From the NCBI GenBank assembly GCA_017303755.1, contig JAFLBS010000007.1, positions 92,470 to 156,469 on the forward strand: a stretch of 64,000 bases of DNA, written 5' to 3'. This DNA is from Flavobacteriales bacterium (GTDB lineage: Bacteria; Bacteroidota; Bacteroidia; Flavobacteriales; Flavobacteriaceae). The translations under genes and the position numbers were made by a program. The notes below the pieces were generated by a model. It was not told the origin of the DNA and ran no database searches. It saw only the letters and a list, made by a program, of their open reading frames with translations. Shown piece after piece: positions 1 through 64,000 of this stretch (position 1 is the first letter of the stretch; each line of letters begins with the position of its first letter).

Positions 1-240
1 TGGTTTTATTGGTCCGGATTTTATTTGCACTAAATCGATATCCTCAGAATATCTTGCTTGCGGTTTTAGAAATAGTTTATGCAATGCGGTTCCACCACGA
101 AAAGCTAAATTTTCATTTAGAAATGGGTCAGCAAATATTTCAACAATTGCTCTTTCAATGATAAGATCTTGTTCTACTTGTCCATTCTCTGGCCAAGGAG
201 CAAACTCTCGCCATTCTTCTATGTATCTTCTTGGAATCAT
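1..240 (-). CDS. abiEii: AbiEii-family nucleotidyltransferase toxin (type IV TA), N-terminal part; runs off the window edge
   Basis: Manual translation from ATG at 240: MIPRRYIEEW...LAFRGGTALHKLF...RYSEDIDLV (GGTAL and SEDID motifs). ATGA overlap with the abiEi stop. Not in the ORF track. Confidence 0.9.
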   Translation of the reverse strand, partial: MIPRRYIEEWREFAPWPENGQVEQDLIIERAIVEIFADPFLNENLAFRGGTALHKLFLKPQARYSEDIDLVQIKSGPIKP

Positions 241-1094
241 AAATCACTTTCGATTTTGATGTTGTTTATAATACGCCATTTCGTATTTGTATTTCCTTTT
301 TTATTTTTTCCTGGCATTAATGGTATGTTTGTTCCTTTTTTAACTGCTATAGTAGTGTAAATTACTTGACTTAGTTTCTCATTTTTAAGTTCATATTCTA
401 ATAAATATCCCAATCGTTGCACTGCTGCTATTTGAGAATAATTTTTAGCTGTTTTGACTAGTATATTTGGTTTAATTACTTCAACTAATTCTTTTAAGAT
501 TGTAATCACACGGTTCATTCCTAATTTATCTACGTAGTAGAGTAAATCTAAAGCTGTAAGTTCTGGAGAAGAAACATTTATATATCCTGCTTCTGTTTTT
601 ACTTTTTGGATGTCTTCTTTGTTCCATTCATTTTTTACTAAGAAGTTTATTTTTAGTTTTTTGTTTTTGATGTCACGTAAAGCTGGTTTCTCTGTAATTA
701 CAAATGTTTCCATTGATTGTTGATGTGATGCTCCATGAATTGCTGCTGCAGAAATTAAACCCAAATAATAGTTTTTGTTTAGTGCTACCATCATGTCATC
801 TAGGTACATATTACTAGGAATTACACCGTATCTTGAATATTCTGCAGGAAGTATTGTATAAAAACCTTTACGGATTTGAACAATTTTATTTTTTACTTTT
901 AGTCTATATAAGTTTTGAAGAATTGCTTTATCAGTTACTTCTAATTTATCTTTTAGTTCTTCTAATGTAAAGGCATATCTGCCTTTAGCTCTAACACTAT
1001 CAATATATTCTTCTAAATAATTATATGTTTGAATTCCTGTTTTCACTAGTATATTTTGTTTGCTATCTACTACACAATGTGTAGTGTTACGCAA
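237..1094 (-). CDS. abiEi: AbiEi-family antitoxin (type IV TA)
   Basis: N-terminal wHTH (FTLEEL...LYRL...IRKGFY), YYLGLISAAAIHGASHQ and SSPELTALDL motifs. Coupled to abiEii. True start is probably GTG at 1046, because a TATATTTG -7 box overlaps the called start. Confidence 0.88.
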   Translation of the reverse strand: MRNTTHCVVDSKQNILVKTGIQTYNYLEEYIDSVRAKGRYAFTLEELKDKLEVTDKAILQNLYRLKVKNKIVQIRKGFYTILPAEYSRYGVIPSNMYLDDMMVALNKNYYLGLISAAAIHGASHQQSMETFVITEKPALRDIKNKKLKINFLVKNEWNKEDIQKVKTEAGYINVSSPELTALDLLYYVDKLGMNRVITILKELVEVIKPNILVKTAKNYSQIAAVQRLGYLLEYELKNEKLSQVIYTTIAVKKGTNIPLMPGKNKKGNTNTKWRIINNIKIESDL

Positions 1095-1521
1095 ATATAA
1101 TATATTATATACTAAATAGAAGTTTTTGCTACTAAATAATATACTAAAAAGTATATTATTGCTATTTAATATAAGTTCTTTCTATTTTCCATTTATATAA
1201 ACTATTCGTTTTTCACTATTAAGTTTGTCCTAAATTTGGTCAATGATTAGGATTTTTTTATTTCATATTGGGATATGAACTTGTTACTTTTTTCGACTTT
1301 TCCAACTACCATTTTTGAAATAGTCTTTTTTATGTTGAATAATTTTCATGTGGATGTAAGCACCAATTAGTATAACTGGAATAGCTATTAGAATTTCATA
1401 CCACTGCATAACGATTGTAGATTTGATTAATTTGCAAAACTACATTGCGATTATTGTTTGAGCAAGAAGTATAGTGTGTGATTCCGGAATTGAATACTGT
1501 AAAAAAATGAATTCTTGCTTA

Positions 1522-3009
1522 TTATATTTTAACTAACCTTTCTTCTCCAAGATTTTTTTCTGTCATATGAGACCATAGTTCAGCATAATTTATTATTCTT
1601 CCTTTGTAGCCTGATAGTTTATATATTAATACAGCAATCATAAAATGTAATCTAAGCGAAACATGTAATGCCTCTCTAAACTCTTGATCCTGTCCAATAG
1701 TTTTTAGAAAACTTCCATGTAAAAAGCGATTACGTTCTTTGAGTAAATCTTTCTGTTCCTTTGTTAAATCATAACCAAGGTAGTTAAATGATTCGCTTAA
1801 CTTATCAGCATTTGGAGGTGAATTAAGTTTATAAATATTCTTAATAAATATCTCCATATTAAATTGCTCATCATCTAATTCATTTACTTTTTTTCTTTGT
1901 TCAGCTATCTGTATAATATCTTTTATTAATTCATTTGCTATTTTGGAATTTTTTATAGGATTTAAAGGGATTTTAGTAGAACTTAATTCGCTAGAAATAT
2001 GGCCAGTAATAGCTTCAATTGCTACATAATAGTTTGGAATGCGAATTTCCAATGACGCAGTATGACTTTGGACATAAATAAGCACAGCTCGTTGTAATTT
2101 TTCATTCTCATTTAATAAAGTTGAAAGCGATGAGAACACTTTATTAGAAAAATAGTTTAAATCTTTATTTAATTCATTAATGAGAGAACTATTTAAAATT
2201 CCATTTTCATCTCTCTCAAATTCTATGTCACTATGTACAGAATATGGATTTGTTGTAAACGTTGGTTGATTCGTTTTAATGCTTGACCTCATTGAATGAT
2301 AAAGTACATTATCAATTTTGTCCATACTTTCTTCTAAGAAGGAGATAAAATATGCTTCATCATGAATTAAATTTCCTTTAATAAAACCTAATGTAAGAAG
2401 TATATTGAAGCATTTTTTTTGGAAATCATCTAATTGTGTTGACGTAATACAATCAATAATTATATAATGATCTGAACCAAATTTAAAATTATATAAGTGA
2501 AAGGTCTCGTTTGAAATATTTATTGTAATGAAACTAACAGACTTTTTATTTTGTGTTTCAAAGTACGAACTTTGGAAGTCATGAATATTAAACGCCTCTT
2601 TATTTCCAACTGGAATTACACATCTTAAAAATTTATCTTCAAAATCTTTTAAATCACTACAAGTAGAAAAACTTGTAATAATGCCACAAAATATTTTTTC
2701 TAAATGTTCGTCATCATAAGATATTTTATTTAGCAAAATATATTTACCTAATGTGAATAATGAGAAATTTTCTTTTTTAAGTTCAACTATTTCTTTGGAA
2801 TCAAAATTAAGTTCTTTGTGAGTTTGTATACCTTTTAATATTTTTGATGAAGAACAAAAATTAAATTGTCTTTCACCTTTTTCTAATTCAAAGATTCTAT
2901 CATTTAGATGATGATTTTTTGCTTTTACTCTAAAATTGGCAGGATTAATTAATTCGAGAATTCTTTCTAATGATGGTTCAATACTTTTTACAATTGGAAT
3001 ATAAGCCAT
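1522..3009 (-). CDS. HEPN-domain protein, ApeA-like putative RNase
   Basis: 495 aa. C-terminal helical region with AIEAI and an RxxxxH motif (RNRFLH). Lies next to an AbiE locus. Confidence 0.65.
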   Translation of the reverse strand: MAYIPIVKSIEPSLERILELINPANFRVKAKNHHLNDRIFELEKGERQFNFCSSSKILKGIQTHKELNFDSKEIVELKKENFSLFTLGKYILLNKISYDDEHLEKIFCGIITSFSTCSDLKDFEDKFLRCVIPVGNKEAFNIHDFQSSYFETQNKKSVSFITINISNETFHLYNFKFGSDHYIIIDCITSTQLDDFQKKCFNILLTLGFIKGNLIHDEAYFISFLEESMDKIDNVLYHSMRSSIKTNQPTFTTNPYSVHSDIEFERDENGILNSSLINELNKDLNYFSNKVFSSLSTLLNENEKLQRAVLIYVQSHTASLEIRIPNYYVAIEAITGHISSELSSTKIPLNPIKNSKIANELIKDIIQIAEQRKKVNELDDEQFNMEIFIKNIYKLNSPPNADKLSESFNYLGYDLTKEQKDLLKERNRFLHGSFLKTIGQDQEFREALHVSLRLHFMIAVLIYKLSGYKGRIINYAELWSHMTEKNLGEERLVKI

Positions 3010-3051
3010 TCGAATATTCTTTTAATTTTTAAAACTCTATTTGTACTATAA

Positions 3052-3059
3052 CAAAAGTA
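3052..3059 (-). promoter_or_regulatory. Bacteroidota -7 promoter box for the HEPN gene
   Basis: TACTTTTG on the minus strand (TAnnTTTG consensus), ~45 nt upstream of the ATG. Confidence 0.5.
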
Positions 3060-3117
3060 TTTTAATAATTTTTAATTGACTAGAATATTGAGTTTTTTAA
3101 AAATTTATTATATAAAA

Positions 3118-3137
3118 AAAGATGCCGAAGCATCTTT
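3118..3137 (-). terminator. Intrinsic terminator after the XRE gene
   Basis: AAAGATGC-cgaa-GCATCTTT hairpin with a T-run on the minus strand. Confidence 0.65.
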
Positions 3138-3162
3138 AATAGTATAAATTGTTTGGGATAAT

Positions 3163-3402
3163 TTATTCATCTAAATCAAATTTGAAATCTAGTAGTTCTT
3201 TTGGAGTCTTACCCAATCCTTTTGCTAATTCAATTAATGTTGTAAAAGCAAGGTTTCTTTTACCGCTTTCTATCATACTAATATTACTCTTAGTTAAATT
3301 ACTATTAGCCGCAACTTGATCTTGACTCAAATTCAAATTCTCACGAATTTTCTTTACATGTTGTCCAAATTTGACTAAGTTTTTATCACGTATTTTGTCC
3401 AT
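3163..3402 (-). CDS. XRE/Cro-C1 HTH transcriptional regulator
   Basis: IRENLNLSQDQVA...ISMIESGKRNL HTH_3 pattern. Divergent from susC. Confidence 0.9.
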   Translation of the reverse strand: MDKIRDKNLVKFGQHVKKIRENLNLSQDQVAANSNLTKSNISMIESGKRNLAFTTLIELAKGLGKTPKELLDFKFDLDE

Positions 3403-3516
3403 TGTGTAATCAATTTGAACAAAAAGCGTAATTTTTCACAATAAAAATGTTATAAGAACTTATAACAAAAGCATTTTTTTTATTATATTCGCAAAGTTCA
3501 AGATAGCCTAATAAAA

Positions 3517-3547
3517 TTGGCATAATCTAGAATTTTAAATACATTTG
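3517..3547 (+). promoter_or_regulatory. Bacteroidota promoter for the long susC leader
   Basis: TTGG (3517-3520), 19-nt spacer, TACATTTG (3540-3547). Confidence 0.6.
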
Positions 3548-3559
3548 CGATTCTTCAAA

Positions 3560-3722
3560 TACAATATTGAAGCATTCGCTTTGAATCTCGCATCGTAAAA
3601 CTGGTAATTTTAGCAACGAGATGATAAGTAAGATGCTCACGCTCTCGGGTGTGGGCTCACTTATTGTTGCAAGGTATACCAGTACCTACGGTGCAGTAAG
3701 CTGAGTTCCATGCCTTTTTTTA
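3560..3722 (+). ncRNA. Candidate structured 5' leader / cis-regulatory RNA
   Basis: GC-enriched stretch with stems TCTCG/CGAGA, ATAAGT/ACTTAT, GCTCACGC/GTGTGGGC, AGGTA/TACCT, a crossing CTGGTA/TACCAG pairing, and a terminal T-run. Confidence 0.4.
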
Positions 3723-3862
3723 TTCTACAAAATTGGTTTATTCACAGATTTAAAGCATTGCTGAAAGCAAGCATCGCAGTTGTTTTATTAACTTTTAAAA
3801 CTGTGTGCCTATGCTAAAAACATCAAATTAAACTTCAGATTGCGTTCATGATTATATCGAAA

Positions 3863-3887
3863 AGATTGCTTCGTGCCTCGCAATGAC
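3863..3887. repeat. REP-like palindrome
   Basis: AGATTGCTTCGTGCCTCGCAATGAC with an ATTGC/GCAAT stem. Related copy at 4081. Confidence 0.65.
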
Positions 3888-3977
3888 ACAAACAAAAAAG
3901 CCCTCTATCTCGTCGGGAAAACTAGAATAGAGGACTGGACAAACAAAACTAATGTTTCATTTAACTCAACCAAAATT

Positions 3978-6900
3978 ATGAATAAATTTTCATTGTACAA
4001 GGACAGGTGCATTATTATGATGTGCTGTCTTTGTTTTCAAATGACGTTTGCTTCAAGAGAAAAGAAGCAAGAAGCAAGTGGAGATTGCTTCGCCAATTCG
4101 CTATCGCTCGTGTCCTCCTTCGTCGGAATGACAAAAATACAGCAAAATATTACTGGAATAGTCAGTGATGCCAATGGCGCATTGAATGGTGTAACAGTCT
4201 CAATTAAAGGCAAACCAATAAATACTATAACCGATGCCAATGGTCAGTTTACTATAGCTGCTACTGAAGGCGATGTGCTTGTTTTCAGTTTTGTAGGATA
4301 TAAGGAAGTCGCAGTCGCAGTTGACAGTCGCAGTACTATCAATGTTACAATGCAGGAAGATGCAACAACTTTGAAGGAAGTGGTTGTGAATGCAGGGTAT
4401 TATAGTGTAAAAGATAAAGAGCGAACTGGGAGTATATCAAAGATTACTTCTAAAGATATAGAAAAACAACCTGTGACTAATGTACTTGCGGCTATGCAAG
4501 GACGTATGGCTGGTGTTGATATTGTACAGGATAGTGGAAGTCCGGGTGGTGCTTTTAGTATTAAAATTAGAGGTACGAATAGTTTGCGTGCTGATGGAAA
4601 CCAACCGCTTTATATTATAGATGGTGTTCCATATTCGTCGGAAACAATTGGTTCTATTGCTACTTCTGGAACGGCACCGAGTTTGACTAGTCCGTTGAAC
4701 TCGATTAATCCTAGTGATATTGAGAGTATTGAAGTGCTAAAAGATGCTGATGCAACGGCGATTTATGGTTCGCGTGGTGCTAATGGAGTGGTATTGATTA
4801 CTACTAAAAAAGGAAAGGCAGGTAAAACGACTGTTACTGTGAATGGTTCTACGAGTGTTGGCAGTGTTACCCGAACTCCGAAATTGATGAATACGCAACA
4901 GTATTTGGCAATGCGCCAACAGGCATTTGCCAATGATGGTATTAGTGTTTATCCCGATTTTGCTTATGATGTGAATGGCACTTGGGATGCTAACCGCTAT
5001 ACGGATTGGCAAAAGGAGTTTATTGGAGGTACTGCTGAGGTAAACAATTTGCAAGCTTCGGTTTCTGGTGGTAGTGCTAAAACTCAGTATTTATTCAGTG
5101 GGAATTATAGAACGGAAACGACTGTTTTTCCTGGTGATTTTAAGTATAACAAAGGAGCTGCGCATTTTAACATGAATCATACTTCTGACGATGACAAATT
5201 TAAGTTAGTGTTTTCGGCAAATTATACTGCCCAAAAGAATAATCAACCTGCTACGGATTTGACTGCAGTATCGCGAATCTTGGCACCTAATGCACCAGCA
5301 TTATATGATGCTGATGGGAACTTGAATTGGGAGAATAGCACTTGGGATAATCCGTTGGCAACCATGTTGTCGGAATTTGATTCGAATATAAAAGACTTGA
5401 CTGCGAATACAGTTTTGTCTTATCAAATTTTAAAGAATTTACAAGCGAAATCGAGTTTTGGTTATTCGGATTTGAAGAATACGGAAAGCAGAACCCAGCC
5501 GCATACGATGTATAATCCGGCTTATGGATTAGGAAGTGAGTTTTCGGGATTGAGTGTTAGTCAGACTGATAGAAGTACTTGGATTGTTGAACCTCAATTG
5601 AATTGGAATACCACTCTTGGAAAAGGAAAAGTAGAAGCTTTGGTTGGAAGTACTTTTCAGCAACAGAAAACCAATCGATTGTTTATGAATGGATTTGGAT
5701 TTTCGAGTAATAGTTTGATTCACGATTTGGCTTCGGCATCGATTAAAACTATTGACTTGAGTGATGAAACGATCTATAAGTATCAAGCCTTTTTTGCCCG
5801 AATCAACTATAATTGGAATGAACGTTATCTACTAAATATTACCGGTCGCCGTGATGGTTCGAGTCGCTTTGGAACTGGCAAGCAGTTTGCGACTTTTGGC
5901 GCTGTTGGTGCGGCTTGGATTTTCTCGAATGAAAACTTTTTAAAAGATAATTCAGTGTTGAGTTTTGGAAAATTACGCACGAGTTATGGAACGACTGGTA
6001 ATGATCAGATTGGCGATTATCAGTTTTTGGACACTTATGCTTCATCGGGCAACACCTATCAAGGATTGATTGGATTGCAACCGATACGTTTGTTTAACCC
6101 CGAGTTTGGATGGGAAACGAATAAGAAATTTGAAGTGGCGTTGGAAACTGGTTTTCTGAAAGATAGATTGTTTTTGACTACTGCGTATTACTTTAATCGT
6201 TCCTCTAATCAGTTGGTTGGTATTCCGTTGCCCGGAACGACTGGGTTTAGTTCGTTGAATGCTAATCTTGATGCTACGGTTCAAAATAGTGGACTGGAGT
6301 TTACACTACGAACAGTAAACATTCAACGCAAGGATTTTGAATGGACAACCAATTTTAATATTTCGGCTAGTAGAAACAAATTGGTTTCTTATCCCGGATT
6401 GGAAAGTTCTCCTAATGCTAACCGCTATGTGGTTGGACAACCCATCAACATAGTTAAAGTTTATAATTACACAGGTGTGAACCCAACTACTGGTGTTTAT
6501 GAGTTTGAAGATGTGAATGGTGATGGTGTAATTACTTCGATAGGTGATAGAACTCAGATTGCCGATTTGAGTCCGGATTTCTTTGGCGGTTTGCAAAACA
6601 ATTTCAAATATAAAAACCTGCAATTGGATTTTCTGTTTCAGTTTGTGAAGCAGGAATCGTTTGGACCAACACCTGGTGTTCCGGGAACTCCAGTTAATCA
6701 GTTGGCAAGTGTGAGCAATTCTGATGGGCAACAGCCTTTTACAAGTGGCGTTAATGGAGATATTATTAATGCGTATTATCGTTATGCATTGAGTACAGGC
6801 AATATTGAAGATGCTTCGTATGTGCGCTTGAAAAACATATCATTGACGTATGATTTGCCTTTAGAAAAGAGAACAGGTGTTCGATGTCAATTGTATTTAC

Positions 6901-7016
6901 AAGGTCAGAACTTATTGACTTTTACCAATTATTCTAACGGAGATCCCGAATTTAAGTTCAGTAATTTTTTACCACCGTTGAAAGTGTATTCGGCAGGTGT
7001 GAAACTGACTTTATAA
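3978..7016 (+). CDS. susC: SusC/RagA-family TonB-dependent outer-membrane transporter
   Basis: CarboxypepD_reg-like N-domain, plug motif INPSDIESIEVLKDADATAIYGSRGANGVVLITTK, C-terminal beta-strand. Start moved to ATG 3978; the track's GTG at 3873 lies inside a REP element. Confidence 0.95.
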   Translation: MNKFSLYKDRCIIMMCCLCFQMTFASREKKQEASGDCFANSLSLVSSFVGMTKIQQNITGIVSDANGALNGVTVSIKGKPINTITDANGQFTIAATEGDVLVFSFVGYKEVAVAVDSRSTINVTMQEDATTLKEVVVNAGYYSVKDKERTGSISKITSKDIEKQPVTNVLAAMQGRMAGVDIVQDSGSPGGAFSIKIRGTNSLRADGNQPLYIIDGVPYSSETIGSIATSGTAPSLTSPLNSINPSDIESIEVLKDADATAIYGSRGANGVVLITTKKGKAGKTTVTVNGSTSVGSVTRTPKLMNTQQYLAMRQQAFANDGISVYPDFAYDVNGTWDANRYTDWQKEFIGGTAEVNNLQASVSGGSAKTQYLFSGNYRTETTVFPGDFKYNKGAAHFNMNHTSDDDKFKLVFSANYTAQKNNQPATDLTAVSRILAPNAPALYDADGNLNWENSTWDNPLATMLSEFDSNIKDLTANTVLSYQILKNLQAKSSFGYSDLKNTESRTQPHTMYNPAYGLGSEFSGLSVSQTDRSTWIVEPQLNWNTTLGKGKVEALVGSTFQQQKTNRLFMNGFGFSSNSLIHDLASASIKTIDLSDETIYKYQAFFARINYNWNERYLLNITGRRDGSSRFGTGKQFATFGAVGAAWIFSNENFLKDNSVLSFGKLRTSYGTTGNDQIGDYQFLDTYASSGNTYQGLIGLQPIRLFNPEFGWETNKKFEVALETGFLKDRLFLTTAYYFNRSSNQLVGIPLPGTTGFSSLNANLDATVQNSGLEFTLRTVNIQRKDFEWTTNFNISASRNKLVSYPGLESSPNANRYVVGQPINIVKVYNYTGVNPTTGVYEFEDVNGDGVITSIGDRTQIADLSPDFFGGLQNNFKYKNLQLDFLFQFVKQESFGPTPGVPGTPVNQLASVSNSDGQQPFTSGVNGDIINAYYRYALSTGNIEDASYVRLKNISLTYDLPLEKRTGVRCQLYLQGQNLLTFTNYSNGDPEFKFSNFLPPLKVYSAGVKLTL
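4081..4132. repeat. REP-like element inside the susC reading frame
   Basis: GAGATTGCTTCG...TTCGTCGGAATGAC has the same ends as the 3863 element and is translated as GDCFANSLSLVSSFVGMT. Confidence 0.6.
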
Positions 7017-7027
7017 TCTTAATTTAT

Positions 7028-8407
7028 ATGACTATGAAAAATTTTAAAATAACAGTACTTAGTTTATTTGTGTTACTTAGTTTGATGGGTTGTGATAGCT
7101 TTGTGGATGTTGAGACACCCAATTCGCAACTTACAGGTTTGACTGTTTTTGAAGATAGAACTACAGCGAATGCTGCACTGATTGATATTTATTCCAAACT
7201 TAGAGATACAGGATTACTGAATGGTTTGACTACTGGTTCTGCCGTTGGTATGGGATTGTATGCTGATGAATTGACTTATTACGGAACTACGGATGATAAC
7301 ATTTCGTTTATTTTTAATAATACGTTGCTACCGACAACATCCATTGTATCTCAGTTGTGGAATGAAAGTTACCAGCAAATTTATTGTGCCAATGCAGTGA
7401 TTTATGGTTGCCAAAATTCCACTGGCCTTTCGACTTCGGATAAAAATCAGTTTATTGGCGAGGCACTATTTGTTAGGGCTTTGGTGCATTCTTATTTGAC
7501 GAATTTGTATGGCGATGTGCCGTATATTACTACTACGGATTATGAGGTAAACCGCTTGGCGACTAGAATGCCAACATCGGAAGTTTATAACAATATTATT
7601 GCCGATTTGCAACAAGCGATTGCATTATTACCCGAAGCTTATTTTGCACCTGAGCGCGTTCGACCTAATCGTTCGACAGCATCGGCATTGTTAGCACGCG
7701 TGTATTTGTATAATGGGAATTGGGCAGAAGCTTCCAATGCTGCTTCGGCTGTTTTGAATAATGCGGAGTATGTTTGGGAAACGGATATTGATAAAATATT
7801 TTTGAAAGATTGTACGGCTACGATTTGGCAGTTTTCTCCGAAGTTGTCGGGCAATAATGCTGATGAAGGTTCTGTTTTTGTATTTCAGACAGGACCACCG
7901 CCGTTTGTTGGATTGCGTGCCGAATTGTATAGTTCGTTTGCGAATGATGACCTTAGAAAAAGTCATTGGATTGCCACTGTAACAGATGGTTCTAACACTT
8001 GGTATCATGCTAATAAATACAAACAAAATACGAATACTGGAACTTCTGTGGAGTATTCGATTGTGTTTCGATTGGCGGAGCAATATTTAATTAGAGCCGA
8101 AGCGCGAGCACGACAAGGCGAATTGAGTAATGCCAAACAAGACTTGGATATGGTTCGAAGTTTGGCAGGATTACCGAATACAACAGCTAACACTGAAGCT
8201 GAAATTATTGAAGCTGTTCAACAAGAGCGACGTTATGAATTGTTCACGGAATATGGACATCGCTTTTTTGATTTGAAGCGAAATGGTGCTTTGAATACTG
8301 TTTTGCCGATTGTGAAACTGGGTTGGAATAGTACCGATGTTCATTGGCCAATTCCCGAAACGGAATTATTGGCTAATCCGAACTTAACTCAAAATCCCGG
8401 TTATTAA
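7028..8407 (+). CDS. susD: SusD/RagB-family lipoprotein
   Basis: Lipobox LMGC, GEALFVRALVHSYLTNLYGDVP, FRLAEQYLIRAEA, ERRYELFTEYGHRFFDLKR. Confidence 0.95.
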   Translation: MTMKNFKITVLSLFVLLSLMGCDSFVDVETPNSQLTGLTVFEDRTTANAALIDIYSKLRDTGLLNGLTTGSAVGMGLYADELTYYGTTDDNISFIFNNTLLPTTSIVSQLWNESYQQIYCANAVIYGCQNSTGLSTSDKNQFIGEALFVRALVHSYLTNLYGDVPYITTTDYEVNRLATRMPTSEVYNNIIADLQQAIALLPEAYFAPERVRPNRSTASALLARVYLYNGNWAEASNAASAVLNNAEYVWETDIDKIFLKDCTATIWQFSPKLSGNNADEGSVFVFQTGPPPFVGLRAELYSSFANDDLRKSHWIATVTDGSNTWYHANKYKQNTNTGTSVEYSIVFRLAEQYLIRAEARARQGELSNAKQDLDMVRSLAGLPNTTANTEAEIIEAVQQERRYELFTEYGHRFFDLKRNGALNTVLPIVKLGWNSTDVHWPIPETELLANPNLTQNPGY

Positions 8408-11022
8408 TGAGAGCCCCTTTTTTTCCAACATTTTATGGTGTGATCGCCATAATTTTAGTTGGGTTAGTTCCCTGTCCTGTAATGGGACAGGTGCTAACTA
8501 AGAAGCATGTGACCGAAGCCGATTATGGTTTGTGGCATCGAATGATACAAGAGCAATTGTCTGACAATGGTAATTGGGTTAGTTATCGGTTTTTGTACTC
8601 GAATTCGATTGATACGACGTTTGTGGTTCAGACGAAAACGATGAAAAAGTTTATTTTCCCCAATGCAGTTTCTGGACAGTTTGATGGCGAAAAAAGCTTT
8701 GCCTTTATCAAAAAGGAAGGATTGGTATTGTTTGATTTGAAGAGCTGTACTGAAAAGTTATTACCAAATGTAAGTCGGTTTGCGTTTTCGGCAGATGGGC
8801 TGTATTTGGTTACTTTGGAAAATGCCAGTACGTTAGTCATTAGAAAGAACGAAACAATTGTTGAGCGGATTGAAAATGTAACTACTTATGAGTGGAATAA
8901 TGATAAGACCAAGTTGGTTTATGCAACTTCTACAACTGGTAATGGTTCTGTTGGCTCTTTGAACTTTAAAAACACTTTCAGTAAGCAAGAAATTTTGAAA
9001 CCAACAAAACAAACTTTTGAAGTTTTCAAGTGGCAAAATAATGAAAATTCTGTTGCTTTTTATGGCATTGATAAAGGAAATGAAGCAGTGTTTTATTATA
9101 ATTTTGGGACAAGTCAGTTATTTACGTTGAACTCTTCGGATGCAATTTTTCCGTCGCAACTGAAAATTGCTCCCGACCAAAATATTGAATTGAAAGTTTC
9201 TCGTGATGGTAAAAAAGTGTTTTTTGGTGTTTCCTCAGTTGTTGCAAAAGATACCACCCAATATTCTAGTGGTGTTGAAGTTTGGCATACAAAAGATAAG
9301 GTGCTTTATAGAGAACGAGCGATGCGCGCAAGTTTGGCTTATCCGCAATTTTTAGCAGTTTGGTTGCCCATAGAAAAAATTGTTCGTCAACTCAATTCGG
9401 AGCAACAAAAATGGGTTGTTTTGAACGGTACTCAAGATTATGCTCTTGTGGCTGCTATTGATCAATATGAACCGCAGTATAAATGTTATGCGAGTATGGA
9501 CTTTTACTTGATGGATATTAGAACCGGTGAAAAAGAATTGGTGTTGAAAGAACAGACAGGATATGATAGTCAGATGGATTTTTCGCCCGATGGTAGGTAT
9601 ATTAGTTATTACAACAATAGTAATTGGTGGCTTTATGATATTGTAAAAAAATCACATATTAATATTACCCATGGTTTAAACGCTAGTTGGGATAACCGAA
9701 TCAATGATCCTGCTCAGGAGTTGCGCTTATGGGGTCAGACTGATTGGACGAAAGATGGGAAATTTATATTGTGTTATGATTATCATGATATCTGGGCGAT
9801 TTCTCTTGATGGCAAACAACGCATGCGACTTACTATTGGTAAAGAAAAGAACTTGCGGTTTCGATTTGATACTTCATCAATTTCTAATGTTGAAGAGTTT
9901 AATTATTCGAATACCGGAACTTTTATTTATGATTTATCAAAAGAACTTATTCTGACTGCATTTGATTTGTATAGTGGTGCACGCGGTTATTATCAATTGC
10001 AACCTAATAAAAAACCACAAGCCCTTATAGTTGAAGATGGAATGGTTACTAAATACACTAAATCAAAAAAAGGTAGTGCTTTTATATGTGTGAAGCAACG
10101 TTTTGATTTGCCACCAACACTAGTGTTTCAGAATAATGGTTTGTCAAAAATAATTGCTCAAAGTAATGCACATCAAAAGAAGTATCATTGGGGCAAATCG
10201 GAAATGATACATTATGCTGATAGTAAGGGAACACCATTGAATGGAGCTTTGTATTATCCTGCAAATTATGACGGAACTAAAAAAGTTCCTTTGGTTGTTT
10301 ATATTTATGAGGTAGTTTCTAGTGATGTGCACAAACATGTAAATCCGAGCTATGATAATATCATCGGTTTCAATATCTCCAACTTGACTACCAATGGCTA
10401 TGCCGTTTTATTGGCTGACATAGCCTATGAAAAAGGAAATACTGGTGTTTCAGCTGCTGATTGTGTAACTGCTGGTGCTACAAAAGTGATACAAATGGGA
10501 GTAGCTGATGAAAAAAGAATTGGGTTATTTGGACATTCGTTTGGTGGTTATGAAACTAATTTTATACTTACTCAAACGGATTTATTTGCTACTGCAATAA
10601 GTGGCAATGGCATTTCGGATGTTGTAACACATTATTTTAATTATAATAATGATTGGGGTTCTATTGACAGCTGGCGTTATGAGAATCAACAATGGCGAAT
10701 GGGTTTTCCGTTTTTTGATAATAAGGAAGCTTATTACAGCAATTCACCTATACAAAACGCTGATAAAATTACTACTCCTTTACTTACATGGACTGGAAAG
10801 TTGGATCAAAATATAAGACCTGAACAGTCAGAAGCCTTTTACGCCGCATTCAGACGATTGAAAAAAGAAAACGTAATGTTGGTCTATTCTAGTGATGGTC
10901 ATGTTCTATTTAACCCAAATAACCAGAAGGATTTGACGTTGAAAGTGAAGGATTGGTTTGGTCATTATTTGAAAGATGAACCAAAGAAAGAATGGATGAA
11001 AGCGGATTTTGTAACCAATTAA
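8407..11022 (+). CDS. Secreted S9 (prolyl oligopeptidase/acylaminoacyl peptidase) family peptidase
   Basis: Signal peptide, beta-propeller region, GHSFGG nucleophile elbow, Asp (LDQNI) and His (DGHVL). Confidence 0.92.
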   Translation: MRAPFFPTFYGVIAIILVGLVPCPVMGQVLTKKHVTEADYGLWHRMIQEQLSDNGNWVSYRFLYSNSIDTTFVVQTKTMKKFIFPNAVSGQFDGEKSFAFIKKEGLVLFDLKSCTEKLLPNVSRFAFSADGLYLVTLENASTLVIRKNETIVERIENVTTYEWNNDKTKLVYATSTTGNGSVGSLNFKNTFSKQEILKPTKQTFEVFKWQNNENSVAFYGIDKGNEAVFYYNFGTSQLFTLNSSDAIFPSQLKIAPDQNIELKVSRDGKKVFFGVSSVVAKDTTQYSSGVEVWHTKDKVLYRERAMRASLAYPQFLAVWLPIEKIVRQLNSEQQKWVVLNGTQDYALVAAIDQYEPQYKCYASMDFYLMDIRTGEKELVLKEQTGYDSQMDFSPDGRYISYYNNSNWWLYDIVKKSHINITHGLNASWDNRINDPAQELRLWGQTDWTKDGKFILCYDYHDIWAISLDGKQRMRLTIGKEKNLRFRFDTSSISNVEEFNYSNTGTFIYDLSKELILTAFDLYSGARGYYQLQPNKKPQALIVEDGMVTKYTKSKKGSAFICVKQRFDLPPTLVFQNNGLSKIIAQSNAHQKKYHWGKSEMIHYADSKGTPLNGALYYPANYDGTKKVPLVVYIYEVVSSDVHKHVNPSYDNIIGFNISNLTTNGYAVLLADIAYEKGNTGVSAADCVTAGATKVIQMGVADEKRIGLFGHSFGGYETNFILTQTDLFATAISGNGISDVVTHYFNYNNDWGSIDSWRYENQQWRMGFPFFDNKEAYYSNSPIQNADKITTPLLTWTGKLDQNIRPEQSEAFYAAFRRLKKENVMLVYSSDGHVLFNPNNQKDLTLKVKDWFGHYLKDEPKKEWMKADFVTN

Positions 11023-11025
11023 AAT

Positions 11026-11057
11026 AATATGCAGTTTCCTCTTGGAAACTGCATATT
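11026..11057. terminator. Bidirectional terminator between convergent genes
   Basis: Perfect 14-bp inverted repeat AATATGCAGTTTCC-tctt-GGAAACTGCATATT. Confidence 0.85.
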
Positions 11058-11068
11058 TCTTTTACAGC

Positions 11069-11350
11069 TTATGGTACCGGTTTGTAAAGATTTACACTAC
11101 AGGCATTTGCGCCATTTTTCAACCACACTCGTCTTGGAATGTCTTCATTAGACATACATGCTTGACTGCCAGTTGTAAGACAATCCACCGAAACTGGATG
11201 ACAGATTGCAGGCGAAGGATTTTGGATGAATCCTGAGATTAAAACTGTTTTTTTTGATTCTGCAATTTTAGCCTCGTTTGTGCTCACTGCTCCAGCACTT
11301 GCCAATGTGAATGCCAATACTGGCAAGATCACTTTTAAAATGGTTTTCAT
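11069..11350 (-). CDS. Small secreted four-Cys peptide, DUF6520-like
   Basis: 93 aa. Hydrophobic leader (LPVLAFTLASAGAVST), four Cys, C-terminal C-x3-LYK. Confidence 0.75.
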   Translation of the reverse strand: MKTILKVILPVLAFTLASAGAVSTNEAKIAESKKTVLISGFIQNPSPAICHPVSVDCLTTGSQACMSNEDIPRRVWLKNGANACSVNLYKPVP

Positions 11351-11443
11351 GGTAATAGAATTTTAATTATTTTTTTTGACTTACTCTTTTTTACAGGTTT
11401 TCAGTCTCGTTCCTGCTACTGATCAGAATAGATTTTTATGTTG

Positions 11444-12931
11444 TTATTTGTTGTTGAAATGTTTTTTACTCAACTGGTATTTGTGTAAGCGATGTCCAAT
11501 TATTGCGTAGAGATAATTATCTATTACAAACATTTCTTGCAACTTGGTTTTATTAATGTTATAGATGTAGATACTTGACAAGTAGGTGTTTTTTTCGATG
11601 TTGTACACATCCACAATTGAAGCTTGTTTCCACATTTCTTTGGGTTCATATCGTCCGATTAATTTTGAATTTACAAATAGTAAATTATTAGAAACTGCCG
11701 TTAGTTTGTTTACAGTTGGCGGAAGTGATGCTATTTTTCGTTGTCCCGTTTCTTTAATGTGCGCTACTTTGAGCTTGGCTTTGGTTGTTGTGTCTATAGT
11801 ACTTCCGCGACGGATTAGTTTGAGGTTGGTATCGGCTATGATGAATTGATTTCGGTAGTAATAGGTGTAGATGAATTTTTGCGATTGTTGGTCAAACTGC
11901 ATCATGCCATCAGTATCAAAAAAGCCGTCTATTTGCTTTTGTAATAGCTGAGGTGCATAGTTTACTTGTAAACTGTCTTTGAAAGTAAACGTTCCTAAAA
12001 TGTTATAAAGCGTTTTTAATTGTTGTGCCCGAAAGGCTATTTTATCTGGAGCAATTATTTCGGCTTTTGAGAAATAGTAGTTGTTGTCATACATTACAAG
12101 TTTTGCTTTCCAATCGGATATATTTCCTTTATAGATCACTGGTACAGTGCCATCCATCAGATAAAAATAAGGAGGTGCAATTCGGACTTGTACTGAAACG
12201 AAAGGAAAGTTTTCGCGCTCCAGTTGTATTTTATATTGACGCTTGGTTTTTAAAATGGTATCGTAAGCTAGTATGTGTAATGGTGCTTGACTGTCACCGA
12301 AATAAATGGTTTTGCCATCGGTTCCTGCATAGTATTTTGAATTATTTGTTAATTCGGCTTCGGCTGTTTGGGTTGTTGCACCTTGAATAAATCTTCGGAT
12401 GAATGGGTTTTCGCGGTGCATGGTGTTTTCTGAATAGAAGTATAGAATAACAATTACAGCTGAACCGATAATTGCGATAATTGCCAGTTTTAGAACTGTT
12501 TTGGATTTATTCGTTACCATAAATACTGAGGCTATTGCCGCGAGAATTGTAAAAGCGATATTGAAAATTAGGTGTTCTTTCCAGCCCATTTCTTCAAGTA
12601 TTCCTCCGCAGGAACAAGGCACAAATGAGGAATAATTGAGAATAACAACAATATACGCAGTGAACATTAGCATTAATCCAAATGAGGCTAACAAAGCAAT
12701 ATATCTTGATTTTGGAAAAGCCAGTAGTAAAGCGATGAGGAATTCAATTATTAAAACTGAATAGGAAACAAATCCGGTGTATGCGCTTATAAGTGGTGAT
12801 TGACCGAGTTGGGCTTGAAAGTTTTGGAATTCTAATAACTTGCTTAATGCGGAGTAAACAAAAAGTATCATTAGTAAAATACTTATTATTTCTACAAGAA
12901 TTGTTTTAAGATTGGTGACCTTTATTTTCAT
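11444..12931 (-). CDS. MauE/DoxX-family membrane redox protein fused to a large soluble C-terminal domain
   Basis: LFVYSALSKL, five TM segments, PCSCGGILE motif, then ~320 aa of beta-rich soluble sequence. Confidence 0.85.
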   Translation of the reverse strand: MKIKVTNLKTILVEIISILLMILFVYSALSKLLEFQNFQAQLGQSPLISAYTGFVSYSVLIIEFLIALLLAFPKSRYIALLASFGLMLMFTAYIVVILNYSSFVPCSCGGILEEMGWKEHLIFNIAFTILAAIASVFMVTNKSKTVLKLAIIAIIGSAVIVILYFYSENTMHRENPFIRRFIQGATTQTAEAELTNNSKYYAGTDGKTIYFGDSQAPLHILAYDTILKTKRQYKIQLERENFPFVSVQVRIAPPYFYLMDGTVPVIYKGNISDWKAKLVMYDNNYYFSKAEIIAPDKIAFRAQQLKTLYNILGTFTFKDSLQVNYAPQLLQKQIDGFFDTDGMMQFDQQSQKFIYTYYYRNQFIIADTNLKLIRRGSTIDTTTKAKLKVAHIKETGQRKIASLPPTVNKLTAVSNNLLFVNSKLIGRYEPKEMWKQASIVDVYNIEKNTYLSSIYIYNINKTKLQEMFVIDNYLYAIIGHRLHKYQLSKKHFNNK

Positions 12932-13023
12932 AGTTTAATAGAATTGGTAGTGTAAAATTCTATAAATGAAAATGTTATCCTATTTCATTTCGGGAATATC
13001 GGTTTGCAAAATTGGGAATGACT

Positions 13024-13593
13024 TTATTGGCTATCGCTTTCTTTTTCTCTTTTTACTTCGCTTGGCGGAAAATTGTACCGTTTTTTAAATGCTTTATAGA
13101 AATTTGGATAATCATTAAACCCGCATATCAAAGCAATTTCTTTCAATGGAATTGCTGTTTCCTTGATTAGAAAATGCGCTTTCTTCAATCGCTCGTCATT
13201 GTAAAATTGATAGATGCTTGTCTTTACAATATTCCGGAAGCTGTCTTTTAAAGTGAACTCATTAGTGCCAAACATTTTTGAAAGTTCTTTGGTGGTTGGT
13301 AAAGGTTCTTCTAAATGATTTTTGATGTAGTCAAGGACTTTATGAATTAATTCGGCATCGGATTGTTTAGAAGTATTTTGATTTGTACTGTAATCATAAG
13401 GTTGTTTTTTGAACTCGTATTTCGAAATTATATTTTGCATTTTTTCCGCTACTTCATTTAGCATGGTTGCCAATTGGTCCAACTCATCGCCACTACCATT
13501 TGGCTCCACTCGGAACGCTAGATTTCCGGTTGCCATTTCTAAAAGCATCTTATATAAGCTTTTAATTCGCTGTTGGTTTTGTTGATTATCCAT
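13024..13593 (-). CDS. AraC-family regulator with an N-terminal HAMP-like segment
   Basis: EMATGNLAFRVE..DELDQLATMLN (HAMP-like) and C-terminal LKEIALICGFNDYPNFYKAFKKRY. Confidence 0.9.
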   Translation of the reverse strand: MDNQQNQQRIKSLYKMLLEMATGNLAFRVEPNGSGDELDQLATMLNEVAEKMQNIISKYEFKKQPYDYSTNQNTSKQSDAELIHKVLDYIKNHLEEPLPTTKELSKMFGTNEFTLKDSFRNIVKTSIYQFYNDERLKKAHFLIKETAIPLKEIALICGFNDYPNFYKAFKKRYNFPPSEVKREKESDSQ

Positions 13594-13731
13594 TAAGGTA
13601 TATGTGTGAATGATTGCCAGAAAGGAAGTTGGGAAATGCTGACAAAACTATAGCATCGAAGTTTATAAATCAAGAAGTATAGTGTTCCATTCGGGAATTA
13701 AACACCTTGTTTTGGATCTATTTTAAATAAA

Positions 13732-13760
13732 AAAAGCATTGCAGTTAGTGCAATGCTTTT
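13732..13760. terminator. Terminator downstream of the left integrase
   Basis: 12-bp inverted repeat AAAAGCATTGCA-gttag-TGCAATGCTTTT. Confidence 0.8.
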
Positions 13761-13779
13761 AAAATTTTTAAAAGTTACT

Positions 13780-15018
13780 CTATGAACTTTTCGCAACTAG
13801 TTGAGGTGCTAATTTTTGCTTGAGAATAGCCATATCATCACTAACTTTTCTATCAACTACTTTTGCGTAATGTTGCGTGGTTCTGATGTTAGTGTGACCA
13901 AGCATTTTGCTCACGCTTTCTATCGGAACGCCATTTGTAAGCGTTATAGAAGTTGCAAATGAGTGTCGTGCAAGATGAAAAGTTAATTCGGTTTTAATGC
14001 CACAAACATCACCAATTTCTTTTAGATAGCTGTTCATTTTTTGATTGCTTAGAACAGGAAGGATTGTTTCTTCATTTATGCACTTTGGATGCGATGCATA
14101 CTTTGCCATGATTTGTTCTGGAATAGGAAGTAATGGAATTTTTGAACTGGTATCGGTTTTTTGCCTGTTCTTGAAAATCCATTTGTTGCCATCAATACCA
14201 ATTCCAATATGATCAGAAGTTAATTGTTTTACATCGATGTAAGCAAGACCTGTGAAACAACAAAATATGAAAATATCACGCACTTGAATTAATCGTTCAC
14301 AATGAAACTTCTTGTTGTAAATAGTTTCGATTTCGCTCTCAGTTAAAAAATCTCTTTCAACTTCCTTGATTTTTCCCTTATACTTTACAAATGGACTTTC
14401 AATAATCCATCTGTTATCCAAGCAGATTTGAATTATCTTCTTGAAGTTTTTGATGTATTTTACAGTTGTATTGTTACTGCAACCACGTTCAGTTCTCAAG
14501 TAGAAATCGTAATCGGTTATAAAAGCTAAGTCGATATCCTTGATATTAATATCTGAAATATTGAATTTCCATTTCATGAATTCTTTAGTATGGCTAAGTG
14601 AAGTTTTGTAACGTTCTAATGTTCCTGGAGAATATTCTTCAGTCTTTACTAAAGCTTCAATTTGATCATTGTGATTTTGAAAGATGGGTACTAGTGTTCG
14701 CTGTTTTTCAGTTTTGCCTGTCAGCACATTATTAAAAACTTCGGCAGTAATGTCCTTATCAACTGCGATTAGTTTCTTTTCAATACTAGAATTTTTTGCA
14801 ATCAGTGAATCAAGGTGGCTATTTATTGTTCTAGCTTCTTCAGAAGTGCCTTTCATTCTGCCTGCTTCTGTTGACCATTTTGTAGGATCAATGTACTTTC
14901 CGGTGCTTTTGTCAAGGCGTTTTCCGTTGATTGTGGTTCTGTGATAAATTGGAACTAGTCCGTGTACATTGGCTTTCGCTCTTTTTAGATAAAAAAGATT
15001 TGTGATTGTTGCTTCCAT
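13780..15018 (-). CDS. int: Tyrosine integrase (Bacteroidota NBU/CTn type) of the left island
   Basis: Arm-binding N-domain, SAM-like domain, R (FTGLAY family variant), HLARHSFAT, LGH, Y (TQHYAK). Adjacent to the att copy at 15269. Confidence 0.95.
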   Translation of the reverse strand: MEATITNLFYLKRAKANVHGLVPIYHRTTINGKRLDKSTGKYIDPTKWSTEAGRMKGTSEEARTINSHLDSLIAKNSSIEKKLIAVDKDITAEVFNNVLTGKTEKQRTLVPIFQNHNDQIEALVKTEEYSPGTLERYKTSLSHTKEFMKWKFNISDINIKDIDLAFITDYDFYLRTERGCSNNTTVKYIKNFKKIIQICLDNRWIIESPFVKYKGKIKEVERDFLTESEIETIYNKKFHCERLIQVRDIFIFCCFTGLAYIDVKQLTSDHIGIGIDGNKWIFKNRQKTDTSSKIPLLPIPEQIMAKYASHPKCINEETILPVLSNQKMNSYLKEIGDVCGIKTELTFHLARHSFATSITLTNGVPIESVSKMLGHTNIRTTQHYAKVVDRKVSDDMAILKQKLAPQLVAKSS

Positions 15019-15121
15019 TTTGGTGACCTTTTAATTAGTAATAATTTAGTTAAAAAGTCAAATTGGTACAAGATGTTCATTTTCTGAACTGGCTTTAAAT
15101 ACTGAGGTTGGCGACCAGATA

Positions 15122-15166
15122 GGGGCACAATTTTTATTGATTGCCTTGTGCCCCGAATTGTGCCCC
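15122..15166. promoter_or_regulatory. Putative integrase arm-type binding sites (left island)
   Basis: GGGGCACAA (15122-15130) inverted to two direct TTGTGCCCC copies (15146-15154, 15158-15166), between int and att. Confidence 0.6.
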
Positions 15167-15210
15167 TTTAGTATTGCGAATTAATGAATATTTTGATATG
15201 GGATTAAAAC

Positions 15211-15246
15211 AAAAAACCCCGAAAATCATAAGATTTAAGGGGTTTT
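15211..15246 (-). terminator. att-adjacent hairpin/terminator
   Basis: AAAAAACCCCGAAAATCATAAGATTTAAGGGGTTTT, near-identical to 61142-61177. Confidence 0.7.
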
Positions 15247-15268
15247 GGACTACTTTAAAAAGTATTTT

Positions 15269-15285
15269 GCGGAGAAAGAGGGATT
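15269..15285. repeat. att core: duplication of the tRNA-Ser 3' end
   Basis: GCGGAGAAAGAGGGATT, identical to 61200-61216 (17 bp). Confidence 0.95.
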
Positions 15286-15522
15286 TGTCCATCATTTCTA
15301 ACCGATTGATATTGTTGATTTTAATATCTTTTATAATCCTAGGGTCTCGCTTTTGCTCCTCTAAATGACGTGCAAATTTTTCGAAATCTTATATTACAAA
15401 TGTATGAAAACTAAAGGATTAATCATAACAAAACTTCAATTTATTGTTCAATAAATGAACTAGTTATTGAACTTATCAAGACAATTTCAGAAGTTTAATT
15501 ATTACTACTTTCTTTTACCACC

Positions 15523-15726
15523 TCATCCAATAATCAAAGGTTCTACTTGTTCAATCTTTAGGCTCGTGTATTGGCAGAACTCTTCGACTGATACAAACTC
15601 ATTTTCAAGCTTATTCAGGTCCTTTCTTATCTTTTGTAATAATCTAGCACTTTGTCTATAACTCTTTCCTGTAACGAGTTGTATATCCTTTGGGTAGATA
15701 CATATTCTCTTTTTTTCCATTTTCAT
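15523..15726 (-). CDS. Small basic putative DNA-binding protein (67 aa)
   Basis: IYPKDIQLVTGKSYRQSARLLQKIR, a MerR/Xis-like wHTH pattern. Divergent from the 16012 operon. Confidence 0.65.
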   Translation of the reverse strand: MKMEKKRICIYPKDIQLVTGKSYRQSARLLQKIRKDLNKLENEFVSVEEFCQYTSLKIEQVEPLIIG

Positions 15727-16011
15727 ACTTTATCTATGCCTTTGACTAGGCTTTGATATGCTTGAAACCTAGTCCAGTTTATCTAAAAATCGGATAAAAG
15801 TAAGTCATAATTGTTTTGGTTCAGAAGCAATAATTGAACTGGTTCAATGACAATTATGACTGTTTTGGACATTTATGTCTATTAATGACACTTGAATATT
15901 AAGCAAAAGAATTAAAACTAAAATTTGTTCTCAAATCAATCTAAGGATGTTGCAACAAAGATGATGATTGAGGGAATTGTTCACTGATTTATAAACAAAT
16001 TTTTAAAAGTT

Positions 16012-16770
16012 ATGGCTAGACAGAAAGGCATAATTAAATTAAAAGGTACTATCGGAGATATTACTTTTTACAAAACGCAAGATGGACACTTGGCAAGAGA
16101 AAAAGGCGGAATTGACGCTAGTAGAATTGCAAGTGATCCAGCGTTTCAAAGAACTCGTGAGAATGGTTCCGAGTTTGGCAGAGCAGGAAAAGCTGGGAAG
16201 CTTTTGCGCACTGCTTTAAGACCATTACTTATTAATTCTGCTGATGGTAGAATGGTAAGTCGATTAACCCAAGCTATGGTTAAAGTTATTCAAGCTGACT
16301 TAGTGAGTGATAGAGGTTTGCGTAACGTTATTGATGGAGAAGCTGAATTGTTATTTGGTTTTGAATTCAATATTCGTGGTAAATTAGGTACAAGCTTGTT
16401 TGCACCATTTGTAGCAACAATTGATCGTGTTGCTGGTGAAATTTCAGTTGATATTGCTTCGTTTATTCCTGCGAATATGATTGCTGCACCAAGTGGAACT
16501 ACTCACTTCAAAATTATTTCTGGCGGTGCTGAGGTAGATTTTGAAGCTGAAACGTTTGTTGTTGCTACTTCTGAAACTGCAATTTTGCCATGGGATGCAA
16601 CACCAACAGCTGTTATTAATCAAGTGAATGCGGTTACTGCTGCTAGTACGAAACCTTTGTTTTTGGCTTTGGGAGTTGAATTTTATCAACAAATTAATGG
16701 AACTATGTATCCGCTGAAAAATGGTGCATTTAACCCATTATCTGTTGCTAAGGTTGACAGTGGTGTGTAA
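16012..16770 (+). CDS. Conserved hypothetical protein (252 aa), candidate structural protein
   Basis: Strong A-rich leader, basic N-terminus (MARQKGIIKLKGTIGDITFYK), helical middle, beta-rich C-half. Coupled to the next gene. Confidence 0.8.
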   Translation: MARQKGIIKLKGTIGDITFYKTQDGHLAREKGGIDASRIASDPAFQRTRENGSEFGRAGKAGKLLRTALRPLLINSADGRMVSRLTQAMVKVIQADLVSDRGLRNVIDGEAELLFGFEFNIRGKLGTSLFAPFVATIDRVAGEISVDIASFIPANMIAAPSGTTHFKIISGGAEVDFEAETFVVATSETAILPWDATPTAVINQVNAVTAASTKPLFLALGVEFYQQINGTMYPLKNGAFNPLSVAKVDSGV

Positions 16771-17165
16771 TGGTTTTATTGCTTACTAGAACTTATTTCC
16801 CTGAAGGAACGAATGGTAAACTCGAATGTGAAGGTAAATTGATTTGCAATACAATTGAATTGCCTTGGAAGATGAACGAAACGAAGGTTTCCTGCATTCC
16901 TGAAGGGAAGTATTTTATTAAAAAGCGATACAGTCGGAAGTTTCAATGGCATTTGGAAGTGATTGATGTAAAAAATAGAAGCTTTATTCTATTTCATTCT
17001 GCCAATAATGCTCTCAAAGAGCTAAATGGTTGTATTGCTCCAGTTACAAAACTTTCTGGACCAGGTTTAGGCCTGATGTCGAGAAAGGCATTTATCAAGT
17101 TAAAAAACTTGGTATATCGTGCTTTAGATAGCACAGAAAAAGTTTTATTAATTATTAAATCGTAA
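16770..17165 (+). CDS. DUF5675-family protein (YkuD/L,D-peptidase-like His/Cys motif), putative lysin
   Basis: GTNGKL..CNTIELPW..SCIPEGKY..ILFHSANN...GCIAP pattern. Confidence 0.8.
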   Translation: MVLLLTRTYFPEGTNGKLECEGKLICNTIELPWKMNETKVSCIPEGKYFIKKRYSRKFQWHLEVIDVKNRSFILFHSANNALKELNGCIAPVTKLSGPGLGLMSRKAFIKLKNLVYRALDSTEKVLLIIKS

Positions 17166-17169
17166 AAAG

Positions 17170-17790
17170 ATGAAAAATTTATTGAATACAATCGTTTTTA
17201 AATCCCTAGCATTATTTGCAATGGTTTTGTTAGTAGCTTTTGCAGTTACTACAAGTTTTAACCCTTTAGATCAATCTAATGATATTGGAGGTAAAAACAA
17301 AGATATTATTAAGCATACAACTGATACTCCTATCGCGGATATTGGTGGTGGTGGAAAAGGAACCTCAACCACTTTGAAAGCAGATATTGGAGGTAGCAAA
17401 GGTATAAAAGGTGAAGTTATCGACAATCAATATGAGATTTCTGATATTGGTGGAAGAAATACTAATACTACTGGAAACTTTTCTGTTGACGATATCGGAG
17501 GAAGAAATGGAACAGGAACTTCAACTGGTGGTGAATTTCAAATTACAGATATTGGTGGAAGAAGTACAACTTCAACTGGAAATTACACTTCAAATGATAT
17601 TGGTGGTAGAGGAACAAACACAGGGACTGGAGAATATTCAATTTCAGATATTGGAGGTAGAAGTACCAATTCAACAGGAAACTTTGCTTCAAATGATATT
17701 GGTGGTTCAAGAGATCATGTAATTATTAGAAGAATTCCAATACCATTTGCATCCGAAATTGGTGGAAAAAGTACAACAATTGGTCAGTAA
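17170..17790 (+). CDS. Secreted protein with ten (D/E)IGG repeats
   Basis: Hydrophobic signal peptide, then ten (D/E)IGG-anchored Gly/Thr/Ser/Asn-rich units of about 15-21 aa. Confidence 0.85.
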   Translation: MKNLLNTIVFKSLALFAMVLLVAFAVTTSFNPLDQSNDIGGKNKDIIKHTTDTPIADIGGGGKGTSTTLKADIGGSKGIKGEVIDNQYEISDIGGRNTNTTGNFSVDDIGGRNGTGTSTGGEFQITDIGGRSTTSTGNYTSNDIGGRGTNTGTGEYSISDIGGRSTNSTGNFASNDIGGSRDHVIIRRIPIPFASEIGGKSTTIGQ

Positions 17791-17817
17791 TTTTCGTTGA
17801 ATTTAAAAACTAAAATT

Positions 17818-18030
17818 ATGAACTTAATTAAAAGAGCAAAAGCTCCGACACCAAAATTTTTTAAAGTGCTTCGAAATATTGGTTTGGCGTTGGCTGCCGT
17901 TGGTGGAACTATTTTAGCTGCTCCAATTGCTTTGCCTGTAATTGTAACTACCATTGGTGGTTATGTTGCGGTAGCTGGTGGAGTTTTGTCAGCTGCAAGT
18001 CAGCTTACTACAACTGATGACAGCCAATAA
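17818..18030 (+). CDS. Small hydrophobic holin-like membrane protein (70 aa)
   Basis: Basic N-terminus and two hydrophobic segments. ATG at 17818 preferred over the track's TTG at 17797. Confidence 0.6.
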   Translation: MNLIKRAKAPTPKFFKVLRNIGLALAAVGGTILAAPIALPVIVTTIGGYVAVAGGVLSAASQLTTTDDSQ

Positions 18031-18193
18031 TCCCACATTGATGGGAACTGCTGGAGGTACATTTTTAAGTATAGTACCGAATATTCATTCTGAAGACATT
18101 GCAAGAACAGTTATTTTAGCTACTGTTGGAGCTGTTGTCAGTTTTACGATTTCGTTACTGCTTAAGAGCATAAATAAGAAGCACAAAAAATAA
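18017..18193 (+). CDS. Small membrane protein, holin-like (58 aa)
   Basis: ATG at 18017 overlapping the previous gene, TM helix TVILATVGAVVSFTISLLL, basic tail KSINKKHKK. Confidence 0.6.
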   Translation: MTANNPTLMGTAGGTFLSIVPNIHSEDIARTVILATVGAVVSFTISLLLKSINKKHKK

Positions 18194-18234
18194 GTTTTGC
18201 CCTAGTTGTGGTGACCTTTGGGTTAAACAAAATG

Positions 18235-18264
18235 AAAGCCAAGTTATTAGACCTGGCTTTTTTT
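18235..18264 (+). terminator. Terminator of the 16012-18193 operon
   Basis: AAAGCCA...TGGCTTT stem followed by a T-run. Confidence 0.6.
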
Positions 18265-18454
18265 ATTCAGAGAGTTTTAAAATAATTTCAATCTTTTTAT
18301 TTCTATTATATTTTAGTCTTCCAAATTTTTCAATCGCTTTACCAAATTCATTCATTTTGGTATTAAAATCATGCCAATCCTTATCTAAATCACTTAATAA
18401 AGCCTTGTCTTTAGCATCATTAAGTTCAATTTCTTTTCTTTTTATTTCTTCCAT
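18263..18454 (-). CDS. Small hypothetical protein (63 aa)
   Basis: Open frame with coiled-coil-like composition directly downstream of the 18485 gene. No recognisable family. Confidence 0.4.
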   Translation of the reverse strand: MEEIKRKEIELNDAKDKALLSDLDKDWHDFNTKMNEFGKAIEKFGRLKYNRNKKIEIILKLSE

Positions 18455-18484
18455 TATTTTTAAATTAATTTATTCAAATTTAAT

Positions 18485-18904
18485 TTATTTAATATATCTG
18501 TGCAAAATAACTCTCCGCATATCATTGATAAGATTTAGATTTTCATGGAAACGTTTTTCGCTTTGTTCCAAAAGCTTTAAAGTTTCGATATTCTTAACGT
18601 GTTCCTTATGGTCTTTTATCTCTTGGTTGACTTTTATTGAAAATTCTTTTCTAATGTCGTATAAGCTCAAAAATGGGATTACTGAACCTCTAAGGAATTG
18701 ATGCCAAAATTTTGTTTTCCAAAGTGCATAAGCCGTTAAATTGATAGTGTCAAAATCAGATTCGTTTTCAAAAATGATAACAAAACTGTTTGTAAATGGC
18801 TCTATTTGTGGCTTTCCGCTGTTCATTCCTTTGTTAAGCAGGAATAAATGTGGTTTTGTGTAGATAGTTTCTTTTCTGTGGCTTTTAATGATAAATTTCA
18901 GCAT
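18485..18904 (-). CDS. DUF6943-like protein
   Basis: FLLNKGMNSGKP...FTNSFV...LRGSVIPFL pattern, typical of Bacteroidota mobile elements. Confidence 0.7.
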   Translation of the reverse strand: MLKFIIKSHRKETIYTKPHLFLLNKGMNSGKPQIEPFTNSFVIIFENESDFDTINLTAYALWKTKFWHQFLRGSVIPFLSLYDIRKEFSIKVNQEIKDHKEHVKNIETLKLLEQSEKRFHENLNLINDMRRVILHRYIK

Positions 18905-19046
18905 AACATCGGGTTTAAAAAATTAGATTAATTTTCAATTTTTTGTGGTGTTTCTTATGAAATGCAGTTGTGCCTCGCTACGCTCCGCCCATTAAAATTT
19001 TTCAAAAGAAAAAAAGAAAAAAAAGAAAGCCATTCGTCCAAGTGGA

Positions 19047-20306
19047 AGGTTTCAAAAAAGCAAGTTTTTCAGAAAAAATACTACCCGATAAGTGATTGAA
19101 ATCGTTAGCATCTAATCGAAAGTAGTATGTATTTTGAAACTGTTTGGGTGGAGATTTTTTCTGAAACCCGCAGGGCTTGAACTTGCTTTTTTGAATACCT
19201 GGAACTTATCTTTGCTTCCTTTTTTTTTTATTTATTTTGAAATTTCAATCTGTTGTTCTTATAAAATCGAAGTTGATTCTGAAGTAATGAGAGTTGAATT
19301 GGAAGATGTTCGTCTTCGGAAAGGGTATCAAATTCTTTGGATGGATGAATAAACCAAATCAGAAAATAAAAAAGCTATTCATCCGGCCAAAGAATTTGAT
19401 ACTCTTTCTTGGATTTGATTTTTGAGGATGCCTAAAAGTCAGTTGCAAGTGGCAGTGTTCAGTTAGCAGTTAATAATCTTATGGAAATGGGAAGCATCTT
19501 CAAAAAACAATGCATTATACTGCCGAGTGCGATGTGGCAGTAGCGCAAGTAAGGGTATCATTTTTTATTTGCTTATTGGGATGTTTCTGATTGCTTTAGT
19601 GGAAAAGCTGATGCCTGAAATTCAGTTGACAGTCGCAGTGTTCAGTATTCGGCAGATTATCTTAAAAAACGGTATGGCATCAGCTTTTTCGCTGGAGCAA
19701 TTATTACTTGTTTTCTGGCAAATAAAAAATGATACTCTTACTGGGGATTTTGGTTTTGTGGGTTCTAAAAATGGCTTTACCATAGGCAAATAATTAAAAG
19801 TTAAAGCCATTTTTAGAACTTACAAAAGCAATGAAAACACTTCCTATTTAAACGCAAAGTTGATAAAAACAGTTACCGTGAACGTTCATAAAAGCAATGG
19901 TAACCGAAACTATTCCTATGATATGGTAAATGTTCTTAAAGACAGTGGCGAAGGACGGTTTTTTTTGTAGCTGGGTGATGCGATGGGAGCTACAAAAAAA
20001 GTTGTCCTAGAGCCACTGGCACGAGCGTTGGGTGAGCGGCTTTTTTACATAATGTTATTATAGTGCATCCGAGATTTTGATTAGTAGCAGGATAGTCCCT
20101 ATGCACTATAATGCAACATTATGTAAAGAAGCTTGGGAAAAAAAATTACTGGCATGAGTTGCGAAGCGTACGTGTTTTTGTTTTGTGCGTTGGGCAAGCT
20201 CTTTGGCTGATGGCGTGCAGGATTTTTCAATTTACATATAATTTTCTTGCCATCAGGTAAAGTGCTTGATGAGCGTTGGGACAAAAACCATGACAGTAAT
20301 TTTTTT
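19047..20306 (+). other. Non-coding array of about eight long imperfect hairpins
   Basis: Stems: 19051-79/19154-95, 19323-51/19376-404, 19419-31/19494-506, 19589-615/19676-702, 19754-79/19802-27, 19943-72/19988-20018, 20039-68/20101-32, 20139-56/20289-306. Confidence 0.85.
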
Positions 20307-20335
20307 AGGAGCGTTGGGAAGGAGTGGCAATAAAG

Positions 20336-21262
20336 CTATAATTGAATATTTTTGATATAAAATCCTAACTCATATTCAATAGAATCACTCTCTAAATCAG
20401 GATCAATATCGATTTCTTTTAATACTAATTTATTATTTCTTGTGTCTGTATAAGAATCAATTGCTTTAGGGATTTCTATACCAGTAATATCTTCAATAAG
20501 AGAAATGTTAACTTGATAAGTGTCTGCATCTTTAAATTGCATAAAAAGTTGGTCTTCTGATTCTAATTCTTCTATAATATGATTTTCTTGAAGCAATTTA
20601 TTCTGGCTCATCATAAACCCGACCCTGTAAAGATTCCCATCTTCTTTTTGAAAAACAACGACTTTCCAAAACAGAGAAGGGATTTGTATTTGTTTACCAT
20701 TTATAGGTGTTACAAAATATGGATTTGAACTTAATAAAACTGGACCTGTAAAAACACAAATACGTAATTCATTTCGCTTTGTTTCAGTATGGAGTATGTA
20801 ATCCTCTAAACTTCGCCATATATCTCTATTTAAATCTTTGTGCTGTGGAACTGCATTCGTATAATAAAATGTTGAGTTAGCAGCATTTAAGGCTATCCCA
20901 GGAGTTTCTCCCCATTGTACGTCTTCCCGTTTAGTCATATGACCTTTGTCAAAATCACTTTTTAGGGCACTGTAGAGTTCTTTACCCATTTGAAACTCTT
21001 TGGATAATCTTGTGTCTTTTCGCCAATTATCCTTTCTTGGAACTTTCTTAAATTGAATTCCATCAATATTTGTTGCTGTATAGAATGGAAACTTGTGAGA
21101 TGCAGATTGTTGTAAACTGTAATTAATGTATTTTATAACTTTATTACCTTCATCATCTGAAACCAAATCATCATTTTGGTCTGAGCTAAGATTAGGTAAA
21201 AGTACCGTTTGGTTTGAGATGAATTGTTCATCATAACCTTGAAATAATTTTTCACTTATCAT
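20336..21262 (-). CDS. DNA/RNA non-specific endonuclease (NucA/EndoG His-Me finger), no signal peptide
   Basis: FDKGHMTKR, TFYYTNAVPQHKDLNRDIW..LEDY, VFTGPV, IPSLFWKVV. Confidence 0.93.
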   Translation of the reverse strand: MISEKLFQGYDEQFISNQTVLLPNLSSDQNDDLVSDDEGNKVIKYINYSLQQSASHKFPFYTATNIDGIQFKKVPRKDNWRKDTRLSKEFQMGKELYSALKSDFDKGHMTKREDVQWGETPGIALNAANSTFYYTNAVPQHKDLNRDIWRSLEDYILHTETKRNELRICVFTGPVLLSSNPYFVTPINGKQIQIPSLFWKVVVFQKEDGNLYRVGFMMSQNKLLQENHIIEELESEDQLFMQFKDADTYQVNISLIEDITGIEIPKAIDSYTDTRNNKLVLKEIDIDPDLESDSIEYELGFYIKNIQL

Positions 21263-21266
21263 AAAT

Positions 21267-22298
21267 TCAGTTTTTATGGTTGTCTTTTACAAATTGAATA
21301 ATTTTATTAATGAAAATACCTTCATTCCGTGATTTGATTCCTGTAGGAAGTTCTGGCTCTCCTGGTCTACTTCCACCTCCACTATGATGTAAAGCTACTA
21401 CTTCCCAATCTGAATTAAATACGGGAGAACCGGAAGATCCTTTTAATGTATCTGTGAGATATTGAACAACTCGGCTGTCTGTATGGGTTACGATGTTATG
21501 ATAAAGAGAAATTTGTTTCATTTCTCCTCCAGGATGCTGAATAATATTAACGAAATCATTTGGTTTTATTTCAACATCATTTAGTTCTATATATCCGTAT
21601 GAGTCTAATTCTCCTTGTTCATGAATGAGTTTACAAACTATTGTGTCATATTCATTTACAGTAGACCAATATATGGGTTTATTTTCATCAATATGGAAGC
21701 CTTTAGAAGGAATGCTGTTACCGTTTATATCCAATTCATAATCAAAAATAATTTTAGTTTTAGCAATGCGATTTTCATCTTTGATAACATGATAATTAGT
21801 AATAAAAAACAACTCATCGATGCCCTTCACCTTGAAGAGAAATCCGGTACCAACATCAAAACGATTGCTACCTACCTTAATTTCTACTTTTCCAACAGCT
21901 TTGCTTTTCTGAACTCCTTTTGCTAAAAAGTTAACAGGAAGCAAAGTACTACGCCCCATTGTCAAAACTTCTAGCGTTTCTTCAGCGACATCTTGCCATT
22001 TGGAAACTTTATCAATATCCGGGCTTAAAGAATAATCAATTTCTTTTGTAGCCAAAGCCGATTTTAAAAATGGATTATCAGGATAGGTGTCTAATACAGA
22101 TTTTACTAATTCATCAACTTTACTGTTCTTGTCTGCTTCACTTAGAACATTGCTCCAAACGTCCATAGCGTTACCACTTTCATTTATATGTTGTGGTTTC
22201 AGCCCTGCTGCTTTTACATATTTTGTGATTCCATCCTTATTAGGAACCAAGTCACTTAAAACATCATTTAATTGCGTAAGTTTTTTTGTCCAAGCCAT
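21267..22298 (-). CDS. EAD1-trypsin-like (V8-type) serine protease
   Basis: N-terminal ~80-aa EAD1-like domain. Catalytic triad TNYHVI, YDTIV, GSSGSPVF. Confidence 0.92.
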   Translation of the reverse strand: MAWTKKLTQLNDVLSDLVPNKDGITKYVKAAGLKPQHINESGNAMDVWSNVLSEADKNSKVDELVKSVLDTYPDNPFLKSALATKEIDYSLSPDIDKVSKWQDVAEETLEVLTMGRSTLLPVNFLAKGVQKSKAVGKVEIKVGSNRFDVGTGFLFKVKGIDELFFITNYHVIKDENRIAKTKIIFDYELDINGNSIPSKGFHIDENKPIYWSTVNEYDTIVCKLIHEQGELDSYGYIELNDVEIKPNDFVNIIQHPGGEMKQISLYHNIVTHTDSRVVQYLTDTLKGSSGSPVFNSDWEVVALHHSGGGSRPGEPELPTGIKSRNEGIFINKIIQFVKDNHKN

Positions 22299-22299
22299 T

Positions 22300-23445
22300 T
22301 TATATAAATATTTGTGGATAATCTACTGTTACTCTATCAACAAGGTTTTCTACCATTTCTTTTTTGATACACAAATCAATAAGTTGGGAAGACATATTGA
22401 CCGCCGAGTCTTCTACCAATAAAGAAACATTCACGCCAATTTTTTTTGCCAAAGTTCTAACTGATACACTGGATTGATAATATTGCGGAAGCTTTATCAT
22501 TAACTCTTCTACCGATTGCTCCTTGAAATATGCTCCGCGAATTCTCTCGTATAGTAAGTTTAGTTTTGCCTTTTCAGAAGTACTCGATAATTCTGATGGG
22601 CATAAATACCTAGATTCAAAAATTGGATTTACTATATTGGGATTTAAAAGGTATTCACCGTTTCGTCCTTCTTTCTTTGCATATTCTTTAAAGAAATGTT
22701 CAATTTCACTATTAACATTTTTCACTTTACTATCTGCCGTTACATATACAAAGTCATAAAAAAGACTATCTTGATATTCGTATTCCATTAAAGAAAAAGG
22801 ATGATAAGCGACAGGATAATTTCTTTCTAATACTTGGATTTTATCAATAGAATCAATTACCAAATATCCTCTGGGTATATCTTTGGTTGAAGCAAATTTT
22901 GATGCCCAGTAAATATCCATTGGTAGCCATTTAGCACCTCTAATCATAACGCAATCTCCTTGCTTGATTTTCAAATGATCGTAAACTTCAGGGAAGCATA
23001 ACAAAGGAATCCCAGTAGATGCATTACAACCAGCACTAACTGATAATAATACTTTTCTTTCATCAGTCGGTGGTAATAATAATGTACCTACACCTCCCAT
23101 CACTTTTTTAGATTTCCCAGGAGGATAAAACTCTATCCACTGCTTACTTTGTAAAGCAATATCTTCCATCTTATGCTGTCTTATTTGTTCTGATGATGGA
23201 GTCCAATAAAGTCCAGGAACACGAGCAACCCAATCGGAAACTACAAAATCGTATAAGTCAATTTTTTGGTTCCAATATTTAGTGGGATCAGCAATTACGT
23301 TTCTCCAAAACTCTTCATCATTAGAGAACCAAAAGTTTTCATAATTTGAAATATTTTCATTTAGAGAGTTTACTTCTTCAGCTAAAGCATAATTCTCTAT
23401 AGTTTCAATGAGTTTTGTTCCTTTGTATAATTCTTTTAGGCCCAT
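22300..23445 (-). CDS. Unknown ~305-aa domain with a C-terminal EAD1-like domain
   Basis: The last ~70 aa align by eye with the trypsin N-domain (L...YY...V..LAK.IG...LV..V..DYP). Confidence 0.7.
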   Translation of the reverse strand: MGLKELYKGTKLIETIENYALAEEVNSLNENISNYENFWFSNDEEFWRNVIADPTKYWNQKIDLYDFVVSDWVARVPGLYWTPSSEQIRQHKMEDIALQSKQWIEFYPPGKSKKVMGGVGTLLLPPTDERKVLLSVSAGCNASTGIPLLCFPEVYDHLKIKQGDCVMIRGAKWLPMDIYWASKFASTKDIPRGYLVIDSIDKIQVLERNYPVAYHPFSLMEYEYQDSLFYDFVYVTADSKVKNVNSEIEHFFKEYAKKEGRNGEYLLNPNIVNPIFESRYLCPSELSSTSEKAKLNLLYERIRGAYFKEQSVEELMIKLPQYYQSSVSVRTLAKKIGVNVSLLVEDSAVNMSSQLIDLCIKKEMVENLVDRVTVDYPQIFI

Positions 23446-23451
23446 AATCAG

Positions 23452-25989
23452 TTATGTTTTTATGAAGTTTTTTCTTAAATCATATATGATTTTAAACTTC
23501 TGGTTTTCCCCATATTGTTTTTTTACTTCTTTAAGTAAATTGTTCATTGTTATTTCTTTGAAGTGCTCCTTGCGTAATTTATAAAACACATTACTCCAAA
23601 TTTCGCTTGATGTTCCTTTTGCGAGTAGATCAGATTCTTTTCCTCCTGCCTTTTTCCAAATTGTTGTTAATGAAGTCCCATTTGGATATAGCTCAACAAT
23701 TAATTCTTCTGCACTTTGCCACCATTCATTTGTTGGAATACTAACTGAGGATAAAATACCTGAAAATGATAAAAGTCCTTTGGTTATAAAGTCAAGAAGG
23801 TGGTGACATTCTGCTAATGCAAATTTCCAATTATTGTTTTTGGAAGCTTTGGAATTAATTATATAAGTTGAATTGGAAAATCGTCTTTTTGCTATCAGTT
23901 GCCCCAATTGAGTCGCGTCAATAGAACTAATTTGTCCTGAAAAGTTATTCAAATAATCTCGAAGATTACTGTCGCTCAACTGAGAAAATCTATCAAATAC
24001 TTGAATTACAGATTTAAGATTATTTCTATTGAAATACAAGAAATCAGCGATGCCCTTTCTACTTATGTGATCCAACAAAACAGCATCATTAGGTATCTCA
24101 ATGGTTGAGTTTTTACTGAGTTGTTCAAGTAATTCAGCAGACGTTTTGATTAAGAAATTGTCTTTTGCAGATGAAGGAAATTTACCCCATAAAATAGTCC
24201 TATTAGGATACGTTAGTAGATTTCCAAATTCGGAGTGGGAAATTTTATTAATAAGTCTTTCAGAAACCACATTGCCACCAATAAGATGGTCAAACAATTT
24301 ATGTATTTCTTTTTGAGGCTCTTTTAAACCAGAATCCACTTGATTTCCATTTTCAATTGCCTCAGCCCAAATTAGCTGCCAGTTGTCATTTAAAACATCT
24401 ATTCTCTTCAGATTCTTAGATGAATAATGGCAGATTTTACCGGCAATTTTAATCATTCGAGATTCACCAGTATCAATAGCATAATCAACAATTGAGTTAT
24501 CATCTTTTCCTGTTACTATCGCCTCAACAGCTTCAAAATAATTTTCATCCTGATCAATTTTGAATAGTTCTGTTAGAGCAGTACCTAATTCAAATTGCCT
24601 ATCCAATAGATATGCGTATAACCTTAGCCAATTATTGCTAATAGAGAATTCTTGTAGTTCTTCAATAAGTTCCTTTGAAATTTTCTTAGGTAACTTTTCA
24701 ATAAAACAGCTTTCAGCATTTTTGGATTTGTCGATAAAAGATTTAATTATGGACAGAATGAATGGTGATTCCATTAACCAAGTGTAAACAATAGCAATCT
24801 TGGAAGCTTGAGCGGTTCCTAAGTAGGATTCAAGCTCTTGTGTTATTACTTTATCCCACCAATTCGGATTACTCTTTTTTACCTGCTCAAAAAATGAGGT
24901 ATATCCAACTGATTTATTTTCAAGTGAAAAAATATATTTCTTCATCCAGCCTATTAAAGCTGTTGATAAAGTTTTTTTTGAGTTCTTGAAGCTCTCCGTT
25001 TTGAAATTCCTTAATATATTTAGGTCAGAAAAGTTTGCCGATTCTGCTAATTGGACAATCTTATTTAATAATAGTTGCTTAAAATCTGTACCTTGTTTGT
25101 CCGAATGAGCATATTCTGCTACAATATGTGAAAGGGTATTTAGCTTTTTAAGATCTCTTACGCTGTCTAAGTGTTCAAAAGTATCAATACCTTTCGCTAT
25201 TAAGGCAATATCTTCTCGTGAAAGAGACTTTGATTCAATCGCTTTCTCGAAATTGCTAATACGTTGTTGAACGGACACATCACCAATTAATAATTGTTCT
25301 ATTAACTCGGTAGGTTCATGGTTGTCGTTCTTTCCAATAACAAAGAAGTCCGATCGGAGAAACTTGCTTTGAACACTTTCAGGTACAGCAATTAGGCTTA
25401 TGTGATTAGTTTCTTTATGGTCATTATTGAATGCAATACCAAACTGAAAATTTGGTCGTTCAATAACGGTTAGACGTTTCCACAACTCTATAACCGCTGT
25501 GTCAAAACCTTCCTGCCCAATCCATATTAATGTATTCTTATGGCTGTTTATGTTAATATAGCCATTAATAAGTTTGTTGAATTTGCCCCGAATAGCATCC
25601 GGTATACCGACGGCATCATTTGAGGACATTTCTATTGAAATCGGTTCCAGATCCGTACTCTTATTTATTTCTTGGGGTAATAGACTTATAATTTGCACTA
25701 TATTATCTATTTTTATTATTTCTTCTTTCTGAATCATCAGAACATGAGAATATTTCCTGCCTCTTCTTACATCAGGAGCTGTATCCTCAAATGTTTTCAT
25801 AATCAAAAAATAGTCTCCTTCCGAAAATCCGCGAATAGCAGGCTCCCAATTAACTCCACTAGTTTGATCTTGTAAATCCGTCCTAAAGGCAATGCTCTTA
25901 GCGATATTAACATCCGGCAAGGTAGTTTTTATTAAACCCCATGCTTTATTCACTTCTCCGCAAATGGATTGATGTATTATTACTTTCAC
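23452..25989 (-). CDS. GAP1-type (GTPase-associated protein 1) with a C-terminal EAD1-like domain
   Basis: N-terminal IHQSICGE..D...G..YFLIMKTF.D...RRGR..SHVL (GAP1-N1-like), long helical middle, C-terminal ELYPNG...IWKKAGG...IWSNV. Confidence 0.75.
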   Translation of the reverse strand: MKVIIHQSICGEVNKAWGLIKTTLPDVNIAKSIAFRTDLQDQTSGVNWEPAIRGFSEGDYFLIMKTFEDTAPDVRRGRKYSHVLMIQKEEIIKIDNIVQIISLLPQEINKSTDLEPISIEMSSNDAVGIPDAIRGKFNKLINGYININSHKNTLIWIGQEGFDTAVIELWKRLTVIERPNFQFGIAFNNDHKETNHISLIAVPESVQSKFLRSDFFVIGKNDNHEPTELIEQLLIGDVSVQQRISNFEKAIESKSLSREDIALIAKGIDTFEHLDSVRDLKKLNTLSHIVAEYAHSDKQGTDFKQLLLNKIVQLAESANFSDLNILRNFKTESFKNSKKTLSTALIGWMKKYIFSLENKSVGYTSFFEQVKKSNPNWWDKVITQELESYLGTAQASKIAIVYTWLMESPFILSIIKSFIDKSKNAESCFIEKLPKKISKELIEELQEFSISNNWLRLYAYLLDRQFELGTALTELFKIDQDENYFEAVEAIVTGKDDNSIVDYAIDTGESRMIKIAGKICHYSSKNLKRIDVLNDNWQLIWAEAIENGNQVDSGLKEPQKEIHKLFDHLIGGNVVSERLINKISHSEFGNLLTYPNRTILWGKFPSSAKDNFLIKTSAELLEQLSKNSTIEIPNDAVLLDHISRKGIADFLYFNRNNLKSVIQVFDRFSQLSDSNLRDYLNNFSGQISSIDATQLGQLIAKRRFSNSTYIINSKASKNNNWKFALAECHHLLDFITKGLLSFSGILSSVSIPTNEWWQSAEELIVELYPNGTSLTTIWKKAGGKESDLLAKGTSSEIWSNVFYKLRKEHFKEITMNNLLKEVKKQYGENQKFKIIYDLRKNFIKT

Positions 25990-26816
25990 AATAATGCCTG
26001 CTCTATTAGTTCTGTAATGTCATTTGTTTGGACGCCATCAGGCAATACTAAATATCCAAATTCTTCTGGTCCCTCAATCTGATATTTTTCTTTGTTCTCC
26101 GGTGTAGTCAGAGAAAACCCTTGAGCAGAAAGACCAACTAAGTTCAGATAATTTTCATCCCAGTTAGACTCCAAGAAGTTTAATAAAAGTGGTAATTTAG
26201 ATTGCAATACATTATAAGGCTTTTCTTCTGTATTCATTTCATCCCAGCAGGTTAAGACAATGGTCAACTTCGGCTTATCATTTACCTTATGGTAGTCTGT
26301 TCCTTTAGCATGTAAAAGGATTTGTAATAATTCGATAAAAAAGCTTTGATCCGATATTTTATACTCGGTTTCAGAAACCGGCTCTTTCGCATTTTTATGA
26401 TGTTGTTCAGAATAGGTAACATCACTGATATCTAAAGGCTTGTTTACATTATTTAACCTGATAAATAAAATCCAGCTGTTACTTTCCTGTATGGAAGCTG
26501 TCCATTCTTTATTTAACTCCCGATTTTCAACAATACTTAAAACCTGTTCTCCTCCATATTCGGGACATTTTAAATCAACCTGCTTTTCAGCTACCTGAAT
26601 AGGTAAGTAAAACTTCACACTTTTTTCAGATGGAGTTGTCTGTGGTTCTTCTCCTGATGCTAATGCTTCTCTTGCCCCGGAAATAGGAGATAGATCATCC
26701 ACTGATTTATAAAGCTTCAGCTTACTCTTATTTTTCTGCAATTTTGAGTAAAATTGTGAAAGGAATACTGTCTTGGATGAATGTGGTTTTCCGATAAGTA
26801 ATATAGATGTACCCAT
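25986..26816 (-). CDS. TRAFAC-clade GTPase domain protein, degenerate motifs
   Basis: G1 GKPHSSKT, G3 EYGGE, G4 TCWDE. Confidence 0.8.
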   Translation of the reverse strand: MGTSILLIGKPHSSKTVFLSQFYSKLQKNKSKLKLYKSVDDLSPISGAREALASGEEPQTTPSEKSVKFYLPIQVAEKQVDLKCPEYGGEQVLSIVENRELNKEWTASIQESNSWILFIRLNNVNKPLDISDVTYSEQHHKNAKEPVSETEYKISDQSFFIELLQILLHAKGTDYHKVNDKPKLTIVLTCWDEMNTEEKPYNVLQSKLPLLLNFLESNWDENYLNLVGLSAQGFSLTTPENKEKYQIEGPEEFGYLVLPDGVQTNDITELIEQALL

Positions 26817-27776
26817 TTATGTGCTTTTATAATTTAAGAAAATGTCATTTACCGTGCTATCATTTTCAATTAGAATTTCAGACTTGCTTACAGTAAACAC
26901 TCTGGAAAGTAGCCAGTCCAGTACAGCAATGTTGTTCTTATGAACTAATACATCAGGATCATCTGAAGAAAAATTACTGATATCTATCTCTTTATAGTTC
27001 TCAAAAAGTTCTTTCAACTCTCCTTGTAGCTTTTCTCGAATTACTGCATGCACTTCTTCTTTTTTATCACTTTTTGACCAAACAGCAATAACGGGTCTGT
27101 TTCTTATATCGTGCCTTAACATTTGTGCCATATCCACGATGTCAGTCTTTGCCAGAGCCTTTCTATTAATCAAATCATCACAATCAATAAAGAGTATAAA
27201 AGCATTTGAATGTTCATAAATCCATCTGGCATTCTCCGCGTTTTCATCATTACGATTTTTTGACCAAATAGAAAAAACCTCACCAGATGCATCAGATATT
27301 AAAATGTCTTTTAATTTTTTTTTCTGATTTCGTAATGCCAAATGCAATAAGCGGATGTATTGAGCGGGAGTAGGATCAGGAAATGTGACACCTTCTTGTT
27401 GAACCCTCAATTTTTGATATAATTCATCCCAAGCATTTATTGTTTGCGTACCGCAAAAGTCAAATTCTTTAAGTTTTATACCTCTAAGAAGTAATGTAAA
27501 AAGCATGGCGAGATATGTTGTTTTCCCTGCATCAGCTTTTCCTATTACACCGATGATTAGAGGGGTATTTCTATAGGTTATTTTGGGCAATTCATCTATA
27601 GTCAAAGCGTCCCCTGTCCATGGCAAATCGGATTTTTTCTCTTTTTTTGGAGCACTTTTGGTTTTGGATTGCGGTGCATTTGACTTCATCCAAAACTCAC
27701 ATTCCGTAGGCTTTTCTTTTCCTTCATGGCAACTGATTGGTGCAGCACAGTCAGGATTTGAACACTTTCCTGTCAT
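26817..27776 (-). CDS. TRAFAC-clade GTPase with a Cys-rich N-terminus
   Basis: G1 GKADAGKT, G2 PDPT, G3 DASGE, G4 SKSD. N-terminal C-x4-C-x5-CH-x8-C. Confidence 0.85.
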   Translation of the reverse strand: MTGKCSNPDCAAPISCHEGKEKPTECEFWMKSNAPQSKTKSAPKKEKKSDLPWTGDALTIDELPKITYRNTPLIIGVIGKADAGKTTYLAMLFTLLLRGIKLKEFDFCGTQTINAWDELYQKLRVQQEGVTFPDPTPAQYIRLLHLALRNQKKKLKDILISDASGEVFSIWSKNRNDENAENARWIYEHSNAFILFIDCDDLINRKALAKTDIVDMAQMLRHDIRNRPVIAVWSKSDKKEEVHAVIREKLQGELKELFENYKEIDISNFSSDDPDVLVHKNNIAVLDWLLSRVFTVSKSEILIENDSTVNDIFLNYKST

Positions 27777-27777
27777 A

Positions 27778-29025
27778 CTACTTTGTATTTAGAATTTTTA
27801 CTAATTGAAAGTCATGAAATAACCAAGTGGTCAACTCATTTGGAGCTAGTTTTATATTTAATCGTATCCCTACAAACTCTTCAAATTGAGCTAACTGATT
27901 TTTATTCCATATGAGCCCATTGATGAAGTTTAGCAATGTTGACTTTCCTGTCAATGCTTCAGTCTCGGGAAATATGGGTTTCAATTCCTCTGTATGCTCT
28001 TGAATAGATTTGAGAAAGTCTTCAAGGGTTAGTTCTTCCTTCGTACTTTCTTTTAATCCTTTATAAGTTTCTTTCAGAAAATAATCAACGCTTTTTGGGT
28101 AGATCACTGGGATAAAGATTGAATAATCATAAGCCAAGACTATTCCCAAAATACTTTTATCCAGTTCATCATAACTTCTATCTGTAGAGGCTGAATACCC
28201 AGCTTCTTTCCACCACAACAGTTCTGATCTTAGCTGTAATGATTTATTTCTATTCGAAACTTCCTTTTGTACTTGTTCTAATGCTTTATTTAAACTGTTT
28301 TGAATTGTGTTTTTATTCTCATTTACAACAGAAGCAATAGCTCTTAAGGAAGGATCTATTGCGCTTTTTATTCCTTGTGCAGCTTTGGGAGCAAATTGAT
28401 ATGACCAGTGTTGCCCTTGATTAGGCCAATATTGGTTAGGAGAATCGAAATTCGCAGTTCCCTGTGCATTGTGTTGTCCTGACGCATCTTCCAAGTGTTT
28501 TTGAAGCGTCTCTTTATTAATTAGGTAGGCTGAGATTTCCTTAAGTTCAAAACTAATTTTTGATAAGGAGTCACTGCCTGACAATACCCATTCTCTGTTA
28601 GCTTTTTGATTGATATCATTGCCCAACCTGGAAATAAACTCTAATATAATTTCTTTTTCTTTCCCAATCAGCTTATGATATTGAACAATGTTTCTGCTGG
28701 CAAACCAAATAAATAGGGAATGATTAACATCTTCGCTTATGCAGCTTAAAGCCTCCAACATAACCGCCCTAATATAGGTTAGAGGGGTGTCTTTTGCATT
28801 GGTAGCAAATGTGCTCCAATTCTTTATTATGACATCTTTGACTTCTACTATGTCAGCATTGTCAATAGAAGTATCAGTGTCAATTGCCGATAGTGTATAT
28901 GACACTATTTTAGCTTTACTTTTTGCCAATTTTTTAGAGATATCGTCGGCAGACTTTTTTAATTTTTTGAAATCGCCATCATCTGTTAGTGAGAGAAGAT
29001 TAGCGTTTAAGTAATTTTGTAGCAT
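27778..29025 (-). CDS. All-helical protein, GASH-like (GTPase-associated system)
   Basis: 415 aa, helical, ELLWWKEAGYS motif, immediately upstream of the GTPase pair. Confidence 0.7.
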   Translation of the reverse strand: MLQNYLNANLLSLTDDGDFKKLKKSADDISKKLAKSKAKIVSYTLSAIDTDTSIDNADIVEVKDVIIKNWSTFATNAKDTPLTYIRAVMLEALSCISEDVNHSLFIWFASRNIVQYHKLIGKEKEIILEFISRLGNDINQKANREWVLSGSDSLSKISFELKEISAYLINKETLQKHLEDASGQHNAQGTANFDSPNQYWPNQGQHWSYQFAPKAAQGIKSAIDPSLRAIASVVNENKNTIQNSLNKALEQVQKEVSNRNKSLQLRSELLWWKEAGYSASTDRSYDELDKSILGIVLAYDYSIFIPVIYPKSVDYFLKETYKGLKESTKEELTLEDFLKSIQEHTEELKPIFPETEALTGKSTLLNFINGLIWNKNQLAQFEEFVGIRLNIKLAPNELTTWLFHDFQLVKILNTK

Positions 29026-29034
29026 ATTTCTTTT

Positions 29035-31404
29035 TTAGTTTAATTGGTTATCTAAATTATTATTACTCTCAATTCTAACTTCTTCTCTAAGCTTAATATT
29101 GGAATGCAAGAAGTTTCTTTCGGCTAAAAGTCTTGATACTTCATTATATACCTGCTTTTGACCTTTTGTATCTCTAATGGTTACGATAAGCGTAAAATCT
29201 TGATTTAATTCTTCACCATCTTGTATGGCTAATGTTTCTGCAAAATCTCTATAAGTTCCTTTGATTTTAGCATACCATTTTCTGTTTCCTGCCAAACTAT
29301 CACGTTGTCTAGCATCTTTCATTTCGCTTAGATTAACCGAATATTTTTTTACTGGTTGGTATTTTTTACCATAATTGAGCAGCACTCTTTCACGAGCATA
29401 TTCGCTTTCGGTATCTTTGATATGTGCACTTTTGTAATTTGAATCAAGTAGAACATTTTGAGTGTCGTCTGGACCAATTTCATTGAGAATATTAGCTTTG
29501 GTTGTGTCTCGTTCTTTTATATTTTCATAAGTACCAAACATTAACTCTAAATTTGATTGACAATATTCTGCACCTTGCTTTTCTCTCAATACTGGTTGGC
29601 CGACTAACGTTATTTTAATTTCTCCATAGAAAAAGCCATCATCATCAATTAAACTTTCGGGAAAAGGAAATTCTAATATTTCAATAAATTCTCCACGAGT
29701 AATATTCTCTTGCAATATCAATGTAATTTCATGAGGATCATTGTAAATAATTTCATCAGCTGAATCAGGAATACCAAATCCCATTTGATTTACTCTTTCA
29801 CTTATAGGAAGACTTATTCCTGTTGGATATTTTGCAGAATGAATGGCTAAAGCTTTTAAAAGAGTAGGATTAAAAGTTTCATTAATTTTAAAATTTAATT
29901 CCGACAATAATGAAGTTACTCTTGGTGTAGCAAAACTAGTCCCAATAATTTTTACTGAATTTCCATTGTGAGCAATAGCGTTTACACCATTTTCAATTCT
30001 TCTTCCATCTTTAATACCTGCATTTCCACCAAATGATACTATATCTGGTTTGATGCTATTAGCTGGACCTGGACCAATTCTAGTAAATGGTGATGGATGA
30101 TTTATATCCGCAATATCATGAGTGTTTTTTGAATGAGCGACTGAGCCAACCACTAATGAGCGAACTGAATCGCCCGACCTTGCTACTCTGCTTTTGGGAT
30201 ATCCTTTTTCAAAGTTTCTGCAATTACCAGCCGATTTGCAAATAATTACATCATTAGTAATCTGAATATCGTCTAATGCCTTACCAAAATCTGAAAAATC
30301 ATTAATGTCTGATTCAGCAGCAGTACCTAATGACAAATTCCAAATTTTGATATGATTATTCTCCTTTATGGCTTCTCTAATATTTTCTACTAATTCATCT
30401 TCATCTATTGATTCTTGTTTTTGATCTGGGAATACTGTGGCATCAAAAATTTTGCACCCTGAATTTCCTGTCCAATTTTCACCTTGTAATTGATCTCCAT
30501 AAAGAATTATACTCGATACGCAAGAACCGTGCATTGGGTCAATTAACTCGTCCGGATATGAGGAAAATTTATCATCCAATAGCCAAGGTGCTAAATATGG
30601 ATTTTTAGATACTCCTGTATCTAAAACCCCAATAGTTGGATATTCGACGCCTGCAGTAGGTGTTTTTATATCAACAGTATTCTCAGATTCCATACTATCT
30701 GTTTCTACTTGATATTTTGGCATAAAAGTTATAGACTCTAATGCTTCAAAGTCAGAAATACTATCTAAAACTGCTTGCGAGGCATTTTTTATTTTAAATA
30801 TTATTAGTCCTGGAGAATAATTTACTTCTTTTACTTCTATGCCAAATTCATTGCAATATTTGATAAAAGCAATTTTGACAGCATTATTAACTTCGTAATT
30901 CAGAAAGTCAATTAATGAGATTTTGACTGTTTGGTTTTCTTCAATATCTACAATAAATGGTTTGAATACTTCTATTGATTCGATAGCAGAAATACCACGT
31001 GGATTTTTAAGATAATTGGATATATTGTTTTTTATTTGTAAACCTTCTTCAATACTGTCAACCTTAACAATTGCGCTATTTGAATCAAGAAAACCAATAA
31101 TATTGTTTTTGGTTACTTTACCATTGAAGATTTTCTGAATGTCTTTTCTATGTGATTTAGCAATTGCATTGTCATCAATATCAATTTTAAGTGTAGCGGG
31201 AATAAAACTTCTTGAAGTATTACGTTTTTGAAATACCTCAATTAATTCATTAATAGGTTCCATGAAGCTTTCAGCTCTTTCTGCAAGTAATTGTCCAGAC
31301 AACTCCCATTTAGGTATATTATCATTACCACCACCTTCAACTCTACGGTCGTCTATTTTTTGCCTTTTTTGAAAAAGCTTAATTGGTAAATTCTTCTTTG
31401 CCAT
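29035..31404 (-). CDS. ietS: S8 subtilisin-like protease, IetS-like
   Basis: VLDTG, HGSCVSS, GTSFATP triad. No signal peptide. Coupled to an AAA ATPase. Confidence 0.85.
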   Translation of the reverse strand: MAKKNLPIKLFQKRQKIDDRRVEGGGNDNIPKWELSGQLLAERAESFMEPINELIEVFQKRNTSRSFIPATLKIDIDDNAIAKSHRKDIQKIFNGKVTKNNIIGFLDSNSAIVKVDSIEEGLQIKNNISNYLKNPRGISAIESIEVFKPFIVDIEENQTVKISLIDFLNYEVNNAVKIAFIKYCNEFGIEVKEVNYSPGLIIFKIKNASQAVLDSISDFEALESITFMPKYQVETDSMESENTVDIKTPTAGVEYPTIGVLDTGVSKNPYLAPWLLDDKFSSYPDELIDPMHGSCVSSIILYGDQLQGENWTGNSGCKIFDATVFPDQKQESIDEDELVENIREAIKENNHIKIWNLSLGTAAESDINDFSDFGKALDDIQITNDVIICKSAGNCRNFEKGYPKSRVARSGDSVRSLVVGSVAHSKNTHDIADINHPSPFTRIGPGPANSIKPDIVSFGGNAGIKDGRRIENGVNAIAHNGNSVKIIGTSFATPRVTSLLSELNFKINETFNPTLLKALAIHSAKYPTGISLPISERVNQMGFGIPDSADEIIYNDPHEITLILQENITRGEFIEILEFPFPESLIDDDGFFYGEIKITLVGQPVLREKQGAEYCQSNLELMFGTYENIKERDTTKANILNEIGPDDTQNVLLDSNYKSAHIKDTESEYARERVLLNYGKKYQPVKKYSVNLSEMKDARQRDSLAGNRKWYAKIKGTYRDFAETLAIQDGEELNQDFTLIVTIRDTKGQKQVYNEVSRLLAERNFLHSNIKLREEVRIESNNNLDNQLN

Positions 31405-31405
31405 C

Positions 31406-32494
31406 TTATTCTACATTTAAAGCGTTCCTAACTTGTCTAATTGAAATATCTAAATAACTTGCTATTTGTTTCTGTGGTATATGACTTTCGTTTAAAAACT
31501 TAATCATTTCCTCTGGAAGAAATCTGTTGTTGTTTTTGTATTTAAAATATTCAGAAAAGATATCTTCATATTCAAAAACTGATTTTTTTATGATTGAATT
31601 ATAATATGCACTATTAATGATTTTAATAATCTCAGAATGTGATAAATTGCTCATATAAGTTTTAACCATTTCAAATTTTTTATCATCTGTCGCTAAATCA
31701 GAACCAATTTTATCAAAATAGTTCTCTACAAGATTTTTTATTTCATCAGAATTTGGTTTGTTTACATTTACGACTTTTTCAAATCTTCTCCAAATTGCAC
31801 TATCTAGCAATTGTTCGTGATTAGTTGCCGCAATCAATATCCCTGTTTCTAGAAATTCATCTATATTTTGTAAAAGACTATTAATTACCCTTTTTAATTC
31901 TCCGGTTTCTTGATTATCGTCTCTCGCTTTTGCTATAGCATCAAACTCATCTAAGAACAAAATGCAAGGCTTACTTTTTGCGTAATCGAATAATTTCCTA
32001 ATATTCTTTGCTGTACTACCTAATAGGGAAGAAATTAAAGAATCAAAACGCGCTACTACAATTGGAATATCTAGCTCTTTAGCAATATGTTTGGCTAATG
32101 TTGTCTTTCCACAACCTGGAGGGCCATAAAGTAAAAGAGAAAGATTAATGTCTAAACCTTTACTTTTAATTTCATTTTTAGAATTTACTAATGAAATAAA
32201 ATTATTTATTGGCTCAACAATACCCTCTGAAACTATTATATCAAACTTTATGTCTTGAGGCAATATAATATCAGCAATATTTAGCCTTGTGTCATTATCT
32301 ACAGGCGCATCAAATAATTGATCTTTAAAAACAGGCATGCCTTTAGCTCCTTGGATTGTTTTCAAAATTTTGTCAGCTAATTTACTATCACCATCATCTC
32401 TTAATTTTTTTGCTAAATGATTGGAGTAATTAATTACCTTTTTATGATCATTATTCAATCCACCTTCAATTATTTTTATTAGTTCTGTATACAT
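31406..32494 (-). CDS. ietA: AAA+ ATPase, IetA-like
   Basis: GPPGCGKT, LFLDEFD, ATNH, AIWRRF. Directly upstream of the S8 protease. Confidence 0.88.
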   Translation of the reverse strand: MYTELIKIIEGGLNNDHKKVINYSNHLAKKLRDDGDSKLADKILKTIQGAKGMPVFKDQLFDAPVDNDTRLNIADIILPQDIKFDIIVSEGIVEPINNFISLVNSKNEIKSKGLDINLSLLLYGPPGCGKTTLAKHIAKELDIPIVVARFDSLISSLLGSTAKNIRKLFDYAKSKPCILFLDEFDAIAKARDDNQETGELKRVINSLLQNIDEFLETGILIAATNHEQLLDSAIWRRFEKVVNVNKPNSDEIKNLVENYFDKIGSDLATDDKKFEMVKTYMSNLSHSEIIKIINSAYYNSIIKKSVFEYEDIFSEYFKYKNNNRFLPEEMIKFLNESHIPQKQIASYLDISIRQVRNALNVE

Positions 32495-32523
32495 TGACGT
32501 AAATTTATTTGGGTTTTGTGGTA

Positions 32524-32531
32524 CAAATATA
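32524..32531 (-). promoter_or_regulatory. -7 promoter box of the defence operon
   Basis: TATATTTG on the minus strand, ~30 nt upstream of ietA. No well-spaced -33 box. Confidence 0.5.
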
Positions 32532-32629
32532 ATTAAAAGTGTAATACAAAATAATAAAAACGTAATATTATTTTATTAAATCGTAATTTAATTATTTAAA
32601 AGCGTTGTTAAATAAGCGTTTAGCGTGAT

Positions 32630-33262
32630 TTATAAGTTCAAATTCACATTATCGATATAAAACTGTAATTCGTATAAATGAATAAGCTCTTCATGGTTAT
32701 TAGGCATTTGAGCTAGTTGTACGAAATTGATGTTTTGATATACTGATTTCTCACCCAATAAATCCTGTATTATGATGTAGATGGCTTGTTCCCACGTTTT
32801 GGTGTTGCAATAGAGTTTGAAGTTTTTTAGATACACCGTTATATCTAATTTTTTAGTTTGCTCGTCATAATTGAGCGGTAGGAATTTGATTTCACTGGTT
32901 TTGATTGTTATTTCTTGGAATACATAGGGTTCGTCTAATCCTTCTATGATTTTGTCAATGCTATCAGTTGGTTGGATGAAAGCTGTGAACTTCCAATGTC
33001 TTAAGGCAGGTGCTTTTTTGATTAATTCGGTTACTTGAGCAAAGTATTCCGGATTGCCATTGGCCGTAATGATTAATTCGGCTTTTTCCTTTTCTTTCTT
33101 GGGAAATATTATTAAAAAATCTAATTCCTTGCAGTAATAGCCCAAATGTCTGTTTAGCCAAAAGTAGAGGTGCTTTTGCGTTTTTGGTGTTTCGTTGATT
33201 AGGTTTTTGATGGTTTGGTTGTTGTCTTGGAACCAGTTCCAGAAGGTGTTTATTTTTCTCAT
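32630..33262 (-). CDS. Conserved hypothetical protein (210 aa)
   Basis: FWNWF...ELIITANGN...APALRHWKFTAF. Clean ORF, function unclear. Confidence 0.75.
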   Translation of the reverse strand: MRKINTFWNWFQDNNQTIKNLINETPKTQKHLYFWLNRHLGYYCKELDFLIIFPKKEKEKAELIITANGNPEYFAQVTELIKKAPALRHWKFTAFIQPTDSIDKIIEGLDEPYVFQEITIKTSEIKFLPLNYDEQTKKLDITVYLKNFKLYCNTKTWEQAIYIIIQDLLGEKSVYQNINFVQLAQMPNNHEELIHLYELQFYIDNVNLNL

Positions 33263-33288
33263 AGGATTATTTTCGAGTTATGAATTAT

Positions 33289-33313
33289 GGGTTCCAGCCT
33301 TCGCGGGAATGAC
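33289..33313. repeat. REP/RS3-like short palindrome
   Basis: GGGTTCCAGCCTTCGCGGGAATGAC, ending in GGAATGAC like the 4081 element. Confidence 0.45.
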
Positions 33314-33316
33314 AGT

Positions 33317-33928
33317 TTAGCGTTTATCTGGAGTTGCTTTATCGAATGCGATGAGGTTTAGCATGGCTCTAAATCTTGAGCGCACACGATTGCCATAAAT
33401 GGTTTCAATTTCGGAAGCGGAGAGATTGGTAGTTATGTGTGTTTTGATTTTTCTTGAAACAAACAAATCGTATCTTGACAATAAGATTTCTGCCATAACA
33501 TTACATTCGTTACCATAATATTTAAGATTGCTTTCTACTCCTAAATCATCAAAGCAGTAGTTTTTATATTCGGTTTGTGAGTAGCTGCCACGACTGTATC
33601 GGTGAATGATTTCATAGCCCTCTTTTATGAATTCAAAGCTGATGTCTCGGCACGTTTTTACATAGAATTTGTTTTCTTTTGGAACTACATATTTCATTAA
33701 ATTCATCAATGTTGTTTTACCGCATCCTACTGGTCCGGAAAGTAAAATGCCTTTGGTTACATCAATGTTGAATTGATTTGTCATGTGTTGATCATTGAGA
33801 AAATATGCTACAAGCTTTGTAATATTTTGAATGTCATTTTCTATAAAATGGAATTTATCTCCGTAGTCTATCTTGCCTTTATTTTCAAGCCATAACAGAA
33901 TTTCCGGATAGTTATATTGTTCATTCAT
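33317..33928 (-). CDS. DnaC/IstB-like P-loop ATPase (helicase-loader type)
   Basis: GPVGCGKT, CFDDLGVE, THITTNLS...YGNRVRSR. Follows the initiator gene. Confidence 0.85.
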   Translation of the reverse strand: MNEQYNYPEILLWLENKGKIDYGDKFHFIENDIQNITKLVAYFLNDQHMTNQFNIDVTKGILLSGPVGCGKTTLMNLMKYVVPKENKFYVKTCRDISFEFIKEGYEIIHRYSRGSYSQTEYKNYCFDDLGVESNLKYYGNECNVMAEILLSRYDLFVSRKIKTHITTNLSASEIETIYGNRVRSRFRAMLNLIAFDKATPDKR

Positions 33929-33950
33929 AGTGTGTTGTTCTTGATAGAAA

Positions 33951-33993
33951 GGTTCTCGATATAATTTTGCAAAGCAAAATCACTCGAACTGAC
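33951..33993. repeat. REP-like element
   Basis: GGTTCTCGAT...CACTCGAACTGAC with an internal TTTTGC/GCAAAA stem. Same ends as 34867-34954. Confidence 0.65.
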
Positions 33994-34001
33994 GTTATTA
34001 C

Positions 34002-34826
34002 TCATAGCGGTTCCGCATAATCTTTATCTTCAATGGTGTGCAGATTATTGGCTCTTGGTTGCTCTCTGACGGAATTAGTTTGTGGAAGATTGATTGTAAA
34101 CTTTGTAGTGTTTAACATCCAGTTTCTAGCTGAAGCTTGCCAATCTATCATTTTGGTTTTACCACCAATTAACCAACCATTACTGGTGTAGTAATTATAA
34201 AATCGCTCCGCTTCGAATTCTGAATATTCTTGTTGTTTGAAGTATTCTTTTATTTGTTCCAAACTAGGTTTCACTATTGAACTCGAAATGACAAACTTTT
34301 CTCTTTTTTTCGCGGAACTTTTTTTCTCTTTTTGAGCATCATCTAAAAAATCTTCTTGATTAAAAATTTCAAAATTGGTGTCCATAGATATGTTTTCATT
34401 GTTTTTAAATGTTTTTATAGTATTATATATATTGGGTTCATTAACTTGTTCAGCATCCTTACTATTGACTTGTTCATTTATTGGTATTGTTGGCTCAATG
34501 ATTGAACTGGTTGGCACTTTTTTGAAATAACTTCCTTCCGCTAGGTTGTGTATTATTACTTCGGTGCCGGAATATGGATTATAGGAAGGTAAATACTGAA
34601 TGAAACCCATTAATTCCAATTCTTTGATACACTTGTGATAGGTTGCTTTGGAAGCAATTCTGCTGGCTTTCATCATTTCATCACGAGAAATAGTAATTGG
34701 GTTTTTGAATCGATTTACATTCCAACTTTGAAATAGTGCCAAATACAAGCTTATATGAGTTGGGTAAATTATTTCTTCATTGGCTATTCTGATGAAGAAG
34801 CCTGTTAGGTGTTTGATGTAGTTCAT
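34002..34826 (-). CDS. Phage-type replication initiator (wHTH N-domain, conserved C-domain)
   Basis: N-terminal wHTH, low-complexity linker, C-terminal FYNYYTSNGW...DWQASARNW. Paired with the DnaC-like ATPase. Confidence 0.7.
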   Translation of the reverse strand: MNYIKHLTGFFIRIANEEIIYPTHISLYLALFQSWNVNRFKNPITISRDEMMKASRIASKATYHKCIKELELMGFIQYLPSYNPYSGTEVIIHNLAEGSYFKKVPTSSIIEPTIPINEQVNSKDAEQVNEPNIYNTIKTFKNNENISMDTNFEIFNQEDFLDDAQKEKKSSAKKREKFVISSSIVKPSLEQIKEYFKQQEYSEFEAERFYNYYTSNGWLIGGKTKMIDWQASARNWMLNTTKFTINLPQTNSVREQPRANNLHTIEDKDYAEPL

Positions 34827-34866
34827 GGAGAATGAGGAATTACGAATTAAAAATTACGAATTATGA

Positions 34867-34954
34867 GGTTCTCGATTAGCTGCGCTCAGTTCGGCTTTGC
34901 CTCGGTTCATTTTTCTAAAAAGCTGTCGCATTTTAGAAAAACACTCGAACTGAC
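34867..34954. repeat. Expanded REP-like element
   Basis: Same termini as 33951-33993, with a TTTTCTAAAA/TTTTAGAAAA stem. Confidence 0.6.
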
Positions 34955-34964
34955 GATTAGCTTA

Positions 34965-35252
34965 CTATTTGAAAAGAGTAGGTATAGCGTTTACCTTATT
35001 TCCATTTAAAAGTTTATCAATATCTGAATTATCATAATACATGATGCCGCCAACTTTGGTGTAGGTGAGTGTGCCGTTGATGCGGAGATTTTGTAATGTA
35101 CCCGGAGAGATGTTTAACAGTTTTCGGACTTCATTGGATTTGAGCCACTGTTTTGTTTGTTGTGGTTTGGATTGGATGATTTCTTTTAAATCATTCAAAA
35201 GAAGACTTCTGAATTCGTTTAAGTCTTCGCGAGTAATAACTTCGATAGCCAT
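34965..35252 (-). CDS. HTH_17 excisionase-like protein
   Basis: WLKSNEVRKLLNISPGTLQNLRINGTLTYTKVGGIMYY. Confidence 0.9.
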   Translation of the reverse strand: MAIEVITREDLNEFRSLLLNDLKEIIQSKPQQTKQWLKSNEVRKLLNISPGTLQNLRINGTLTYTKVGGIMYYDNSDIDKLLNGNKVNAIPTLFK

Positions 35253-35365
35253 AACGTATGTTTTAGATTGTTATGGTACAAAATTGTAGTATTTGAATAG
35301 TTTTAAATCACAAGTCAATCACAAGTTGTGATAGATTTTAATGTAAAGTATCGTATTTATTGACA

Positions 35366-36214
35366 TTAGAGCAAGTCGTCTGTGTTTTCCATTCTCTTCA
35401 CTAGTTTTTCTTTTAATGAGTTGAGAAATTTTGTTTGGTCTGATTTTCGCATTCTAATCTCAAGGAAAGCCCTGTGGTACTGCCCTAAGTCGATATCAAA
35501 CACTGCTTCTAAGTACTCGGCTACATCTTTCAAATCTGATGCTCCATTGTTGAACACACCTTCGGTATGCAATGCATACAAAAGCTCTATTAATGCGACT
35601 TTAGAGCCAGTCCAAGTTTGCTTCACCTTCGGATTGACTTGTGATTTTTCTTTTGGGTCTTTATTATCCATAATTAGTAATTTATCTTCAAGATAAACTT
35701 GGATTAAATCGTGCGCCAAAATCTTCGCCACTTTAAAATCATGCGAGGTAGAAAAAGTATGATCCGCTTCAAAGTAAAAACTATCTAAAGCTAATTTTAC
35801 ATCGAACTTGCCTCGTACAAAATATTTATGATCTAAATAGCTGCTTCCGGTTCTATAGTATCTGTAGAAGTCTAAATTGCTATCAAAGTATCGTTTAAGT
35901 TTATCTAGTTCGTTATTAAGATATTTTTTAAGAATTCGTTCTCCGCCATGTGGCTTCTTTGTTTCAATTTTAAATATTGCATTGTAATAAATTAGTTTAG
36001 AAGTAAATTTGGGTTTTACAATTTTAAAGAAATCAATTTCTTGGTCTTGGGATTTATTTTTTTCTTTTTCAAATAAAATTTTTAGTTTTTGAAGTGATTT
36101 CAAAATAATATCAATAGCACTTTCACAACGCTTGATTGGGTCGTCAATTTCTAAATCTGTGAAATTTAGTTGCTCGTTTAGTTCTGATAGGAGTAGGTTT
36201 GTTTTGGGATTCAA
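35366..36214 (-). CDS. rteC: RteC-family regulator
   Basis: EIDFFKIVKPKFTSKLIYYN, WTGSKVALIELLYAL, FLEIRMRK..TKFL. Confidence 0.9.
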   Translation of the reverse strand: MNPKTNLLLSELNEQLNFTDLEIDDPIKRCESAIDIILKSLQKLKILFEKEKNKSQDQEIDFFKIVKPKFTSKLIYYNAIFKIETKKPHGGERILKKYLNNELDKLKRYFDSNLDFYRYYRTGSSYLDHKYFVRGKFDVKLALDSFYFEADHTFSTSHDFKVAKILAHDLIQVYLEDKLLIMDNKDPKEKSQVNPKVKQTWTGSKVALIELLYALHTEGVFNNGASDLKDVAEYLEAVFDIDLGQYHRAFLEIRMRKSDQTKFLNSLKEKLVKRMENTDDLL

Positions 36215-36275
36215 AGTTTATTAGGGGATTAATTTCAATTATCTTATTTCAGTTTGTTGAATCGCTATTTAAACT

Positions 36276-37160
36276 TTATTCCTTTAATCCTTTTATAAAC
36301 TCATAGTAATATTTAATCACGTTATCTATGTCTTCTAATTGTGGCCAGTGACCAATATATTTTTCTAAAAGATAAACATTGGGATTAGGTATCAATTCTT
36401 TATACCTATTGGCCATGTGAATGCCTGAATTTGGGTCGAATGGGCCACAAATATAACACATTGGTATAGATGTAGTTTGCATGGCATGTACCCATCTACT
36501 AAGGTAGTTGTACTTATCAAAAACTAGTCTGCCGATAAGATATGCTATTTCTTTTCCATTATTAAAATTCAAAATTTCCCATTGCTGGTCTAGAAATGCT
36601 TCAGATGGCTGTGTAAATGGTCCAAAAACAGATTTAACAGATTTATTGACCATAGATTTAGACATTACTTTGCTTAAGGTTTTTCCAATTAAAGTTGGTG
36701 ATTTTGACAATAATTTTTGAATTAATCTAGGCTTGTAAACATCAATAAATAAACTTCCATTCATGAAAGCAGTTGATTTAATTTTGAAATTATTTTTACT
36801 TTCAGCATTTCTTGCTATCAATTCTTGTGCAACACTTACACCTAAATCATGAGAAAAAATATGTGTTTCTTGTATATTTAGATTTAGCAATAATGCATTA
36901 ACTATATCACAATATTCTTCGAATGAGTATTTGTGATTTCGTGGTTTATCTGAAAACCCCATGCCTAACAAGTCGAAAAAGGTGACTTTAAAAGTTTTAG
37001 AAAGTTCAGCAATTGTTTCTTTCCATTCAAAACTGTTGTATGGATAACCGTGAATAATTAAAAGATTGTCGCCTTCTCCATCTTGACCATAAAAAATATT
37101 GTTGTCTTTAAATCTTAAATATTTTCCATTTGATTTCCAATTTTCTAATTCTTTGTTCAT
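36276..37160 (-). CDS. Alpha/beta hydrolase (epoxide hydrolase/MEST-like)
   Basis: IHGYP, FDLLGMGFSDKP, SHDLG, GHWPQLE. Confidence 0.9.
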   Translation of the reverse strand: MNKELENWKSNGKYLRFKDNNIFYGQDGEGDNLLIIHGYPYNSFEWKETIAELSKTFKVTFFDLLGMGFSDKPRNHKYSFEEYCDIVNALLLNLNIQETHIFSHDLGVSVAQELIARNAESKNNFKIKSTAFMNGSLFIDVYKPRLIQKLLSKSPTLIGKTLSKVMSKSMVNKSVKSVFGPFTQPSEAFLDQQWEILNFNNGKEIAYLIGRLVFDKYNYLSRWVHAMQTTSIPMCYICGPFDPNSGIHMANRYKELIPNPNVYLLEKYIGHWPQLEDIDNVIKYYYEFIKGLKE

Positions 37161-37431
37161 AATTTTATTTTAATAATTTCGTTTTAATTTCTTTTTAGGT
37201 ATCATATACTCTGTTTTCTTGCCATTCAAAATCGCTAATTTGATGTTCTTCTTTCTTTTGCGCGCATTATTAAAAGTTATAAACAAATTCCTATTTCACC
37301 AATGCTTGCAGGTAATTGTATATAGGATGCAATACCTATTTTTGAATAATTTGAGATAAGCGTGTTTCCAATAAAATTGATTTTTTACTGGATAAATTTC
37401 TGAAAAGACAAGTTTAGTTTTGCTTAATACT

Positions 37432-38349
37432 TTATTTTACAAATCCATTTTCGTTGAGCCAGTCAATACACCAAGAGAACCATTTATCACCTCTTGTATC
37501 ATGCTCTAATGCAAAGCCATGTCCTCCATTTTGAAGAATATGAAATTCGGATTTTACCTTTGCATTTTGTAATGCTTCATAAAATAGTTTGCTATGTTGC
37601 ACAGAAACTCTTGTATCATCGCCAGCATGAAGCAGAAATGTTGGTGGCGTATTGGTAGTTACGTGTTTTTCATTACTAAAAAAGCTTAATAATTCTTCAG
37701 ATGGAGTTGCGCCAAGTAGCTTTGTTATTGTTGCAGTTACCTTGGCTTCTGTAAAACTAATTACAGGATATACTAATACCATAAAATCGGGGCGAAGGTT
37801 TATATTTTCCTTATTTTCAATTAAAACTGTGTCAAGATGTGTAGCTTCAGTTGTTGCTAGATGACCACCTGCTGAAAGCCCTACAAAACCAATTTTATTA
37901 GCATCAATATTATAGGCTTTTGCATTCATGCGGACTAATTTAATAGCCATTTGCGCATCTTGTAATGGACCAATAGATTTATCCTGCATTATTTCATCAC
38001 TAGGTAATCGATATTTTAAAACAAATGCTGTTATTCCTTGGCTTGTAAATGCCTTAGCAATATCTTCACCTTCATCAACTACAACTCTGTAGCCTCCACT
38101 TGGAAAGATTATTACAGCTGTACCGTTTTCAGTTCCTTTTTTTGGAGTAAATACAGTCAATGTAGGCACGCTAATTTTAATAAACAAGCCGTTTTCATCC
38201 CTAATCTCTATATAATCTTCGGGTATTTTTTTTGAATTTGTGATTTCATCTCTGTATAGTGGGATTACTTTTTCCTGAGCATAAAATTTGATTTGGAAAA
38301 TAAAAATAAGTGTTGCTGTAATTAGTAATGTGTTTGTTTTCATAGTCAT
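37432..38349 (-). CDS. Secreted alpha/beta hydrolase (esterase, BD-FAE-like)
   Basis: Signal peptide, GLSAGG, DTRV, GGHGF. Confidence 0.9.
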   Translation of the reverse strand: MTMKTNTLLITATLIFIFQIKFYAQEKVIPLYRDEITNSKKIPEDYIEIRDENGLFIKISVPTLTVFTPKKGTENGTAVIIFPSGGYRVVVDEGEDIAKAFTSQGITAFVLKYRLPSDEIMQDKSIGPLQDAQMAIKLVRMNAKAYNIDANKIGFVGLSAGGHLATTEATHLDTVLIENKENINLRPDFMVLVYPVISFTEAKVTATITKLLGATPSEELLSFFSNEKHVTTNTPPTFLLHAGDDTRVSVQHSKLFYEALQNAKVKSEFHILQNGGHGFALEHDTRGDKWFSWCIDWLNENGFVK

Positions 38350-38358
38350 TTTTTTAAT

Positions 38359-39702
38359 TTATTTAACCTTATCTCCAATCTTATTCGAAAGGCCTTGTTT
38401 TATAATTATTTTCCTTGTATTTCCATCGTCATCTTTCACGAAAACTATTTCGGTATCGTCATCTTTCATAAAAAAAGTATTTTCATTTTTAGCATAAATT
38501 TCAATTTTAGCATCATCATTTACTTTATAAAATAAATGTTTTTCCTCTCTTAAAACTTGGACTTGGTAGTTTGATGACACATCATAGGTGCCAGTTAATT
38601 TTTGAATTGTTAATTCATCTAATAACATGGCTTTAGGAGGTCTAGGTGTATTGTATGGTTTGTTTAATAATATAGAAATTATAGTATTGCCAATATTTTC
38701 CAACTTTGTATTTGTGATGTTATTTAACAAAATTATCGTTATTTTATTTTCAGGAACTTGAACAAAGTAACTTGTAAAACCGTCTAAATTACCTCCATGG
38801 GAAATTACTTTTTTATCATAAAAAGTATCTAAAAACCATCCATAACCGTATTCTTTTGTGAAAGGTTGATAGGCATTAGTTATAGTTGATTTATTTAGAA
38901 ACTTATTTTTTGATAGAACTAATTGCCATTTGTTCAAATCATTAATAGTACTGAATATTGATCCTGAAGAATAAAGATAACTTGAGTCCCACATTACAGC
39001 TTTTGTGCTTTTTAATTTTGATAAATGCGAATAACCAACAGCCTTATTCTCATTTGATAATTTAACAAAGTCATAGCCACTATTTTTCATGTTAAATGGT
39101 TTGAAAATCCACTTGTGTAAAATTTCTCCATATGTTGAACCTGTTATTTTTTCAATAATTAATCCAAGTAGTATGTAGCCTGAATTGCTGTACATGAATT
39201 TTGTTCCTGGTTCAAATGAAAGTGGTTTCTCTATAAAATATGATAACAGATTATAACTATTTGTTTTAGTTTCTAAGTTATTTTTATAAAATTCAGGGTT
39301 GTCTAAAATTTCATAAACTCCTGAAGTATGGGTTAAAAGATTTTCGATTGTAATTTTATCTCCATTTGGATAATTTGGGAAAAACTGATTTAATTTATCT
39401 TGAAGGGACAATTGATTATTTTCAATAAGTTTTAAAACTATAGCAGAGGTAAAAGTTTTTGTCAACGAACCAATCATAAAAACACTTTCGTCATTAATCT
39501 TATTCTTTGAAGTCACATCTGATAGGCCATAAGATTTTTTAAAAATAATTTTGTTATTCATTTTAATTAATGCACTTCCATTAAATTTATTGATTCTTGC
39601 ATATGCAGTTATCAAAGAGTCTATTTTAACTTCATTACTTTGGGTAAAAGCTTGATAAAAGAAAAGTAGAGCGAGAATATTAAATAAAGCTGTTTTTTTC
39701 AT
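38359..39702 (-). CDS. Serine hydrolase, beta-lactamase class C/PBP-like family
   Basis: SLTK (SxxK), YSN, HGG, small C-terminal domain, signal peptide. Confidence 0.9.
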   Translation of the reverse strand: MKKTALFNILALLFFYQAFTQSNEVKIDSLITAYARINKFNGSALIKMNNKIIFKKSYGLSDVTSKNKINDESVFMIGSLTKTFTSAIVLKLIENNQLSLQDKLNQFFPNYPNGDKITIENLLTHTSGVYEILDNPEFYKNNLETKTNSYNLLSYFIEKPLSFEPGTKFMYSNSGYILLGLIIEKITGSTYGEILHKWIFKPFNMKNSGYDFVKLSNENKAVGYSHLSKLKSTKAVMWDSSYLYSSGSIFSTINDLNKWQLVLSKNKFLNKSTITNAYQPFTKEYGYGWFLDTFYDKKVISHGGNLDGFTSYFVQVPENKITIILLNNITNTKLENIGNTIISILLNKPYNTPRPPKAMLLDELTIQKLTGTYDVSSNYQVQVLREEKHLFYKVNDDAKIEIYAKNENTFFMKDDDTEIVFVKDDDGNTRKIIIKQGLSNKIGDKVK

Positions 39703-39796
39703 ATTTGCTTGAAATTTTATATTTATTTTCCCAGTTGAAGTAATGATTCAATTTGTTATATCTTTATATAAAATTTAGTTAAGACAAAAGAAGTTA

Positions 39797-40753
39797 CTAT
39801 TTTCTCTTAAGTGCATTTAGTAATAATCTTTTAAAAGTATTTTGTTGATCGATCCAACAATTATGCCCAGCATTTTCTATAATTTTCAATTCAATATTTT
39901 TAAAGTCTTGTATTTGTTTTGATATAACAGTTCCATCAAAATCAAAAAAATCATATTCACCATTAATTATTGTAGTTTTCACCTTTGAATTTAGCACTTC
40001 TCTATAATCAAATTTCCAATTTACGGTTTCTGTCATTATCGAACAACTTTCATTATAATAAGCCCTTCCTCCTTTTAATTGATTATATTTTTTGACATTG
40101 AATAAATTTGGTGCTGCAAAATTAATACGCCAATAATTGGTTAAGTCTTTATGCGATAAAACAGAATTGTCAATATCTTCAATTGTTTTTAGGTATTCAA
40201 GCCCTTTATCCTTGAATGGTTTTATTAACTCTACAACATCTTTTCGGTTAATTAAAAAATCAATTTGACTTTCGTATCTTTCAGAAAATATACTTTTTAA
40301 ACTATCTGATTTTGGTAGAATAGTTCCCGATAGAATTAGATGAGAAACTAACTGTGGATATTGCTTAGTGAATTCCATTCCGACTAATGTTCCCATGGAG
40401 TGACAGAATAACTTTGCTTTTTTTAATTTTAAAGCTGAAATAAGAGCCTTTAAATCAGCAACATTTTTTTGAAAAGTTAAGTTTTCTTTTTTAGTAGGAG
40501 ATAATAGCGAACCCCTTTGGTCGTACAAAAAAATCCGGTATTTTTCCTCTAGACCTTTTACTGCATCTATCATGTAATCATGATTGGCTCCAAACCCACC
40601 ATGAAGGACAATTAAGGTATCTTTTCCAGTTCCAATCTCTTTTACAAAAATTTGAACATCTTCTCTTTGTAAATACCATTCAGAATAGTTTTTATCTTGT
40701 GAGAATAAGAATTGGTAGAGCAAAAAAAATATTAAGTTAATCGACTTTTTCAT
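39797..40753 (-). CDS. Alpha/beta hydrolase (proline iminopeptidase-like)
   Basis: LHGGFG, YDQRG, HSMG, AGHNCW. Confidence 0.88.
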   Translation of the reverse strand: MKKSINLIFFLLYQFLFSQDKNYSEWYLQREDVQIFVKEIGTGKDTLIVLHGGFGANHDYMIDAVKGLEEKYRIFLYDQRGSLLSPTKKENLTFQKNVADLKALISALKLKKAKLFCHSMGTLVGMEFTKQYPQLVSHLILSGTILPKSDSLKSIFSERYESQIDFLINRKDVVELIKPFKDKGLEYLKTIEDIDNSVLSHKDLTNYWRINFAAPNLFNVKKYNQLKGGRAYYNESCSIMTETVNWKFDYREVLNSKVKTTIINGEYDFFDFDGTVISKQIQDFKNIELKIIENAGHNCWIDQQNTFKRLLLNALKRK

Positions 40754-40879
40754 TTATTTATAAAATTTGTTTAAGATTCTTCATCAATATTTAAAATAAT
40801 TTCAGGATTAATTTAATATGGATTTTACTATTAATAATTAAGTTTATTTATTTTTTTACTTTTAAGTATTTACTTTAAA

Positions 40880-41116
40880 TTAATTTATAAAATTTTTATT
40901 TAGAATTTTTTTTAATCCTTTATTCTCTTTTGCCGAATCAACTATTTCTCCTAAGATATTATCAAAATTTGGAGCTTCAGTACTTAGCTTCAATGGTAGA
41001 TTATGGATTAAGTTGGCAATTTCAAATGTTTTTTTGTTACCTGAAATACAAGCATCATTTCTTATTTCTAGTAAGGATATGTAGAGCAGACGATAAAGTT
41101 TTTCCTTTGAACTCAT
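40880..41116 (-). CDS. Small hypothetical helical protein (78 aa)
   Basis: In-operon ORF with normal spacing. No family recognised. Confidence 0.55.
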   Translation of the reverse strand: MSSKEKLYRLLYISLLEIRNDACISGNKKTFEIANLIHNLPLKLSTEAPNFDNILGEIVDSAKENKGLKKILNKNFIN

Positions 41117-41125
41117 TTTTATAAT

Positions 41126-41572
41126 TTACGGAAAGACGTAAGCTAAAGTTTGAAAGCTGATTATACCGTTTGCATCTGCGGTTTTTGTGCTTGATGCTAC
41201 TACTGAATTTCCATTATAAATTCTTAATGTAGCCGTTTGTCCAGCTATACCAGGATTTCCTAAAATAGTATTGCCACCGATTCCAATACCAATAACATTA
41301 TTGGGATACTCAACTGTTTTACTCCAAGGTAGAGTAGTAACAGTAACTGTTGTGTTACCAGATACATTATCATTATATACGACAGTAAATTGTCCAGTAT
41401 AATTACCAGTAATTTCAAATTTGGCAGATTTAATTGGTGCTGGTGAAGGAATAGTATTATCGTCATCATTGTTACTACAAGATGTTATTATTGCTATAAC
41501 TATAATTGTAATAATTGTACTTATTAATTTTTCTGTTTTCATATTTTGATTTTTTTTTAAAGTTATTATCAT
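41126..41572 (-). CDS. Lipoprotein with a beta-sandwich domain
   Basis: Lipobox ITSC followed by SNNDDD. Beta-rich. Confidence 0.75.
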   Translation of the reverse strand: MIITLKKNQNMKTEKLISTIITIIVIAIITSCSNNDDDNTIPSPAPIKSAKFEITGNYTGQFTVVYNDNVSGNTTVTVTTLPWSKTVEYPNNVIGIGIGGNTILGNPGIAGQTATLRIYNGNSVVASSTKTADANGIISFQTLAYVFP

Positions 41573-42360
41573 TATTGCTTTATTTTAAAACAATATATAT
41601 ATCCTTTTTTCATAGCTACTTTTTCTTCGCACTTCATCATTTCGTTTTTCTCTTTTGTTAGCCAATATATGGCACTATTTTTTTCATCATAATTAATCTT
41701 CAAGAGCCAACAAGCCAATTTTTTTGAGCCAGATATTTCTAAAGAATCTTCCCCAATAACTTCGTATCTTTGGTATTTAGGTTGCGATTGGTTGACATCA
41801 AAAAAAGAAATTTCAAAGATTTGTCCAACTTTTTTAATAGGTAATAGAGAATATGTTTCAATATCTAATTCCCAATTAAGAACTGGAATGTTCATCTTTA
41901 ATTTAAAATCATCACTAACCGAATTGTTTATTTCATTTTTATCTTTAATCATAAAGCCATTCTCAAACTTATAGGCTTTTATCTCTGAGTTATTCGGAGT
42001 TTTATTAATAGAGAAGTGGCTAATAGGTGCTAATGTTTTACCGTCGCAACGGTTGGAAGTTTGCTTAATGATTTCATCATTTGAAATCCATTTCCAATCG
42101 AATTTAAAACTATCATTATTTTGGTATTTTTCTTTTTTTATAGACCTTTCCCAAATATTGTCGGCTCCCATTTTTTTTGTTTTAGTAGAATCTGTAAAGT
42201 AGACCAAATACGTATTATTAGCATCTTTTAATAAACTTGTATCTAATTTGTAGTTTTGGCTATTGATTGTGTCAATATTAATCTGCGCAATAGTTGCTTG
42301 TACACAAATTAGCAGCAGTAAAAAGTAGATTACTTTATTCAATAATTTTTTAGTTTTCAT
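41572..42360 (-). CDS. Secreted DUF3108-like protein
   Basis: Signal peptide, beta-meander, LLPIKKVG..FEISFFD motif shared with the next gene. Confidence 0.6.
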   Translation of the reverse strand: MKTKKLLNKVIYFLLLLICVQATIAQINIDTINSQNYKLDTSLLKDANNTYLVYFTDSTKTKKMGADNIWERSIKKEKYQNNDSFKFDWKWISNDEIIKQTSNRCDGKTLAPISHFSINKTPNNSEIKAYKFENGFMIKDKNEINNSVSDDFKLKMNIPVLNWELDIETYSLLPIKKVGQIFEISFFDVNQSQPKYQRYEVIGEDSLEISGSKKLACWLLKINYDEKNSAIYWLTKEKNEMMKCEEKVAMKKGYIYCFKIKQ

Positions 42361-42364
42361 CTTT

Positions 42365-43654
42365 TCATCTTTTTTTTAATTTGATTTCTATTGTTTCTCC
42401 ATCTTTTTTAATATTTACAATTTCTTGAGCATAACCATATTGGGATTGCGAATAATCTATTCTAGAAATGTTATCTATACTTCCTTGATACTGTCCACCC
42501 AAGAAAACGTCTGTTTCTCCAGTTTTCACATATTTTTTTTTGTTTTCCCAAAATTCGAATTGTGTAAAAAGAAAGTATTTACCAGGCATTAAATTTGTAA
42601 ACTCAAAGTGCCCTTGATCGTCATAAATATTAGTTACTAAAATACATTCTAATGCTTCTTTTGGCATATTATATTTTCTCCCAACTTTTTTGAGTTGTTT
42701 ATTAACTTCGAAATACTCTTTTGTCCAATTTGTATAAGGAATTAGTATAACAGAGGTTCCTTTTTTTGCTACTTGTTTTGGATTCCAATTTACAACAGTT
42801 GCCCAGCTATCAAGATTTTTATTAGCTCTTCCAAACACTTGACCAGTTATTGATGATTTACCCTCTGAAATTAATTTAAAGGTTGACGCTTTATCGAATT
42901 TTTCTTTTAAAGGATTATAATCAGATTCTTTATCAATAAGCGACATTAATTGTCCTTCTTTTGAAACTATATTAATTTGCCACAATCTTCGGCTCTCTTT
43001 ATCTATAAAATAGTTAAAGTTATGACCTGTGCTTTCTTCATAAATTGCGACATTCCATACATTATGGTTGCCTGTAAGTGCTGAAACGTAGGTGTCACTT
43101 TTTACTTCTTTCACCAACACATTATAAATTTTAGATTGGTCAGATGCTTCATAATCATAGACAGGGATTATTGCTTTGTATCCTAATCTTAAAGGTAGCG
43201 ACCTTAAAACTTGTGGATAAAAATTGATGTCAAAATACTTTTCTTTTATTGATTCGTTTATTTGTTTTTTTTCGTTGTTGCTCTTATTAATTATTTCTCC
43301 ATTGATTTTATTTGAAAAGTTTAAAATAAAATATCGGTTATCTCGGTCAGATGAATAACTTATGGGTTCGTAGTTGTATGCTTTTACTGTACAAATGTCT
43401 TTCCATTGTTTTTCAGAATCATTAAAAAATAAAGTAGAATTTACAATCATTTTTTCATTATTGAAATTAATTTCAATTTCGTATGTGCCAATTTCTTTTA
43501 CTTGGTTGTTTTGATTTACCAAAAAACTCATTGTAGTCAAACTTGGCTTCAAATAAGATTTGTTTATAGATAAATGACCTGGAAGTATTGTTTCTTGTCC
43601 GAAAACTATAATTACTGCAAGCTGAAAAATGATATTAAATATTATTTTTTTCAT
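42365..43654 (-). CDS. Secreted DUF3108-like protein with a C-terminal transthyretin/carboxypeptidase-regulatory-like domain
   Basis: LRSLPLRLGYKAIIPVYDY, C-terminal GHFEFTNLMPGKYFL. Confidence 0.65.
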   Translation of the reverse strand: MKKIIFNIIFQLAVIIVFGQETILPGHLSINKSYLKPSLTTMSFLVNQNNQVKEIGTYEIEINFNNEKMIVNSTLFFNDSEKQWKDICTVKAYNYEPISYSSDRDNRYFILNFSNKINGEIINKSNNEKKQINESIKEKYFDINFYPQVLRSLPLRLGYKAIIPVYDYEASDQSKIYNVLVKEVKSDTYVSALTGNHNVWNVAIYEESTGHNFNYFIDKESRRLWQINIVSKEGQLMSLIDKESDYNPLKEKFDKASTFKLISEGKSSITGQVFGRANKNLDSWATVVNWNPKQVAKKGTSVILIPYTNWTKEYFEVNKQLKKVGRKYNMPKEALECILVTNIYDDQGHFEFTNLMPGKYFLFTQFEFWENKKKYVKTGETDVFLGGQYQGSIDNISRIDYSQSQYGYAQEIVNIKKDGETIEIKLKKR

Positions 43655-43671
43655 AATTGAAAGTTCTATGT

Positions 43672-45189
43672 TTAATTACTTTTTAAAAACCTTCTATAAA
43701 AGATTTCTTCAGATTCATTTATCACTTTGATTATATAAAGACCTTCCTGTAAACTTGAAACATCAATTAAGGTTTCAGAAACTCTAACTATTGCTACTTT
43801 TTTCCCTGAAATATCAAAAGCTAAAATTTCCTTAATAGTTTCTGAAGTATCAATATTGATTATGTCATGAGCTGGATTTGGTGAAATACTTATTTTAAAA
43901 GGGTCTTTAATATCAATAATGCTCAAATCACAATCTGGATTATTCAGCCATCCGTCAACTAACACTTGAGGAGACCTTTCAGTGCATCCATTGATTGTTG
44001 TTTGCACACTATACTCGCCAGACGATACAACTAACGATTGATTTGTTGCACCAGCTATTGGGCTTCCAAAATAGTCCAGCCATTGGTAACTGTCAGCAAG
44101 TTGTGTCTCGATTGTAGCCGTTTCATTGGGGCAAAGAATTAAATTATTTGGAAAAACAGTATTGGTATGGGAGCAAAAATTTACAGTTTTCTCCATAATC
44201 GATTCAAGGTTTTGATACAGAAAGCATTTGTAAGCAGTCAACTTTATAGTATAGCTTCCATCTGCTGCATAACTATGGGTTGGATTGTTCTCTGTAGAAG
44301 TTGTTCCATCTCCAAAATCCCAAAGAACTGAGTCTTGAAAATCAGTTGTATTACTACTGCTAAGGATGACTTCGTTAGTACCATTCCCAATTATATGATT
44401 GAAATCTGCGTTTGGCACATATTTTCCAATATACCAAGTTAGCATTTGATCAAATACTATCGATTTTGTTGCATTTCTGATTATTGTAGCTGTTGTGACA
44501 TCTAGGCCATAATTATTTGATATTAGAGTAGGATCTTTTCTGAATATTGAAGTATAAAAGCAGCAGGCTGCTAGATAAGAACCCGCAAGCGATGGATGAC
44601 TGCCATCTGACTGATAAAGATTGATAGTTGGATAATTTTCTCTTATATATTTCCATACAACACCAACAGGAGTTACTTCTGACTCAAAAAGATTTGAAAA
44701 TTCCATATATCTTTCTGTTAAAAGGTTTTGCATGCCACTATAGGTGCATACTGTTGGGTTTGTTGCACAGTTTTGGGTATCGCCATTCTCATGACCCCAA
44801 GTCATGAAGGAAGTTATTTGAGCACAAGGTTTATTTTGACTTATAAATGTGTTCAAGTTTGAAAAACCATCCATAAATGCAAATGGAACAATAAATGTAG
44901 GCGTTTGACTTTGCTCTTGTAAAACAATGTAATCCCAATCATCGGATAAGATTTTATTTTGTGAAATACTGCTTGTAGAATGATTCAGCAATGTGGAACC
45001 TCCCAGCGCGTTACTATCATAAATCAATACATCACCAGTACTAATTGCTAGTTGAGAAATTATTTGAGGTAAATCATTAACATAGGTATAGCTATTTCCG
45101 AGGAACAAAACTTTTCTTGATTGTTGGGAAAATGCGATGAATGAAAATGCAAATAATGCAAATACAATTATAAATCTAATTTTTTTCAT
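43672..45189 (-). CDS. T9SS-secreted SGNH-like hydrolase with a PKD domain
   Basis: FLGNSYT, DGSHP, WDFGDG (PKD), CTD ISPNPAHD...YIIKV. Confidence 0.88.
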   Translation of the reverse strand: MKKIRFIIVFALFAFSFIAFSQQSRKVLFLGNSYTYVNDLPQIISQLAISTGDVLIYDSNALGGSTLLNHSTSSISQNKILSDDWDYIVLQEQSQTPTFIVPFAFMDGFSNLNTFISQNKPCAQITSFMTWGHENGDTQNCATNPTVCTYSGMQNLLTERYMEFSNLFESEVTPVGVVWKYIRENYPTINLYQSDGSHPSLAGSYLAACCFYTSIFRKDPTLISNNYGLDVTTATIIRNATKSIVFDQMLTWYIGKYVPNADFNHIIGNGTNEVILSSSNTTDFQDSVLWDFGDGTTSTENNPTHSYAADGSYTIKLTAYKCFLYQNLESIMEKTVNFCSHTNTVFPNNLILCPNETATIETQLADSYQWLDYFGSPIAGATNQSLVVSSGEYSVQTTINGCTERSPQVLVDGWLNNPDCDLSIIDIKDPFKISISPNPAHDIINIDTSETIKEILAFDISGKKVAIVRVSETLIDVSSLQEGLYIIKVINESEEIFYRRFLKSN

Positions 45190-45198
45190 GTGTACTTC

Positions 45199-46683
45199 TT
45201 AATTTTTTATAAATTTTGAAGAATAAGTTTCATTTTCTCCAACAATACTTATTGTATATAATCCCTGTGATAAACTTGAAATGTCTATTGAATTAATAGA
45301 GCTACTTACAATTGTTACCTTTTTACCTGACATATCAAAGACTATAATTTCCTTAATAGTTTCCGAAGTATTAACAGTAATTATGTTTTGAGCTGGATTT
45401 GGGTGGATTATGTACTTCGGATTTTGAAAATTACCAAGACTTAGTGTTGGGTTTTGAACACAAATGCCAAAATTTGTAGTTGATAAATTACCTAATGCAT
45501 TTAATACCCGAACAATATACGTTTGCCCTACAATAAAATTATTATTTGTGTAAAATTCGCCAAAGGAGATAGGGTTATTATTTATGCAAACTAAACTATT
45601 ATCAGCGCAACTACTTTGAAAAATCTCAAAAGCAAGATTTGCATTGCTATTGGGTTGAAGTGTTACACTCATAGTTGCATCTGTAGCAATAAAACTATAC
45701 CATAAATCTTGTAAAGAATTAAATGCACAACTTGGAGCAGTTGTTGAAATGCTTGAACCACTAAAAGTACCCGGAATATAGCTACAAGTGGTTGTTGGTG
45801 TTAGAACAGCTGCATTATTGCATACATCATTTGTAGGTGTAAAATAGCTTTGAATACAAACATTAAAACTGGCAATTGATAAACCGCTTGAAGTATTTAT
45901 AACTCGGACATAATATGTTTGACCAACTACAAAATTATTGTTGATATACGTTTCACCAAATGAAATTCCGTTATTATTCATACAAACTACACTACTTCCA
46001 GAACAACTCGCTTGGAAAACCTCAAAAGCATGATTTACATTCGAATTAGCCTGTAAAGCAATACTCATTGTTGAATCAGTTGCGACAAAACGATACCAAA
46101 CATCTTGTGAAGAACTAGAGGCACAACTTGGAGGAGGTGTTGAAATACTAGAACCACTAAAAGTGCCAGAGATATAGTTGCATGTTGTTGTAGATTGTAT
46201 AGAAATTGCATTTGTGCATAAATCGTTTGCTGGCGTAGGATAGTTTTGAATGCAAATACCAAAATTAGCAGTAGATAAATTACCAGATGCGTTTAAAACT
46301 CGCACATAATATGTTTGGCCTACAATAAAATTATTATTGATATATGTTTCACCAAAAGAAATACCGTTATTGTTTACACAGACTAAACTGTTACTAGTAC
46401 AGCTACCTTGAAAAACTTCAAATGCATGATTTACATTACTGTTTGCTTGTAATGTAATTTGTATTGTCTGTTCAGTAGCTACAAAACTGTACCAAACGTC
46501 TTGAGAAGCATTAGGAGTACAGCTTGGAGGAGCCGTTGAAATACTTGAACCATTAAAGCTACCAGTCACATAATTACAGTTATTAGATGGAGAAAGAGCA
46601 ATTGCATTATCACACAAATCATTTTGGGCGTGCAAACATAAAAAATTGAGTATGCAGAAAATTAGTAGGAAGTTTTTTTTCAT
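45199..46683 (-). CDS. T9SS-secreted protein with three ~130-aa Cys-containing repeats
   Basis: ND(L/V)CxNA...GxFxGSSIST..PSC...DVWY three times, CTD HPNPAQN. Confidence 0.9.
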   Translation of the reverse strand: MKKNFLLIFCILNFLCLHAQNDLCDNAIALSPSNNCNYVTGSFNGSSISTAPPSCTPNASQDVWYSFVATEQTIQITLQANSNVNHAFEVFQGSCTSNSLVCVNNNGISFGETYINNNFIVGQTYYVRVLNASGNLSTANFGICIQNYPTPANDLCTNAISIQSTTTCNYISGTFSGSSISTPPPSCASSSSQDVWYRFVATDSTMSIALQANSNVNHAFEVFQASCSGSSVVCMNNNGISFGETYINNNFVVGQTYYVRVINTSSGLSIASFNVCIQSYFTPTNDVCNNAAVLTPTTTCSYIPGTFSGSSISTTAPSCAFNSLQDLWYSFIATDATMSVTLQPNSNANLAFEIFQSSCADNSLVCINNNPISFGEFYTNNNFIVGQTYIVRVLNALGNLSTTNFGICVQNPTLSLGNFQNPKYIIHPNPAQNIITVNTSETIKEIIVFDMSGKKVTIVSSSINSIDISSLSQGLYTISIVGENETYSSKFIKN

Positions 46684-46812
46684 TGTTTACTATTTAAATT
46701 ATATTTAACATTTTCATTTTATTGAAAACCGTTGAATTACTCTGCAAAAATTACTTTTACTTCTATTTTCAACAAACCAAACCTAGCATTTGTTCAACGG
46801 TTATTTTTTGAA

Positions 46813-48636
46813 TTAGTCCTTAATAAATCTTGATGTTAAAATTTTATCATTTTCACCAATAATTTTTATGAGGTAAACTCCTTTTGTCAAATTTGAGGTA
46901 TCAAGTATATTATTTGAAATAGTAATCAGATGTACTTCTTGACCTAAGATATCATACGCAAAAATTTCTTTTATTGCACCTTGGCTTTGAATATTGAGAA
47001 TGTTTTGAGTTGGGTTAGGAGAAAGAACTAAATTATTATTTTCAAAATTCTCATTAGATAAGTTTGCTTGATTAAATTTTGCAATATAAGCATCTCGAAA
47101 TCCCGATCCATTAGGATAACCTGACAATATAAATCCATCAAAATTGATTGAATTACCTTGTATAAATTTTCCGCCAATAACAATTGATCCATTATTATCA
47201 ACTTCAAAATCGGCAGTTTCTAATTTAAAGTGATTTCCAGTTTGACGTGCCCAATTAATATCACTATTAGTATTTAATGCCGCTACAAAAGTCTTGTATT
47301 CAGGGTTTGATGATGAAATTGAAACAGAAACAAAATTAGAATTTGGTAATGTAAACCCTCCAAAATTAGTTGGAACTATATATTGCCCCAAAATATATAT
47401 AATACCATTATCATCCACTTCAATTCCATTACCACTTATGTATAAATTTGCAGGACTTGTTTTCATCCATAACTTTTCTCCAGTTGGGCTATATTTACAA
47501 ACCACCAAAACACGATCTCTTCTTACATCTGGGACATAAGGGATTGTTATGGATGAAGGACCAAAAGTTATTGAATGTGGAGCAAAAAAATCTAGGCCTG
47601 CACCACTTGTACTACCAACGGTATATACATTTCCTTGACTGTCTGTTGTTGTTTCATTAATATCGAATAACCATATATCTCCATAATCACTAAAATCTAG
47701 CCAGACAGCATTTCCATATGTGTCAATTTTTCCTGTGAAGCTACTATTCATTGTACCGCTAGTATCATTGCCTGTTGTATAGGTATTGGCACTTACAATT
47801 AAATTGGGACTATAAGTCGTACCGCTAAAATAAATGTAACCTAAATTGTCAACACCTATTTTAGTAATATTTTCTGTATCAATACCTTGAATTCCTTTTA
47901 GCCAAATTGGATTTCCATTGGTGTCATATTTTACAATAAAACAATCTTGACGGTATTGGTTATTTGCTACTACAAGATTTAACGATAAAGTTCCAGCGTT
48001 TATTGAACTAGCTCTCATTTGCCCAGATGCATATACATTTCCTTGGGAGTCAGTTTTTAGATTTATAAATTGTGATCCAACAACTACACTTGCAGGATAG
48101 TTCCCAAGAGTAGGTATTATTTTTTGAAGCCACATTACCGAACCTGAAGGAGAAATTTTTGCTATAAACCCTTTTAGACCTTGTATAGTATCAGTAGTAG
48201 AATAGTCACCTAAAGAAAAATTTAGAGATAAATAAGTTCCACAAACATAAATGTTATCTTCATTATCTGTTGTAACTGATGAGATAGTTTCGGAATATTC
48301 TCCATTTGATCTTAAGTACCACATCAAACTTCCAGAAGTATTGTATTTTGCAATATAGGTATCACCATAAGGACAGTTAGTACATGAACTTGGATAAGGC
48401 GACTGTTCTAAAGCATTGCCTTGCAAGTTAAAAGTACCTAATCCAGTGCTAAAATCTGTAGAGCTCTTAAAGAAACCAACCTCAATAACATTACCTTGCG
48501 TGTCGATGGCTACTTCTTCCACATTATCATTTACATCTCCAAAATTGGCCTTTGCCCATGCGAATGTTGGCGCTTGTGAGTAACCTTTTGTAAAAACTAC
48601 GTTCGTTACTAGCAGTAAAAAAATAATATTTTTCAT
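46813..48636 (-). CDS. T9SS-secreted beta-propeller (SBBP-like) protein
   Basis: Repeated D..GNVY..G and AKY...G...W units, CTD SPNPTQN. Confidence 0.88.
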   Translation of the reverse strand: MKNIIFLLLVTNVVFTKGYSQAPTFAWAKANFGDVNDNVEEVAIDTQGNVIEVGFFKSSTDFSTGLGTFNLQGNALEQSPYPSSCTNCPYGDTYIAKYNTSGSLMWYLRSNGEYSETISSVTTDNEDNIYVCGTYLSLNFSLGDYSTTDTIQGLKGFIAKISPSGSVMWLQKIIPTLGNYPASVVVGSQFINLKTDSQGNVYASGQMRASSINAGTLSLNLVVANNQYRQDCFIVKYDTNGNPIWLKGIQGIDTENITKIGVDNLGYIYFSGTTYSPNLIVSANTYTTGNDTSGTMNSSFTGKIDTYGNAVWLDFSDYGDIWLFDINETTTDSQGNVYTVGSTSGAGLDFFAPHSITFGPSSITIPYVPDVRRDRVLVVCKYSPTGEKLWMKTSPANLYISGNGIEVDDNGIIYILGQYIVPTNFGGFTLPNSNFVSVSISSSNPEYKTFVAALNTNSDINWARQTGNHFKLETADFEVDNNGSIVIGGKFIQGNSINFDGFILSGYPNGSGFRDAYIAKFNQANLSNENFENNNLVLSPNPTQNILNIQSQGAIKEIFAYDILGQEVHLITISNNILDTSNLTKGVYLIKIIGENDKILTSRFIKD

Positions 48637-48647
48637 AATAGTTTTTT

Positions 48648-49700
48648 TTAATGATTTTTATTTACAGTTATTCCAAAAAGGTATTTTGTTAAATTAAAGC
48701 GGATGACAATAAATTCATAAAATGAAAAGCTTCCCAGGATAGTAAGAAATAGTAGCAAAACATACTTTAATTCAACAGCTAGATTAAGTGGAAATAAAAT
48801 AGTTGATGCTAGATATAAAAATATCATATGTATTATATATACTGGATAGACTGCTTGTTTAAGATAAGACAACTGTTTACTACTCTTATTCAAATATTTA
48901 TAAGCGAATGCAAATAAAGATAATATCCAATTATTGGATTCAATAACAAGTAAATAATAGTTTAATTGCTTCATTGGTTCACTACTTCTTGCTATAAAAA
49001 GTGCTGCTGCTATTAAAAAGAAAAGCCATCTCCACTTAGCAATCATGTCCCAAATAGGTTCACCACAAAGCATAAATAAATATCCTGATAAAAAAGCTAC
49101 TAAACCAAGAAAAAAGCCATGAATAGTATAGGCATACATTTCATAGATTGGAGGTTTTAAAACTAGAGCTTCTACAATAAATAATATCATTAAAATAAGT
49201 AAACCTAGAGGACTACTAAACAATTTTTTTAGAAAGATAACAATACCACTAGTGCTCTTATTTTTAAAAAAAATAAAAATTGGAGATAGTAAAATTACAT
49301 ATACCAAAATATTACCAAGAAACCAAAGATGTCCCATGCTGGGTTTATAAGATAATTCATTTCCATAATAGTTTTGCATTAATAATAAATGAATTGGGAC
49401 AATTACAATGCTTCCGAAGAAAAATGGAATACCTATGCGTTTGAAACGTTCAGCCAAAACCTGCTTCCAATTTCTATTTTGTATAGCTAAAAATAGCCCC
49501 ATTCCTGAAACATAAAATAGAATTGGTATTCGCCATATATTTATCATTGTCATTGGTGTCCATAATGATTGCAGAAACTCATTGTTCGTGATAAAACCAA
49601 TGAAAAGTCCCCAAGGTTGAAAACCTATTGCGGTATGATAAATTAGTAATAAGCCAATTGCAATTACTCTTATCCAATCAATATCGTGTCGTCTTGTCAT
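48648..49700 (-). CDS. Acyltransferase family 3 (OpgC-like)
   Basis: RRHDIDWIRVIA, WRIPILFYVSG, HLWFL, YPVYIIH. Multi-TM. Confidence 0.9.
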   Translation of the reverse strand: MTRRHDIDWIRVIAIGLLLIYHTAIGFQPWGLFIGFITNNEFLQSLWTPMTMINIWRIPILFYVSGMGLFLAIQNRNWKQVLAERFKRIGIPFFFGSIVIVPIHLLLMQNYYGNELSYKPSMGHLWFLGNILVYVILLSPIFIFFKNKSTSGIVIFLKKLFSSPLGLLILMILFIVEALVLKPPIYEMYAYTIHGFFLGLVAFLSGYLFMLCGEPIWDMIAKWRWLFFLIAAALFIARSSEPMKQLNYYLLVIESNNWILSLFAFAYKYLNKSSKQLSYLKQAVYPVYIIHMIFLYLASTILFPLNLAVELKYVLLLFLTILGSFSFYEFIVIRFNLTKYLFGITVNKNH

Positions 49701-49712
49701 TTCAACTTTTAA

Positions 49713-50309
49713 TTATTTCAACATTTTAGCTATAACTGGTCTTGTTTTTTTTATGTAAGCATAGTCTAGTTTTAATCCTAAAGGAGCTAAAGCATTTCCC
49801 AACGCTTCATAAACTGGTTTAACCTGATCAAATGGAGTTAATAAAGTTTCTAAAGCTGTCTGTCCGTAATTATTTTTTATTGTTTTATTCGCCTTTTTTG
49901 CTAAAAGCATTTTTACAATTTCAGGACGACAGAAAAAAGATGCGGTTATAAGTGCTGTTGATCCATCATTGTTTTGAATGTTTAAATTTGCTCCGGCATT
50001 AATAAGTAGTTTTGCTATTTCTGTTTTACCAAAAAGGCATGCACTAATTAGCGGCGTACTACCGCCCATAGCTTCTTTAATATTAAGATCTGATTTTGCT
50101 GCAATGTGTTCTTTTACTGTTTTAATATCATTTTTTAAAACTGCTGTGTGCAGGTCTATTTTAGGAGTTGCAACTTTTTGTATATAGCTTATTTTTTTGG
50201 TGGAAACTATATTTGAATGTTTTGTATTGAATGCTAATAAAGTAAGCGAAGGTGCTAGAAGCATAATTGCAATAAATTGCGATAATTTGAATTTAATTTT
50301 TGTTTTCAT
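49713..50309 (-). CDS. Secreted ankyrin-repeat protein
   Basis: GSTPLISA, GSTALITA, GQTAL repeats. Confidence 0.9.
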   Translation of the reverse strand: MKTKIKFKLSQFIAIMLLAPSLTLLAFNTKHSNIVSTKKISYIQKVATPKIDLHTAVLKNDIKTVKEHIAAKSDLNIKEAMGGSTPLISACLFGKTEIAKLLINAGANLNIQNNDGSTALITASFFCRPEIVKMLLAKKANKTIKNNYGQTALETLLTPFDQVKPVYEALGNALAPLGLKLDYAYIKKTRPVIAKMLK

Positions 50310-50426
50310 TGTTTTTAAATTTTTTTTAATGATTTTAATATTTTATAAAATAAAAGGCAATAGAATTTAACCTACTCAAAATTTTCTTTTTTGAATAGTG
50401 CTTTTAACATTAGCAAGAATTAATGA

Positions 50427-50639
50427 CTACTTGCTATCAGGTCTGTATTCTAGTATATCAGCTGGTTGACAATCTAATGCTTTACAAATAGATTCAAGTG
50501 TACTAAACCGAATGGCTTTTGCTTTACCTGTCTTTAAAATAGAAAGGTTGGATAGCGTTAAATCTACTTTTTCTGAGAGTTCGTTTAATGACATTTTTCT
50601 TTTTGCCATCATCACATCGAGGTTTACTATTATTCCCAT
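50427..50639 (-). CDS. Cro/C1 HTH regulator (YozG-like)
   Basis: NLSILKTGKAKAIRFSTLESICKALDCQPADIL. Confidence 0.92.
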   Translation of the reverse strand: MGIIVNLDVMMAKRKMSLNELSEKVDLTLSNLSILKTGKAKAIRFSTLESICKALDCQPADILEYRPDSK

Positions 50640-50642
50640 GGC

Positions 50643-51191
50643 TTATATTGTTAAATCGTTTTCTTCTTGTAATTCAATACCTCTTTTAAAAATTTGCGCA
50701 ATTACAAAAATGATTACAGACATAAATAACCATACACCAGCCCCATCAAAACCCATCTTTTCTACTTTGGGCATACTAATGTTTTTTTCTGCTAACCATT
50801 GAGAATAACCAATACCGAATTTAGAAAATAATCCTATTGCTAAAACTATATAAGCTATATTGACTATTACTTTTCTTAACCCTATACTAAAAGGTTCTGA
50901 CAGATTTAGCTTCTTATAATTGAGAGCATTAACAATTTGATAGAACATTAAAGCCTTCAATATTGCTACTATGCTCATTAATAGTACAATCACAAAAAAA
51001 TAAACATAGTCAAAACTGTATAGTGCTGAAAAATCAATTCCTTCCCAAAAATTGTTTGCAGCAACTGGGTTTATAAAGTGAGTAAAAATTGAGTTGAAGA
51101 TTATTCCTCCAGCTTCAATACATAATCCAAGGAAAATAATCCAGGAAAGAACGTTTAAAAATTTTAAAATGTTCTGCGTACTAATTTTCAT
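50643..51191 (-). CDS. DUF2975 membrane protein
   Basis: Four TM segments, C-terminal IFKRGIELQEENDLTI, paired with a YozG-like HTH. Confidence 0.9.
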   Translation of the reverse strand: MKISTQNILKFLNVLSWIIFLGLCIEAGGIIFNSIFTHFINPVAANNFWEGIDFSALYSFDYVYFFVIVLLMSIVAILKALMFYQIVNALNYKKLNLSEPFSIGLRKVIVNIAYIVLAIGLFSKFGIGYSQWLAEKNISMPKVEKMGFDGAGVWLFMSVIIFVIAQIFKRGIELQEENDLTI

Positions 51192-51359
51192 TTGTGTTTT
51201 AAATATTAAGTTAATGATTGAGCAAATGTAATAAATATATATTGATAAACAATAAAAATATATTAAAAAAATACAAATTTTTTATAAAAACGAGCGAAAT
51301 CAATGCTTGAAGAACAGTAAAGAGTATTCAAATTTGAGTTGTTTTATTTAAAATTTTGA

Positions 51360-51587
51360 TTAATGATTGACTTTTGTTGCAAATTTTTTGCTTTGTAAAA
51401 AGAACTTTTCTTTCAAAATCATCATATCCTCACTAACTTTTCTATCCAATACCTTAGCATAATGTTGAGTAGTTCTCAAATTTTTATGTCCTAGCATTTT
51501 GCTAAAACTTTCAATTGGAACACCATTTGTTAAAGTTACAGTAGTTGCGAATGTATGTCGAACAATGTGAAATGTTAGCTCTTTTAG
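51360..51587 (-). pseudogene. 3' remnant of a tyrosine integrase
   Basis: Manual translation ILKELTFHIVRHTFATTVTLTNGVPIESFSKMLGHKNLRTTQHYAKVLDRKVSEDM...*, near-identical to the C-terminus of 59683-60939. No 5' part and no start. Not in the ORF track. Confidence 0.9.
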
Positions 51588-51717
51588 AATTTATTAGGGT
51601 ATAAATTATTTCTAAATCAATAAAATTAAGCTGTTCATTTAGATTTGAAAGTAGTAGGTTAATTTTTGGGTTCAACTTATGAATTCTTACTATTTATTTC
51701 TTTTTTTTAATTCAAAA

Positions 51718-52182
51718 TTAATTATAATCACAATTACAAATCATTTTACCAATAAATACAATTTGTCCAACATGGTAAGGATAATGTGCAACTTGCTTGT
51801 TTATTGCATCATTTAAAATAATTTTTTGATTACTAATAAGAATTTCCTTTTCTAAATCTTCATTTTTTATATTTTCTAATGCATTAAAAAAGCAATTCCA
51901 ACCTTTTTCCCATTTGTCTATTAATTCCTGTCGATTAGTAATCGTATTTTCAAATTCTTCAGTTCTATTTCTCCATTCTTTTTCACCATCGGTATTCATA
52001 AAATCAGTCCATCGAGATAACATATTCCCAGAAAGGTGTTTGATTAATGTTGCAATACTATTACTACACTCATTATACTTCCAAAAAAAATCTTCCTCTT
52101 TAATTTTTGAAAGTGTATTATCGCCAAGTGATTTATAATACAGCATTTGTTTTCTTATATTTTCTAAAGTGCAATTATTCAT
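51718..52182 (-). CDS. DUF1572/DinB-like protein
   Basis: NSIATLIKHLSGNMLSRWTDF...HYPYHVGQIV. Confidence 0.88.
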   Translation of the reverse strand: MNNCTLENIRKQMLYYKSLGDNTLSKIKEEDFFWKYNECSNSIATLIKHLSGNMLSRWTDFMNTDGEKEWRNRTEEFENTITNRQELIDKWEKGWNCFFNALENIKNEDLEKEILISNQKIILNDAINKQVAHYPYHVGQIVFIGKMICNCDYN

Positions 52183-52237
52183 AAATCAAATTTTAAATTT
52201 CTTAGTGCCTTTTATAAGTAACAATCGTTTTATTCAG

Positions 52238-52819
52238 TTATGGTTGTAATTTAGTTACTTTCCAATTTTCATTATGTTTTTTATACAATCTTCTAACGTG
52301 GAAACGAGTTAGTTCAAATTCTAAAATCTCAATTCTAATGGGTTCTATTCGATAACCACTCCAATTATTTGGTCTTGTTATTTGTTTGTTTTTGCCTTCT
52401 ATTTCCATTTTTTCATAGGCAGTTACCAAATCTTCCATTTTTTCTATTTCAGCTCCTTGGTCACTAACTATTGACACAATTTGACTATCAAGATTACGTT
52501 CAGAAAAATACTTATCTGCTAGGTCATCACTTATTCTTGTTGCCACACCTTGAATACGTACTTGCTTCTCAGTTTCTGTCCACCAAAATGTTAATGAGAC
52601 TTTTTCAGATTGATTAATCTCTATACCTTTTCTTGACGTTATACTTCCAGTAATAATGAAACAATCATCTATAATATCTTTAAAAGAAACAAATCGTGCA
52701 TTAGGGAAACCATCTAAACCGTTTGTTGAAAAACAACAAGCTGTTGGAATTCTTACTTTACTCAATTTTTGTTCTTCATTAAATAATTGTTTAAAAATTT
52801 CTATTGGATTATGCTCCAT
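52238..52819 (-). CDS. pdxH: Pyridoxine/pyridoxamine 5'-phosphate oxidase-like
   Basis: PNARFV, SRKG, QVRIQG, RPNNWSGY, RFHVR. Confidence 0.8.
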   Translation of the reverse strand: MEHNPIEIFKQLFNEEQKLSKVRIPTACCFSTNGLDGFPNARFVSFKDIIDDCFIITGSITSRKGIEINQSEKVSLTFWWTETEKQVRIQGVATRISDDLADKYFSERNLDSQIVSIVSDQGAEIEKMEDLVTAYEKMEIEGKNKQITRPNNWSGYRIEPIRIEILEFELTRFHVRRLYKKHNENWKVTKLQP

Positions 52820-52830
52820 TTGATTATGAT

Positions 52831-53538
52831 TTAATTTTTGAAATTGATTAAATGCGTTTCTATTTTATCCTCGTGGATTTCAATTATTCGATAACCAAAA
52901 TTTAAATTGTCAATTTGAATTTTATCTGCATTTTTCACCAATTGAAATGACAATGACTGTGTTGTGATTTGTTTAATATTTTCAAGCTCAAATTCGTCGT
53001 TCATATGATAATGACCACAAAAAACAGTAATATTATTTTTTTGATGCAATAAAATTGACTTTAATTCTTCTCTATTTTTCAAAGGATATTGATTATCAAC
53101 TGGAGTATTTATTGGTAAAATAGGATGATGAATGAAAACTAATATTTTCTTATTGATTTTAAGTTCTGATTGTAACCAAAGTAATTGACTGTTACTTATT
53201 TCATCTGTAGAAGTATCTAAAAACAAGTACAAATAATTTTCATCTTCAACTTTGTAATACAATTCGTTCTTACTTTTATCAATTATAAAATGATCTTTGA
53301 CGTTTTTAAATTTATCATGATTTCCTAAAACTAATTTAAAAGTGAACGGTTTTAAAGCATCAAAAAAATAGATGTGTGACGAAGCTTCTCCAATATCACC
53401 ACCAAAAATAATTTCATTGACACCTTGTTTAGAAATATCTTGCAAAACAATTTCAAGGTTTTGTTTTGGATTTACATTATTGTCAATTGGAAATTGCTCG
53501 TCCAAATGTACATCGGTTATATAAGCTATTCTTCTCAT
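52831..53538 (-). CDS. Metallophosphoesterase (CpdA/Icc-like)
   Basis: TDVH, GGD, LGNHD, HHP, CGHYH. Confidence 0.9.
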   Translation of the reverse strand: MRRIAYITDVHLDEQFPIDNNVNPKQNLEIVLQDISKQGVNEIIFGGDIGEASSHIYFFDALKPFTFKLVLGNHDKFKNVKDHFIIDKSKNELYYKVEDENYLYLFLDTSTDEISNSQLLWLQSELKINKKILVFIHHPILPINTPVDNQYPLKNREELKSILLHQKNNITVFCGHYHMNDEFELENIKQITTQSLSFQLVKNADKIQIDNLNFGYRIIEIHEDKIETHLINFKN

Positions 53539-53659
53539 AATTTATTTCATAGTTATTTGTTTAACCTTTTTAAATATTACCTTCTATAATTATCTACAAA
53601 TGTTGAGTTTACAAATGTCAGTTCTACTAATATCAAATCGATTTTGTAGCACTTGTTTC

Positions 53660-54412
53660 TTAATGGTGATGTTTACCATATTTTTTCAATGCAGTTTCAA
53701 CGTCTAATATTGGTGCTTTCAGTGTTCCATTTTTCAAATCTTCGGAATTGTAGATGTCTAAATTGTGAATATCATAAATTTTGTCGTTTAGGTCAAGCAT
53801 AATCACATCAAAAGTAAATGCTGTTTCTGTGTTGGCAATAAACCAATGAACATTGTCTTTCTCGTCAGAAATTGAAGAACTTTCACCGAGTTTGGCGATT
53901 TTATCAATGGTTGGTTTTATAATTAGATTTTGACCGTCTTGCTCAATTTTTTCGTAATGTCGAAGGTGCATTTCTCCATTTAAAATTAAATGAGCGGAAG
54001 CCATATTACTGTGTCCGTGTGGAATAATCGCTCTATCTTTTTGCATTCCAAAAATTTTTTTTACAAAAACTGTATTTTCGGGTAGTCCTTCAAGTTTCGG
54101 AAATTTTACTGGCTTAGTTGCTACTCCTAAGTTTGGGTATTCAAAGCCTTTGACAAGGTTGTCAAAATCGATAAACTTTACTATTTCCTTTAGTTCAATT
54201 TGATTATAAAGCTCTTCCATTTTCTGTTGCCATTGAAGAGTTGTAATACTGTTCATTTTCAAATCTGAACAAAATTCATTCAGTTGAATTGCCCAATGTT
54301 GTATAATGGGTTTTGTTTTATTGTTGATTCCGTTACATGCAATAAGTGTATCCATTAGCGCAAAACTTGCAACTGTGGCTAAAATTCCCTTTGTAAATTC
54401 TCTTCTTTCCAT
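53660..54412 (-). CDS. Tat-exported cupin-fold protein (thiol dioxygenase-like)
   Basis: MERREF twin-arginine leader, IIPHGH...H metal motif. Confidence 0.65.
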   Translation of the reverse strand: MERREFTKGILATVASFALMDTLIACNGINNKTKPIIQHWAIQLNEFCSDLKMNSITTLQWQQKMEELYNQIELKEIVKFIDFDNLVKGFEYPNLGVATKPVKFPKLEGLPENTVFVKKIFGMQKDRAIIPHGHSNMASAHLILNGEMHLRHYEKIEQDGQNLIIKPTIDKIAKLGESSSISDEKDNVHWFIANTETAFTFDVIMLDLNDKIYDIHNLDIYNSEDLKNGTLKAPILDVETALKKYGKHHH

Positions 54413-54550
54413 TATTATATGATTTGTTTGTTAGCATTTTCAATAATGTACTTCAACATCTTTATTTTTAAAACTTAAAAAATAGAAAAGCCAAACACTT
54501 GATAAAGTTATCTTGCACAAGAATTTAGTTTTTATGTAAATAGAAAAACA

Positions 54551-55402
54551 TCAATTAATAATTTGTAATTCTTTAAATATTTTTTTAGTAATTTCTTTTC
54601 TGCAACTTCCAAAATCATCTCTGTTTTTTATTCTTGACTGAAGTAGTCTTGTAGCGAAAAAATAGGTGTTATTTTTAGTTTTTAAATAACCAACCCACCA
54701 ACCTGTATTGGTATCATTTTCTCTTGTCCAACCTGTTTTTGCACTAATTGTATATTCATTTACTTGTTCTGAAATCATTACTTTTTTTACAATATCAATA
54801 TTTCGTTTTGAGAATGGTAGTTTGTTATCATAAAGTTTTTTTAGAAATTCAACTTGGTTTATTGGTGAAATACCAAAACTGCCAAAGTTCCAAAAGTCAT
54901 CATCTTTTTCAGTAAGATTGAGGTTACCATAACTACACTTAGATAAATATTTTTTATATTCTTCTTTGCCAATTTTTTTTGCTAACTCAATAAATACCCA
55001 ACCAGCGGAAACCTTAAATGCTTCTTTAACAGTCATATCGTGATAAATTTCGGGTCTATTACCATATTTTATAGTATCTGTTTTACCAATCCATTTTACA
55101 ATTTCGTTTTCGTCCTTGATTGTTTTAGTTTCTAATGCTATCAATAAATTGATTATTTTGAAAGTTGAAGCAGGTAAGGTTTCTTTTTTAATTTCTATAG
55201 TATCTGAAACTATCCATTCTTTTTTTGAATTATCAAAGATTACAATTGATCCATTAACCTGACAGCTGTCGAAATATGTTTTGAATTCATTATGAATTTT
55301 AAAATCATTATTTATTGTATTTAATGATGTCTCACATTTCTTTTGTGGTGAACATGAGAAAGACAATTGTATTATTGCTAATATTAAAATTATATTTTTC
55401 AT
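54551..55402 (-). CDS. Class D (OXA-type) beta-lactamase family lipoprotein
   Basis: PASTFK, SAGW (SxV position), YGN, KTG, GWWVG, lipobox SFSC. Confidence 0.88.
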   Translation of the reverse strand: MKNIILILAIIQLSFSCSPQKKCETSLNTINNDFKIHNEFKTYFDSCQVNGSIVIFDNSKKEWIVSDTIEIKKETLPASTFKIINLLIALETKTIKDENEIVKWIGKTDTIKYGNRPEIYHDMTVKEAFKVSAGWVFIELAKKIGKEEYKKYLSKCSYGNLNLTEKDDDFWNFGSFGISPINQVEFLKKLYDNKLPFSKRNIDIVKKVMISEQVNEYTISAKTGWTRENDTNTGWWVGYLKTKNNTYFFATRLLQSRIKNRDDFGSCRKEITKKIFKELQIIN

Positions 55403-55407
55403 AATAA

Positions 55408-56178
55408 TTATCTAATTTCTTTTCCTTGAGCTAAATGAAAATGTATATGAGGCGTATCTTGAAATTTACCTAAATTGGTTAATAATTTCACGCCTTCTGA
55501 CAAGTCCAAATCTTTTGCCAAGTCTCTTGCCACATGCATAATTTGTGTTATGATTTTCATATCTTCATCGGATACACTTATCAAATCCTTGATGTGTTTT
55601 TTAGGGATTATTACAATATGTTTTTCCCAAAATGGTCTTGTATGATAAAAAGCCAAGACATCTTTTGATTCAAAAAGAATATCAATTTTGGTTTTACCGG
55701 ATAAGGCTTCTTCACAATAGAAGTCATATTTGTCTTCTTCCAATACCATAATACTTTCTTTTATTTTTGAAATTGGCAAAAGGTCAGGTTCCATCCATTT
55801 TTGTCTAGCTGAAATTGAAAAAAGCAATTCTTTAGAATAAAAATGTAATGGAAATTTTGGGTTTGCAAAACTGGTTTGAATAAATTCTAGGTAAGTCGCA
55901 TTAGTATTCCTTCTATTTTTCAAAGCACAATATTCAAAAACAACGGTTAGCCAAAAAATAGTCAACGTTTCATGATAACCAGAATTTTCATTATTCTCTT
56001 TACCAACAGAAACATTGTAATCTTTTATGCTTTCTCTAATTTTAGAGAGTGACTTCTCAATAGTTTTATAATTGTCTATATAGACAAATGCTACAGCAAA
56101 ATGAGCATTATGTGTCCATTCTTCTTTTGGAAGTGTTTTGTTTTCAAATTGTGCAGTTAATTTATTTGCATCTACCAT
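55408..56178 (-). CDS. Fusion of an unknown helical domain and a HIT domain
   Basis: N-half WTH..H...YHETLT.FW, C-half HIVIIPKKH...HIHFH. Confidence 0.75.
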   Translation of the reverse strand: MVDANKLTAQFENKTLPKEEWTHNAHFAVAFVYIDNYKTIEKSLSKIRESIKDYNVSVGKENNENSGYHETLTIFWLTVVFEYCALKNRRNTNATYLEFIQTSFANPKFPLHFYSKELLFSISARQKWMEPDLLPISKIKESIMVLEEDKYDFYCEEALSGKTKIDILFESKDVLAFYHTRPFWEKHIVIIPKKHIKDLISVSDEDMKIITQIMHVARDLAKDLDLSEGVKLLTNLGKFQDTPHIHFHLAQGKEIR

Positions 56179-56208
56179 ATTGATTATACGATTTTTGTTT
56201 AAATTGTC

Positions 56209-56883
56209 TTAATTCAATAGTTGTTCATAAAATCCACCAATATTATTTTTCTTGTCAACAAAGTGCATTTCTAAAACCCAATTTCTTGCTTTTCCATTTG
56301 CATCTAATTCAAACATATTATTATGATTATCAGGATGAACATAAAGTTGATAATTTCCAGGTTCTAATCTTTCATGAGGAAACTCACCAATTAAATGCCC
56401 TGCTATTTCTCCACCAAATTCCCAACCATATTCATTTGCTTTAGCAACAGCAAATTCAAATAATTTTGAAGCTTTTAATTCTTTTTGTTCATCAAACCAA
56501 ATTTTAGTTTCTTTCCAAGCTTTTTCAATGTCATTTTTTAATTTATGTTTTAATGGATCAGAACCAATGACATAAGTTCTTCCTAAATCAGCTTCCCAGT
56601 TCTCTATAATAGGTCCAAAGTCAAAAAATAGAATGTCGTTTTCTTGGATAATTCTATTTGGTGGATTTTCTTTGTATGGATGTAGCGTATTCTCACCACA
56701 TCTTACTATTCTTTTGTGCCAATGCTTCTCGATGCCAAACATTTCTTTTGCTATAATGAAAATTTCTTCGTTTAGAGTATCTTCATCTTTTCCTGAAACA
56801 ATTAGGTTTCTGTTTTCAATTTCATTAAAAAGTTCTAATGCAATTTCTTCCGCCTTAATTAAATTAGTTTTTACTTCGGTCAT
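56209..56883 (-). CDS. M24 metallopeptidase
   Basis: FDFGP..EADLGRT, GHLIG, EMHF. Confidence 0.85.
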   Translation of the reverse strand: MTEVKTNLIKAEEIALELFNEIENRNLIVSGKDEDTLNEEIFIIAKEMFGIEKHWHKRIVRCGENTLHPYKENPPNRIIQENDILFFDFGPIIENWEADLGRTYVIGSDPLKHKLKNDIEKAWKETKIWFDEQKELKASKLFEFAVAKANEYGWEFGGEIAGHLIGEFPHERLEPGNYQLYVHPDNHNNMFELDANGKARNWVLEMHFVDKKNNIGGFYEQLLN

Positions 56884-57033
56884 TTTTTACTTTTATTTTG
56901 ATTGGATTTCTTGTTAGAATAATATGTATAATTACTTCACTTAAATACAAATTGATATGATTTAAGCTGTTTTAGCAAAGATAATGAGCAATGTATTTGA
57001 TTTTATGACACCTATGTGTCATTTTGTATTGAA

Positions 57034-57621
57034 CTATTTGGTTTTTAAATTTTTTCTAATTCGAGTTAATGATTGTCTTTCCATCCCTAAATACGTGGAA
57101 ATGTGTTCGAGTGATAGACGATTAAAAAACTCAGGTTCTTTTTCAATGAATTCTAAATAACGTTCTGTTGCAGTTTTAAACAACAAACTTTCAATCCTAC
57201 CTTGCAAAAATTGTACAGCTTCTTCAGCAATTAATCTTCCAAATTTTTGAAATTCAAGAGATGCATCATATGCTCCAACAATTATATCTTTAGGTATCGC
57301 AACAGCAGTAATATCCTCGATTGCTTCAAACAAATAGTTACTTTTTGCTCCGTTTAGAAATGCAGGATAGTCTGAAACAAAGTCAAACTCTTTCACAAAC
57401 CATGCAGAGATTTGATTTCCCTTATTGTCAATATAAAAACTCCTCATTAAGCCAGATGTAATGAACAAAATATGATCTTGCGGTTTTAATTGGTCAAACA
57501 AAAGTTCTTTCTTTTTAAAGCTTTTTTCGTATAGACCATATTTAAAAGCTTCGATTTCCTCATTTGTCATTTCTGGACAAATGAATTTCATTCTTTCTAT
57601 AAATAATTCAACTGGTTTCAT
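57034..57621 (-). CDS. Crp/Fnr-family regulator
   Basis: cNMP-binding domain and HISTYLGMERQSLTRIR HTH. Confidence 0.92.
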   Translation of the reverse strand: MKPVELFIERMKFICPEMTNEEIEAFKYGLYEKSFKKKELLFDQLKPQDHILFITSGLMRSFYIDNKGNQISAWFVKEFDFVSDYPAFLNGAKSNYLFEAIEDITAVAIPKDIIVGAYDASLEFQKFGRLIAEEAVQFLQGRIESLLFKTATERYLEFIEKEPEFFNRLSLEHISTYLGMERQSLTRIRKNLKTK

Positions 57622-57669
57622 ATGAAAATATAATTGCGATGAATAAAAAATAATGCAAACTGTGTAAAT

Positions 57670-58239
57670 TTAGTTACTATTCTTTAAGTAATCTAAATCA
57701 GACAAATCTCTTTTGATTACTTTAAAAAGTATAAAACTAAAAAAGATTAAAAACCCAAAACCACTGCATAAAACATAAAGATAAAATCCACTAGATAAGT
57801 TTTGTTTAAAAAGAGGTAGCAAGGAAATAAATCCATAAATGTATAGCGTATAAATAGTTGGAGTTAAAAAAAAGTGAATTAATTTTCTGAACTTATAGAA
57901 GGATATCAGCTGTTTTTTATAGGCTTTAAAATTGGTAGTGAAATCAATTTTTTTAAATTTGAAAACACTTATAGTTTCTAAAGTAATCCTTATAATAATA
58001 ACTATTATCATTAATTCTAAACCTTTTATTTGTTTAGAAATTTGACTATTAAAAATTGAATAATAAAAGAAAATTAAAACAATAATTAGTGTAGATAAAA
58101 TTCCAATTATCCAGTAATAATTATTTTTTAACTTTTTAGTTTTTTGAATAGAATCATTTATAATTTCATTGCTGTTTCTTTTTGGATTGGCTTCTGATTG
58201 TTGATTCCATATTGATTGTATTTCGTTAAATTTTTCCAT
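57670..58239 (-). CDS. Four-TM protein, probable anti-sigma factor
   Basis: Overlaps the end of the ECF sigma gene. Short N-terminal cytoplasmic helix, then TM segments. Confidence 0.65.
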   Translation of the reverse strand: MEKFNEIQSIWNQQSEANPKRNSNEIINDSIQKTKKLKNNYYWIIGILSTLIIVLIFFYYSIFNSQISKQIKGLELMIIVIIIRITLETISVFKFKKIDFTTNFKAYKKQLISFYKFRKLIHFFLTPTIYTLYIYGFISLLPLFKQNLSSGFYLYVLCSGFGFLIFFSFILFKVIKRDLSDLDYLKNSN

Positions 58240-58720
58240 TTTGTACGCATTTTGTTAGTTTAGTCTTAATTCTGTGAATTCGAACTCTTAAATTTTCTTC
58301 GGTAATACCAATTATTTCTGCAATTTTATCATAATCTAAATCTTCTAAAACTAACATAATAATTAACTTGTTACTTGGTTCTAGTTGATTTATACAATTA
58401 TACATTTTTAAAAGTTTTTCTTCAGTTTCATGTGAATCTGTTTCAATAGTAACTTCTGAAAATTTATTAGTATGAACTGTCTTTTTATAAGAAGCTTTTC
58501 TCAAATACATTAAACAAGTATTGGATGCTATTCTGAAAATCCAAGTACTTATATTTGAATCGTTTCTGAATTTTGGTAAATTCTCCCAAACCTTAATAAA
58601 AACTTCTTGCGTAGCATCTGATGCAATATCATTATCGCCATTAAAATATCCTTTACACAATCGATAAACTTTTGAGTAGTGTAATTGATATATAGAATCG
58701 AAATTATTATTTTGTTCCAA
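58226..58720 (-). CDS. ECF RNA polymerase sigma factor
   Basis: DATQEVFIKVW, STWIFRIASN, YDKIAEIIG...VRIHRIK. Confidence 0.92.
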   Translation of the reverse strand: MEQNNNFDSIYQLHYSKVYRLCKGYFNGDNDIASDATQEVFIKVWENLPKFRNDSNISTWIFRIASNTCLMYLRKASYKKTVHTNKFSEVTIETDSHETEEKLLKMYNCINQLEPSNKLIIMLVLEDLDYDKIAEIIGITEENLRVRIHRIKTKLTKCVQNGKI

Positions 58721-58721
58721 A

Positions 58722-59558
58722 CTAATTAAGTATTTGATTTACTTGTTTTGAGAACCATAAAGGTTGGTCAAACATTACAAAATGAGCTGAATTCTCAGCA
58801 TATAAAATTGTTACCACTGGCAAATTTTTATATTGATCATTATATGTTTTAGTTACTACTTCTAAACTTGGATTTGTTGCAGCCAGAATTGTTACTGGTT
58901 TTTTTATTTTTTCAATTTCAGTTCTTAAATCTAAATTTAGCATATCAATATATCCATAAACATAAGTTTTTCTATCCGATTGATTCATCATTTCTGCCAA
59001 TAACTTTTGCTTTTCTTTATTGTTACACATGTACATTACAGATTGATTATTCATCTTCTTGAATTCAGTATCAGTCATTTCTAACATACTTTTGCTTTGT
59101 GGGTTATCATAAGGAATTAATTCTCCTTTATAATTAGGTATCATCAATGCTGCTGAAGCTGGTAATGCGTCTACAAGAATTAGTTCTTTAAACCATTTTG
59201 GATTACTAGAAGACAACCATAAACTTAATGTTCCTCCAATACTATGACCTAATAGTGTTGATTTTGTTAGTTTGTTGACAACTATATATTTTTCAATATC
59301 TTTTTTAATAGTCTCAAACCAAGGAGTTTCAATTGGTTTAACATTCCCAAATCCTGCAAATGTAAAAGTATAACATTTATGTGTTTTTGAAATTTCTGCT
59401 ACAGTTTCATCCCAAACCTTTCCGCTACAGCCAAAACCAGGAAACAATAAAACAGGTTTTCCTTTTCCTTTTATTTCGACATTAAATGAAGCTTGAGAAA
59501 ATAAATTTGTTGTGCTTAACGTAACTACAAGTAGTAGCCAAATAATTGAGTTTTTCAT
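58722..59558 (-). CDS. Secreted alpha/beta hydrolase
   Basis: GHSIGG, SAHFVMFD, signal peptide. Confidence 0.9.
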   Translation of the reverse strand: MKNSIIWLLLVVTLSTTNLFSQASFNVEIKGKGKPVLLFPGFGCSGKVWDETVAEISKTHKCYTFTFAGFGNVKPIETPWFETIKKDIEKYIVVNKLTKSTLLGHSIGGTLSLWLSSSNPKWFKELILVDALPASAALMIPNYKGELIPYDNPQSKSMLEMTDTEFKKMNNQSVMYMCNNKEKQKLLAEMMNQSDRKTYVYGYIDMLNLDLRTEIEKIKKPVTILAATNPSLEVVTKTYNDQYKNLPVVTILYAENSAHFVMFDQPLWFSKQVNQILN

Positions 59559-59682
59559 AATTAAATAATTTAAAATTTCCCTTTTGATTCGCTACTACTA
59601 AAATTGTTACATCATTTTTAATAATTTATTTTATTATTTTGAAATCATTTATTTTGTAGCAAAAAAGCAGAACAAATTTGAT

Positions 59683-60939
59683 TTAATTAGTTGCATTTTT
59701 CTGATTAACTGATAGAATAGAAAATTTATTTCTCAAAATCTTCATATCATCACTAACTTTTCTATCCAAAACCTTAGCATAATGCTGTGTCGTTCTCAGG
59801 TTTTTATGTCCAAGCATTTTACTCACACTTTCTATTGGAACTCCATTTGTAAGTGTTACAGTAGTCGCAAAAGTATGTCGAGCGATATGAAAAGTTAATT
59901 CTTTTTCAATTTCACAAACTCCAGCTATTTCTTTTAAATAAGCGTTCATTTTTTGGTTGGATAGGATAGGAAGTAGTTTGTCTTCATTGATACATTGTGG
60001 ATGATTTTCGTATTTATCGATTATCATTTGTGTAACTGGAAGGATTGGAATTTTGGAAGCACTTTCAGTTTTCTGTCTGTGAGTGAAAATCCATTTTTCG
60101 CCATCAATACCGTAACTAATGTGCGACTTTGTTAAGTTTTTGACATCAATGTATGCTAAACCTGTAAAGCAACTAAAAAGGAAGATATCGCGAACCAATG
60201 ATAGTCTTTCTGTTTTGAAATCTTTCTCAATTATTAATTGTATTTCAGCTTCAGTAAGATAAACTCGTTCAACTTCTTTGAGTTTTGATTTGTAGTTTGC
60301 AAATGGATTTTTGTCTAGCCAGTCATTGGCCAAGCAGAGCTTGATTATTTTATTGAAGTTTTTAAGGTATTTGACAGCTGTGTTATTAGCACAGTTTCTA
60401 ACGCTTCGTAACCAAAACTCGTAATCGGTTATGAAAGCATGATCAATCTTGGTAATATCTATATCGGAAATATTGTATTTCCATTGCATAAACTCAATCG
60501 TATGTTTAAGTGATGTAGTGTAGCGTTCTAATGTTCCTGGAGCGTATTCTTTTCCAACAAGCTCTTTTATTTTGTTGTTGTGGTTTTGGAAGATTGGGAT
60601 TAGCATTCTTTGACGTTCTCCAGTTCCTAGTAGTTTATTTTTGAAGTTTTCAATTGATAAAGCTTCGTTTCGGTGAAGTAGCTCCATTTGGGCATCTAAA
60701 ACTTTCGATTTCATTAAATCAAGATAGCTGTTGATTGAACGTGCTTCTTCAGTAGTACCTTTCATTTTGGATAACTCATTTGACCATTTGGTTTTTTCTA
60801 CAAACTTTTTGGTACTGAATTCCAGTCGTTTTCCATCAACTGTTAGTCTAACATAAATTGGGAGTAATCCGTATGCGTTAGTTTTTGTACTCTTTGCATA
60901 AAAGTGAAGTGTGATTTTTGTTTTCATTGTGGTGACCAA
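59683..60939 (-). CDS. int: Tyrosine integrase of the 46-kb island
   Basis: HIARHTFAT, LGH, TQHY. Adjacent to the tRNA att. Probable start is ATG 60927 (MKTKITL). Confidence 0.95.
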   Translation of the reverse strand: MVTTMKTKITLHFYAKSTKTNAYGLLPIYVRLTVDGKRLEFSTKKFVEKTKWSNELSKMKGTTEEARSINSYLDLMKSKVLDAQMELLHRNEALSIENFKNKLLGTGERQRMLIPIFQNHNNKIKELVGKEYAPGTLERYTTSLKHTIEFMQWKYNISDIDITKIDHAFITDYEFWLRSVRNCANNTAVKYLKNFNKIIKLCLANDWLDKNPFANYKSKLKEVERVYLTEAEIQLIIEKDFKTERLSLVRDIFLFSCFTGLAYIDVKNLTKSHISYGIDGEKWIFTHRQKTESASKIPILPVTQMIIDKYENHPQCINEDKLLPILSNQKMNAYLKEIAGVCEIEKELTFHIARHTFATTVTLTNGVPIESVSKMLGHKNLRTTQHYAKVLDRKVSDDMKILRNKFSILSVNQKNATN

Positions 60940-61053
60940 TTAATTATTACTCAAGTTAAATTTCAATATCAAAACAAACAAGATGTTTACTGATTGAACT
61001 TGTTGTTGAACCAGTCGTTGAACCTAATGTTTGTAAGTGTTGAGGTAATTTAG

Positions 61054-61098
61054 CGAGATCCTAATTTTTCATTTTTTTAGGGTCTCGATTTTATCTCG
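61054..61098. promoter_or_regulatory. Putative integrase arm-type sites (46-kb island)
   Basis: CGAGATCCTA inverted to TAGGGTCTCG and a partial ATCTCG. TAGGGTCTCG recurs at 15330-15339. Confidence 0.55.
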
Positions 61099-61141
61099 AT
61101 TGTAATAAGATTGAATGAATAATTTGGAATGTCTGCAAAAG

Positions 61142-61177
61142 AAAAAACCCCGTAAATCATAAGATTTGCAGGGTTTT
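61142..61177 (-). terminator. Island-supplied terminator for tRNA-Ser
   Basis: Minus strand AAAACCCTGCAAATC-TTAT-GATTTACGGGGTTTT followed by T's. Confidence 0.75.
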
Positions 61178-61200
61178 GATACCGTTTAGGATTTTTTCAG

Positions 61201-61285
61201 CGGAGAAAGAGGGATTCGAACCCCCGGACCTGTTACAGTCAACAGTTTTCAAGACTGCCGCAATCGACCACTCTGCCATTTCTCC
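61201..61285 (-). tRNA. tRNA-Ser(TGA)
   Basis: GGAGAAA/TTTCTCC acceptor stem, GCAGT-CTTGAAA-ACTGT anticodon arm, long variable arm, GGTTCGAATCC T-arm. CCA not encoded. Confidence 0.97.
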
Positions 61286-61317
61286 AATAAGTCTCACATT
61301 CCTTTCGAATGCGGATG

Positions 61318-61348
61318 CAAATATAATAACCTTTTTTTGTTTTCCAAA
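61318..61348 (-). promoter_or_regulatory. tRNA promoter
   Basis: TTTG, 19-nt spacer, TATATTTG on the minus strand. Confidence 0.8.
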
Positions 61349-61481
61349 CACAATTTGAATAAATAATCAGATATTTTTTTTACTTAAAACTAATCCATTC
61401 ATTTTCTATATTTTAAGAAGCAAATTTGTTTTTTCTTATCTTAAAATTACCTCATAAATAAAAGAAATTTACATTTGTAAA

Positions 61482-62372
61482 ATGAATCGACTATTGTTTG
61501 GCACATTCTTTTTCTTCATTTTTACTGTGATGAACCTTATTGGCTACTCACAGAGTGCAACTGATTTTTTATCGATTAACTATTCAGCCATTTCAAAATC
61601 TGAATTCAAAGATCAAGTAGGAGAGGCGCAGTTGAATCATTTTGATTTTAATTTTGTTACTCCAACCATTCAACTCAATACGAAAACCAAAATCAACAAC
61701 ATCATTTATTATCGATTATCGAATTATCAATACAGTTCGTTTCCAAATTCGATTGAAATTGTACCGCAAGAATTGCATGAAATCAAGTATACTTTATTGA
61801 CAAGACATAAGTTCAATTCGACGTGGGAATTACTTTTAGTTCCTAGAATCTCCATTAGAAGTGATTTTAAAGACAATTTAAACAGCAATGACTTGTTTCC
61901 AGCTGTTTCTACAATAGTGATGAAAACCTCACAAAAGAATGAGCATTTAAAATGGGGATTTGGGCTGAATTACAACAATGATTTAGGTAAGAATTCAATC
62001 ATTCCAATTCTAGCCTTTAGTTATGTTGCTGATAAAATGAAGTTGAGTACTTATTTTCCTAACAATGCCAATCTGATTTTTCTTCCCTCAAAAAAAATAG
62101 AATATGGCTTCGGATTTACCACTGATCCAACATTGTTTCATATTAATACTATTGATTCAATTGAATATTTGCGAACTTTGAATGTAGCTGTCCATCCGAC
62201 TTTTTCCTATAATTTATCTTCAAATTTTTGGTTGAATGCAAAAGGTGGTTGGGTTTTGCGACGTAATTTTGACTTTTATAATTCCGATTTTGAATCACCA
62301 ACTGATGATTTTGAAAACCAATTGAAAGCATCAGCTTTTGTTCAAATTGGTGTAAGTTTCCGTACCAAGTAA
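61482..62372 (+). CDS. Outer-membrane beta-barrel protein (DUF6268-like)
   Basis: Signal peptide, alternating amphipathic strands, terminal VQIGVSF. Confidence 0.75.
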   Translation: MNRLLFGTFFFFIFTVMNLIGYSQSATDFLSINYSAISKSEFKDQVGEAQLNHFDFNFVTPTIQLNTKTKINNIIYYRLSNYQYSSFPNSIEIVPQELHEIKYTLLTRHKFNSTWELLLVPRISIRSDFKDNLNSNDLFPAVSTIVMKTSQKNEHLKWGFGLNYNNDLGKNSIIPILAFSYVADKMKLSTYFPNNANLIFLPSKKIEYGFGFTTDPTLFHINTIDSIEYLRTLNVAVHPTFSYNLSSNFWLNAKGGWVLRRNFDFYNSDFESPTDDFENQLKASAFVQIGVSFRTK

Positions 62373-62453
62373 CTTGAGAAAAGTTGGCGAATAAAAAAAG
62401 ACAAGCTATTTAAATAACCTGTCTTCGTATATCGTACTTCAAAATTTGTACTT

Positions 62454-63587
62454 CTAATATTGTACATATTCTGTAATTTCCAAACCATAACCAATCATTC
62501 CCACGCGTTTGGTTTGCTCAGTGTTGGAAATCAATTTGATTTTAGAAATATCAATATCATGAAGAATTTGAGCTCCAATTCCGAAATCTTTCACATCCAT
62601 TTTAATAATTGGTGCCTTGTTGATTCCTTTTTCTTGGAGTGATTTCAACTCTTTAAGACGGTTCAACAAATCCAACGACTGAATTTCTTGGTTGATGAAT
62701 AAAATGGCTCCTTTTCCTTCTTGATTGATCAATTGGAACATGTCGTCTAATTTCTTATCGGCGTTATTGGTCAAAGTGCCTAAAATATCGTTGTTGATTT
62801 GAGTTGAATTGATTCGGGTTAGAATCGCCTCACCGTTGCTCCAACTACCTTTTGTAAGAGCCAAATGCACTTGTTTATTGGTGGTTTGTAAATAAGCACG
62901 CAGTCTAAACTGTCCAAAACGAGTTTCAATTTCGAAATCCTCTTTCTTAACAATCAAACTGTCGTGTTGCATTCTGTAGGCAACTAAATCTTCAATCGAA
63001 ACAATTTTTAAATCGAATTTTTTGGCTACTTCAAACAATTGAGGTAATCGCGCCATTGTTCCGTCTTCGTTCATGATTTCAACAATGATTCCGGCCGATT
63101 TGAATCCAGCTAAGCGTGCGAAATCAATTGCGGCTTCGGTATGACCAGTTCTTCTTAAAACTCCACCTTGTTTAGCAATGAGCGGAAAAATATGTCCAGG
63201 TCGACTCAAATCATGTGGTTTGGTATCGGCATTGACTAACGCTTCCACTGTTTTTGCTCTATCTGAAGCAGAAATTCCTGTCGTAACTCCATTTCCTCTT
63301 AAATCTACTGAAACAGTAAAGGCCGTTTGCATTACATCGGTATTATTCGAAACCATGGCATGCAAATCGAGTTCTTTACAGCGGTTTTCAGTCAATGGAG
63401 CACAAATCAAACCTCTTCCGTGAGTGGCCATAAAGTTGATCATTTCGGGAGTTACTTTTTCGGCTGCAGCCAAGAAATCACCTTCGTTTTCTCGATCTTC
63501 GTCGTCAACAACAATGATGACTTTTCCTTGTCGAATGTCTTCAATGGCTTCTTCAATCGTATTTAATTTTAATGCAGAATCTGACAT
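62454..63587 (-). CDS. ribB: 3,4-dihydroxy-2-butanone 4-phosphate synthase with a degenerate GTP cyclohydrolase II domain
   Basis: [33 protein letters not shown]. The C-domain lacks the Cys/His zinc motif. Start taken at ATG 63587. Confidence 0.93.
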
Positions 63588-63616
63588 TTTTTCCGAGTTT
63601 TGTAGTTGTAATAGCA

Positions 63617-64000
63617 TTATTTTTTTTGAGAAAGCAAACCTTTCAATAGTGTGTTGTTGTAAAAGTAAATGATGAAGTAAAATGGAAATCCAGTTACCAT
63701 TGAAACTGCAATTCCAGGTTCAATAGTAGAGTTGGTAAGAGTTCCAATTTCATCTAATTTTTTCTGCGAGCGATAAATACAATATAAAAATCCTATTAGT
63801 AAAAGAATAAATCCAATAATTAAAAGTACAATGCTCGTGTTATTTTTCACTATGAAGAATCCTACAATAGCAATTAAATTTAAGATCAATGCGATTGTAG
63901 AGAATTTTCTGTATTCAGCTAATTCAGTGGTAAAATTCAAAGAACTTACTTTTTCAATTGGTTGAATTTCATTAATTTCTTCTGGTAATTCGATTGCCTT
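63617..64000 (-). CDS. Membrane protein, C-terminal part; the frame stays open to the window end
   Basis: Frame continues upstream of the track's TTG ([25 protein letters not shown]...). Three hydrophobic segments. Confidence 0.65.

Follow-up and report, generated by a model that had tools for sequence, protein, structure and literature searches.

A conserved module beside the attachment site of a tRNA-Ser island in Bacteroidota, a candidate backbone arm of a plasmid-like episome

We propose a model in which the segment from 15286 to about 20330 of the window (the whole 64,000-nucleotide stretch analysed here) forms the backbone arm distal to the tRNA in a plasmid-like Bacteroidota episome that integrates, replicates itself and resides in tRNA-Ser, a reading to which we give about even weight. 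The arm consists of three separable units: the HTH67/P252 gene pair, a lysis cassette, and DUF6943 together with a chain of hairpins. Comparison across genomes identifies HTH67/P252 as the signature backbone unit of a pan-Bacteroidota replicon family that comprises plasmids as well as integrated islands.

The module and its place in a tandem array

The open reading frames described by an earlier, sequence-only reading are all present in the window's ORF list where it had placed them; its account of the operon was correct in the genes named and overlooked a 206-aa repeat protein. The operon runs in the order P252, DUF5675, the 206-aa repeat protein and two small membrane proteins. On one side a 67-aa HTH gene (HTH67) points away from it; on the other it converges with the DUF6943 gene, which occupies the right end (18485-18904) and is preceded by a 63-aa ORF. 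The module genes occur in identical order at 72-76 of 80 related genome loci and are also kept in most metagenome loci examined, amid flanks that are hypervariable across the related genome loci. Hundreds of species share the order, and P252 is 71-94% identical among the loci that were compared, a degree of conservation far beyond chance. One rival reading is a decayed prophage that left behind lysis genes and an orphan structural gene with no current role; the phage kinship of DUF5675 and a local array that is partly decayed and holds an integrase remnant would agree with that view. However, the genes are all intact and the order P252-DUF5675-small protein holds even at 39% identity; intact genes with conserved order and identity therefore point to purifying selection on a functional unit, and a remnant is very improbable.

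The distal end of the module-bearing element is marked by an att core at 15269-15285, which repeats without mismatch the last 17 nt at the 3' end of tRNA-Ser (GCGGAGAAAGAGGGATT). This 17-mer occurs just twice in the window (0.06 copies expected by chance), the second time inside tRNA-Ser at 61200-61216. In 40 of the 80 related loci an identical 17-mer is found at a distance of 220-250 bp from HTH67; 50 loci were scanned for a whole tRNA at the 17-mer beside HTH67, and none turned up. The adjoining stretch 15171-15268 resembles the arm between the integrase Int418 and tRNA-Ser, the two forming with their cores a direct repeat of 115 nt (15171-15285 and 61102-61216, 73% identity); by this likeness it would be an integrase-side att arm that belongs to a neighbouring element. 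Int412, an intact tyrosine integrase by Pfam (13780-15018, minus strand), lies across the att core from the module and is most likely the integrase of that tandem neighbour, because the 17-mer junction separates the two. An integrase 3'-end remnant at 51403-51592 (minus strand), 83% identical to Int418 and 73% to Int412, is a sign of a decayed tandem junction, and Int418 and tRNA-Ser(tga) at 59683-61285 (minus strand) close the composite island at its proximal att end. The element in the window belongs to a tandem array from 15.3 to 61.2 kb that is composite and partly decayed; this element has no intact integrase of its own adjoining RteC. The source metagenome contigs showed neither an excised circle nor an empty site, and among 47 metagenome loci checked, each of 7 kb or more, none was a circular contig.

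The integrase-side backbone arm (32630-36214) carries, all on the minus strand, p210, a DnaC-like loader (33317-33928; phrog_50, 1.2e-14), the initiator-like p274 (34002-34826), an excisionase-like HTH_17 protein (34965-35252) and RteC (35366-36214). Profile searches bear out the earlier inventory of integrase, xis-like, RteC, initiator and DnaC-like genes and support a replication pair of phage type. Searches of the ORFs of at least 90 aa from 13 to 61 kb detected no relaxase, T4CP, tra, terminase, portal or tail domain, nor were capsid genes found in the element; with no conjugation genes found, the earlier statement that this is not an ICE holds. Between the two arms lies defence cargo (20336-32494, minus strand; Pfam, PADLOC) comprising Endonuclease_NS, trypsin-EAD1, a 381-aa ORF, GAP1-N1/EAD1, DO-GTPase1, DO-GTPase2, GASH and IetS/IetA (PADLOC, IetS E=0 and IetA E=4e-135). 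The module is present regardless of the cargo and keeps a fixed position beside att, and is itself backbone, not cargo.

The HTH67/P252 pair on islands and plasmids

HTH67 (15523-15726, minus strand) is a small basic protein (pI 9.2), present in 76 of the 80 loci, with weak HTH/Cox-like profile matches only; we infer a candidate switch regulator and/or excision cofactor. The divergent control region between HTH67 and P252 (15727-16011) contains the palindrome ATTGAAC-TG-GTTCAAT at 15833-15848. Further copies of the heptamer ATTGAAC lie at 15446, 15466 and 15549, so that 5 of the window's 20 sites fall within 15446-15848, a clustering that suggests a putative operator or arm-site.

P252 (16012-16770, plus strand), a soluble protein of 252 aa with a pI of 8.8, is the most conserved gene of the module and belongs to a large orphan family, with 3286 clusters at the 50% identity level (E<=0.001). 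It matches nothing in Pfam, PHROG, NCBIfam or PADLOC. The sequence-only reading had cast it as a candidate capsid, coat or helper-interference protein, and had pointed to a comparison of an AlphaFold model with capsid folds as a check. The AF2 model is confident (pLDDT 96.1), and with a cut-off of E<=0.001 Foldseek matches it to nothing in PDB or BFVD; its best matches are generic C2/Ig-like sandwiches, and no HK97, jelly-roll or other virion protein is matched in either database. Three tight beta-hairpins in the modelled C-terminal sandwich suggest a Greek-key/C2-like topology rather than a jelly roll. P252 also has no match in 50,697 phage genomes or in an IMG/VR pattern scan of viral contigs.

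Where does the pair occur instead? It is a backbone unit of ParAB/Rep plasmids of 44-325 kb. Seven co-resident Fulvitalea plasmids carry P252, all typed non-mobilizable; in the three of these that were inspected, HTH67/P252 lies a few kb from rep (and from parAB where seen). Islands of Chitinophagia keep HTH67/P252 with metal-resistance (including arsenic) or defence cargo and lack lysis genes. A 25,320-bp circular replicon of Marivirga (p1) holds the whole backbone in the order p210-DnaC-like-p274-HTH_17-RteC-Int-core-HTH67-P252, the circular permutation that is also seen at four related loci (L046, L049, L134 and L149); it shows frameshifted or fragmentary matches, and the replicon may be decaying or contain assembly errors. 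The presence of the pair on plasmids and on lysis-free islands fits poorly with a role of P252 tied to virions or to a helper phage; fold, phage genomes and plasmid residence together leave the capsid, coat or interference assignment unsupported. We consider it most likely that P252 is a nucleic-acid-directed factor for maintenance or establishment rather than a protein of the virion. The protein is rich in conserved Arg/Glu/Asp/His residues, which could equally mark an enzyme.

These observations bear directly on the proposal of a phage satellite, in which a helper would trigger excision and replication, P252 would act in the capsid, as coat, or in remodelling or interference, and lysis would time the release of element-filled helper particles. 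The likeness to satellites in size and gene set does stand (about 9-25 kb in relatives), and minimal relatives of ~9-14 kb, with int, RteC, HTH_17, initiator, DnaC-like, P252 and lysis genes, resemble PICI-type elements; integration into tRNA genes, frequent tandem arrays, and a P252-to-lysis order that mimics a viral late operon and survives down to 39-42% P252 identity speak for it as well, as does the name 'Phage major capsid protein', apparently automatic, that UniProt gives to two P252 orthologues. Against this stand the fold of P252 and its distribution as described above, element sizes from about 9 to >40 kb that fit no fixed capsid, and a lack of terS, pac or interference homologues in PHROGs. 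We judge the satellite explanation unlikely, although satellite-like transfer is possible.

The lysis cassette and the hairpin chain

DUF5675 (16770-17165, plus strand; PF18925 E=4.6e-32, phrog_1501 E=2.6e-17) has a start codon that overlaps the P252 stop codon and an invariant His...Gly-Cys signature (H76, G87, C88). Homologues are found in 130 phage records, in settings that include a late region next to a tail fibre and a 5-kb microvirus; Pfam, PHROG and these records support the earlier claim of a phage-related DUF5675, which here has holin-like neighbours. The family is C82-like according to bioRxiv 10.64898/2026.04.11.717860, and the best coherent match in a fold search was the L,D-transpeptidase 4z7a (E=0.29, not significant); we regard the protein as a putative peptidoglycan peptidase, C82/YkuD-like. 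DIGG206 (17170-17790, plus strand), the 206-aa repeat protein, presumably secreted, has an N-terminal hydrophobic signal or anchor followed by about 8 repeats of D-I-G-G-[RSK]...T-G. It is rare, at ~2 of the 80 genome loci and at only a few loci overall (L037, L050, L092, L120 and L135), and is an optional insert in the operon. TM70/77 (17818-18030, alternative TTG start 17797, plus strand) has two TM segments by hydropathy, a basic N-terminus and an acidic C-terminus, which suggests a holin role. TM58/71 (18017-18193, longer form from 17978, plus strand) overlaps TM70 by 14 nt; by hydropathy it is a small membrane protein, and its C-terminal tail, KSINKKHKK, is strongly basic, consistent with a holin- or antiholin-like role. 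Each is present in 76 of the 80 loci. DUF5675 and the TM proteins presumably act in lysis.

The cassette shares with phage holin-endolysin cassettes a small peptidase-like family of many phages followed by two charged-tail membrane proteins, and tight packing with overlapping genes. It differs in that DUF5675 is only a putative enzyme and no spanin-like gene was identified in it; it also follows a gene not of phage origin within an element that is not viral, and some members of the family lack it. On the best reading it is phage-derived and an optional part of the element backbone.

Could the operon instead serve abortive infection, with P252 as a sensor of phage that sets off lysis too early by way of DUF5675 and the membrane proteins? 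The island is packed with IetAS, the GAP1 GTPase system, an EAD1-protease and a nuclease, the stop-start overlap ties a conserved soluble protein to lytic effectors, and TM77 has a weak RexB-like match in PADLOC (E=0.0076, not significant). Yet the module is backbone whatever the cargo, arsenic and metal resistance included, and P252 occurs without lytic genes on plasmids and in Chitinophagia. PADLOC matched no family to P252, DUF5675 or HTH67, and gave weak matches only, near its E=0.01 limit, for TM77 and DUF6943. Defence sensors are usually fast-evolving, and at 71-94% identity P252 is far more conserved than is usual for them. A role in abortive infection is decidedly unlikely.

The cargo slot sits between the lysis cassette and the DUF6943/hairpin unit. 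A terminator-like hairpin, a consensus match only, lies in the convergent gap (18235-18260, minus strand), followed by the charged 63-aa ORF (18263-18454, minus strand) in the variable slot downstream of DUF6943; this ORF is found at one other locus only, and the slot of relatives holds a 59-aa family and varied genes. DUF6943 (minus strand; PF22105 E=4.9e-49) heads the variable-cargo operon and is present in 59 of the 80 loci, and also in Niastella elements. Upstream of it, an ORF-free stretch (18905-20335) contains a chain of at least six conserved long hairpins (19020-20050, plus strand), conserved in 52 of the 80 loci. The first hairpin has 48 pairs, 95.9% paired, with 23 compensatory pairs, and 0 of 500 shuffles was equally good; the whole region has 175 pairs, 81 of them compensatory, and folds at -165 kcal/mol on the plus strand vs -87 on the minus strand. 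Rfam yields no match. This ~1-kb covarying chain, previously unreported, is either a new structured RNA or a set of hairpins active as ssDNA.

Hairpins active as ssDNA are central to a further alternative, a mobilizable element or plasmid moved as ssDNA by co-resident conjugative elements, with the hairpins as an Frpo-like single-strand promoter for the DUF6943/cargo operon and/or priming sites, HTH67/P252 as a new oriT-processing or establishment function, and DUF5675 and the TM proteins as local remodellers of the wall. The strand-specific, covarying long hairpins lie directly upstream of the minus-strand DUF6943 operon; P252 is backbone of many plasmids and islands that lack a known relaxase and are typed as non-mobilizable, and an unrecognised mobilization would explain the ubiquity of P252; and RteC, by its Pfam name, is a regulator characteristic of conjugative or mobilizable transposons in Bacteroides. 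A variable cargo slot lies right behind DUF6943, as in the leading-region islands that conjugative plasmids carry. Nevertheless, no relaxase, T4CP or oriT homologue was detected, the invariant columns of P252 contain no conserved Tyr/Ser nucleophile and no HUH motif, minimal relatives lack the hairpins, and three short motifs did not detect them in Chitinophagia loci. RNA-type runs hold contigs that span the whole hairpin region, and RNA fits at least equally well. We consider mobilization as ssDNA a serious but rather doubtful alternative.

Known systems and a model for the element

The element shares with phage satellites (SaPI/PICI, P4-like, cfPICI, PICMI) tRNA integration by a tyrosine integrase, an AlpA/excisionase-like HTH_17, an own replication module, minimal forms of about 10-25 kb, defence cargo in hot spots, the lack of tail or terminase genes and frequent tandem arrays. 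Unlike them, it has no pri-rep primase-helicase, terS, or capsid-size or packaging-interference homologue, and its P252 signature is also a plasmid backbone gene. It further bears its own lysis cassette, which to our knowledge is not a described feature of these satellites. With CTnDOT and NBU-type elements it has in common RteC, an Arm-DNA-bind_5 integrase, an HTH_17 excision-type protein and a Bacteroidota host; it lacks their Mob/relaxase, oriT-linked mob gene, T4CP and tra operon and has a phage-type initiator/DnaC-like pair and lysis genes instead. The hairpin chain is like Frpo/ssi, ROOL and GOLLD in its long, strand-specific covarying hairpins in an ORF-free mobile-element stretch by a variable-gene operon, but has no Rfam sequence or model match and no linked conjugation machinery. 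Tycheposons and VEIMEs are mentioned as tRNA-targeting cargo islands in PMC11876622. These, like integrative plasmids and episomes, combine a tyrosine recombinase, a replication module and variable cargo by tRNAs. Integrative plasmids and episomes also alternate between integrated and circular forms (Marivirga p1 for the present family), and they and cargo islands may travel in vesicles or borrowed capsids. The recombinase, replication and backbone genes differ, however, as does the host phylum, here Bacteroidota, and the HTH67/P252 pair, DUF6943 and the hairpin chain are not known from any described family of this kind.

How might such an episome work? An integrase, with HTH_17 and/or HTH67 as cofactors, would cut the element out at the 17-bp core; the attP of the resulting circle would read Int-core-HTH67. 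The p274 initiator and the DnaC-like loader would replicate the circle, while the P252-lysis operon would be gated by HTH67. Lysis in a fraction of cells might then let copies of the element out, whether as free DNA, within vesicles or inside the particles of a phage that infects the same cell. Host killing sits oddly with a plasmid-like element and counts against the episome reading. The defence cargo (IetAS, the GAP1 GTPase system, nuclease/protease effectors) would pay for carriage of an element family that is very widespread in Bacteroidota.

A conserved module with a putative phage-type lysis cassette

The window is AT-rich (~25-41% G+C per kb) and its closest relatives are Flavobacterium genomes. 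The module begins on the minus strand with HTH67, a divergent 67-aa HTH gene (15523-15726). It continues on the plus strand with the genes for P252, a 252-aa protein (16012-16770), a DUF5675 protein (16770-17165), DIGG206, a 206-aa protein with a hydrophobic N-terminus and ~8 D-I-G-G-[RSK]...T-G repeats (17170-17790), and two small membrane proteins with alternative starts, TM70/77 (17797/17818-18030) and TM58/71 (17978/18017-18193). The stop codon of P252 overlaps the start codon of DUF5675, and the two membrane protein genes also overlap. A 63-aa ORF (18263-18454) and a DUF6943 gene (18485-18904) follow on the minus strand. The sequence-only reading described the operon and its genes correctly; it omitted the repeat protein and left the convergent DUF6943 gene unnamed.

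This module is conserved and is no chance cluster. GTDB species genomes provided 80 loci for comparison, in which the order HTH67 (minus), P252, DUF5675, TM77, TM58 (plus), DUF6943 (minus) recurs: the first five genes are kept in 72-76 of them and DUF6943 in 59, and the flanks of these loci have next to no genes in common. Most of the metagenome loci examined display the same order. Flavobacterium isolates that carry the module include F. daejeonense, F. cheonhonense and F. succinicans. P252 is the most conserved component (71-94% identity across loci; DUF5675 49-88%, HTH67 43-91%), and DUF5675 and the small proteins are still found downstream of P252 homologues that are only 39-42% identical. 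Insertions occupy three slots: a HipA-like kinase and an Xre-type HTH gene between HTH67 and P252 in several loci, DIGG/TGG-repeat proteins between DUF5675 and TM77, and assorted minus-strand genes between TM58 and DUF6943. In L006, L019, L044 and L069 the first slot holds a toxin-antitoxin-type set of HipA-like kinase, small partner and Xre-type HTH gene, and a backbone slot of L172 contains a toxin-antitoxin-type Xre-ParS/RES pair; the backbone slots of the relatives appear to be insertion hot spots. DIGG206 itself is secreted but rare among the loci, and related 'xGG' repeat proteins of 180-340 aa occupy its slot in a few relatives (L006, L037, L045, L050, L058, L061, L092, L120, L135).

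The DUF5675 protein is recognised by Pfam (E=4.6e-32) and by phrog_1501 (E=2.6e-17) and has an invariant motif, H76...G87-C88-I, which we take to be reminiscent of the His...Gly-Cys site of YkuD/C82 enzymes. Homologues occur in 130 phage records, including Vibrio, Cellulophaga, Salinibacter and Rheinheimera phages, in contexts that range from a late region behind tail-fibre genes to a 5-kb microvirus. The structural model is mediocre (pLDDT 67.6) and its only coherent fold match, the L,D-transpeptidase LdtMt5 (4z7a), is non-significant at E=0.29. A 2026 preprint classes the domain as C82-like by structure and describes its function as unknown (bioRxiv 10.64898/2026.04.11.717860); on the present model the protein is a putative C82 member. 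Both small membrane proteins are conserved in 76 of the 80 loci; TM70/77 has two hydrophobic segments, and TM58 one strong segment and a KSINKKHKK tail. Their size, transmembrane segments, charged tail and adjoining enzyme are holin-like, and we predict that they are holins. No lipoprotein/TM pair or embedded gene that would represent a spanin- or disruptin-type outer-membrane factor was recognised in the cassette.

P252 and the capsid question

P252 belongs to a family of uniform length (~250 aa), with 6755 matches when sequences are clustered at 90% identity and, at E<=0.001, 3286 clusters at 50%; GTDB species genomes contain at least 585 stretches that match it. It has no match among Pfam, PHROGs, NCBIfam or PADLOC models, and neither phmmer nor a 107-sequence profile retrieved anything from the PDB. 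Ten longer homologues contain no Pfam domains, and the six tails that were read resemble read-through, not fusions. An AlphaFold2 model built from the 107-sequence alignment (pLDDT 96.1, pTM 0.87) starts with a small beta unit, continues with a helical segment at residues 36-94 and ends in a C-terminal sandwich of eight strands.

Is P252 a capsid protein? The sequence-only reading had nominated it as a candidate capsid, coat or helper-interference protein, and UniProt names two orthologues 'Phage major capsid protein'; this appears to be an automatic name, and NCBI lists the same sequences as hypothetical. The searches do not support a capsid identity. Foldseek found no match to the model at E<=0.001 in either PDB or BFVD, to a capsid fold or any other, and HK97, jelly-roll, tube and decoration proteins are absent from the matches in both databases. 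The best matches, C2/Ig-like domains, cover the sandwich part only (E>=1.5e-3, TM<=0.3 on the query) and were set aside as generic and uninformative. The sandwich of the model includes three tight hairpins that are adjacent in sequence, which would fit a Greek-key rather than a jelly roll. A tblastn search of 50,697 phage genomes and records gave no P252 match, and a scan of IMG/VR, whose viral calls would not extend to satellite-type elements in any case, returned 39 pattern hits with 0 confirmed. Sequence-family and fold searches thus leave the UniProt capsid name unsupported. The conserved residues (R49, E50, N51, E54, R84, D96, R104, N120, R139, T164, H165) and a pI of 8.8 would fit nucleic-acid binding or an enzyme; there is no conserved nucleophilic Tyr or Ser.

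In seven loci (L035, L041, L064, L071, L076, L118, L133) a second P252 paralogue (27-32% identity) is encoded upstream of P252 on the opposite strand; in L076 this divergent paralogue comes after HTH67 on the same strand. In L041, L071 and L076 the paralogue side also has a gene for a CpsB-like PHP phosphatase, which is directly adjacent in the latter two.

A proposed plasmid-like backbone in a composite tRNA-Ser island

The island is anchored at a tRNA-Ser(tga) gene (61200-61285) adjoined by Int418, one of two tyrosine integrases (59683-60939). The 17-nt 3' end of this tRNA (61200-61216) recurs exactly once more, at 15269-15285, between the second integrase, Int412 (13780-15018), and HTH67; the chance expectation for such copies is 0.06. 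On their integrase side, the two core copies share 115 nt that are 73% alike. The same 17-mer is located 220-250 bp from HTH67 in 40 of 80 relatives, and a scan of 50 loci found no whole tRNA beside the HTH67-proximal copy. Because of this placement beside HTH67, here and in relatives, the module is the tRNA-distal end of an element, and the Int412-core-HTH67 arrangement is an attP-like junction between tandem elements. The direct repeats of the core bound 46 kb (15269-15285/61200-61216), a stretch that is composite and consists of at least two elements, since a third, truncated integrase is found within it at 51403-51592. Only two 17-bp copies of the core survive in the array, its inner junctions having decayed; accretion at the tRNA-Ser has left two intact paralogous integrases of ~75% nucleotide identity and one 190-nt integrase remnant.

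The module's own backbone arm lies at 32.6-36.2 kb (32630-36214) and encodes p210, a DnaC-like loader, the initiator-like p274, HTH_17 and RteC. In four relatives (L046, L049, L134, L149) these genes directly adjoin Int-core-HTH67, which is the circular permutation expected from an integrative-element model. Between the arms we identified IetAS (PADLOC E=0 and 4e-135), a GAP1-N1/DO-GTPase1/DO-GTPase2/GASH system, trypsin-EAD1 and Endonuclease_NS. This minus-strand region (20336-32494) is dense in defence cargo, with a 'GTPase-associated' conflict system that includes an EAD1-linked trypsin protease and an Endonuclease_NS effector, and also holds an unannotated 381-aa ORF (22300-23445).

Contigs of the source activated sludge contain the Int412-core-HTH67 junction at chromosomal depth. 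No excised circle or empty site was present in the contigs of these runs, and among the 47 metagenome loci checked, all 7 kb or longer, there was no circular contig. In the metagenome runs X1-X4, contig depth over 15700-18100 is 2-3x that of the flanks, with a much larger excess in an unrelated soil run; the extra depth at 15.7-18 kb stems from other strains that cross-map. Assemblies break at 15700-18100, and several co-occurring strains have near-identical copies of the module.

Further repeats were noted in the window. A pair of paralogous ORFs, each of 495 aa and membrane- or beta-propeller-like, is located at 1522-3009 and 11444-12931 (minus strand), and a 35-nt repeat of 83% identity (1463-1497/13671-13705) lies just downstream of the first of them and upstream of the AraC189 gene (13024-13593, minus strand). 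The AraC189-p495-S9 peptidase set moves as a block; L026, L123 and L154 have it within or next to P252 elements, and it could be a piece of island cargo in its own right. The gene for a T9SS-sorted surface protein (45199-46683), located among three neighbouring Por_Secre_tail proteins, contains a 396-nt unit in three tandem copies (45453-46544, 72-74% identity).

What kind of element is this? The view that it is not an ICE is supported, as Pfam detected no relaxase, T4CP or tra gene among ORFs of at least 90 aa between 13 and 61 kb, and minimal relatives of 9-14 kb likewise lack relaxase, T4CP and T4SS genes. ICE-like features are a Phage_integrase/Arm-DNA-bind_5 protein, RteC (E=1.5e-87) and HTH_17: the element has in common with CTnDOT-like ICEs the integrase and excision regulators (RteC, Xis-like), but not the conjugation genes. 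Neither did the 13-61-kb interval contain terminase, portal, capsid or tail domains or any Pfam or PHROG structural match, and the only ATPase of the backbone is DnaC-like. As a satellite we considered a 10-20-kb island with an integrase, an AlpA-like regulator and its own replication module, from which most virion genes are missing. The integrase, HTH_17, p274 and DnaC-like genes, with no virion genes, make up such a set, which is found in compact form in L030, L119, L145 and L165. No backbone gene had a PHROG match to helper-hijack functions (terS/pac, capsid-size redirection, helper late-gene control). The element is similar in gene set to PICI, P4, cfPICI and PLE satellites and differs in having no recognisable hijack genes. 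'Satellite-like' would be a fair functional analogy. Charybdis elements (bioRxiv 10.1101/2025.08.03.668216), which are archaeal, 4.6 kb long and unrelated in gene content, were set aside. Among the papers covered by the searches there was no description of the element, no paper on DUF6943 and three on DUF5675, and nothing relevant on RteC in Flavobacterium or on satellites in Flavobacteriia.

The decisive context comes from plasmids. A tblastn search of PLSDB located P252 on eight plasmids, all typed non-mobilizable. Marivirga sp. BKB1-2 p1, a circle of 25,320 bp, carries TM58, TM77, DUF5675 and P252, divergent HTH67, Int, HTH_17, p274 and the DnaC-like gene, plus cargo; as this is the whole backbone in attP permutation, the element family exists as an autonomous circular replicon. 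In Fulvitalea axinellae P252 resides on seven co-resident plasmids of 44-325 kb; in all three that were inspected the HTH67/P252 pair is a few kb from rep, with parAB nearby in two, and no lysis genes accompany the pair. Chitinophagia islands (Lacibacter, Niastella, Flavisolibacter), with P252 at 71-72% identity, retain only HTH67/P252, together with DUF6943 or DUF6876, and have defence or arsenic/metal-resistance cargo. From these plasmids and islands, HTH67/P252 emerges as a backbone unit of general occurrence in Bacteroidota replicons, to which the lysis cassette was added long ago and which in some lineages stands without it. The same context argues against a virion or helper-interference role for P252 and points to a putative function in maintenance, establishment or DNA processing. 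The best-supported interpretation is that of a family of integrative, self-replicating, plasmid-like episomes, whose Flavobacteriia branch has a putative phage-type lysis cassette.

A hairpin chain beside DUF6943 and its implications

Adjoining DUF6943 is an ORF-free stretch of ~1.4 kb (18905-20335) whose DNA sequence is conserved in 52 of 80 loci and invariably found next to this gene. Its first ~230 nt form a long hairpin: in 31 sequences, 48 pairs are 95.9% paired and 23 of them have compensatory changes. Not one of 500 shuffles was as good, and slid controls were 42-63% paired. RNAalifold on 27 sequences predicted at least six hairpins at 19.02-20.05 kb, with 175 pairs, 81 of them compensatory; permutation and sliding controls were far lower. 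The region folds at -165 kcal/mol on the plus strand versus -87 kcal/mol on the minus strand. An Rfam 15 cmscan (E<=1) of 19.0-20.05 kb yielded only spurious miRNA-type matches far below gathering scores, and a simple motif search for the hairpin in Chitinophagia loci was negative. RNA-type runs hold contigs across the region, a contig-level observation that carries neither strand nor true expression and allows for DNA carry-over. The chain may be a new multi-hairpin RNA or, alternatively, a series of Frpo/ssi/sso-like promoter or priming sites that act in ssDNA and precede the DUF6943/cargo operon. The motif ATTGAAC is clustered only locally, around HTH67 (15446-15848), and is not enriched window-wide (20 found, 18.5 expected).

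What are the implications of such an element? We tentatively propose a joint reading, which is possible rather than probable: HTH67/P252 would provide non-conjugative plasmids and integrative islands throughout the Bacteroidota with a backbone function that has so far escaped recognition. In Flavobacteriia it would be coupled to a self-lysis cassette and a new ~1-kb multi-hairpin RNA or ssDNA device beside DUF6943, and the whole would represent a new class of plasmid-like mobile elements that are lysis-assisted and build up defence islands at tRNA-Ser. HTH67/P252 might, for example, be a new system for DNA processing or establishment through which 'non-mobilizable' replicons can spread. The cassette of the Flavobacteriia would free the episome via explosive lysis, vesicles or borrowed capsids.

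P252, a very large family yet one with no Pfam model, marks a backbone common to plasmids and tRNA-integrated islands of Flavobacteriia, Chitinophagia and Cytophagia, and the cargo of the replicons that it marks is either metal resistance or defence (IetAS, GAP1 GTPase systems, BREX-like and Abi genes). The covarying hairpins may represent a structured RNA of a new kind or a signal in single-stranded DNA, and the lysis cassette suggests lysis-assisted release as a transfer route. A transfer route for replicons that have neither relaxase nor capsid would explain the spread of defence islands and resistance genes in environmental and fish-pathogen-related Flavobacterium, for which both genetic tools and the study of mobile elements are little advanced.

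Follow-up and report, generated by a model that had tools for sequence, protein, structure and literature searches.

Among the closest described counterparts of the locus reported here are the Frpo and ssi elements, promoters and priming signals of single-stranded DNA (ssDNA) in the leading regions of conjugative plasmids such as F and ColIb-P9 (Masai and Arai 1997, as cited in PMC11541004). Leading-region ssDNA promoters need a hairpin on the strand that serves as the template of the gene (PMC11541004). Like these elements, the locus in our window (the whole 64-kb stretch of DNA that was analysed) has a long hairpin in the template strand, upstream of a small and possibly early gene, with a promoter-like box on the non-template arm in a mismatched bubble, in a mobile-element setting with defence and anti-defence genes close by. 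Specifically, the stable hairpin H1 lies in the template strand of the downstream DUF6943 gene. Unlike Frpo, which is one hairpin of about 300 nt per gene, the locus is an array of eight hairpins over 1.4 kb; its promoter elements are Bacteroidetes-type at best and poorly conserved, it has no recognised oriT or relaxase, so that no leading region can be defined, and its host is an integrative Bacteroidota island rather than a proteobacterial plasmid.

ICEBs1 (PMC4595007) and rolling-circle plasmids have single-strand origins (sso); these and the PriA-type primosome assembly sites resemble the array in being strand- and orientation-specific, highly folded non-coding DNA. Such sites recruit RNA polymerase or the primosome, from which the complementary strand is started, and the island that carries the array encodes a DnaC-like loader. 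The known sso elements are, however, 150-300 nt long and come with a relaxase or Rep protein and a double-strand origin, none of which is found at the array. Likewise, the intergenic region of the Ff phages, which serves as packaging signal and as minus-strand origin (the entry site of RNA polymerase), is a non-coding hairpin cluster that folds only in the packaged + strand. It measures about 500 nt with five hairpins, and the phages also encode a rolling-circle initiator and a Zot-like ATPase, both of which are missing here. Furthermore, all Ff genes are sense on the folded strand, whereas most of the island genes are antisense.

In the attC sites of integrons, the folded bottom strand is the template strand of the cassette genes. 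The array has in common with them a conservation of structure over sequence, the folding of one strand that is the genes' template and terminal loops that vary; a few loci also have a gene between two hairpin copies. Unlike attC sites, it has no R and L core boxes, no IntI and no cassettes, and its hairpins stand back to back, are orthologous and keep a fixed order. Among RNAs, OLE, GOLLD, ROOL and raiA are similar in size range and compensatory changes, GOLLD and ROOL also in their association with mobile elements, and H1 recalls 6S RNA in being a long hairpin with a central bubble. Unlike the large non-coding RNAs, the array is a series of long, simple stems whose loops vary, it lacks multi-helix junctions and conserved tertiary motifs, and the abundance typical of such RNAs was not seen.

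No RNA or DNA element described so far matches the array, and it was not found to be covered by any paper, annotation or Rfam family. In an Rfam search such as the earlier note had proposed, no family matched the array at gathering or permissive thresholds: the sole match of the window in Rfam 15 was the tRNA-Ser, the best score of the array was 34 bits against thresholds of 84-100, from unrelated miRNA hairpin models, and the Flavobacteria 6S models did not match. No blastn match was obtained in 20,395 E. coli replicons, PLSDB or phages, and the known Frpo and ssi elements have no sequence similarity to the array.

The island and its hairpin array

The array is located inside a ~46-kb tRNA-Ser island of Flavobacterium that is bounded by a 17-nt direct repeat. 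The repeat (GCGGAGAAAGAGGGATT) is exact, and its second copy lies at 61200-61216 inside the tRNA-Ser (61200-61285). The features of the island around the array are as follows.

15269-15285, no strand assigned: distal attachment-site repeat, a copy of the tRNA-Ser 3' end
18485-18904, - strand: DUF6943 gene, 139 aa (Pfam PF22105, E 5e-49)
20336-32494, - strand: variable cargo slot with defence genes (Endonuclease_NS, Trypsin-EAD1, GAP1/DO-GTPase1/2/GASH, IetS/IetA)
32630-36214, - strand: backbone genes beyond the cargo (RteC, HTH_17 excisionase-like, 274-aa, DnaC-like AAA+ ATPase of 203 aa, 210-aa)
59683-60939, - strand: island tyrosine integrase (Pfam Arm-DNA-bind_5, Phage_int_SAM_5, Phage_integrase), adjoining the tRNA-Ser

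Another integrase gene (13780-15018) was rejected as the island's own since the 17-nt repeat places it outside, in a tandem neighbour. IetS (E 0) and IetA (E 4e-135) were identified with PADLOC and the other cargo domains with Pfam, as were RteC (E 1.5e-87) and HTH_17, and the 203-aa ATPase matches the PHROG "DnaC-like helicase loader" (E 1e-14). The variable defence slot adjoins the array directly, and other loci carry different genes in the slot, directly past the terminal box of the array; in one of them (L078), the five backbone genes lie about 1.7 kb from the array. The island encodes neither a relaxase nor a reverse transcriptase, in agreement with the earlier note. No relaxase, coupling protein or oriT was recognised in the 46-kb island or the window, the island has no mating genes, and a search for a helper element gave none. 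Among island ORFs of at least 90 aa, none encodes an HUH or Rep protein.

The non-coding interval 18905-20335 (~1.4 kb) contains eight long hairpins, H1-H8, with stems of 18-57 pairs.

18971-18991, + strand: conserved box GTGCCTCGCTACGCTCCGCCC, rich in GC, which would form the 5' side of a long-range closing helix, P1
18996-19030, + strand: polypurine (A-rich) tract, 5' base of H1, opposite the T-run 19219-19238
19018-19228, + strand: H1, composite hairpin, 57 pairs (helices 7-11)
19207-19215, + strand: unpaired conserved motif TATCTTTGC, internal loop in the H1 3' arm
19229-19318, + strand: variable T-rich linker, poorly conserved, a site of gene insertion elsewhere
19319-19408, + strand: H2, 28 pairs, variable 30-nt loop (helix 12)
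19415-19510, + strand: H3, 18 pairs, variable 58-nt loop (helix 13)
19546-19743, + strand: H4, composite, outer 26 and inner 25 pairs (helices 16-18)
19750-19831, + strand: H5, 24 pairs (helices 19-20)
19832-19940, + strand: mostly unpaired spacer with conserved motifs CAATGAAAACAC and GATAAAAACAG and repeats D5 and D8
19941-20018, + strand: H6, 30 pairs (helices 22-24), three consecutive conserved G-T wobbles
20038-20137, + strand: H7, 29 pairs (helix 25), arms almost invariant
20139-20306, + strand: H8 (helices 26-28), base formed by an A-run paired with a T-run
20181-20281, + strand: extra 101-nt hairpin nested in H8, stem 20195-20214/20249-20268, flanked by GCGTTGGG repeats
20283-20331, + strand: terminal conserved segment ending in CAGTAATTTTTTTAGGAGCGTTGGGAAGGAGTGGCAAT, border between array and variable cargo

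The folding energy of the + strand at 19047-20306 was -450.8 kcal/mol, compared with -307 +/- 8 for shuffled sequences (z -17.8), and that of the - strand was -347.5 kcal/mol, compared with -228 +/- 8 (z -14.9). Both strands fold far better than shuffled sequence, so that the earlier claim of good folding on the + strand only holds in substance, the + strand being favoured, but overstates the case with "only". The most stable 150-nt windows of the entire 64-kb scan fall in the array region. Only 102 of 1072 indels are multiples of three, a codon phase is absent, and the longest ORFs (45-124 aa) have no conservation. A decayed coding sequence was rejected on the phase of the indels and because no ORF is conserved. 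Folding, indel phase and ORFs together bear out the description in the earlier note of a 1.3-kb non-coding array of about eight long hairpins. Every stem that it listed was also recovered in place: 19319-51/19376-408 (33 nt, 91%), 19590-615/19676-701, 19750-79/19802-31, 20039-56/20115-32 and, in H1, 19051-66/19180-95 and 19067-79/19154-66.

The stems had further been described as unrelated in sequence, which is partly wrong. The outer stems of H2 and H4 (AAGGGTATCA/TGATACTCTT) are paralogous, and so are the loop of H3 and the inner loop of H4 (repeat D1; 55 nt, 76% identity). The array is nevertheless not a repeat family, as the note had stated: no second copy of any array segment occurs in the 64-kb window, which disposes of a MITE cluster or a REP-like palindromic family, and other genomes carry it as an orthologue in a syntenic position, which argues against a dispersed repeat family.

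Selection for folding of the + strand

The array is selected to fold as the + single strand, as had been proposed from the sequence of the window. In the alignment of homologues, 95% of the cells were paired and 111 pairs had changed on both sides, compared with 39-56 in slid controls, which is strong covariation. Across 45 homologues, helix positions held G-T on the + strand versus A-C in a ratio of 1353:133; in the window itself the ratio was 27:2, and even for a structure derived from the - strand the count was 573:340 in favour of the + strand. The bias was observed in each hairpin, with ratios of 120:2 in H1, 102:9 in H2, 53:8 in H3, 226:12 in H4, 77:13 in H5 and 227:10 in H6. Pairs changed on both sides numbered 14 in H1, 17 of 28 in H2, 19 in H4, 13 in H5, 16 in H6, 8 in H7 (where 13 pairs never vary) and 13 in H8, and pairing amounted to 97-100% in H1, 93.6% in H2, 95-99% in H4, 94-99% in H6 and 97.5% in H7. 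Invertible promoters and other double-strand recombination repeats were rejected because a 10:1 asymmetry of G-T over A-C is unexpected for duplex sites, and a structure in the leftward mRNA (a terminator or DUF6943 leader) was rejected because the wobble pairs sit on the opposite strand. Several G-T pairs are invariant, including three consecutive ones in H6 and another three in helix P2, which is a predicted helix.

The individual stems carry this signal, whereas the long-range helices (helices 2-5 and 14) are almost without covariation support. The predicted helix P1, formed by the box GTGCCTCGCTACGCTCCGCCC and 20309-20329, has 13 pairs that are 87-89% paired, with little covariation and mostly one-sided changes; the box itself is kept even in distant DUF6943 loci. 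The apical loops of the hairpins are hypervariable and rich in indels, and whole modules have been deleted or duplicated. H4 has a small side hairpin at 19579-19588. The extra hairpin in H8 is found in some genomes only and is missing from most homologues, and the joint without it (20180 to 20282) is present in both DNA and RNA metagenome contigs. The terminal segment is 88-98% identical between loci, and homology stops there.

H1 accompanies DUF6943 throughout the family. Its predicted fold as DNA has an energy of -47.4 kcal/mol (z -6.8). The apical part (19087-19145) is variable and missing in some loci, and the hairpin carries a conserved bulged mini-hairpin, CCCGCAGGG. The 3' arm reads AAACCCGNAGGGCTTGA ... 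TATCTTTGC, and the strand opposite the TATCTTTGC loop is variable. The motif TATCTTTGC matches the Bacteroidetes -7 promoter box TAnnTTTG, but could equally be recognised by a protein or be a nick-like site. A single occurrence of TAnCTTTGC combined with the polypurine tract was counted in 45 of 90 records; other loci have the variants TACCTTTAC, TAACTTAGC and GAACTTTGC. The polypurine tract is near-invariant (45 sequences) and present where DUF6943 is only 27-35% identical, an equivalent of H1 is present in the distant loci L085-L088, and H1 is retained even at a DUF6943 protein identity of 27%.

The same array was found in about 65 of 80 related Flavobacteriaceae loci, always directly upstream of the DUF6943 gene, which is the constant neighbour of the array across the 80 loci. 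Cultured carriers include Flavobacterium columnare ATCC 23463 (L009), F. faecale WV33 (L026) and F. aquatile LMG 4008, which has two copies (L047 and L060). A scan of one genome per species yielded 330 DUF6943 loci, and the family comprises 434 clusters at 50% identity. An AF2 model of the protein (pLDDT 95.4) had as its top Foldseek matches Type I S subunits and methyltransferases with S domains, with weak E-values (5e-3 to 0.2) on which two libraries nevertheless agree. The modelled fold thus appears to resemble the HsdS target-recognition domain of Type I restriction-modification systems with a long helix added, and such a protein would be compatible with an early anti-restriction or establishment role. 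The array is thus a frequent element of deep conservation. It lies precisely at the boundary at which islands of Flavobacterium exchange defence systems, and it provides a first functional handle on DUF6943. Whichever molecule is folded, it marks the island family for genome annotation.

Single-stranded DNA or RNA

We tentatively place first the hypothesis that the array is a cis-acting element of an ssDNA phase, whose hairpins would prime synthesis or act like promoters and might include an origin of transfer. The data show the structure, its conservation and strand specificity, its linkage with DUF6943 and its island setting; the DNA nature of the single-stranded molecule, the mobilisation of the island and the identity of the bound enzyme are inferred. 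The island might be excised and mobilised by a helper conjugative element, or might replicate on its own, whereby the + strand would become single-stranded. The eight long stems could then persist as duplex islands and serve as entry sites for host enzymes, either for assembly of the primosome or primase (ssi/sso-type) or for RNA polymerase (Frpo-type). Synthesis of the complementary strand would start from the stems, and genes templated by the + strand would be expressed early, DUF6943 first and then the cargo and backbone genes, all of which are on the - strand. H1 would be the best candidate for a specific protein site: TATCTTTGC lies on the arm expected to be non-template if transcription ran leftward into DUF6943, or might alternatively represent a nick-like site in an origin of transfer borrowed from a helper.

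Several lines of evidence lead us to this hypothesis. First, pairing is strand-specific in each hairpin, and the + strand is the template of DUF6943, as the earlier note had pointed out, and of all of the about 20 genes to its right. Secondly, the stems are independent, long and near-perfect with variable loops, which suggests duplex islands in SSB-coated DNA rather than a compact RNA fold. Thirdly, the host island has an integrase, a CTnDOT-type RteC and an HTH_17 excisionase-like protein and no relaxase. A preprint describes relaxase-less, oriT-only islands with adjacent defence gene clusters as a common class (bioRxiv 10.64898/2026.01.13.699239). The DnaC-like helicase loader is a possible partner for primosome-type sites, and the HsdS-like fold of DUF6943 would also suit the hypothesis.

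The idea of an Frpo-like promoter fares less evenly. The geometry of H1 on the + strand fits, with the -7-like box in a bubble, and in double-stranded DNA the leftward strand has no such box at the same place. However, the box is not strictly conserved, as it varies in about half of the records and some variants break TAnnTTTG; the spacing to the upstream TTG (the -33 element) is 21 nt in the window but unconserved in distant loci; and the predicted start in H1 falls within a pyrimidine run. Exact sites of such a motif numbered 29 in 128 kb (both strands), so that one per 1.4 kb is not rare by chance, and a scan for a canonical DUF6943 promoter was uninformative because most genes in the window lack a strict motif. 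Besides the lack of a recognised oriT, relaxase or helper element and of sequence similarity to Frpo and ssi elements, other observations count against the ssDNA hypothesis as a whole. DUF6943 is the only gene to the left of H2-H8, which leaves seven of the eight hairpins without an assigned target; the tandem G-T wobbles in H6 and the wobble-rich P2 would be stabler as RNA than as DNA; and RNA-seq contigs extend over the array and not over the p252 operon, which makes an RNA product possible.

An RNA is in fact nearly as likely, and the present data do not separate it from the ssDNA element. Rightward transcription on the + strand, either diverging from the DUF6943 leader or overlapping with it, would yield a large non-coding RNA about 1.1-1.4 kb long and highly structured. 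Such an RNA might act as a scaffold or decoy for a protein (e.g., DUF6943), give rise to RNase III-processed hairpins or be antisense to read-through from the cargo. G-U-compatible covariation suits RNA equally well as DNA, the invariant G-U pairs (the run of three in H6 and the three in P2) would be at home in an RNA, and the G-rich composition of the array is like that of the sense strands of the genome. Moreover, a Bacteroidetes-type TTG-N21-TATCTTTG on the + strand could start rightward transcription of the double-stranded form near 19221. That sole promoter-like site is located inside H1, however, and would give a transcript without the 5' arm of H1, yet H1 is selected on the + strand; no conserved promoter was found upstream of H1.

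The transcription data can be read in both directions. RNA-seq contigs of one Flavobacterium isolate cover the array in three of four runs at a modest depth of 5-17, and no contigs of the adjacent p252 operon were obtained from the same isolate. These reads are strand-blind, and leftward mRNA read-through would give an identical signal; the depth is like that of ordinary genes and not above it, unlike abundant structured RNAs. The array is also present in wastewater metatranscriptomes, but its depth there tracks the profile in DNA metagenomes and was dropped as evidence for RNA. No reads mapped in the raw-read runs X45-X48. Stems of 25-57 perfect pairs would be substrates of RNase III, which counts against an RNA. 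Furthermore, conserved loops, junctions and supported long-range helices are all absent, there is no + strand gene downstream to regulate, and the only Rfam matches of the array at any threshold were to generic hairpins far below the cut-off.

If the array is an ssDNA-phase signal, it would show how relaxase-less Bacteroidota islands become established after transfer, and the Frpo/ssi concept would reach past proteobacterial plasmids; if it is an RNA, few conserved non-coding RNAs of bacteria that lack a known role would be as large. The ssDNA hypothesis can be extended, at a somewhat lower likelihood: the Flavobacteriaceae might harbour a very large and so far unrecognised family of "hitcher" islands without a relaxase, and the array would be the cis-acting module for their transfer and establishment. 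H1, with its nick- or promoter-like motif, would be oriT-like, the other hairpins would be a battery of single-strand initiation sites or promoters that reach a recipient as folded DNA, and new defence genes would be captured at the same hairpins. If so, the array would be the first set of ssDNA-phase signals for mobile elements of Bacteroidota, and by far the largest known.

Module turnover and the less probable readings

The turnover of modules raises the question of whether the hairpins are recombination or capture sites in folded ssDNA, loosely attC-like, and the array a landing pad that builds the cargo slot. We consider this improbable. The cargo differs directly past the terminal box, the cargo genes have the folded strand as their template, like the attC bottom strand, and inserts occur in several loci: in L075 and L021, a gene segment of 1.3-1.8 kb has H8 plus the terminal box on either side, as direct copies, and 1.0-1.3 kb is inserted between H1 and H2/H3 in L027 and L030, flanked by duplicated H2-H3 in L027 and located between H1 and H2 in L030. 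The extra hairpin bounded by GCGTTGGG is, furthermore, polymorphic in nature. Ordinary unequal recombination can explain the duplications, however, and in most loci there are no genes between the hairpins, which are orthologous, ordered and conserved in sequence across genera. The paired RYYYAAC/GTTRRRY cores are missing at the stem bases, and GTTGGG occurs in the array only inside the GCGTTGGG boxes, without an AAC partner. There is no IntI, both integrases being of the Bacteroidetes arm-binding type and one of them about 40 kb off. The sequence GCGTTGGG has four + strand copies in the array and one elsewhere in the 64 kb, compared with 0.35 expected, but it is absent from the borders of the cargo genes and was rejected as a cargo junction signal.

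Less probable still is that a small virus-like or satellite element with an ssDNA stage replicates and is packaged by means of the array, much as filamentous phages use their intergenic hairpins, and that its particle or release module is formed by the adjacent p252, DUF5675, two small membrane proteins and a secreted, glycine-rich protein: the analogy with a strand-specific hairpin cluster in a non-coding region, the name "Phage major capsid protein" of some UniRef homologues of p252, the match of DUF5675 to the phage family phrog_1501 and a 50-aa protein (18041-18193) with an acidic N-terminal part, hydrophobic core and basic tail, which we read as inovirus-coat-like, are set against the absence of p252 relatives from 50,697 phage records and IMG/VR, the absence of a rolling-circle initiator or Zot-type ATPase from the island (Pfam, PHROGs, NCBIfam), an AF2 model of p252 that is unusable for searching (pLDDT 45) and the island size of about 46 kb.

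Some minor observations concern the surroundings of the array. A link with Type VI secretion was discarded since such genes adjoin the module in L081 only, and the - strand ORF "o56" proved to be a spurious antisense reading of a real membrane-protein gene on the + strand. The hexamer TAGCGC at 19541-19546 appears to resemble the CS-6 box of ssoA origins.

Folding, strand and conservation of the array

The DUF6943 gene (18485-18904, - strand) is separated from the first cargo gene (20336-21262, - strand) by 1431 nt that hold no credible gene, and all of the inverted repeats listed in the earlier note were found at 19047-20306. Folded as a single molecule, the + strand of 19047-20306 reaches -450.8 kcal/mol, where dinucleotide-shuffled versions give -307 +/- 8 (z -17.8), and a 150-nt scan across all 64 kb placed the most stable windows in the array region. 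The - strand also beats its shuffles (-347.5 versus -228 +/- 8, z -14.9), as inverted repeats necessarily do on both strands. The earlier claim that good folding is restricted to the + strand thus stands insofar as this strand folds better, but not as an exclusive property.

Non-Watson-Crick pairs are, as had been noted, almost all G-T on the + strand: helix positions contain 27 G-T (pairable on + only) and 2 A-C (pairable on - only) in the window sequence alone, and 1353 versus 133 in the whole alignment. When the reverse-complement alignment was refolded to remove bias from the + derived structure, its energy was weaker (-365.6 versus -431.9), and on the resulting structure G-T on + was still ahead of G-T on - (573 versus 340). 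The bias is present in each hairpin separately (120:2 in H1), and the GC skew of +0.2 is insufficient as a cause of a tenfold asymmetry. The molecule under selection is therefore the single-stranded + strand, whether RNA or DNA.

A DUF6943 protein scan with one genome per species returned 330 loci, of which 80 were kept. About 65 of the 80 have the whole array, 1.0-1.4 kb long, immediately upstream of DUF6943 at 67-87% identity; loci without a detected full array are mostly cut by contig ends, and a few beyond BLAST detection have an ORF-free kilobase that is significantly folded on the same strand. The consensus structure derived from an alignment of 45 array sequences has 28 helices and 307 pairs, with 95.1% of cells paired (46-51% with slid partners), 111 pairs changed on both sides (39-56 when slid, 71 +/- 3.6 when shuffled) and a covariation score of 0.21 (about 0.05 and 0.10, respectively). 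Covariation, like the + strand fold, exceeds its controls. Only 102 of the 1072 indels in the array alignment are multiples of three and codon phase is absent from it, which rules out a decayed coding sequence. The array is a conserved, structured, non-coding element.

Anatomy and plasticity of the hairpin modules

Features of the array, in order from the DUF6943 side
DUF6943 end of the array: AT-rich start region
18971-18991: GC-rich box
18996-19030: near-invariant polypurine tract
19018-19228: H1, composite, 57 pairs; apical 60 nt variable or absent
After H1: variable, T-rich linker
19319-19408: H2
19415-19510: H3
19546-19743: H4, composite, 26 + 25 pairs
19750-19831: H5
After H5: spacer of about 110 nt, mostly unpaired, with conserved motifs
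19941-20018: H6
20038-20137: H7
20139-20306: H8
20309-20329: terminal box, bordering the cargo slot

Long, nearly perfect stems carry large loops that are hypervariable and indel-rich. Two long-range helices (18971-91/20309-29 and 19521-31/20024-34) are predicted and conserved; since they barely covary, we do not count them as part of the established structure. The stems had been described as unrelated in sequence, which does not hold for all of them: the outer stems of H2 and H4 share AAGGGTATCA/TGATACTCTT, and the H3 loop is 76% identical to the H4 inner loop over 55 nt.

Whole modules come and go among the loci from other genomes: H3-H4 are missing from L006, H2-H3 from L065 and L070, and H4-H5 from L031, hairpin modules are duplicated in L027 and L020, and inserted genes split the array in L030 and L027. 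In L075 (571-1925) and L021 (1274-3230), a gene segment of 1.3-1.8 kb lies between two direct copies of H8 plus terminal box, an arrangement that looks cassette-like. The window's own H8 contains an extra 101-nt hairpin (20181-20281) bounded by GCGTTGGG repeats, and wastewater metagenomes and metatranscriptomes contain both this form and one that lacks the hairpin. GCGTTGGG has four + strand copies in the array and one in the rest of the 64 kb, versus 0.35 expected.

Distant loci, in which DUF6943 is 27-35% identical, retain the polypurine tract, a nested hairpin, an unpaired TA(T/A)CTTTGC and a T-run. To judge from these four shared upstream features, H1 is tied to the DUF6943 gene family-wide and H2-H8 are a separable addition. 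The DUF6943 family comprises 434 clusters at 50% identity, nearly all stand-alone proteins of about 140 aa, and we found no mention of it in the literature searched. Its AF2 model, for which 64 diverse members were used, is confident (pLDDT 95.4), and in both structure libraries it most resembles Type I restriction-modification specificity subunits and methyltransferases that carry a fused S domain (7eew_A, 1ydx, 7vru_C, 3okg, viral M+S enzymes), with weak E-values of 4e-3 to 0.2. The likeness is one of fold, and on it we tentatively interpret DUF6943 as a putative miniature target-recognition domain joined to the conserved helix.

The island around the array

The surrounding chromosome is Flavobacterium-like (30-35% GC, T9SS-sorted proteins, SusC/D). 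A strong 150-nt fold at 3551-3700, upstream of a SusC-like gene (-51 kcal/mol on +, -40 on -), is unrelated to the array. The 17-nt sequence GCGGAGAAAGAGGGATT forms the 3' end of tRNA-Ser at 61200-61216 and recurs exactly, in direct orientation, at 15269-15285, and a tyrosine integrase (59683-60939) adjoins the tRNA; the island therefore extends from 15269 to 61216, about 46 kb. A tyrosine integrase lies about 250-260 nt past each repeat copy (start codons 15018 and 60939). Because its placement matches that of the island integrase, the gene at 13780-15018 belongs to a neighbour outside the island, with two islands in tandem. In two other loci an integrase beside the module is directly followed by an RteC homologue (L032) or a homologue of the 274-aa protein (L041), as would be expected if islands of this family accumulate in tandem at one tRNA site.

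Gene content of the island from its distal end
Distal end: Xis-like protein, 67 aa
+ strand operon: 252-aa protein (16012-16770), DUF5675, glycine-rich secreted protein (17170-17790), two small membrane proteins (17818-18030, 18041-18193)
After the operon: 63-aa gene, DUF6943, array
Beyond the array, defence cargo: Endonuclease_NS, Trypsin-EAD1, then
23452-29025: GTPase-associated system (GAP1-N1, DO-GTPase1/2, GASH)
29035-32494: adjacent IetS/IetA pair (PADLOC E 0 and 4e-135)
Beyond the cargo: 210-aa protein, DnaC-like ATPase, 274-aa protein, HTH_17, RteC
Past RteC: about 23 kb of accessory genes

IetS/IetA also have the non-specific endonuclease and the Trypsin-EAD1 protein as neighbours. 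Across other genomes, the stretch from the 252-aa gene to the array forms a constant module, and the genes past the terminal box differ, including SMC/HNH-type systems and an imuB-dnaE2 cassette. The only variable gene of the otherwise constant operon encodes the secreted 206-aa protein, with about nine glycine-rich DIGG(R/G) repeats. In the 50-aa membrane protein (18041-18193), an acidic N-terminal part precedes a hydrophobic core and a lysine-rich tail. A 56-aa ORF on the opposite strand (17784-17954) was rejected as an antisense artefact, despite tblastn matches in 75 loci.

Readings of the array

We rank first, tentatively, the hypothesis that the array acts in a putative ssDNA stage of the island. 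DUF6943, as the earlier note had recognized, and all genes to its right have the folded strand as their template; the array is built of modules, a row of very long stems whose loops are dispensable, and a tertiary architecture for it is unsupported; and the island combines CTnDOT/NBU-type regulators with a lack of transfer genes, which is the profile of oriT-only hitchers. No relaxase, coupling protein, mating-pore gene, rolling-circle initiator or reverse transcriptase was found in the island, in line with the earlier claim for relaxase and RT. Hitcher islands of this type have recently been described, with defence genes clustering beside oriT (bioRxiv 10.64898/2026.01.13.699239).

H1 also has the geometry of a Frpo-type promoter for DUF6943, the only candidate target gene proposed for any of the eight hairpins. 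Its TAnnTTTG-like box is oriented towards DUF6943 and occupies a bubble on the non-template arm, and none is present on the leftward strand of the duplex at H1. The promoter reading is weak because the spacing of the upstream element is not conserved, about half of the records have a variant box, the predicted start is a pyrimidine and motifs of this kind are not uncommon by chance alone; a nick-like or other protein site is an equally good reading of the motif.

By function, the closest systems are Frpo/ssi signals, single-strand origins and the intergenic region of filamentous phages. The array belongs to none of these: it is several times larger and lacks a partner relaxase or Rep; no sequence similarity to it was found in E. 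coli replicons, PLSDB or phages. We classify the array as a strand-specific folded cis element belonging to a mobile island, although it may well prove to be a new large RNA instead.

A structured + strand RNA, which we place a close second, is the other surviving reading. Contigs from four small, unstranded RNA-seq runs of one Flavobacterium isolate are identical to the L009 locus over the array in three of the four runs (depth 5-17), with a depth of 12-36 over the flanking region and zero over the adjacent 252-aa operon. By these unstranded contigs, transcription of the array region is of ordinary strength, and the conserved wobble runs also agree with an RNA; however, no promoter is placed to include H1, there is neither a defined transcript nor high abundance, and Rfam holds no relative. 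The array was also found in wastewater metatranscriptomes, a signal that is uninformative about RNA because DNA metagenomes show an equal relative profile.

That the hairpins are attC-like gene-capture sites would account for the gene segments that lie between hairpin copies, but is improbable, since both the integrase and the core sites that define attC are lacking. Least probable is a virus-like element with a single-stranded stage, whose sole supports are the database name of the 252-aa protein and a coat-protein-like 50-aa peptide. A few UniRef entries name homologues of the 252-aa protein "Phage major capsid protein"; the protein has no match in Pfam, PHROG or PDB, and its relatives are absent from phage and IMG/VR collections. 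It has 6755 homologues and is 90-100% identical across many Flavobacterium species.

Follow-up and report, generated by a model that had tools for sequence, protein, structure and literature searches.

A seven-gene GAP1-N1 GTPase-centric module and an IetAS pair, predicted to be two separate immune systems, lie head to tail in a flavobacterial genomic island

The closest described relatives of the locus analysed here are GTPase-centric conflict systems of the GAP1-N1 type, for which Kaur et al. (2020, eLife) predicted that a GAP1/double-GTPase/GASH configuration with EAD1 on GAP1 and on a trypsin acts by homotypic EAD1 recruitment (PMC7159879, section 28). Under the wider 'EAD principle', a computational prediction since 2020, death-domain-like homotypic adaptors recruit proteases and effectors (PMC7159879), and an analogy with the death-fold adaptors of animal apoptosis has been drawn (PMC7159879 and PMC8195603). 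The effectors named for these systems are calcineurin-like phosphoesterase, PNPase, TIR, SLATT, trypsin, caspase, alpha/beta-hydrolase and DNA glycosylase (PMC7159879), and proteolytic deployment of NucA together with EAD1 recruitment was predicted by the same authors (PMC7159879, sections 28, 30 and 32). Experimental tests of GTPase-centric conflict systems or of the EAD principle were not found in the literature searched, nor were experimental studies of the GAP1-N1 seven-gene system, in keeping with the initial annotation of this DNA, which knew of no experimental characterisation. Elsewhere, genes beside defence proteases have been reported to code for latent effectors that cleavage at specific sites switches on (Evans et al. 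2025, bioRxiv 10.1101/2025.11.14.688446), and IetAS, which was originally reported as a toxin-antitoxin pair that stabilises plasmids, is a toxin-antitoxin-like defence pair that can gain additional essential modules, as in ietHAS (PMC13069673).

In the window, the whole 64,000-nucleotide stretch of Flavobacteriales DNA that was analysed, the minus strand of 20336-32494 holds nine tightly spaced ORFs with intergenic gaps of -4 to +9 bp (1, 9, 1, 0, -4, 6, 1 and 4 bp in order from IetA to NucA; Table 1). The ORF calls and gaps reproduce the nine co-oriented, closely packed genes reported in the initial annotation, whose gene identities were all confirmed by Pfam, PADLOC and NCBIfam searches, and whose description of nine proteins lacking signal peptides agrees with a Kyte-Doolittle scan, a crude test in which no signal-peptide-like N-terminus was detected (highest hydrophobicity over 19 residues, 1.69). 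Its reading of the nine genes as a single operon system is not upheld: in the synteny comparison that it had called for, the conserved unit is the last seven genes only (GASH to NucA), which occur together in 15 of 15 related loci of species-representative genomes, with IetAS absent. The real unit is now defined as seven genes rather than nine, and the sequence argues for two separate immune systems placed head to tail, the first assigned as an ordinary IetAS pair of AAA+ ATPase and S8 protease, the second as a GAP1-N1 'GTPase-centric' conflict system in the sense of the computational prediction by Kaur et al. (2020).

Table 1. Features of the locus (positions in the window).
Feature	Position	Strand	Description and evidence
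Bacteroidota-type promoter-like motif	32524..32550	-	TTTG-N15-TATATTTG; consensus match, 30 bp 5' of IetA ATG
IetA, AAA+ ATPase of IetAS	31406..32494	-	PADLOC IetA 4e-135; Pfam AAA 1.6e-35
IetS, S8 subtilase of IetAS	29035..31404	-	PADLOC IetS PDLC02201, 1119 bits, 1-781 of 781; Pfam Peptidase_S8 1e-29
Boundary between the two systems	29026..29043		blastn end points of six relatives
GASH helical protein, first gene of the seven-gene GAP1-N1 system	27778..29025	-	Pfam PF19994 3.4e-85, 1-397 of 398
DO-GTPase2 with N-terminal zinc ribbon	26817..27776	-	Pfam PF19993 1.8e-57
DO-GTPase1	25986..26816	-	Pfam PF19975 2e-78
GAP1	23452..25989	-	GAP1-N1 residues 5-104, long variable middle, EAD1 residues 753-836 (nt 23482-23733)
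381-aa protein, P381	22300..23445	-	beta-rich N-domain ~1-285, divergent EAD1 ~312-378 (nt 22312-22512)
EAD1-trypsin	21267..22298	-	EAD1 residues 6-81 (nt 22056-22283), Trypsin_2 residues 150-303 (nt 21390-21851)
NucA-type non-specific endonuclease	20336..21262	-	PF01223 (Endonuclease_NS) 3.1e-41

The seven-gene module shares with the GAP1-N1 'System 2, subsystem 1' (PMC7159879) a GASH protein, two DO-GTPase paralogues of which one bears a Zn ribbon, a downstream GAP1 with a GAP1-N1 domain and a C-terminal EAD1, an EAD1-trypsin in the following genes and a Bacteroidota host; GAP1-N1, GASH, paired DO-GTPases, gene order and EAD1 coupling, the features by which membership was judged, are all present. 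A GAP1/double-GTPase/GASH locus with EAD1 on both GAP1 and the trypsin had already been recognised in the initial annotation, and the Pfam matches exceed their cut-offs for the GAP1-N1 domain (PF20012, E 7.8e-21, 74.7 bits against 27), the GAP1 EAD1 (PF19955, 1.5e-8, 35.4 bits against 24.2) and the trypsin EAD1 (PF19955, 2.2e-10, 41.3 bits against 24.2), the protease domain itself matching PF13365 at 2.6e-19. The start of GAP1 overlaps the stop of DO-GTPase1 by 4 bp, and 15 genomes share this gene order. What differs from the published GAP1-N1 effectors is the output, NucA and the 381-aa protein being absent from the main-text list of PMC7159879, although its source data may already tabulate the layout. 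GASH and GAP1 are the fastest-diverging components of the module, a divergence suggestive of sensor-like variability; relative to one locus (L005), GAP1 differs by ~17% in its middle region while its EAD1 is nearly unchanged, and relative to another (L015) the core is 27-34% identical and the cassette 53-62%. A putative role in conflict with invaders has support from genomic context, with defence-gene neighbours in four genomes.

Catalytic residues are intact throughout, and the enzymes are predicted to be active. Invariant positions comprise the Cys/His ligands C5, C10, C16, H17 and C26, the P-loop G79/K85/T86 and E166 in DO-GTPase2 and the P-loop G9/K15/T16 and E90 in DO-GTPase1 (16 sequences each; E90 and E166 assigned as the Walker B Glu by sequence position); H170, D218, S289 and D283 in the trypsin, including its triad (31 sequences from several phyla); and D105, G107, H108, R112, E113, N136 and N145 in NucA, including its His and Asn (15 sequences). 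NucA has no EAD1 and ends in a conserved acidic C-terminal tail (residues 266-296).

The output end also resembles the NucA-peptidase 'System 3' of PMC7159879, in which NucA (Endonuclease_NS) accompanies trypsin-like peptidases, one of them EAD1-fused. The window has NucA and a trypsin-like peptidase with an EAD1 fusion, its NucA shares 33% identity with the NucA portion of a fused trypsin-NucA protein (L039), and the P381/EAD1-trypsin pair recurs inside NucA-peptidase loci of Mesorhizobium, a Hyphomicrobiales MAG and a Granulosicoccaceae MAG. Multiple peptidases or NucA-peptidase fusions as a core were, however, not found in the seven-gene module, which unlike 'System 3' has a single trypsin and a single NucA, both free, lacks fusions, S8, a second trypsin and TM segments, and has its cassette subordinate to the GTPase/GAP1 core. 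Elsewhere the place of NucA is taken by TIR/SIR2/nSTAND1, EAD1-GIFT and EAD1-TPR proteins or a PLD fusion. Since P381, and not NucA, is the constant partner of EAD1-trypsin across phyla, the proposed step in which the trypsin would unleash the nuclease, as the initial annotation had it, is probably incomplete.

The further claim of three mutually alignable domains, on GAP1, the trypsin and P381, holds in part. The trypsin N-terminus and the GAP1 C-terminus align directly (BLASTP 3e-8; hhalign 95.9%), and P381 does end in a third, divergent EAD1. This tail gave no EAD1 match by BLASTP, and none to PF19955 even at E<=10; an HMM built from the P381 family alone matches the trypsin EAD1, HMM positions 311-380 aligning with trypsin residues 5-74 (E 4e-6), and hhalign relates the tail to the trypsin EAD1 at 97.2% (E 3e-11), with 11 helical segments used as controls reaching at most 1.4%. 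Assignment to EAD1 follows from this profile-level homology, the terminal position and the matching EAD in the adjacent gene. Two family members (P0130 and P0259) themselves match Pfam EAD1, and in remote relatives the tail is an EAD7, the adjoining next gene also beginning with EAD7. Mutual alignability is what fails, direct comparison of the P381 and GAP1 EAD1 domains yielding a non-significant 8% by hhalign; as the P381 tail links to the trypsin EAD1 and not directly to that of GAP1, the relationship is transitive, and a three-way EAD1 assembly is for the same reason an assumption.

P381 matched no family in Pfam (Trypco1/2 included), NCBIfam or PADLOC, and has a large family of its own, of 673 clusters at E<=1e-3 (~670 clusters at 50% identity, almost all of 375-400 aa). 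Of 41 genome loci, 36 have its gene directly upstream of EAD1-trypsin and 38 have the two genes within one cluster, making P381 a near-obligate partner of the protease. The two are encoded side by side across lineages; the pairing spans many phyla, including a Sinorhizobium plasmid where P381 again directly precedes EAD1-trypsin, and is attached to unrelated sensor cores, with neighbours that include NucA-trypsin fusions, trypsin-PLD, trypsin-S8, CHAT+S8, TIR+SIR2+nSTAND1 and EAD1-TPR; a remote relative adjoins a CHAT protease. Comparable features characterise the protease-effector modules of Evans et al. (2025), among them MBL, alpha/beta-hydrolase, Pepco/Trypco1-2 and EACC1, in which a conserved gene without an assigned function lies just 5' of a trypsin-like protease and the protease and its partner join many different sensors, but P381 has no Pfam match to any of these families and has an EAD adaptor domain of its own. 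P381 is the likeliest candidate for the missing link between protease and effector. More tentatively, and as a possibility that we hold short of probable, P381 and an EAD-tagged protease may constitute a portable output cassette that plugs by matching EADs into at least four unrelated sensor cores (GAP1-N1 GTPases, NucA-peptidase systems, STAND/TPR proteins and TIR-SIR2-nSTAND1), P381 representing a new class of protease-licensed latent effector or adaptor. If P381 proves to be an effector that is cleaved or an adaptor that licenses, protease-gated defence modules would gain a new class.

The explanation regarded as best, and as reasonably probable, is that the island carries two independent defence systems, the second of which would run from a GTPase switch through EAD1 assembly and a protease to an effector or nuclease and thence to abortive infection. 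GASH, the Zn-ribbon DO-GTPase2, DO-GTPase1 and GAP1 would form sensor and switch, GAP1 ending in the EAD1 adaptor, and the output arm would be the three-gene cassette of P381, active EAD1-trypsin and NucA, common to NucA-peptidase systems of other phyla. As to trigger, direction of signalling, cleavage target and outcome, we infer that an invader cue would shift the GTPase pair to another nucleotide state and GAP1/GASH to another conformation; the EAD1 of GAP1 would then nucleate EAD1-EAD1 assemblies gathering trypsin and P381; the proximity-activated protease would cleave a latent effector, for which P381 and/or the acidic C-terminal tail of NucA are candidates; and non-specific nucleic-acid degradation would lead to abortive infection. 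The scheme parallels the death-fold logic of animal apoptosis in that switch protein and protease alike carry a small helical adaptor domain of the homotypic kind and a nuclease of the NucA/EndoG type stands at the end, but differs in that there is no sequence-level membership and that the switch is a GTPase pair with GAP1 and not a STAND ATPase.

Of the alternatives, the one that survives best, although it is unlikely, makes P381 the sensor, its OB-like N-domain binding a nucleic-acid cue (for example, phage ssDNA) and its EAD1 licensing the trypsin, with GTPase/GAP1 providing only a threshold or second input. The N-domain is beta-rich and well modelled (AF2, pLDDT 82.8, pTM 0.75), and the leading Foldseek matches in both P381 models are consistently ssDNA-binding OB folds (RPA70N, MCM10-ID, POT1, Teb1, SSB and PriB), yet all are weak (best E 1.8e-3 and 0.039, none <=1e-3) and their alignments span 70-96 columns only. 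The occurrence of the P381/trypsin pair with many cores, even without a recognisable one, would suit a sensor, as would a relative whose N-domain is fused straight to a TIR effector, a layout typical of sensor-effector proteins. P381 nevertheless ranks with the best-conserved components of the module, in which GAP1 and GASH vary, whereas arms-race sensors usually vary, and the look of its invariant loops, rich in Gly and Pro, better fits an active site or a fixed interface. With the many invariant polar residues (R75, K111, S112, N141, S143 and H215), the N-domain could act as an enzyme or sensor and not serve as a substrate.

A less likely alternative, improbable on present evidence, takes the seven-gene module for an addiction or stabilisation, kin-conflict or programmed-death module serving the mobile island instead of anti-phage immunity. 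Both systems appear from gene content to sit among the cargo of a genomic island that carries an integrase, a putative defence hotspot. Several points speak for this alternative: the island encodes a tyrosine integrase, RteC and an excisionase-type HTH, in a related locus (L001) the module has a transposase and an integrase as neighbours, IetAS itself was first seen stabilising plasmids (PMC13069673), and non-specific nucleases of the cytoplasm are typical toxins. The neighbours across genomes are nonetheless known defence genes (IetAS, AbiE, RM-like genes, RloB/AAA_21 and SIR2+HerA, the last with HNH genes downstream of the module in L003), and seven genes with two GTPases amount to far more regulation than addiction requires; the two roles are, moreover, not mutually exclusive.

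Returning to the preferred reading of two independent systems, the first has the organisation of IetAS, an AAA+ ATPase gene followed after a 1-bp gap by a gene for an S8 protease of ~790 aa, with full-length PADLOC matches and, in IetA, a readable Walker A (GPPGCGKT) and Walker B (ILFLDEFD). Both proteins fall below the NCBIfam equivalog cut-offs (IetA against IteA, 354 bits under 510; IetS against IteS, 365 bits under 900), which points to a divergent subfamily. The motif TTTG-N15-23-TAnnTTTG has a single minus-strand match across 18.5-37 kb, 30 bp before the IetA ATG, as expected from the one promoter box that had been placed ahead of the nine genes; over the whole window 17 occurrences were found against 11 expected, an enrichment that is not significant. 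As the cluster contains neither a further match nor a minus-strand terminator-like site, and the IetS-GASH gap is 9 bp, a single transcript of all nine genes in the window is plausible, and the two systems may share it and could interact.

Position is nevertheless the sole link between IetAS and the genes downstream. By blastn, homology of six related loci (L001, L003, L005, L008, L010 and L014) ends at the GASH start, and metagenome and metatranscriptome contigs part from the window sequence at 29026. IetS was found within 10 kb of the seven-gene module in 0 of 15 genomes, and no IetS was found in any of the 45 related loci (L001-L045). The upstream slot is occupied in the closest relative (91% nucleotide identity) by DUF6577+AbiEii, an AbiE-like pair set off from the module by only 4 bp, and in two further relatives by AAA_21+RloB and by an Eco57I/helicase protein; conversely, unrelated genes follow an IetAS homologue carried by a Hymenobacter plasmid. 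The 4-bp gap to the AbiE-like pair indicates that the module is as a rule closely packed against its upstream neighbour, whichever that may be, and that pair, with the stop in homology, marks IetAS as an exchangeable neighbour. That all nine genes form one integrated system, IetAS cooperating with the GTPase core and EAD1-linked effectors, is thus very improbable, for all that the 9-bp gap, the lone promoter motif without an internal terminator and the extra essential modules of IetAS would allow it, because slot swaps, the homology break exactly at GASH, the missing IetS and the lack of an EAD1 in IetAS tell against a functional link. Close spacing and a common promoter are, as a lesson for annotation, not enough to make adjacent defence genes one system.

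Expression of the module in wastewater communities is suggested by metatranscriptome contigs of a ~95% variant that span all seven genes and the upstream junction, these being assembled contigs in which DNA carry-over is possible. The 15 seven-gene carrier loci derive from 14 Bacteroidota and one MAG labelled Parachlamydiaceae, and cultured carriers include Elizabethkingia meningoseptica, Flavobacterium hydatis DSM 2063, F. subsaxonicum DSM 21790, F. collinsii, F. notoginsengisoli, Chryseobacterium sp. BLS98 and Algoriphagus locisalis DSM 23445. Should the portable-cassette reading be true, the compact Flavobacterium/Elizabethkingia module would offer a tractable first experimental test of the EAD principle. 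The host of the window itself, a Flavobacteriia-like bacterium, originates from activated sludge.

The interval 20336-32494 is filled by nine minus-strand ORFs with intergenic gaps of 1, 9, 1, 0, -4, 6, 1 and 4 bp, as the initial annotation had described in calling nine co-oriented, tightly packed genes, and profile searches reproduced all of its gene names. A hydropathy scan of the nine proteins found no signal-peptide-like N-terminus, again as first described, and no clear membrane segment. The single promoter proposed for the cluster survives as a pattern match: a single site on the minus strand within 18.5-37 kb fits the Bacteroidota promoter pattern TTTG-N15-23-TAnnTTTG, at 32524-32550, 30 bp upstream of the IetA ATG, and no minus-strand terminator-like site was found inside the cluster. 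The observation is thus confirmed, and its interpretation supported in part.

Profile assignments of the nine clustered genes and positions of surrounding island features
Feature	Window position	Assignment
Tyrosine integrase	13780-15018	island
DUF5675, DUF6943 proteins	16770-17165, 18485-18904	island
Excisionase-type HTH (HTH_17)	34965-35252	island
RteC	35366-36214	island
Spacer inverted repeats (arms 25-33 nt)	19319-19408, 19750-19831, 19548-19742, 20039-20132	
IetA		PADLOC, 4e-135
IetS		PADLOC, 1119 bits, whole model covered
GASH		PF19994, 3e-85
DO-GTPase2		PF19993, 2e-57
DO-GTPase1		PF19975, 2e-78
GAP1		GAP1-N1 plus C-terminal EAD1, 35.4 bits (cut-off 24.2)
381-aa protein		no match in Pfam, NCBIfam or PADLOC
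EAD1-trypsin		N-terminal EAD1, 41.3 bits, plus Trypsin_2
NucA		Endonuclease_NS, 3e-41

Related loci were gathered via 381-aa protein homologues, which gave 41 loci in species-representative genomes and several metagenome contigs, and a profile for each of the nine proteins was run against all of their ORFs. The seven-gene set from GASH to NucA is present in 15 of the 41 genome loci, 14 of which keep the order GASH, DO-GTPase2, DO-GTPase1, GAP1, 381-aa protein, EAD1-trypsin, NucA; in the remaining one (L018, Algoriphagus) the 381-aa gene is relocated behind NucA. Carriers are Flavobacterium hydatis (cultured as DSM 2063), F. subsaxonicum (partly masked; cultured as DSM 21790), F. collinsii, F. 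notoginsengisoli, Chryseobacterium sp. BLS98 and Algoriphagus locisalis, together with metagenome-assembled genomes (MAGs) of Crocinitomicaceae, Chitinophagaceae, Paludibacter and Fluviicola and one labelled Parachlamydiaceae; an exact-protein look-up added an Elizabethkingia meningoseptica assembly with the same module. IetS is absent from the ORFs of all 15 loci and of the E. meningoseptica locus by profile search, and DNA similarity between the window and every seven-gene locus stops at 29026-29043, the GASH start codon. The position directly upstream of GASH, taken by IetAS in the window, holds varied genes elsewhere: a DUF6577 protein and an AbiEii nucleotidyltransferase toxin (L005 2613-4416), ending 4 bp ahead of GASH, in the closest relative, MAG L005 (90.6% identity across 18501-29038); AAA_21 and RloB, ending 5 bp ahead of GASH, in another genome; and an Eco57I/helicase protein in a further one. 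A Hymenobacter plasmid encodes a 45%-identical IetS with its ATPase, followed by unrelated genes, and IetAS has been described as a self-contained pair of protease toxin and ATPase antitoxin whose anti-phage mechanism is still unknown (PMC13069673). As IetS is missing from the relatives, homology breaks at the GASH start, the upstream genes vary and IetAS stands alone elsewhere, we conclude that two systems are present, with IetAS a replaceable neighbour at a defence hotspot; the operon-wide system of nine genes initially proposed is not borne out, and the IetAS half is ordinary. Behind the seven-gene module of a Crocinitomicaceae locus (L003, 16460-21155) lie a 928-aa TPR-like protein, an HNH protein and a SIR2 and HerA pair, and the module there is therefore part of a larger defence island.

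The exact window sequence was found in activated-sludge metagenomes, and wastewater metatranscriptome contigs ∼95% identical to the seven genes cover 20344-29026 and run past 29026 into sequence matching the AbiEii gene of L005, which suggests natural transcription of the module, with read-through from whatever is upstream, DNA carry-over in the libraries being possible. The IetS-GASH junction of the window appeared in DNA runs only and in no RNA run searched, the latter containing the AbiE-type variant.

In every sequence-level feature the seven-gene unit fits the GTPase-centric systems of Kaur et al. 2020 (PMC7159879, sections 27-28), GAP1-N1 subtype, the computationally described kind to which it had initially been referred. 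As in those systems, GASH is accompanied by two DO-GTPases, GAP1 lies downstream of the GTPases, and EAD1, an effector-associated domain, is carried by both GAP1 and a trypsin. An N-terminal zinc ribbon on one DO-GTPase has invariant C5, C10, C16, H17 and C26, and both GTPases conserve the P-loop and the characteristic Walker-B glutamate (E90, E166). The literature searched contained no experimental study of GTPase-centric systems, in keeping with the earlier statement that none was known for this combination, and the seven-gene half clearly belongs to a kind known from computation and so far untouched by experiment. A specialist would find the architecture unsurprising; its output arm combines two previously described systems and includes an unnamed, well-conserved protein family, and the module is a compact system in cultivable hosts with which the idea of EAD recruitment could be tested.

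In the output cassette the 381-aa and EAD1-trypsin genes are directly adjacent in 36 of the 41 genome loci; outside Bacteroidota this pair is constant and the remaining neighbours vary. It adjoins trypsin-NucA fusions in Mesorhizobium and in Hyphomicrobiales and Granulosicoccaceae MAGs, loci corresponding to the NucA-peptidase ‘System 3’ of Kaur et al. (PMC7159879), and a trypsin-PLD fusion in a Fimbriiglobus MAG; a trypsin-S8 fusion lies near it in a Chitinophagales MAG, CHAT and S8 peptidases precede it on a Sinorhizobium plasmid, and on metagenome contigs it stands ahead of TIR, SIR2 and nSTAND1 genes, or of EAD1-GIFT and EAD1-TPR proteins. Window NucA shares 33% identity with the nuclease half of one trypsin-NucA fusion, and on this similarity the Bacteroidota module looks like a GAP1-N1 core that captured a NucA-peptidase output cassette via EAD1. 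Conserved residues point to active enzymes: all 31 trypsin sequences compared share the triad H170/D218/S289, and all 15 NucA sequences the catalytic His108 and Asn136. Also invariant is trypsin Asp283, six residues ahead of the catalytic serine; if it is the counterpart of Asp189 in classical trypsin, the protease would prefer to cut on the C-terminal side of Arg or Lys, with R301 of the 381-aa protein and R275 of NucA as candidate sites. In NucA a conserved arginine precedes an acidic tail, itself conserved, that may be inhibitory and removed by the protease.

The way the genes have diverged is consistent with modular assembly, with the fastest change in GASH and GAP1. Between the window and L005, GAP1 is 83% identical overall with a diverged middle, set among neighbouring genes at 94-98%, and the trypsin catalytic domain is 81% identical, with as many as 13 changes in a 25-residue stretch between residues 175 and 250. 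Neither EAD1 domain has changed. The pattern suggests that the sensor and the protease body have undergone local recombination or diversifying selection. In a Fluviicola MAG (L015, 4373-13137), the GASH/GTPase/GAP1 core is 27-34% identical to the window versus 53-62% for the 381-aa/trypsin/NucA cassette, a mosaic that fits exchange of core and output arm as separate blocks.

Three mutually alignable domains had been proposed, on GAP1, the trypsin and the 381-aa protein, and two of the three pairings hold. The trypsin N-terminus and GAP1 C-terminus align directly (BLASTP 3e-8; profile-profile probability 95.9%). Pairwise BLASTP finds no alignment of the 381-aa C-terminus with either EAD1, and Pfam searches of both halves of the protein at E<=10 returned nothing relevant and no Trypco1/2. 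Earlier iterated HMMs had become mixed via the common EAD1 and the trypsin-NucA fusions; a clean profile built from full-length homologues only matches window trypsin residues 5-74 with its positions 311-380 (E 4e-6, 47-sequence set), and also matches trypsins of other phyla. In profile-profile comparison the 381-aa tail matches the trypsin EAD1 at 97.2% probability (E 3e-11) but the GAP1 EAD1 at only 8%, with eleven helical control segments of GASH and GAP1 at <=1.4%. A 37%-identical family member (P0130) has a precomputed Pfam EAD1 match, a more distant one (P0259) attains the EAD1 threshold, and others carry EAD7, regarded as EAD1-related (Kaur et al.). Because of these profile matches and family annotations, the third EAD1 is genuine but divergent, its tie to GAP1 running solely via the trypsin domain.

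The 381-aa family is small and uniform: a search of 1.84 billion representatives gave 673 clusters at E<=1e-3, nearly all of 375-400 aa and matching end to end. Many invariant residues (R75, K111, S112, N141, S143, H215 and others) lie in Gly/Pro-rich loops. With a shallow alignment AF2 modelled the protein poorly (pLDDT 61.7), whereas a cross-phylum alignment gave a confident model with a beta-rich N-domain and helical tail (pLDDT 82.8, pTM 0.75). At E<=1e-3, Foldseek matched these models to no structure, solved or viral; the top ranks in both runs went to OB folds from single-strand-binding proteins (70-96 columns), and the N-domain may tentatively be described as an OB-like barrel. The sole result of a profile search of PDB sequences, canavalin (E 1.3), was rejected as a chance match. 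Remote relatives of the N-domain are joined to EAD7, to EAD1 or to TIR (P0288). One EAD7-tailed relative (P0256/L050) is followed by a gene that also starts with EAD7, and another (P0257/L051) stands behind a CHAT protease; the matching EAD types of the partners, with associated proteases of differing fold, argue that the EAD tail pairs the 381-aa protein with its protease.

Genes beside defence proteases encode latent effectors activated by cleavage (Evans et al. 2025, bioRxiv 10.1101/2025.11.14.688446), and the 381-aa protein falls into no family covered by that work, yet fits the pattern. From the gene identities, module boundary, adaptor domains, intact active sites and gene pairing observed here, we infer every step of a signalling path in which the GTPase pair with GAP1 and GASH would sense an invader and change state, the GAP1 EAD1 would collect EAD1-trypsin and the 381-aa protein, crowding would activate the protease to cut a latent effector, and NucA would degrade nucleic acids without sequence preference, so that the infected cell dies or stalls. 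The recruitment step, as initially proposed, restates the homotypic EAD1 recruitment of effectors predicted by Kaur et al. 2020 (PMC7159879). As the constant neighbour of the trypsin, the 381-aa protein is a better-supported cleavage candidate than NucA. Its putative OB-like barrel would also accommodate a nucleic-acid sensor, a doubtful reading; a NucA-specific (NuiA-like) inhibitor is unlikely, since the protein accompanies the trypsin in loci where NucA is absent. That the module serves the island carrying it rather than immunity is less probable than the sensor reading, and cooperation of all nine genes, closely packed as they are, is highly improbable given a module that lacks IetS in its relatives.

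The surrounding element is best described as an integrase-bearing island; the label of integrative and conjugative element was rejected because no conjugation genes lie within the window. DNA similarity to L005 spans 15438-29038 and resumes at 33324-33755. Downstream of NucA, a 1.4-kb non-coding spacer (18905-20335), ∼90% conserved in L005, is rich in long inverted repeats and a repeated GAGCGTTGGGA motif; Rfam gave no family at threshold, only sub-threshold miRNA-like hairpin matches, and one metagenome contig has 30 other bases in place of 20154-20281. Three small genes (32630-33262, 33317-33928 and 34002-34826) lie between IetA and HTH/RteC, two with no Pfam match and the third weakly P-loop, AAA_5-like and conserved in L005. 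Apparently ordinary chromosomal genes follow to the right of the island (36276-49700), including alpha/beta hydrolases, DUF3108 proteins, a beta-lactamase-family protein (38359-39702) and three T9SS-sorted secreted proteins (43672-48636). A second tyrosine integrase (59683-60939), which resembles the first in that both match the same region of the related locus L032, adjoins tRNA-Ser(TGA) (61200-61285), suggesting another integrated element or attachment site.
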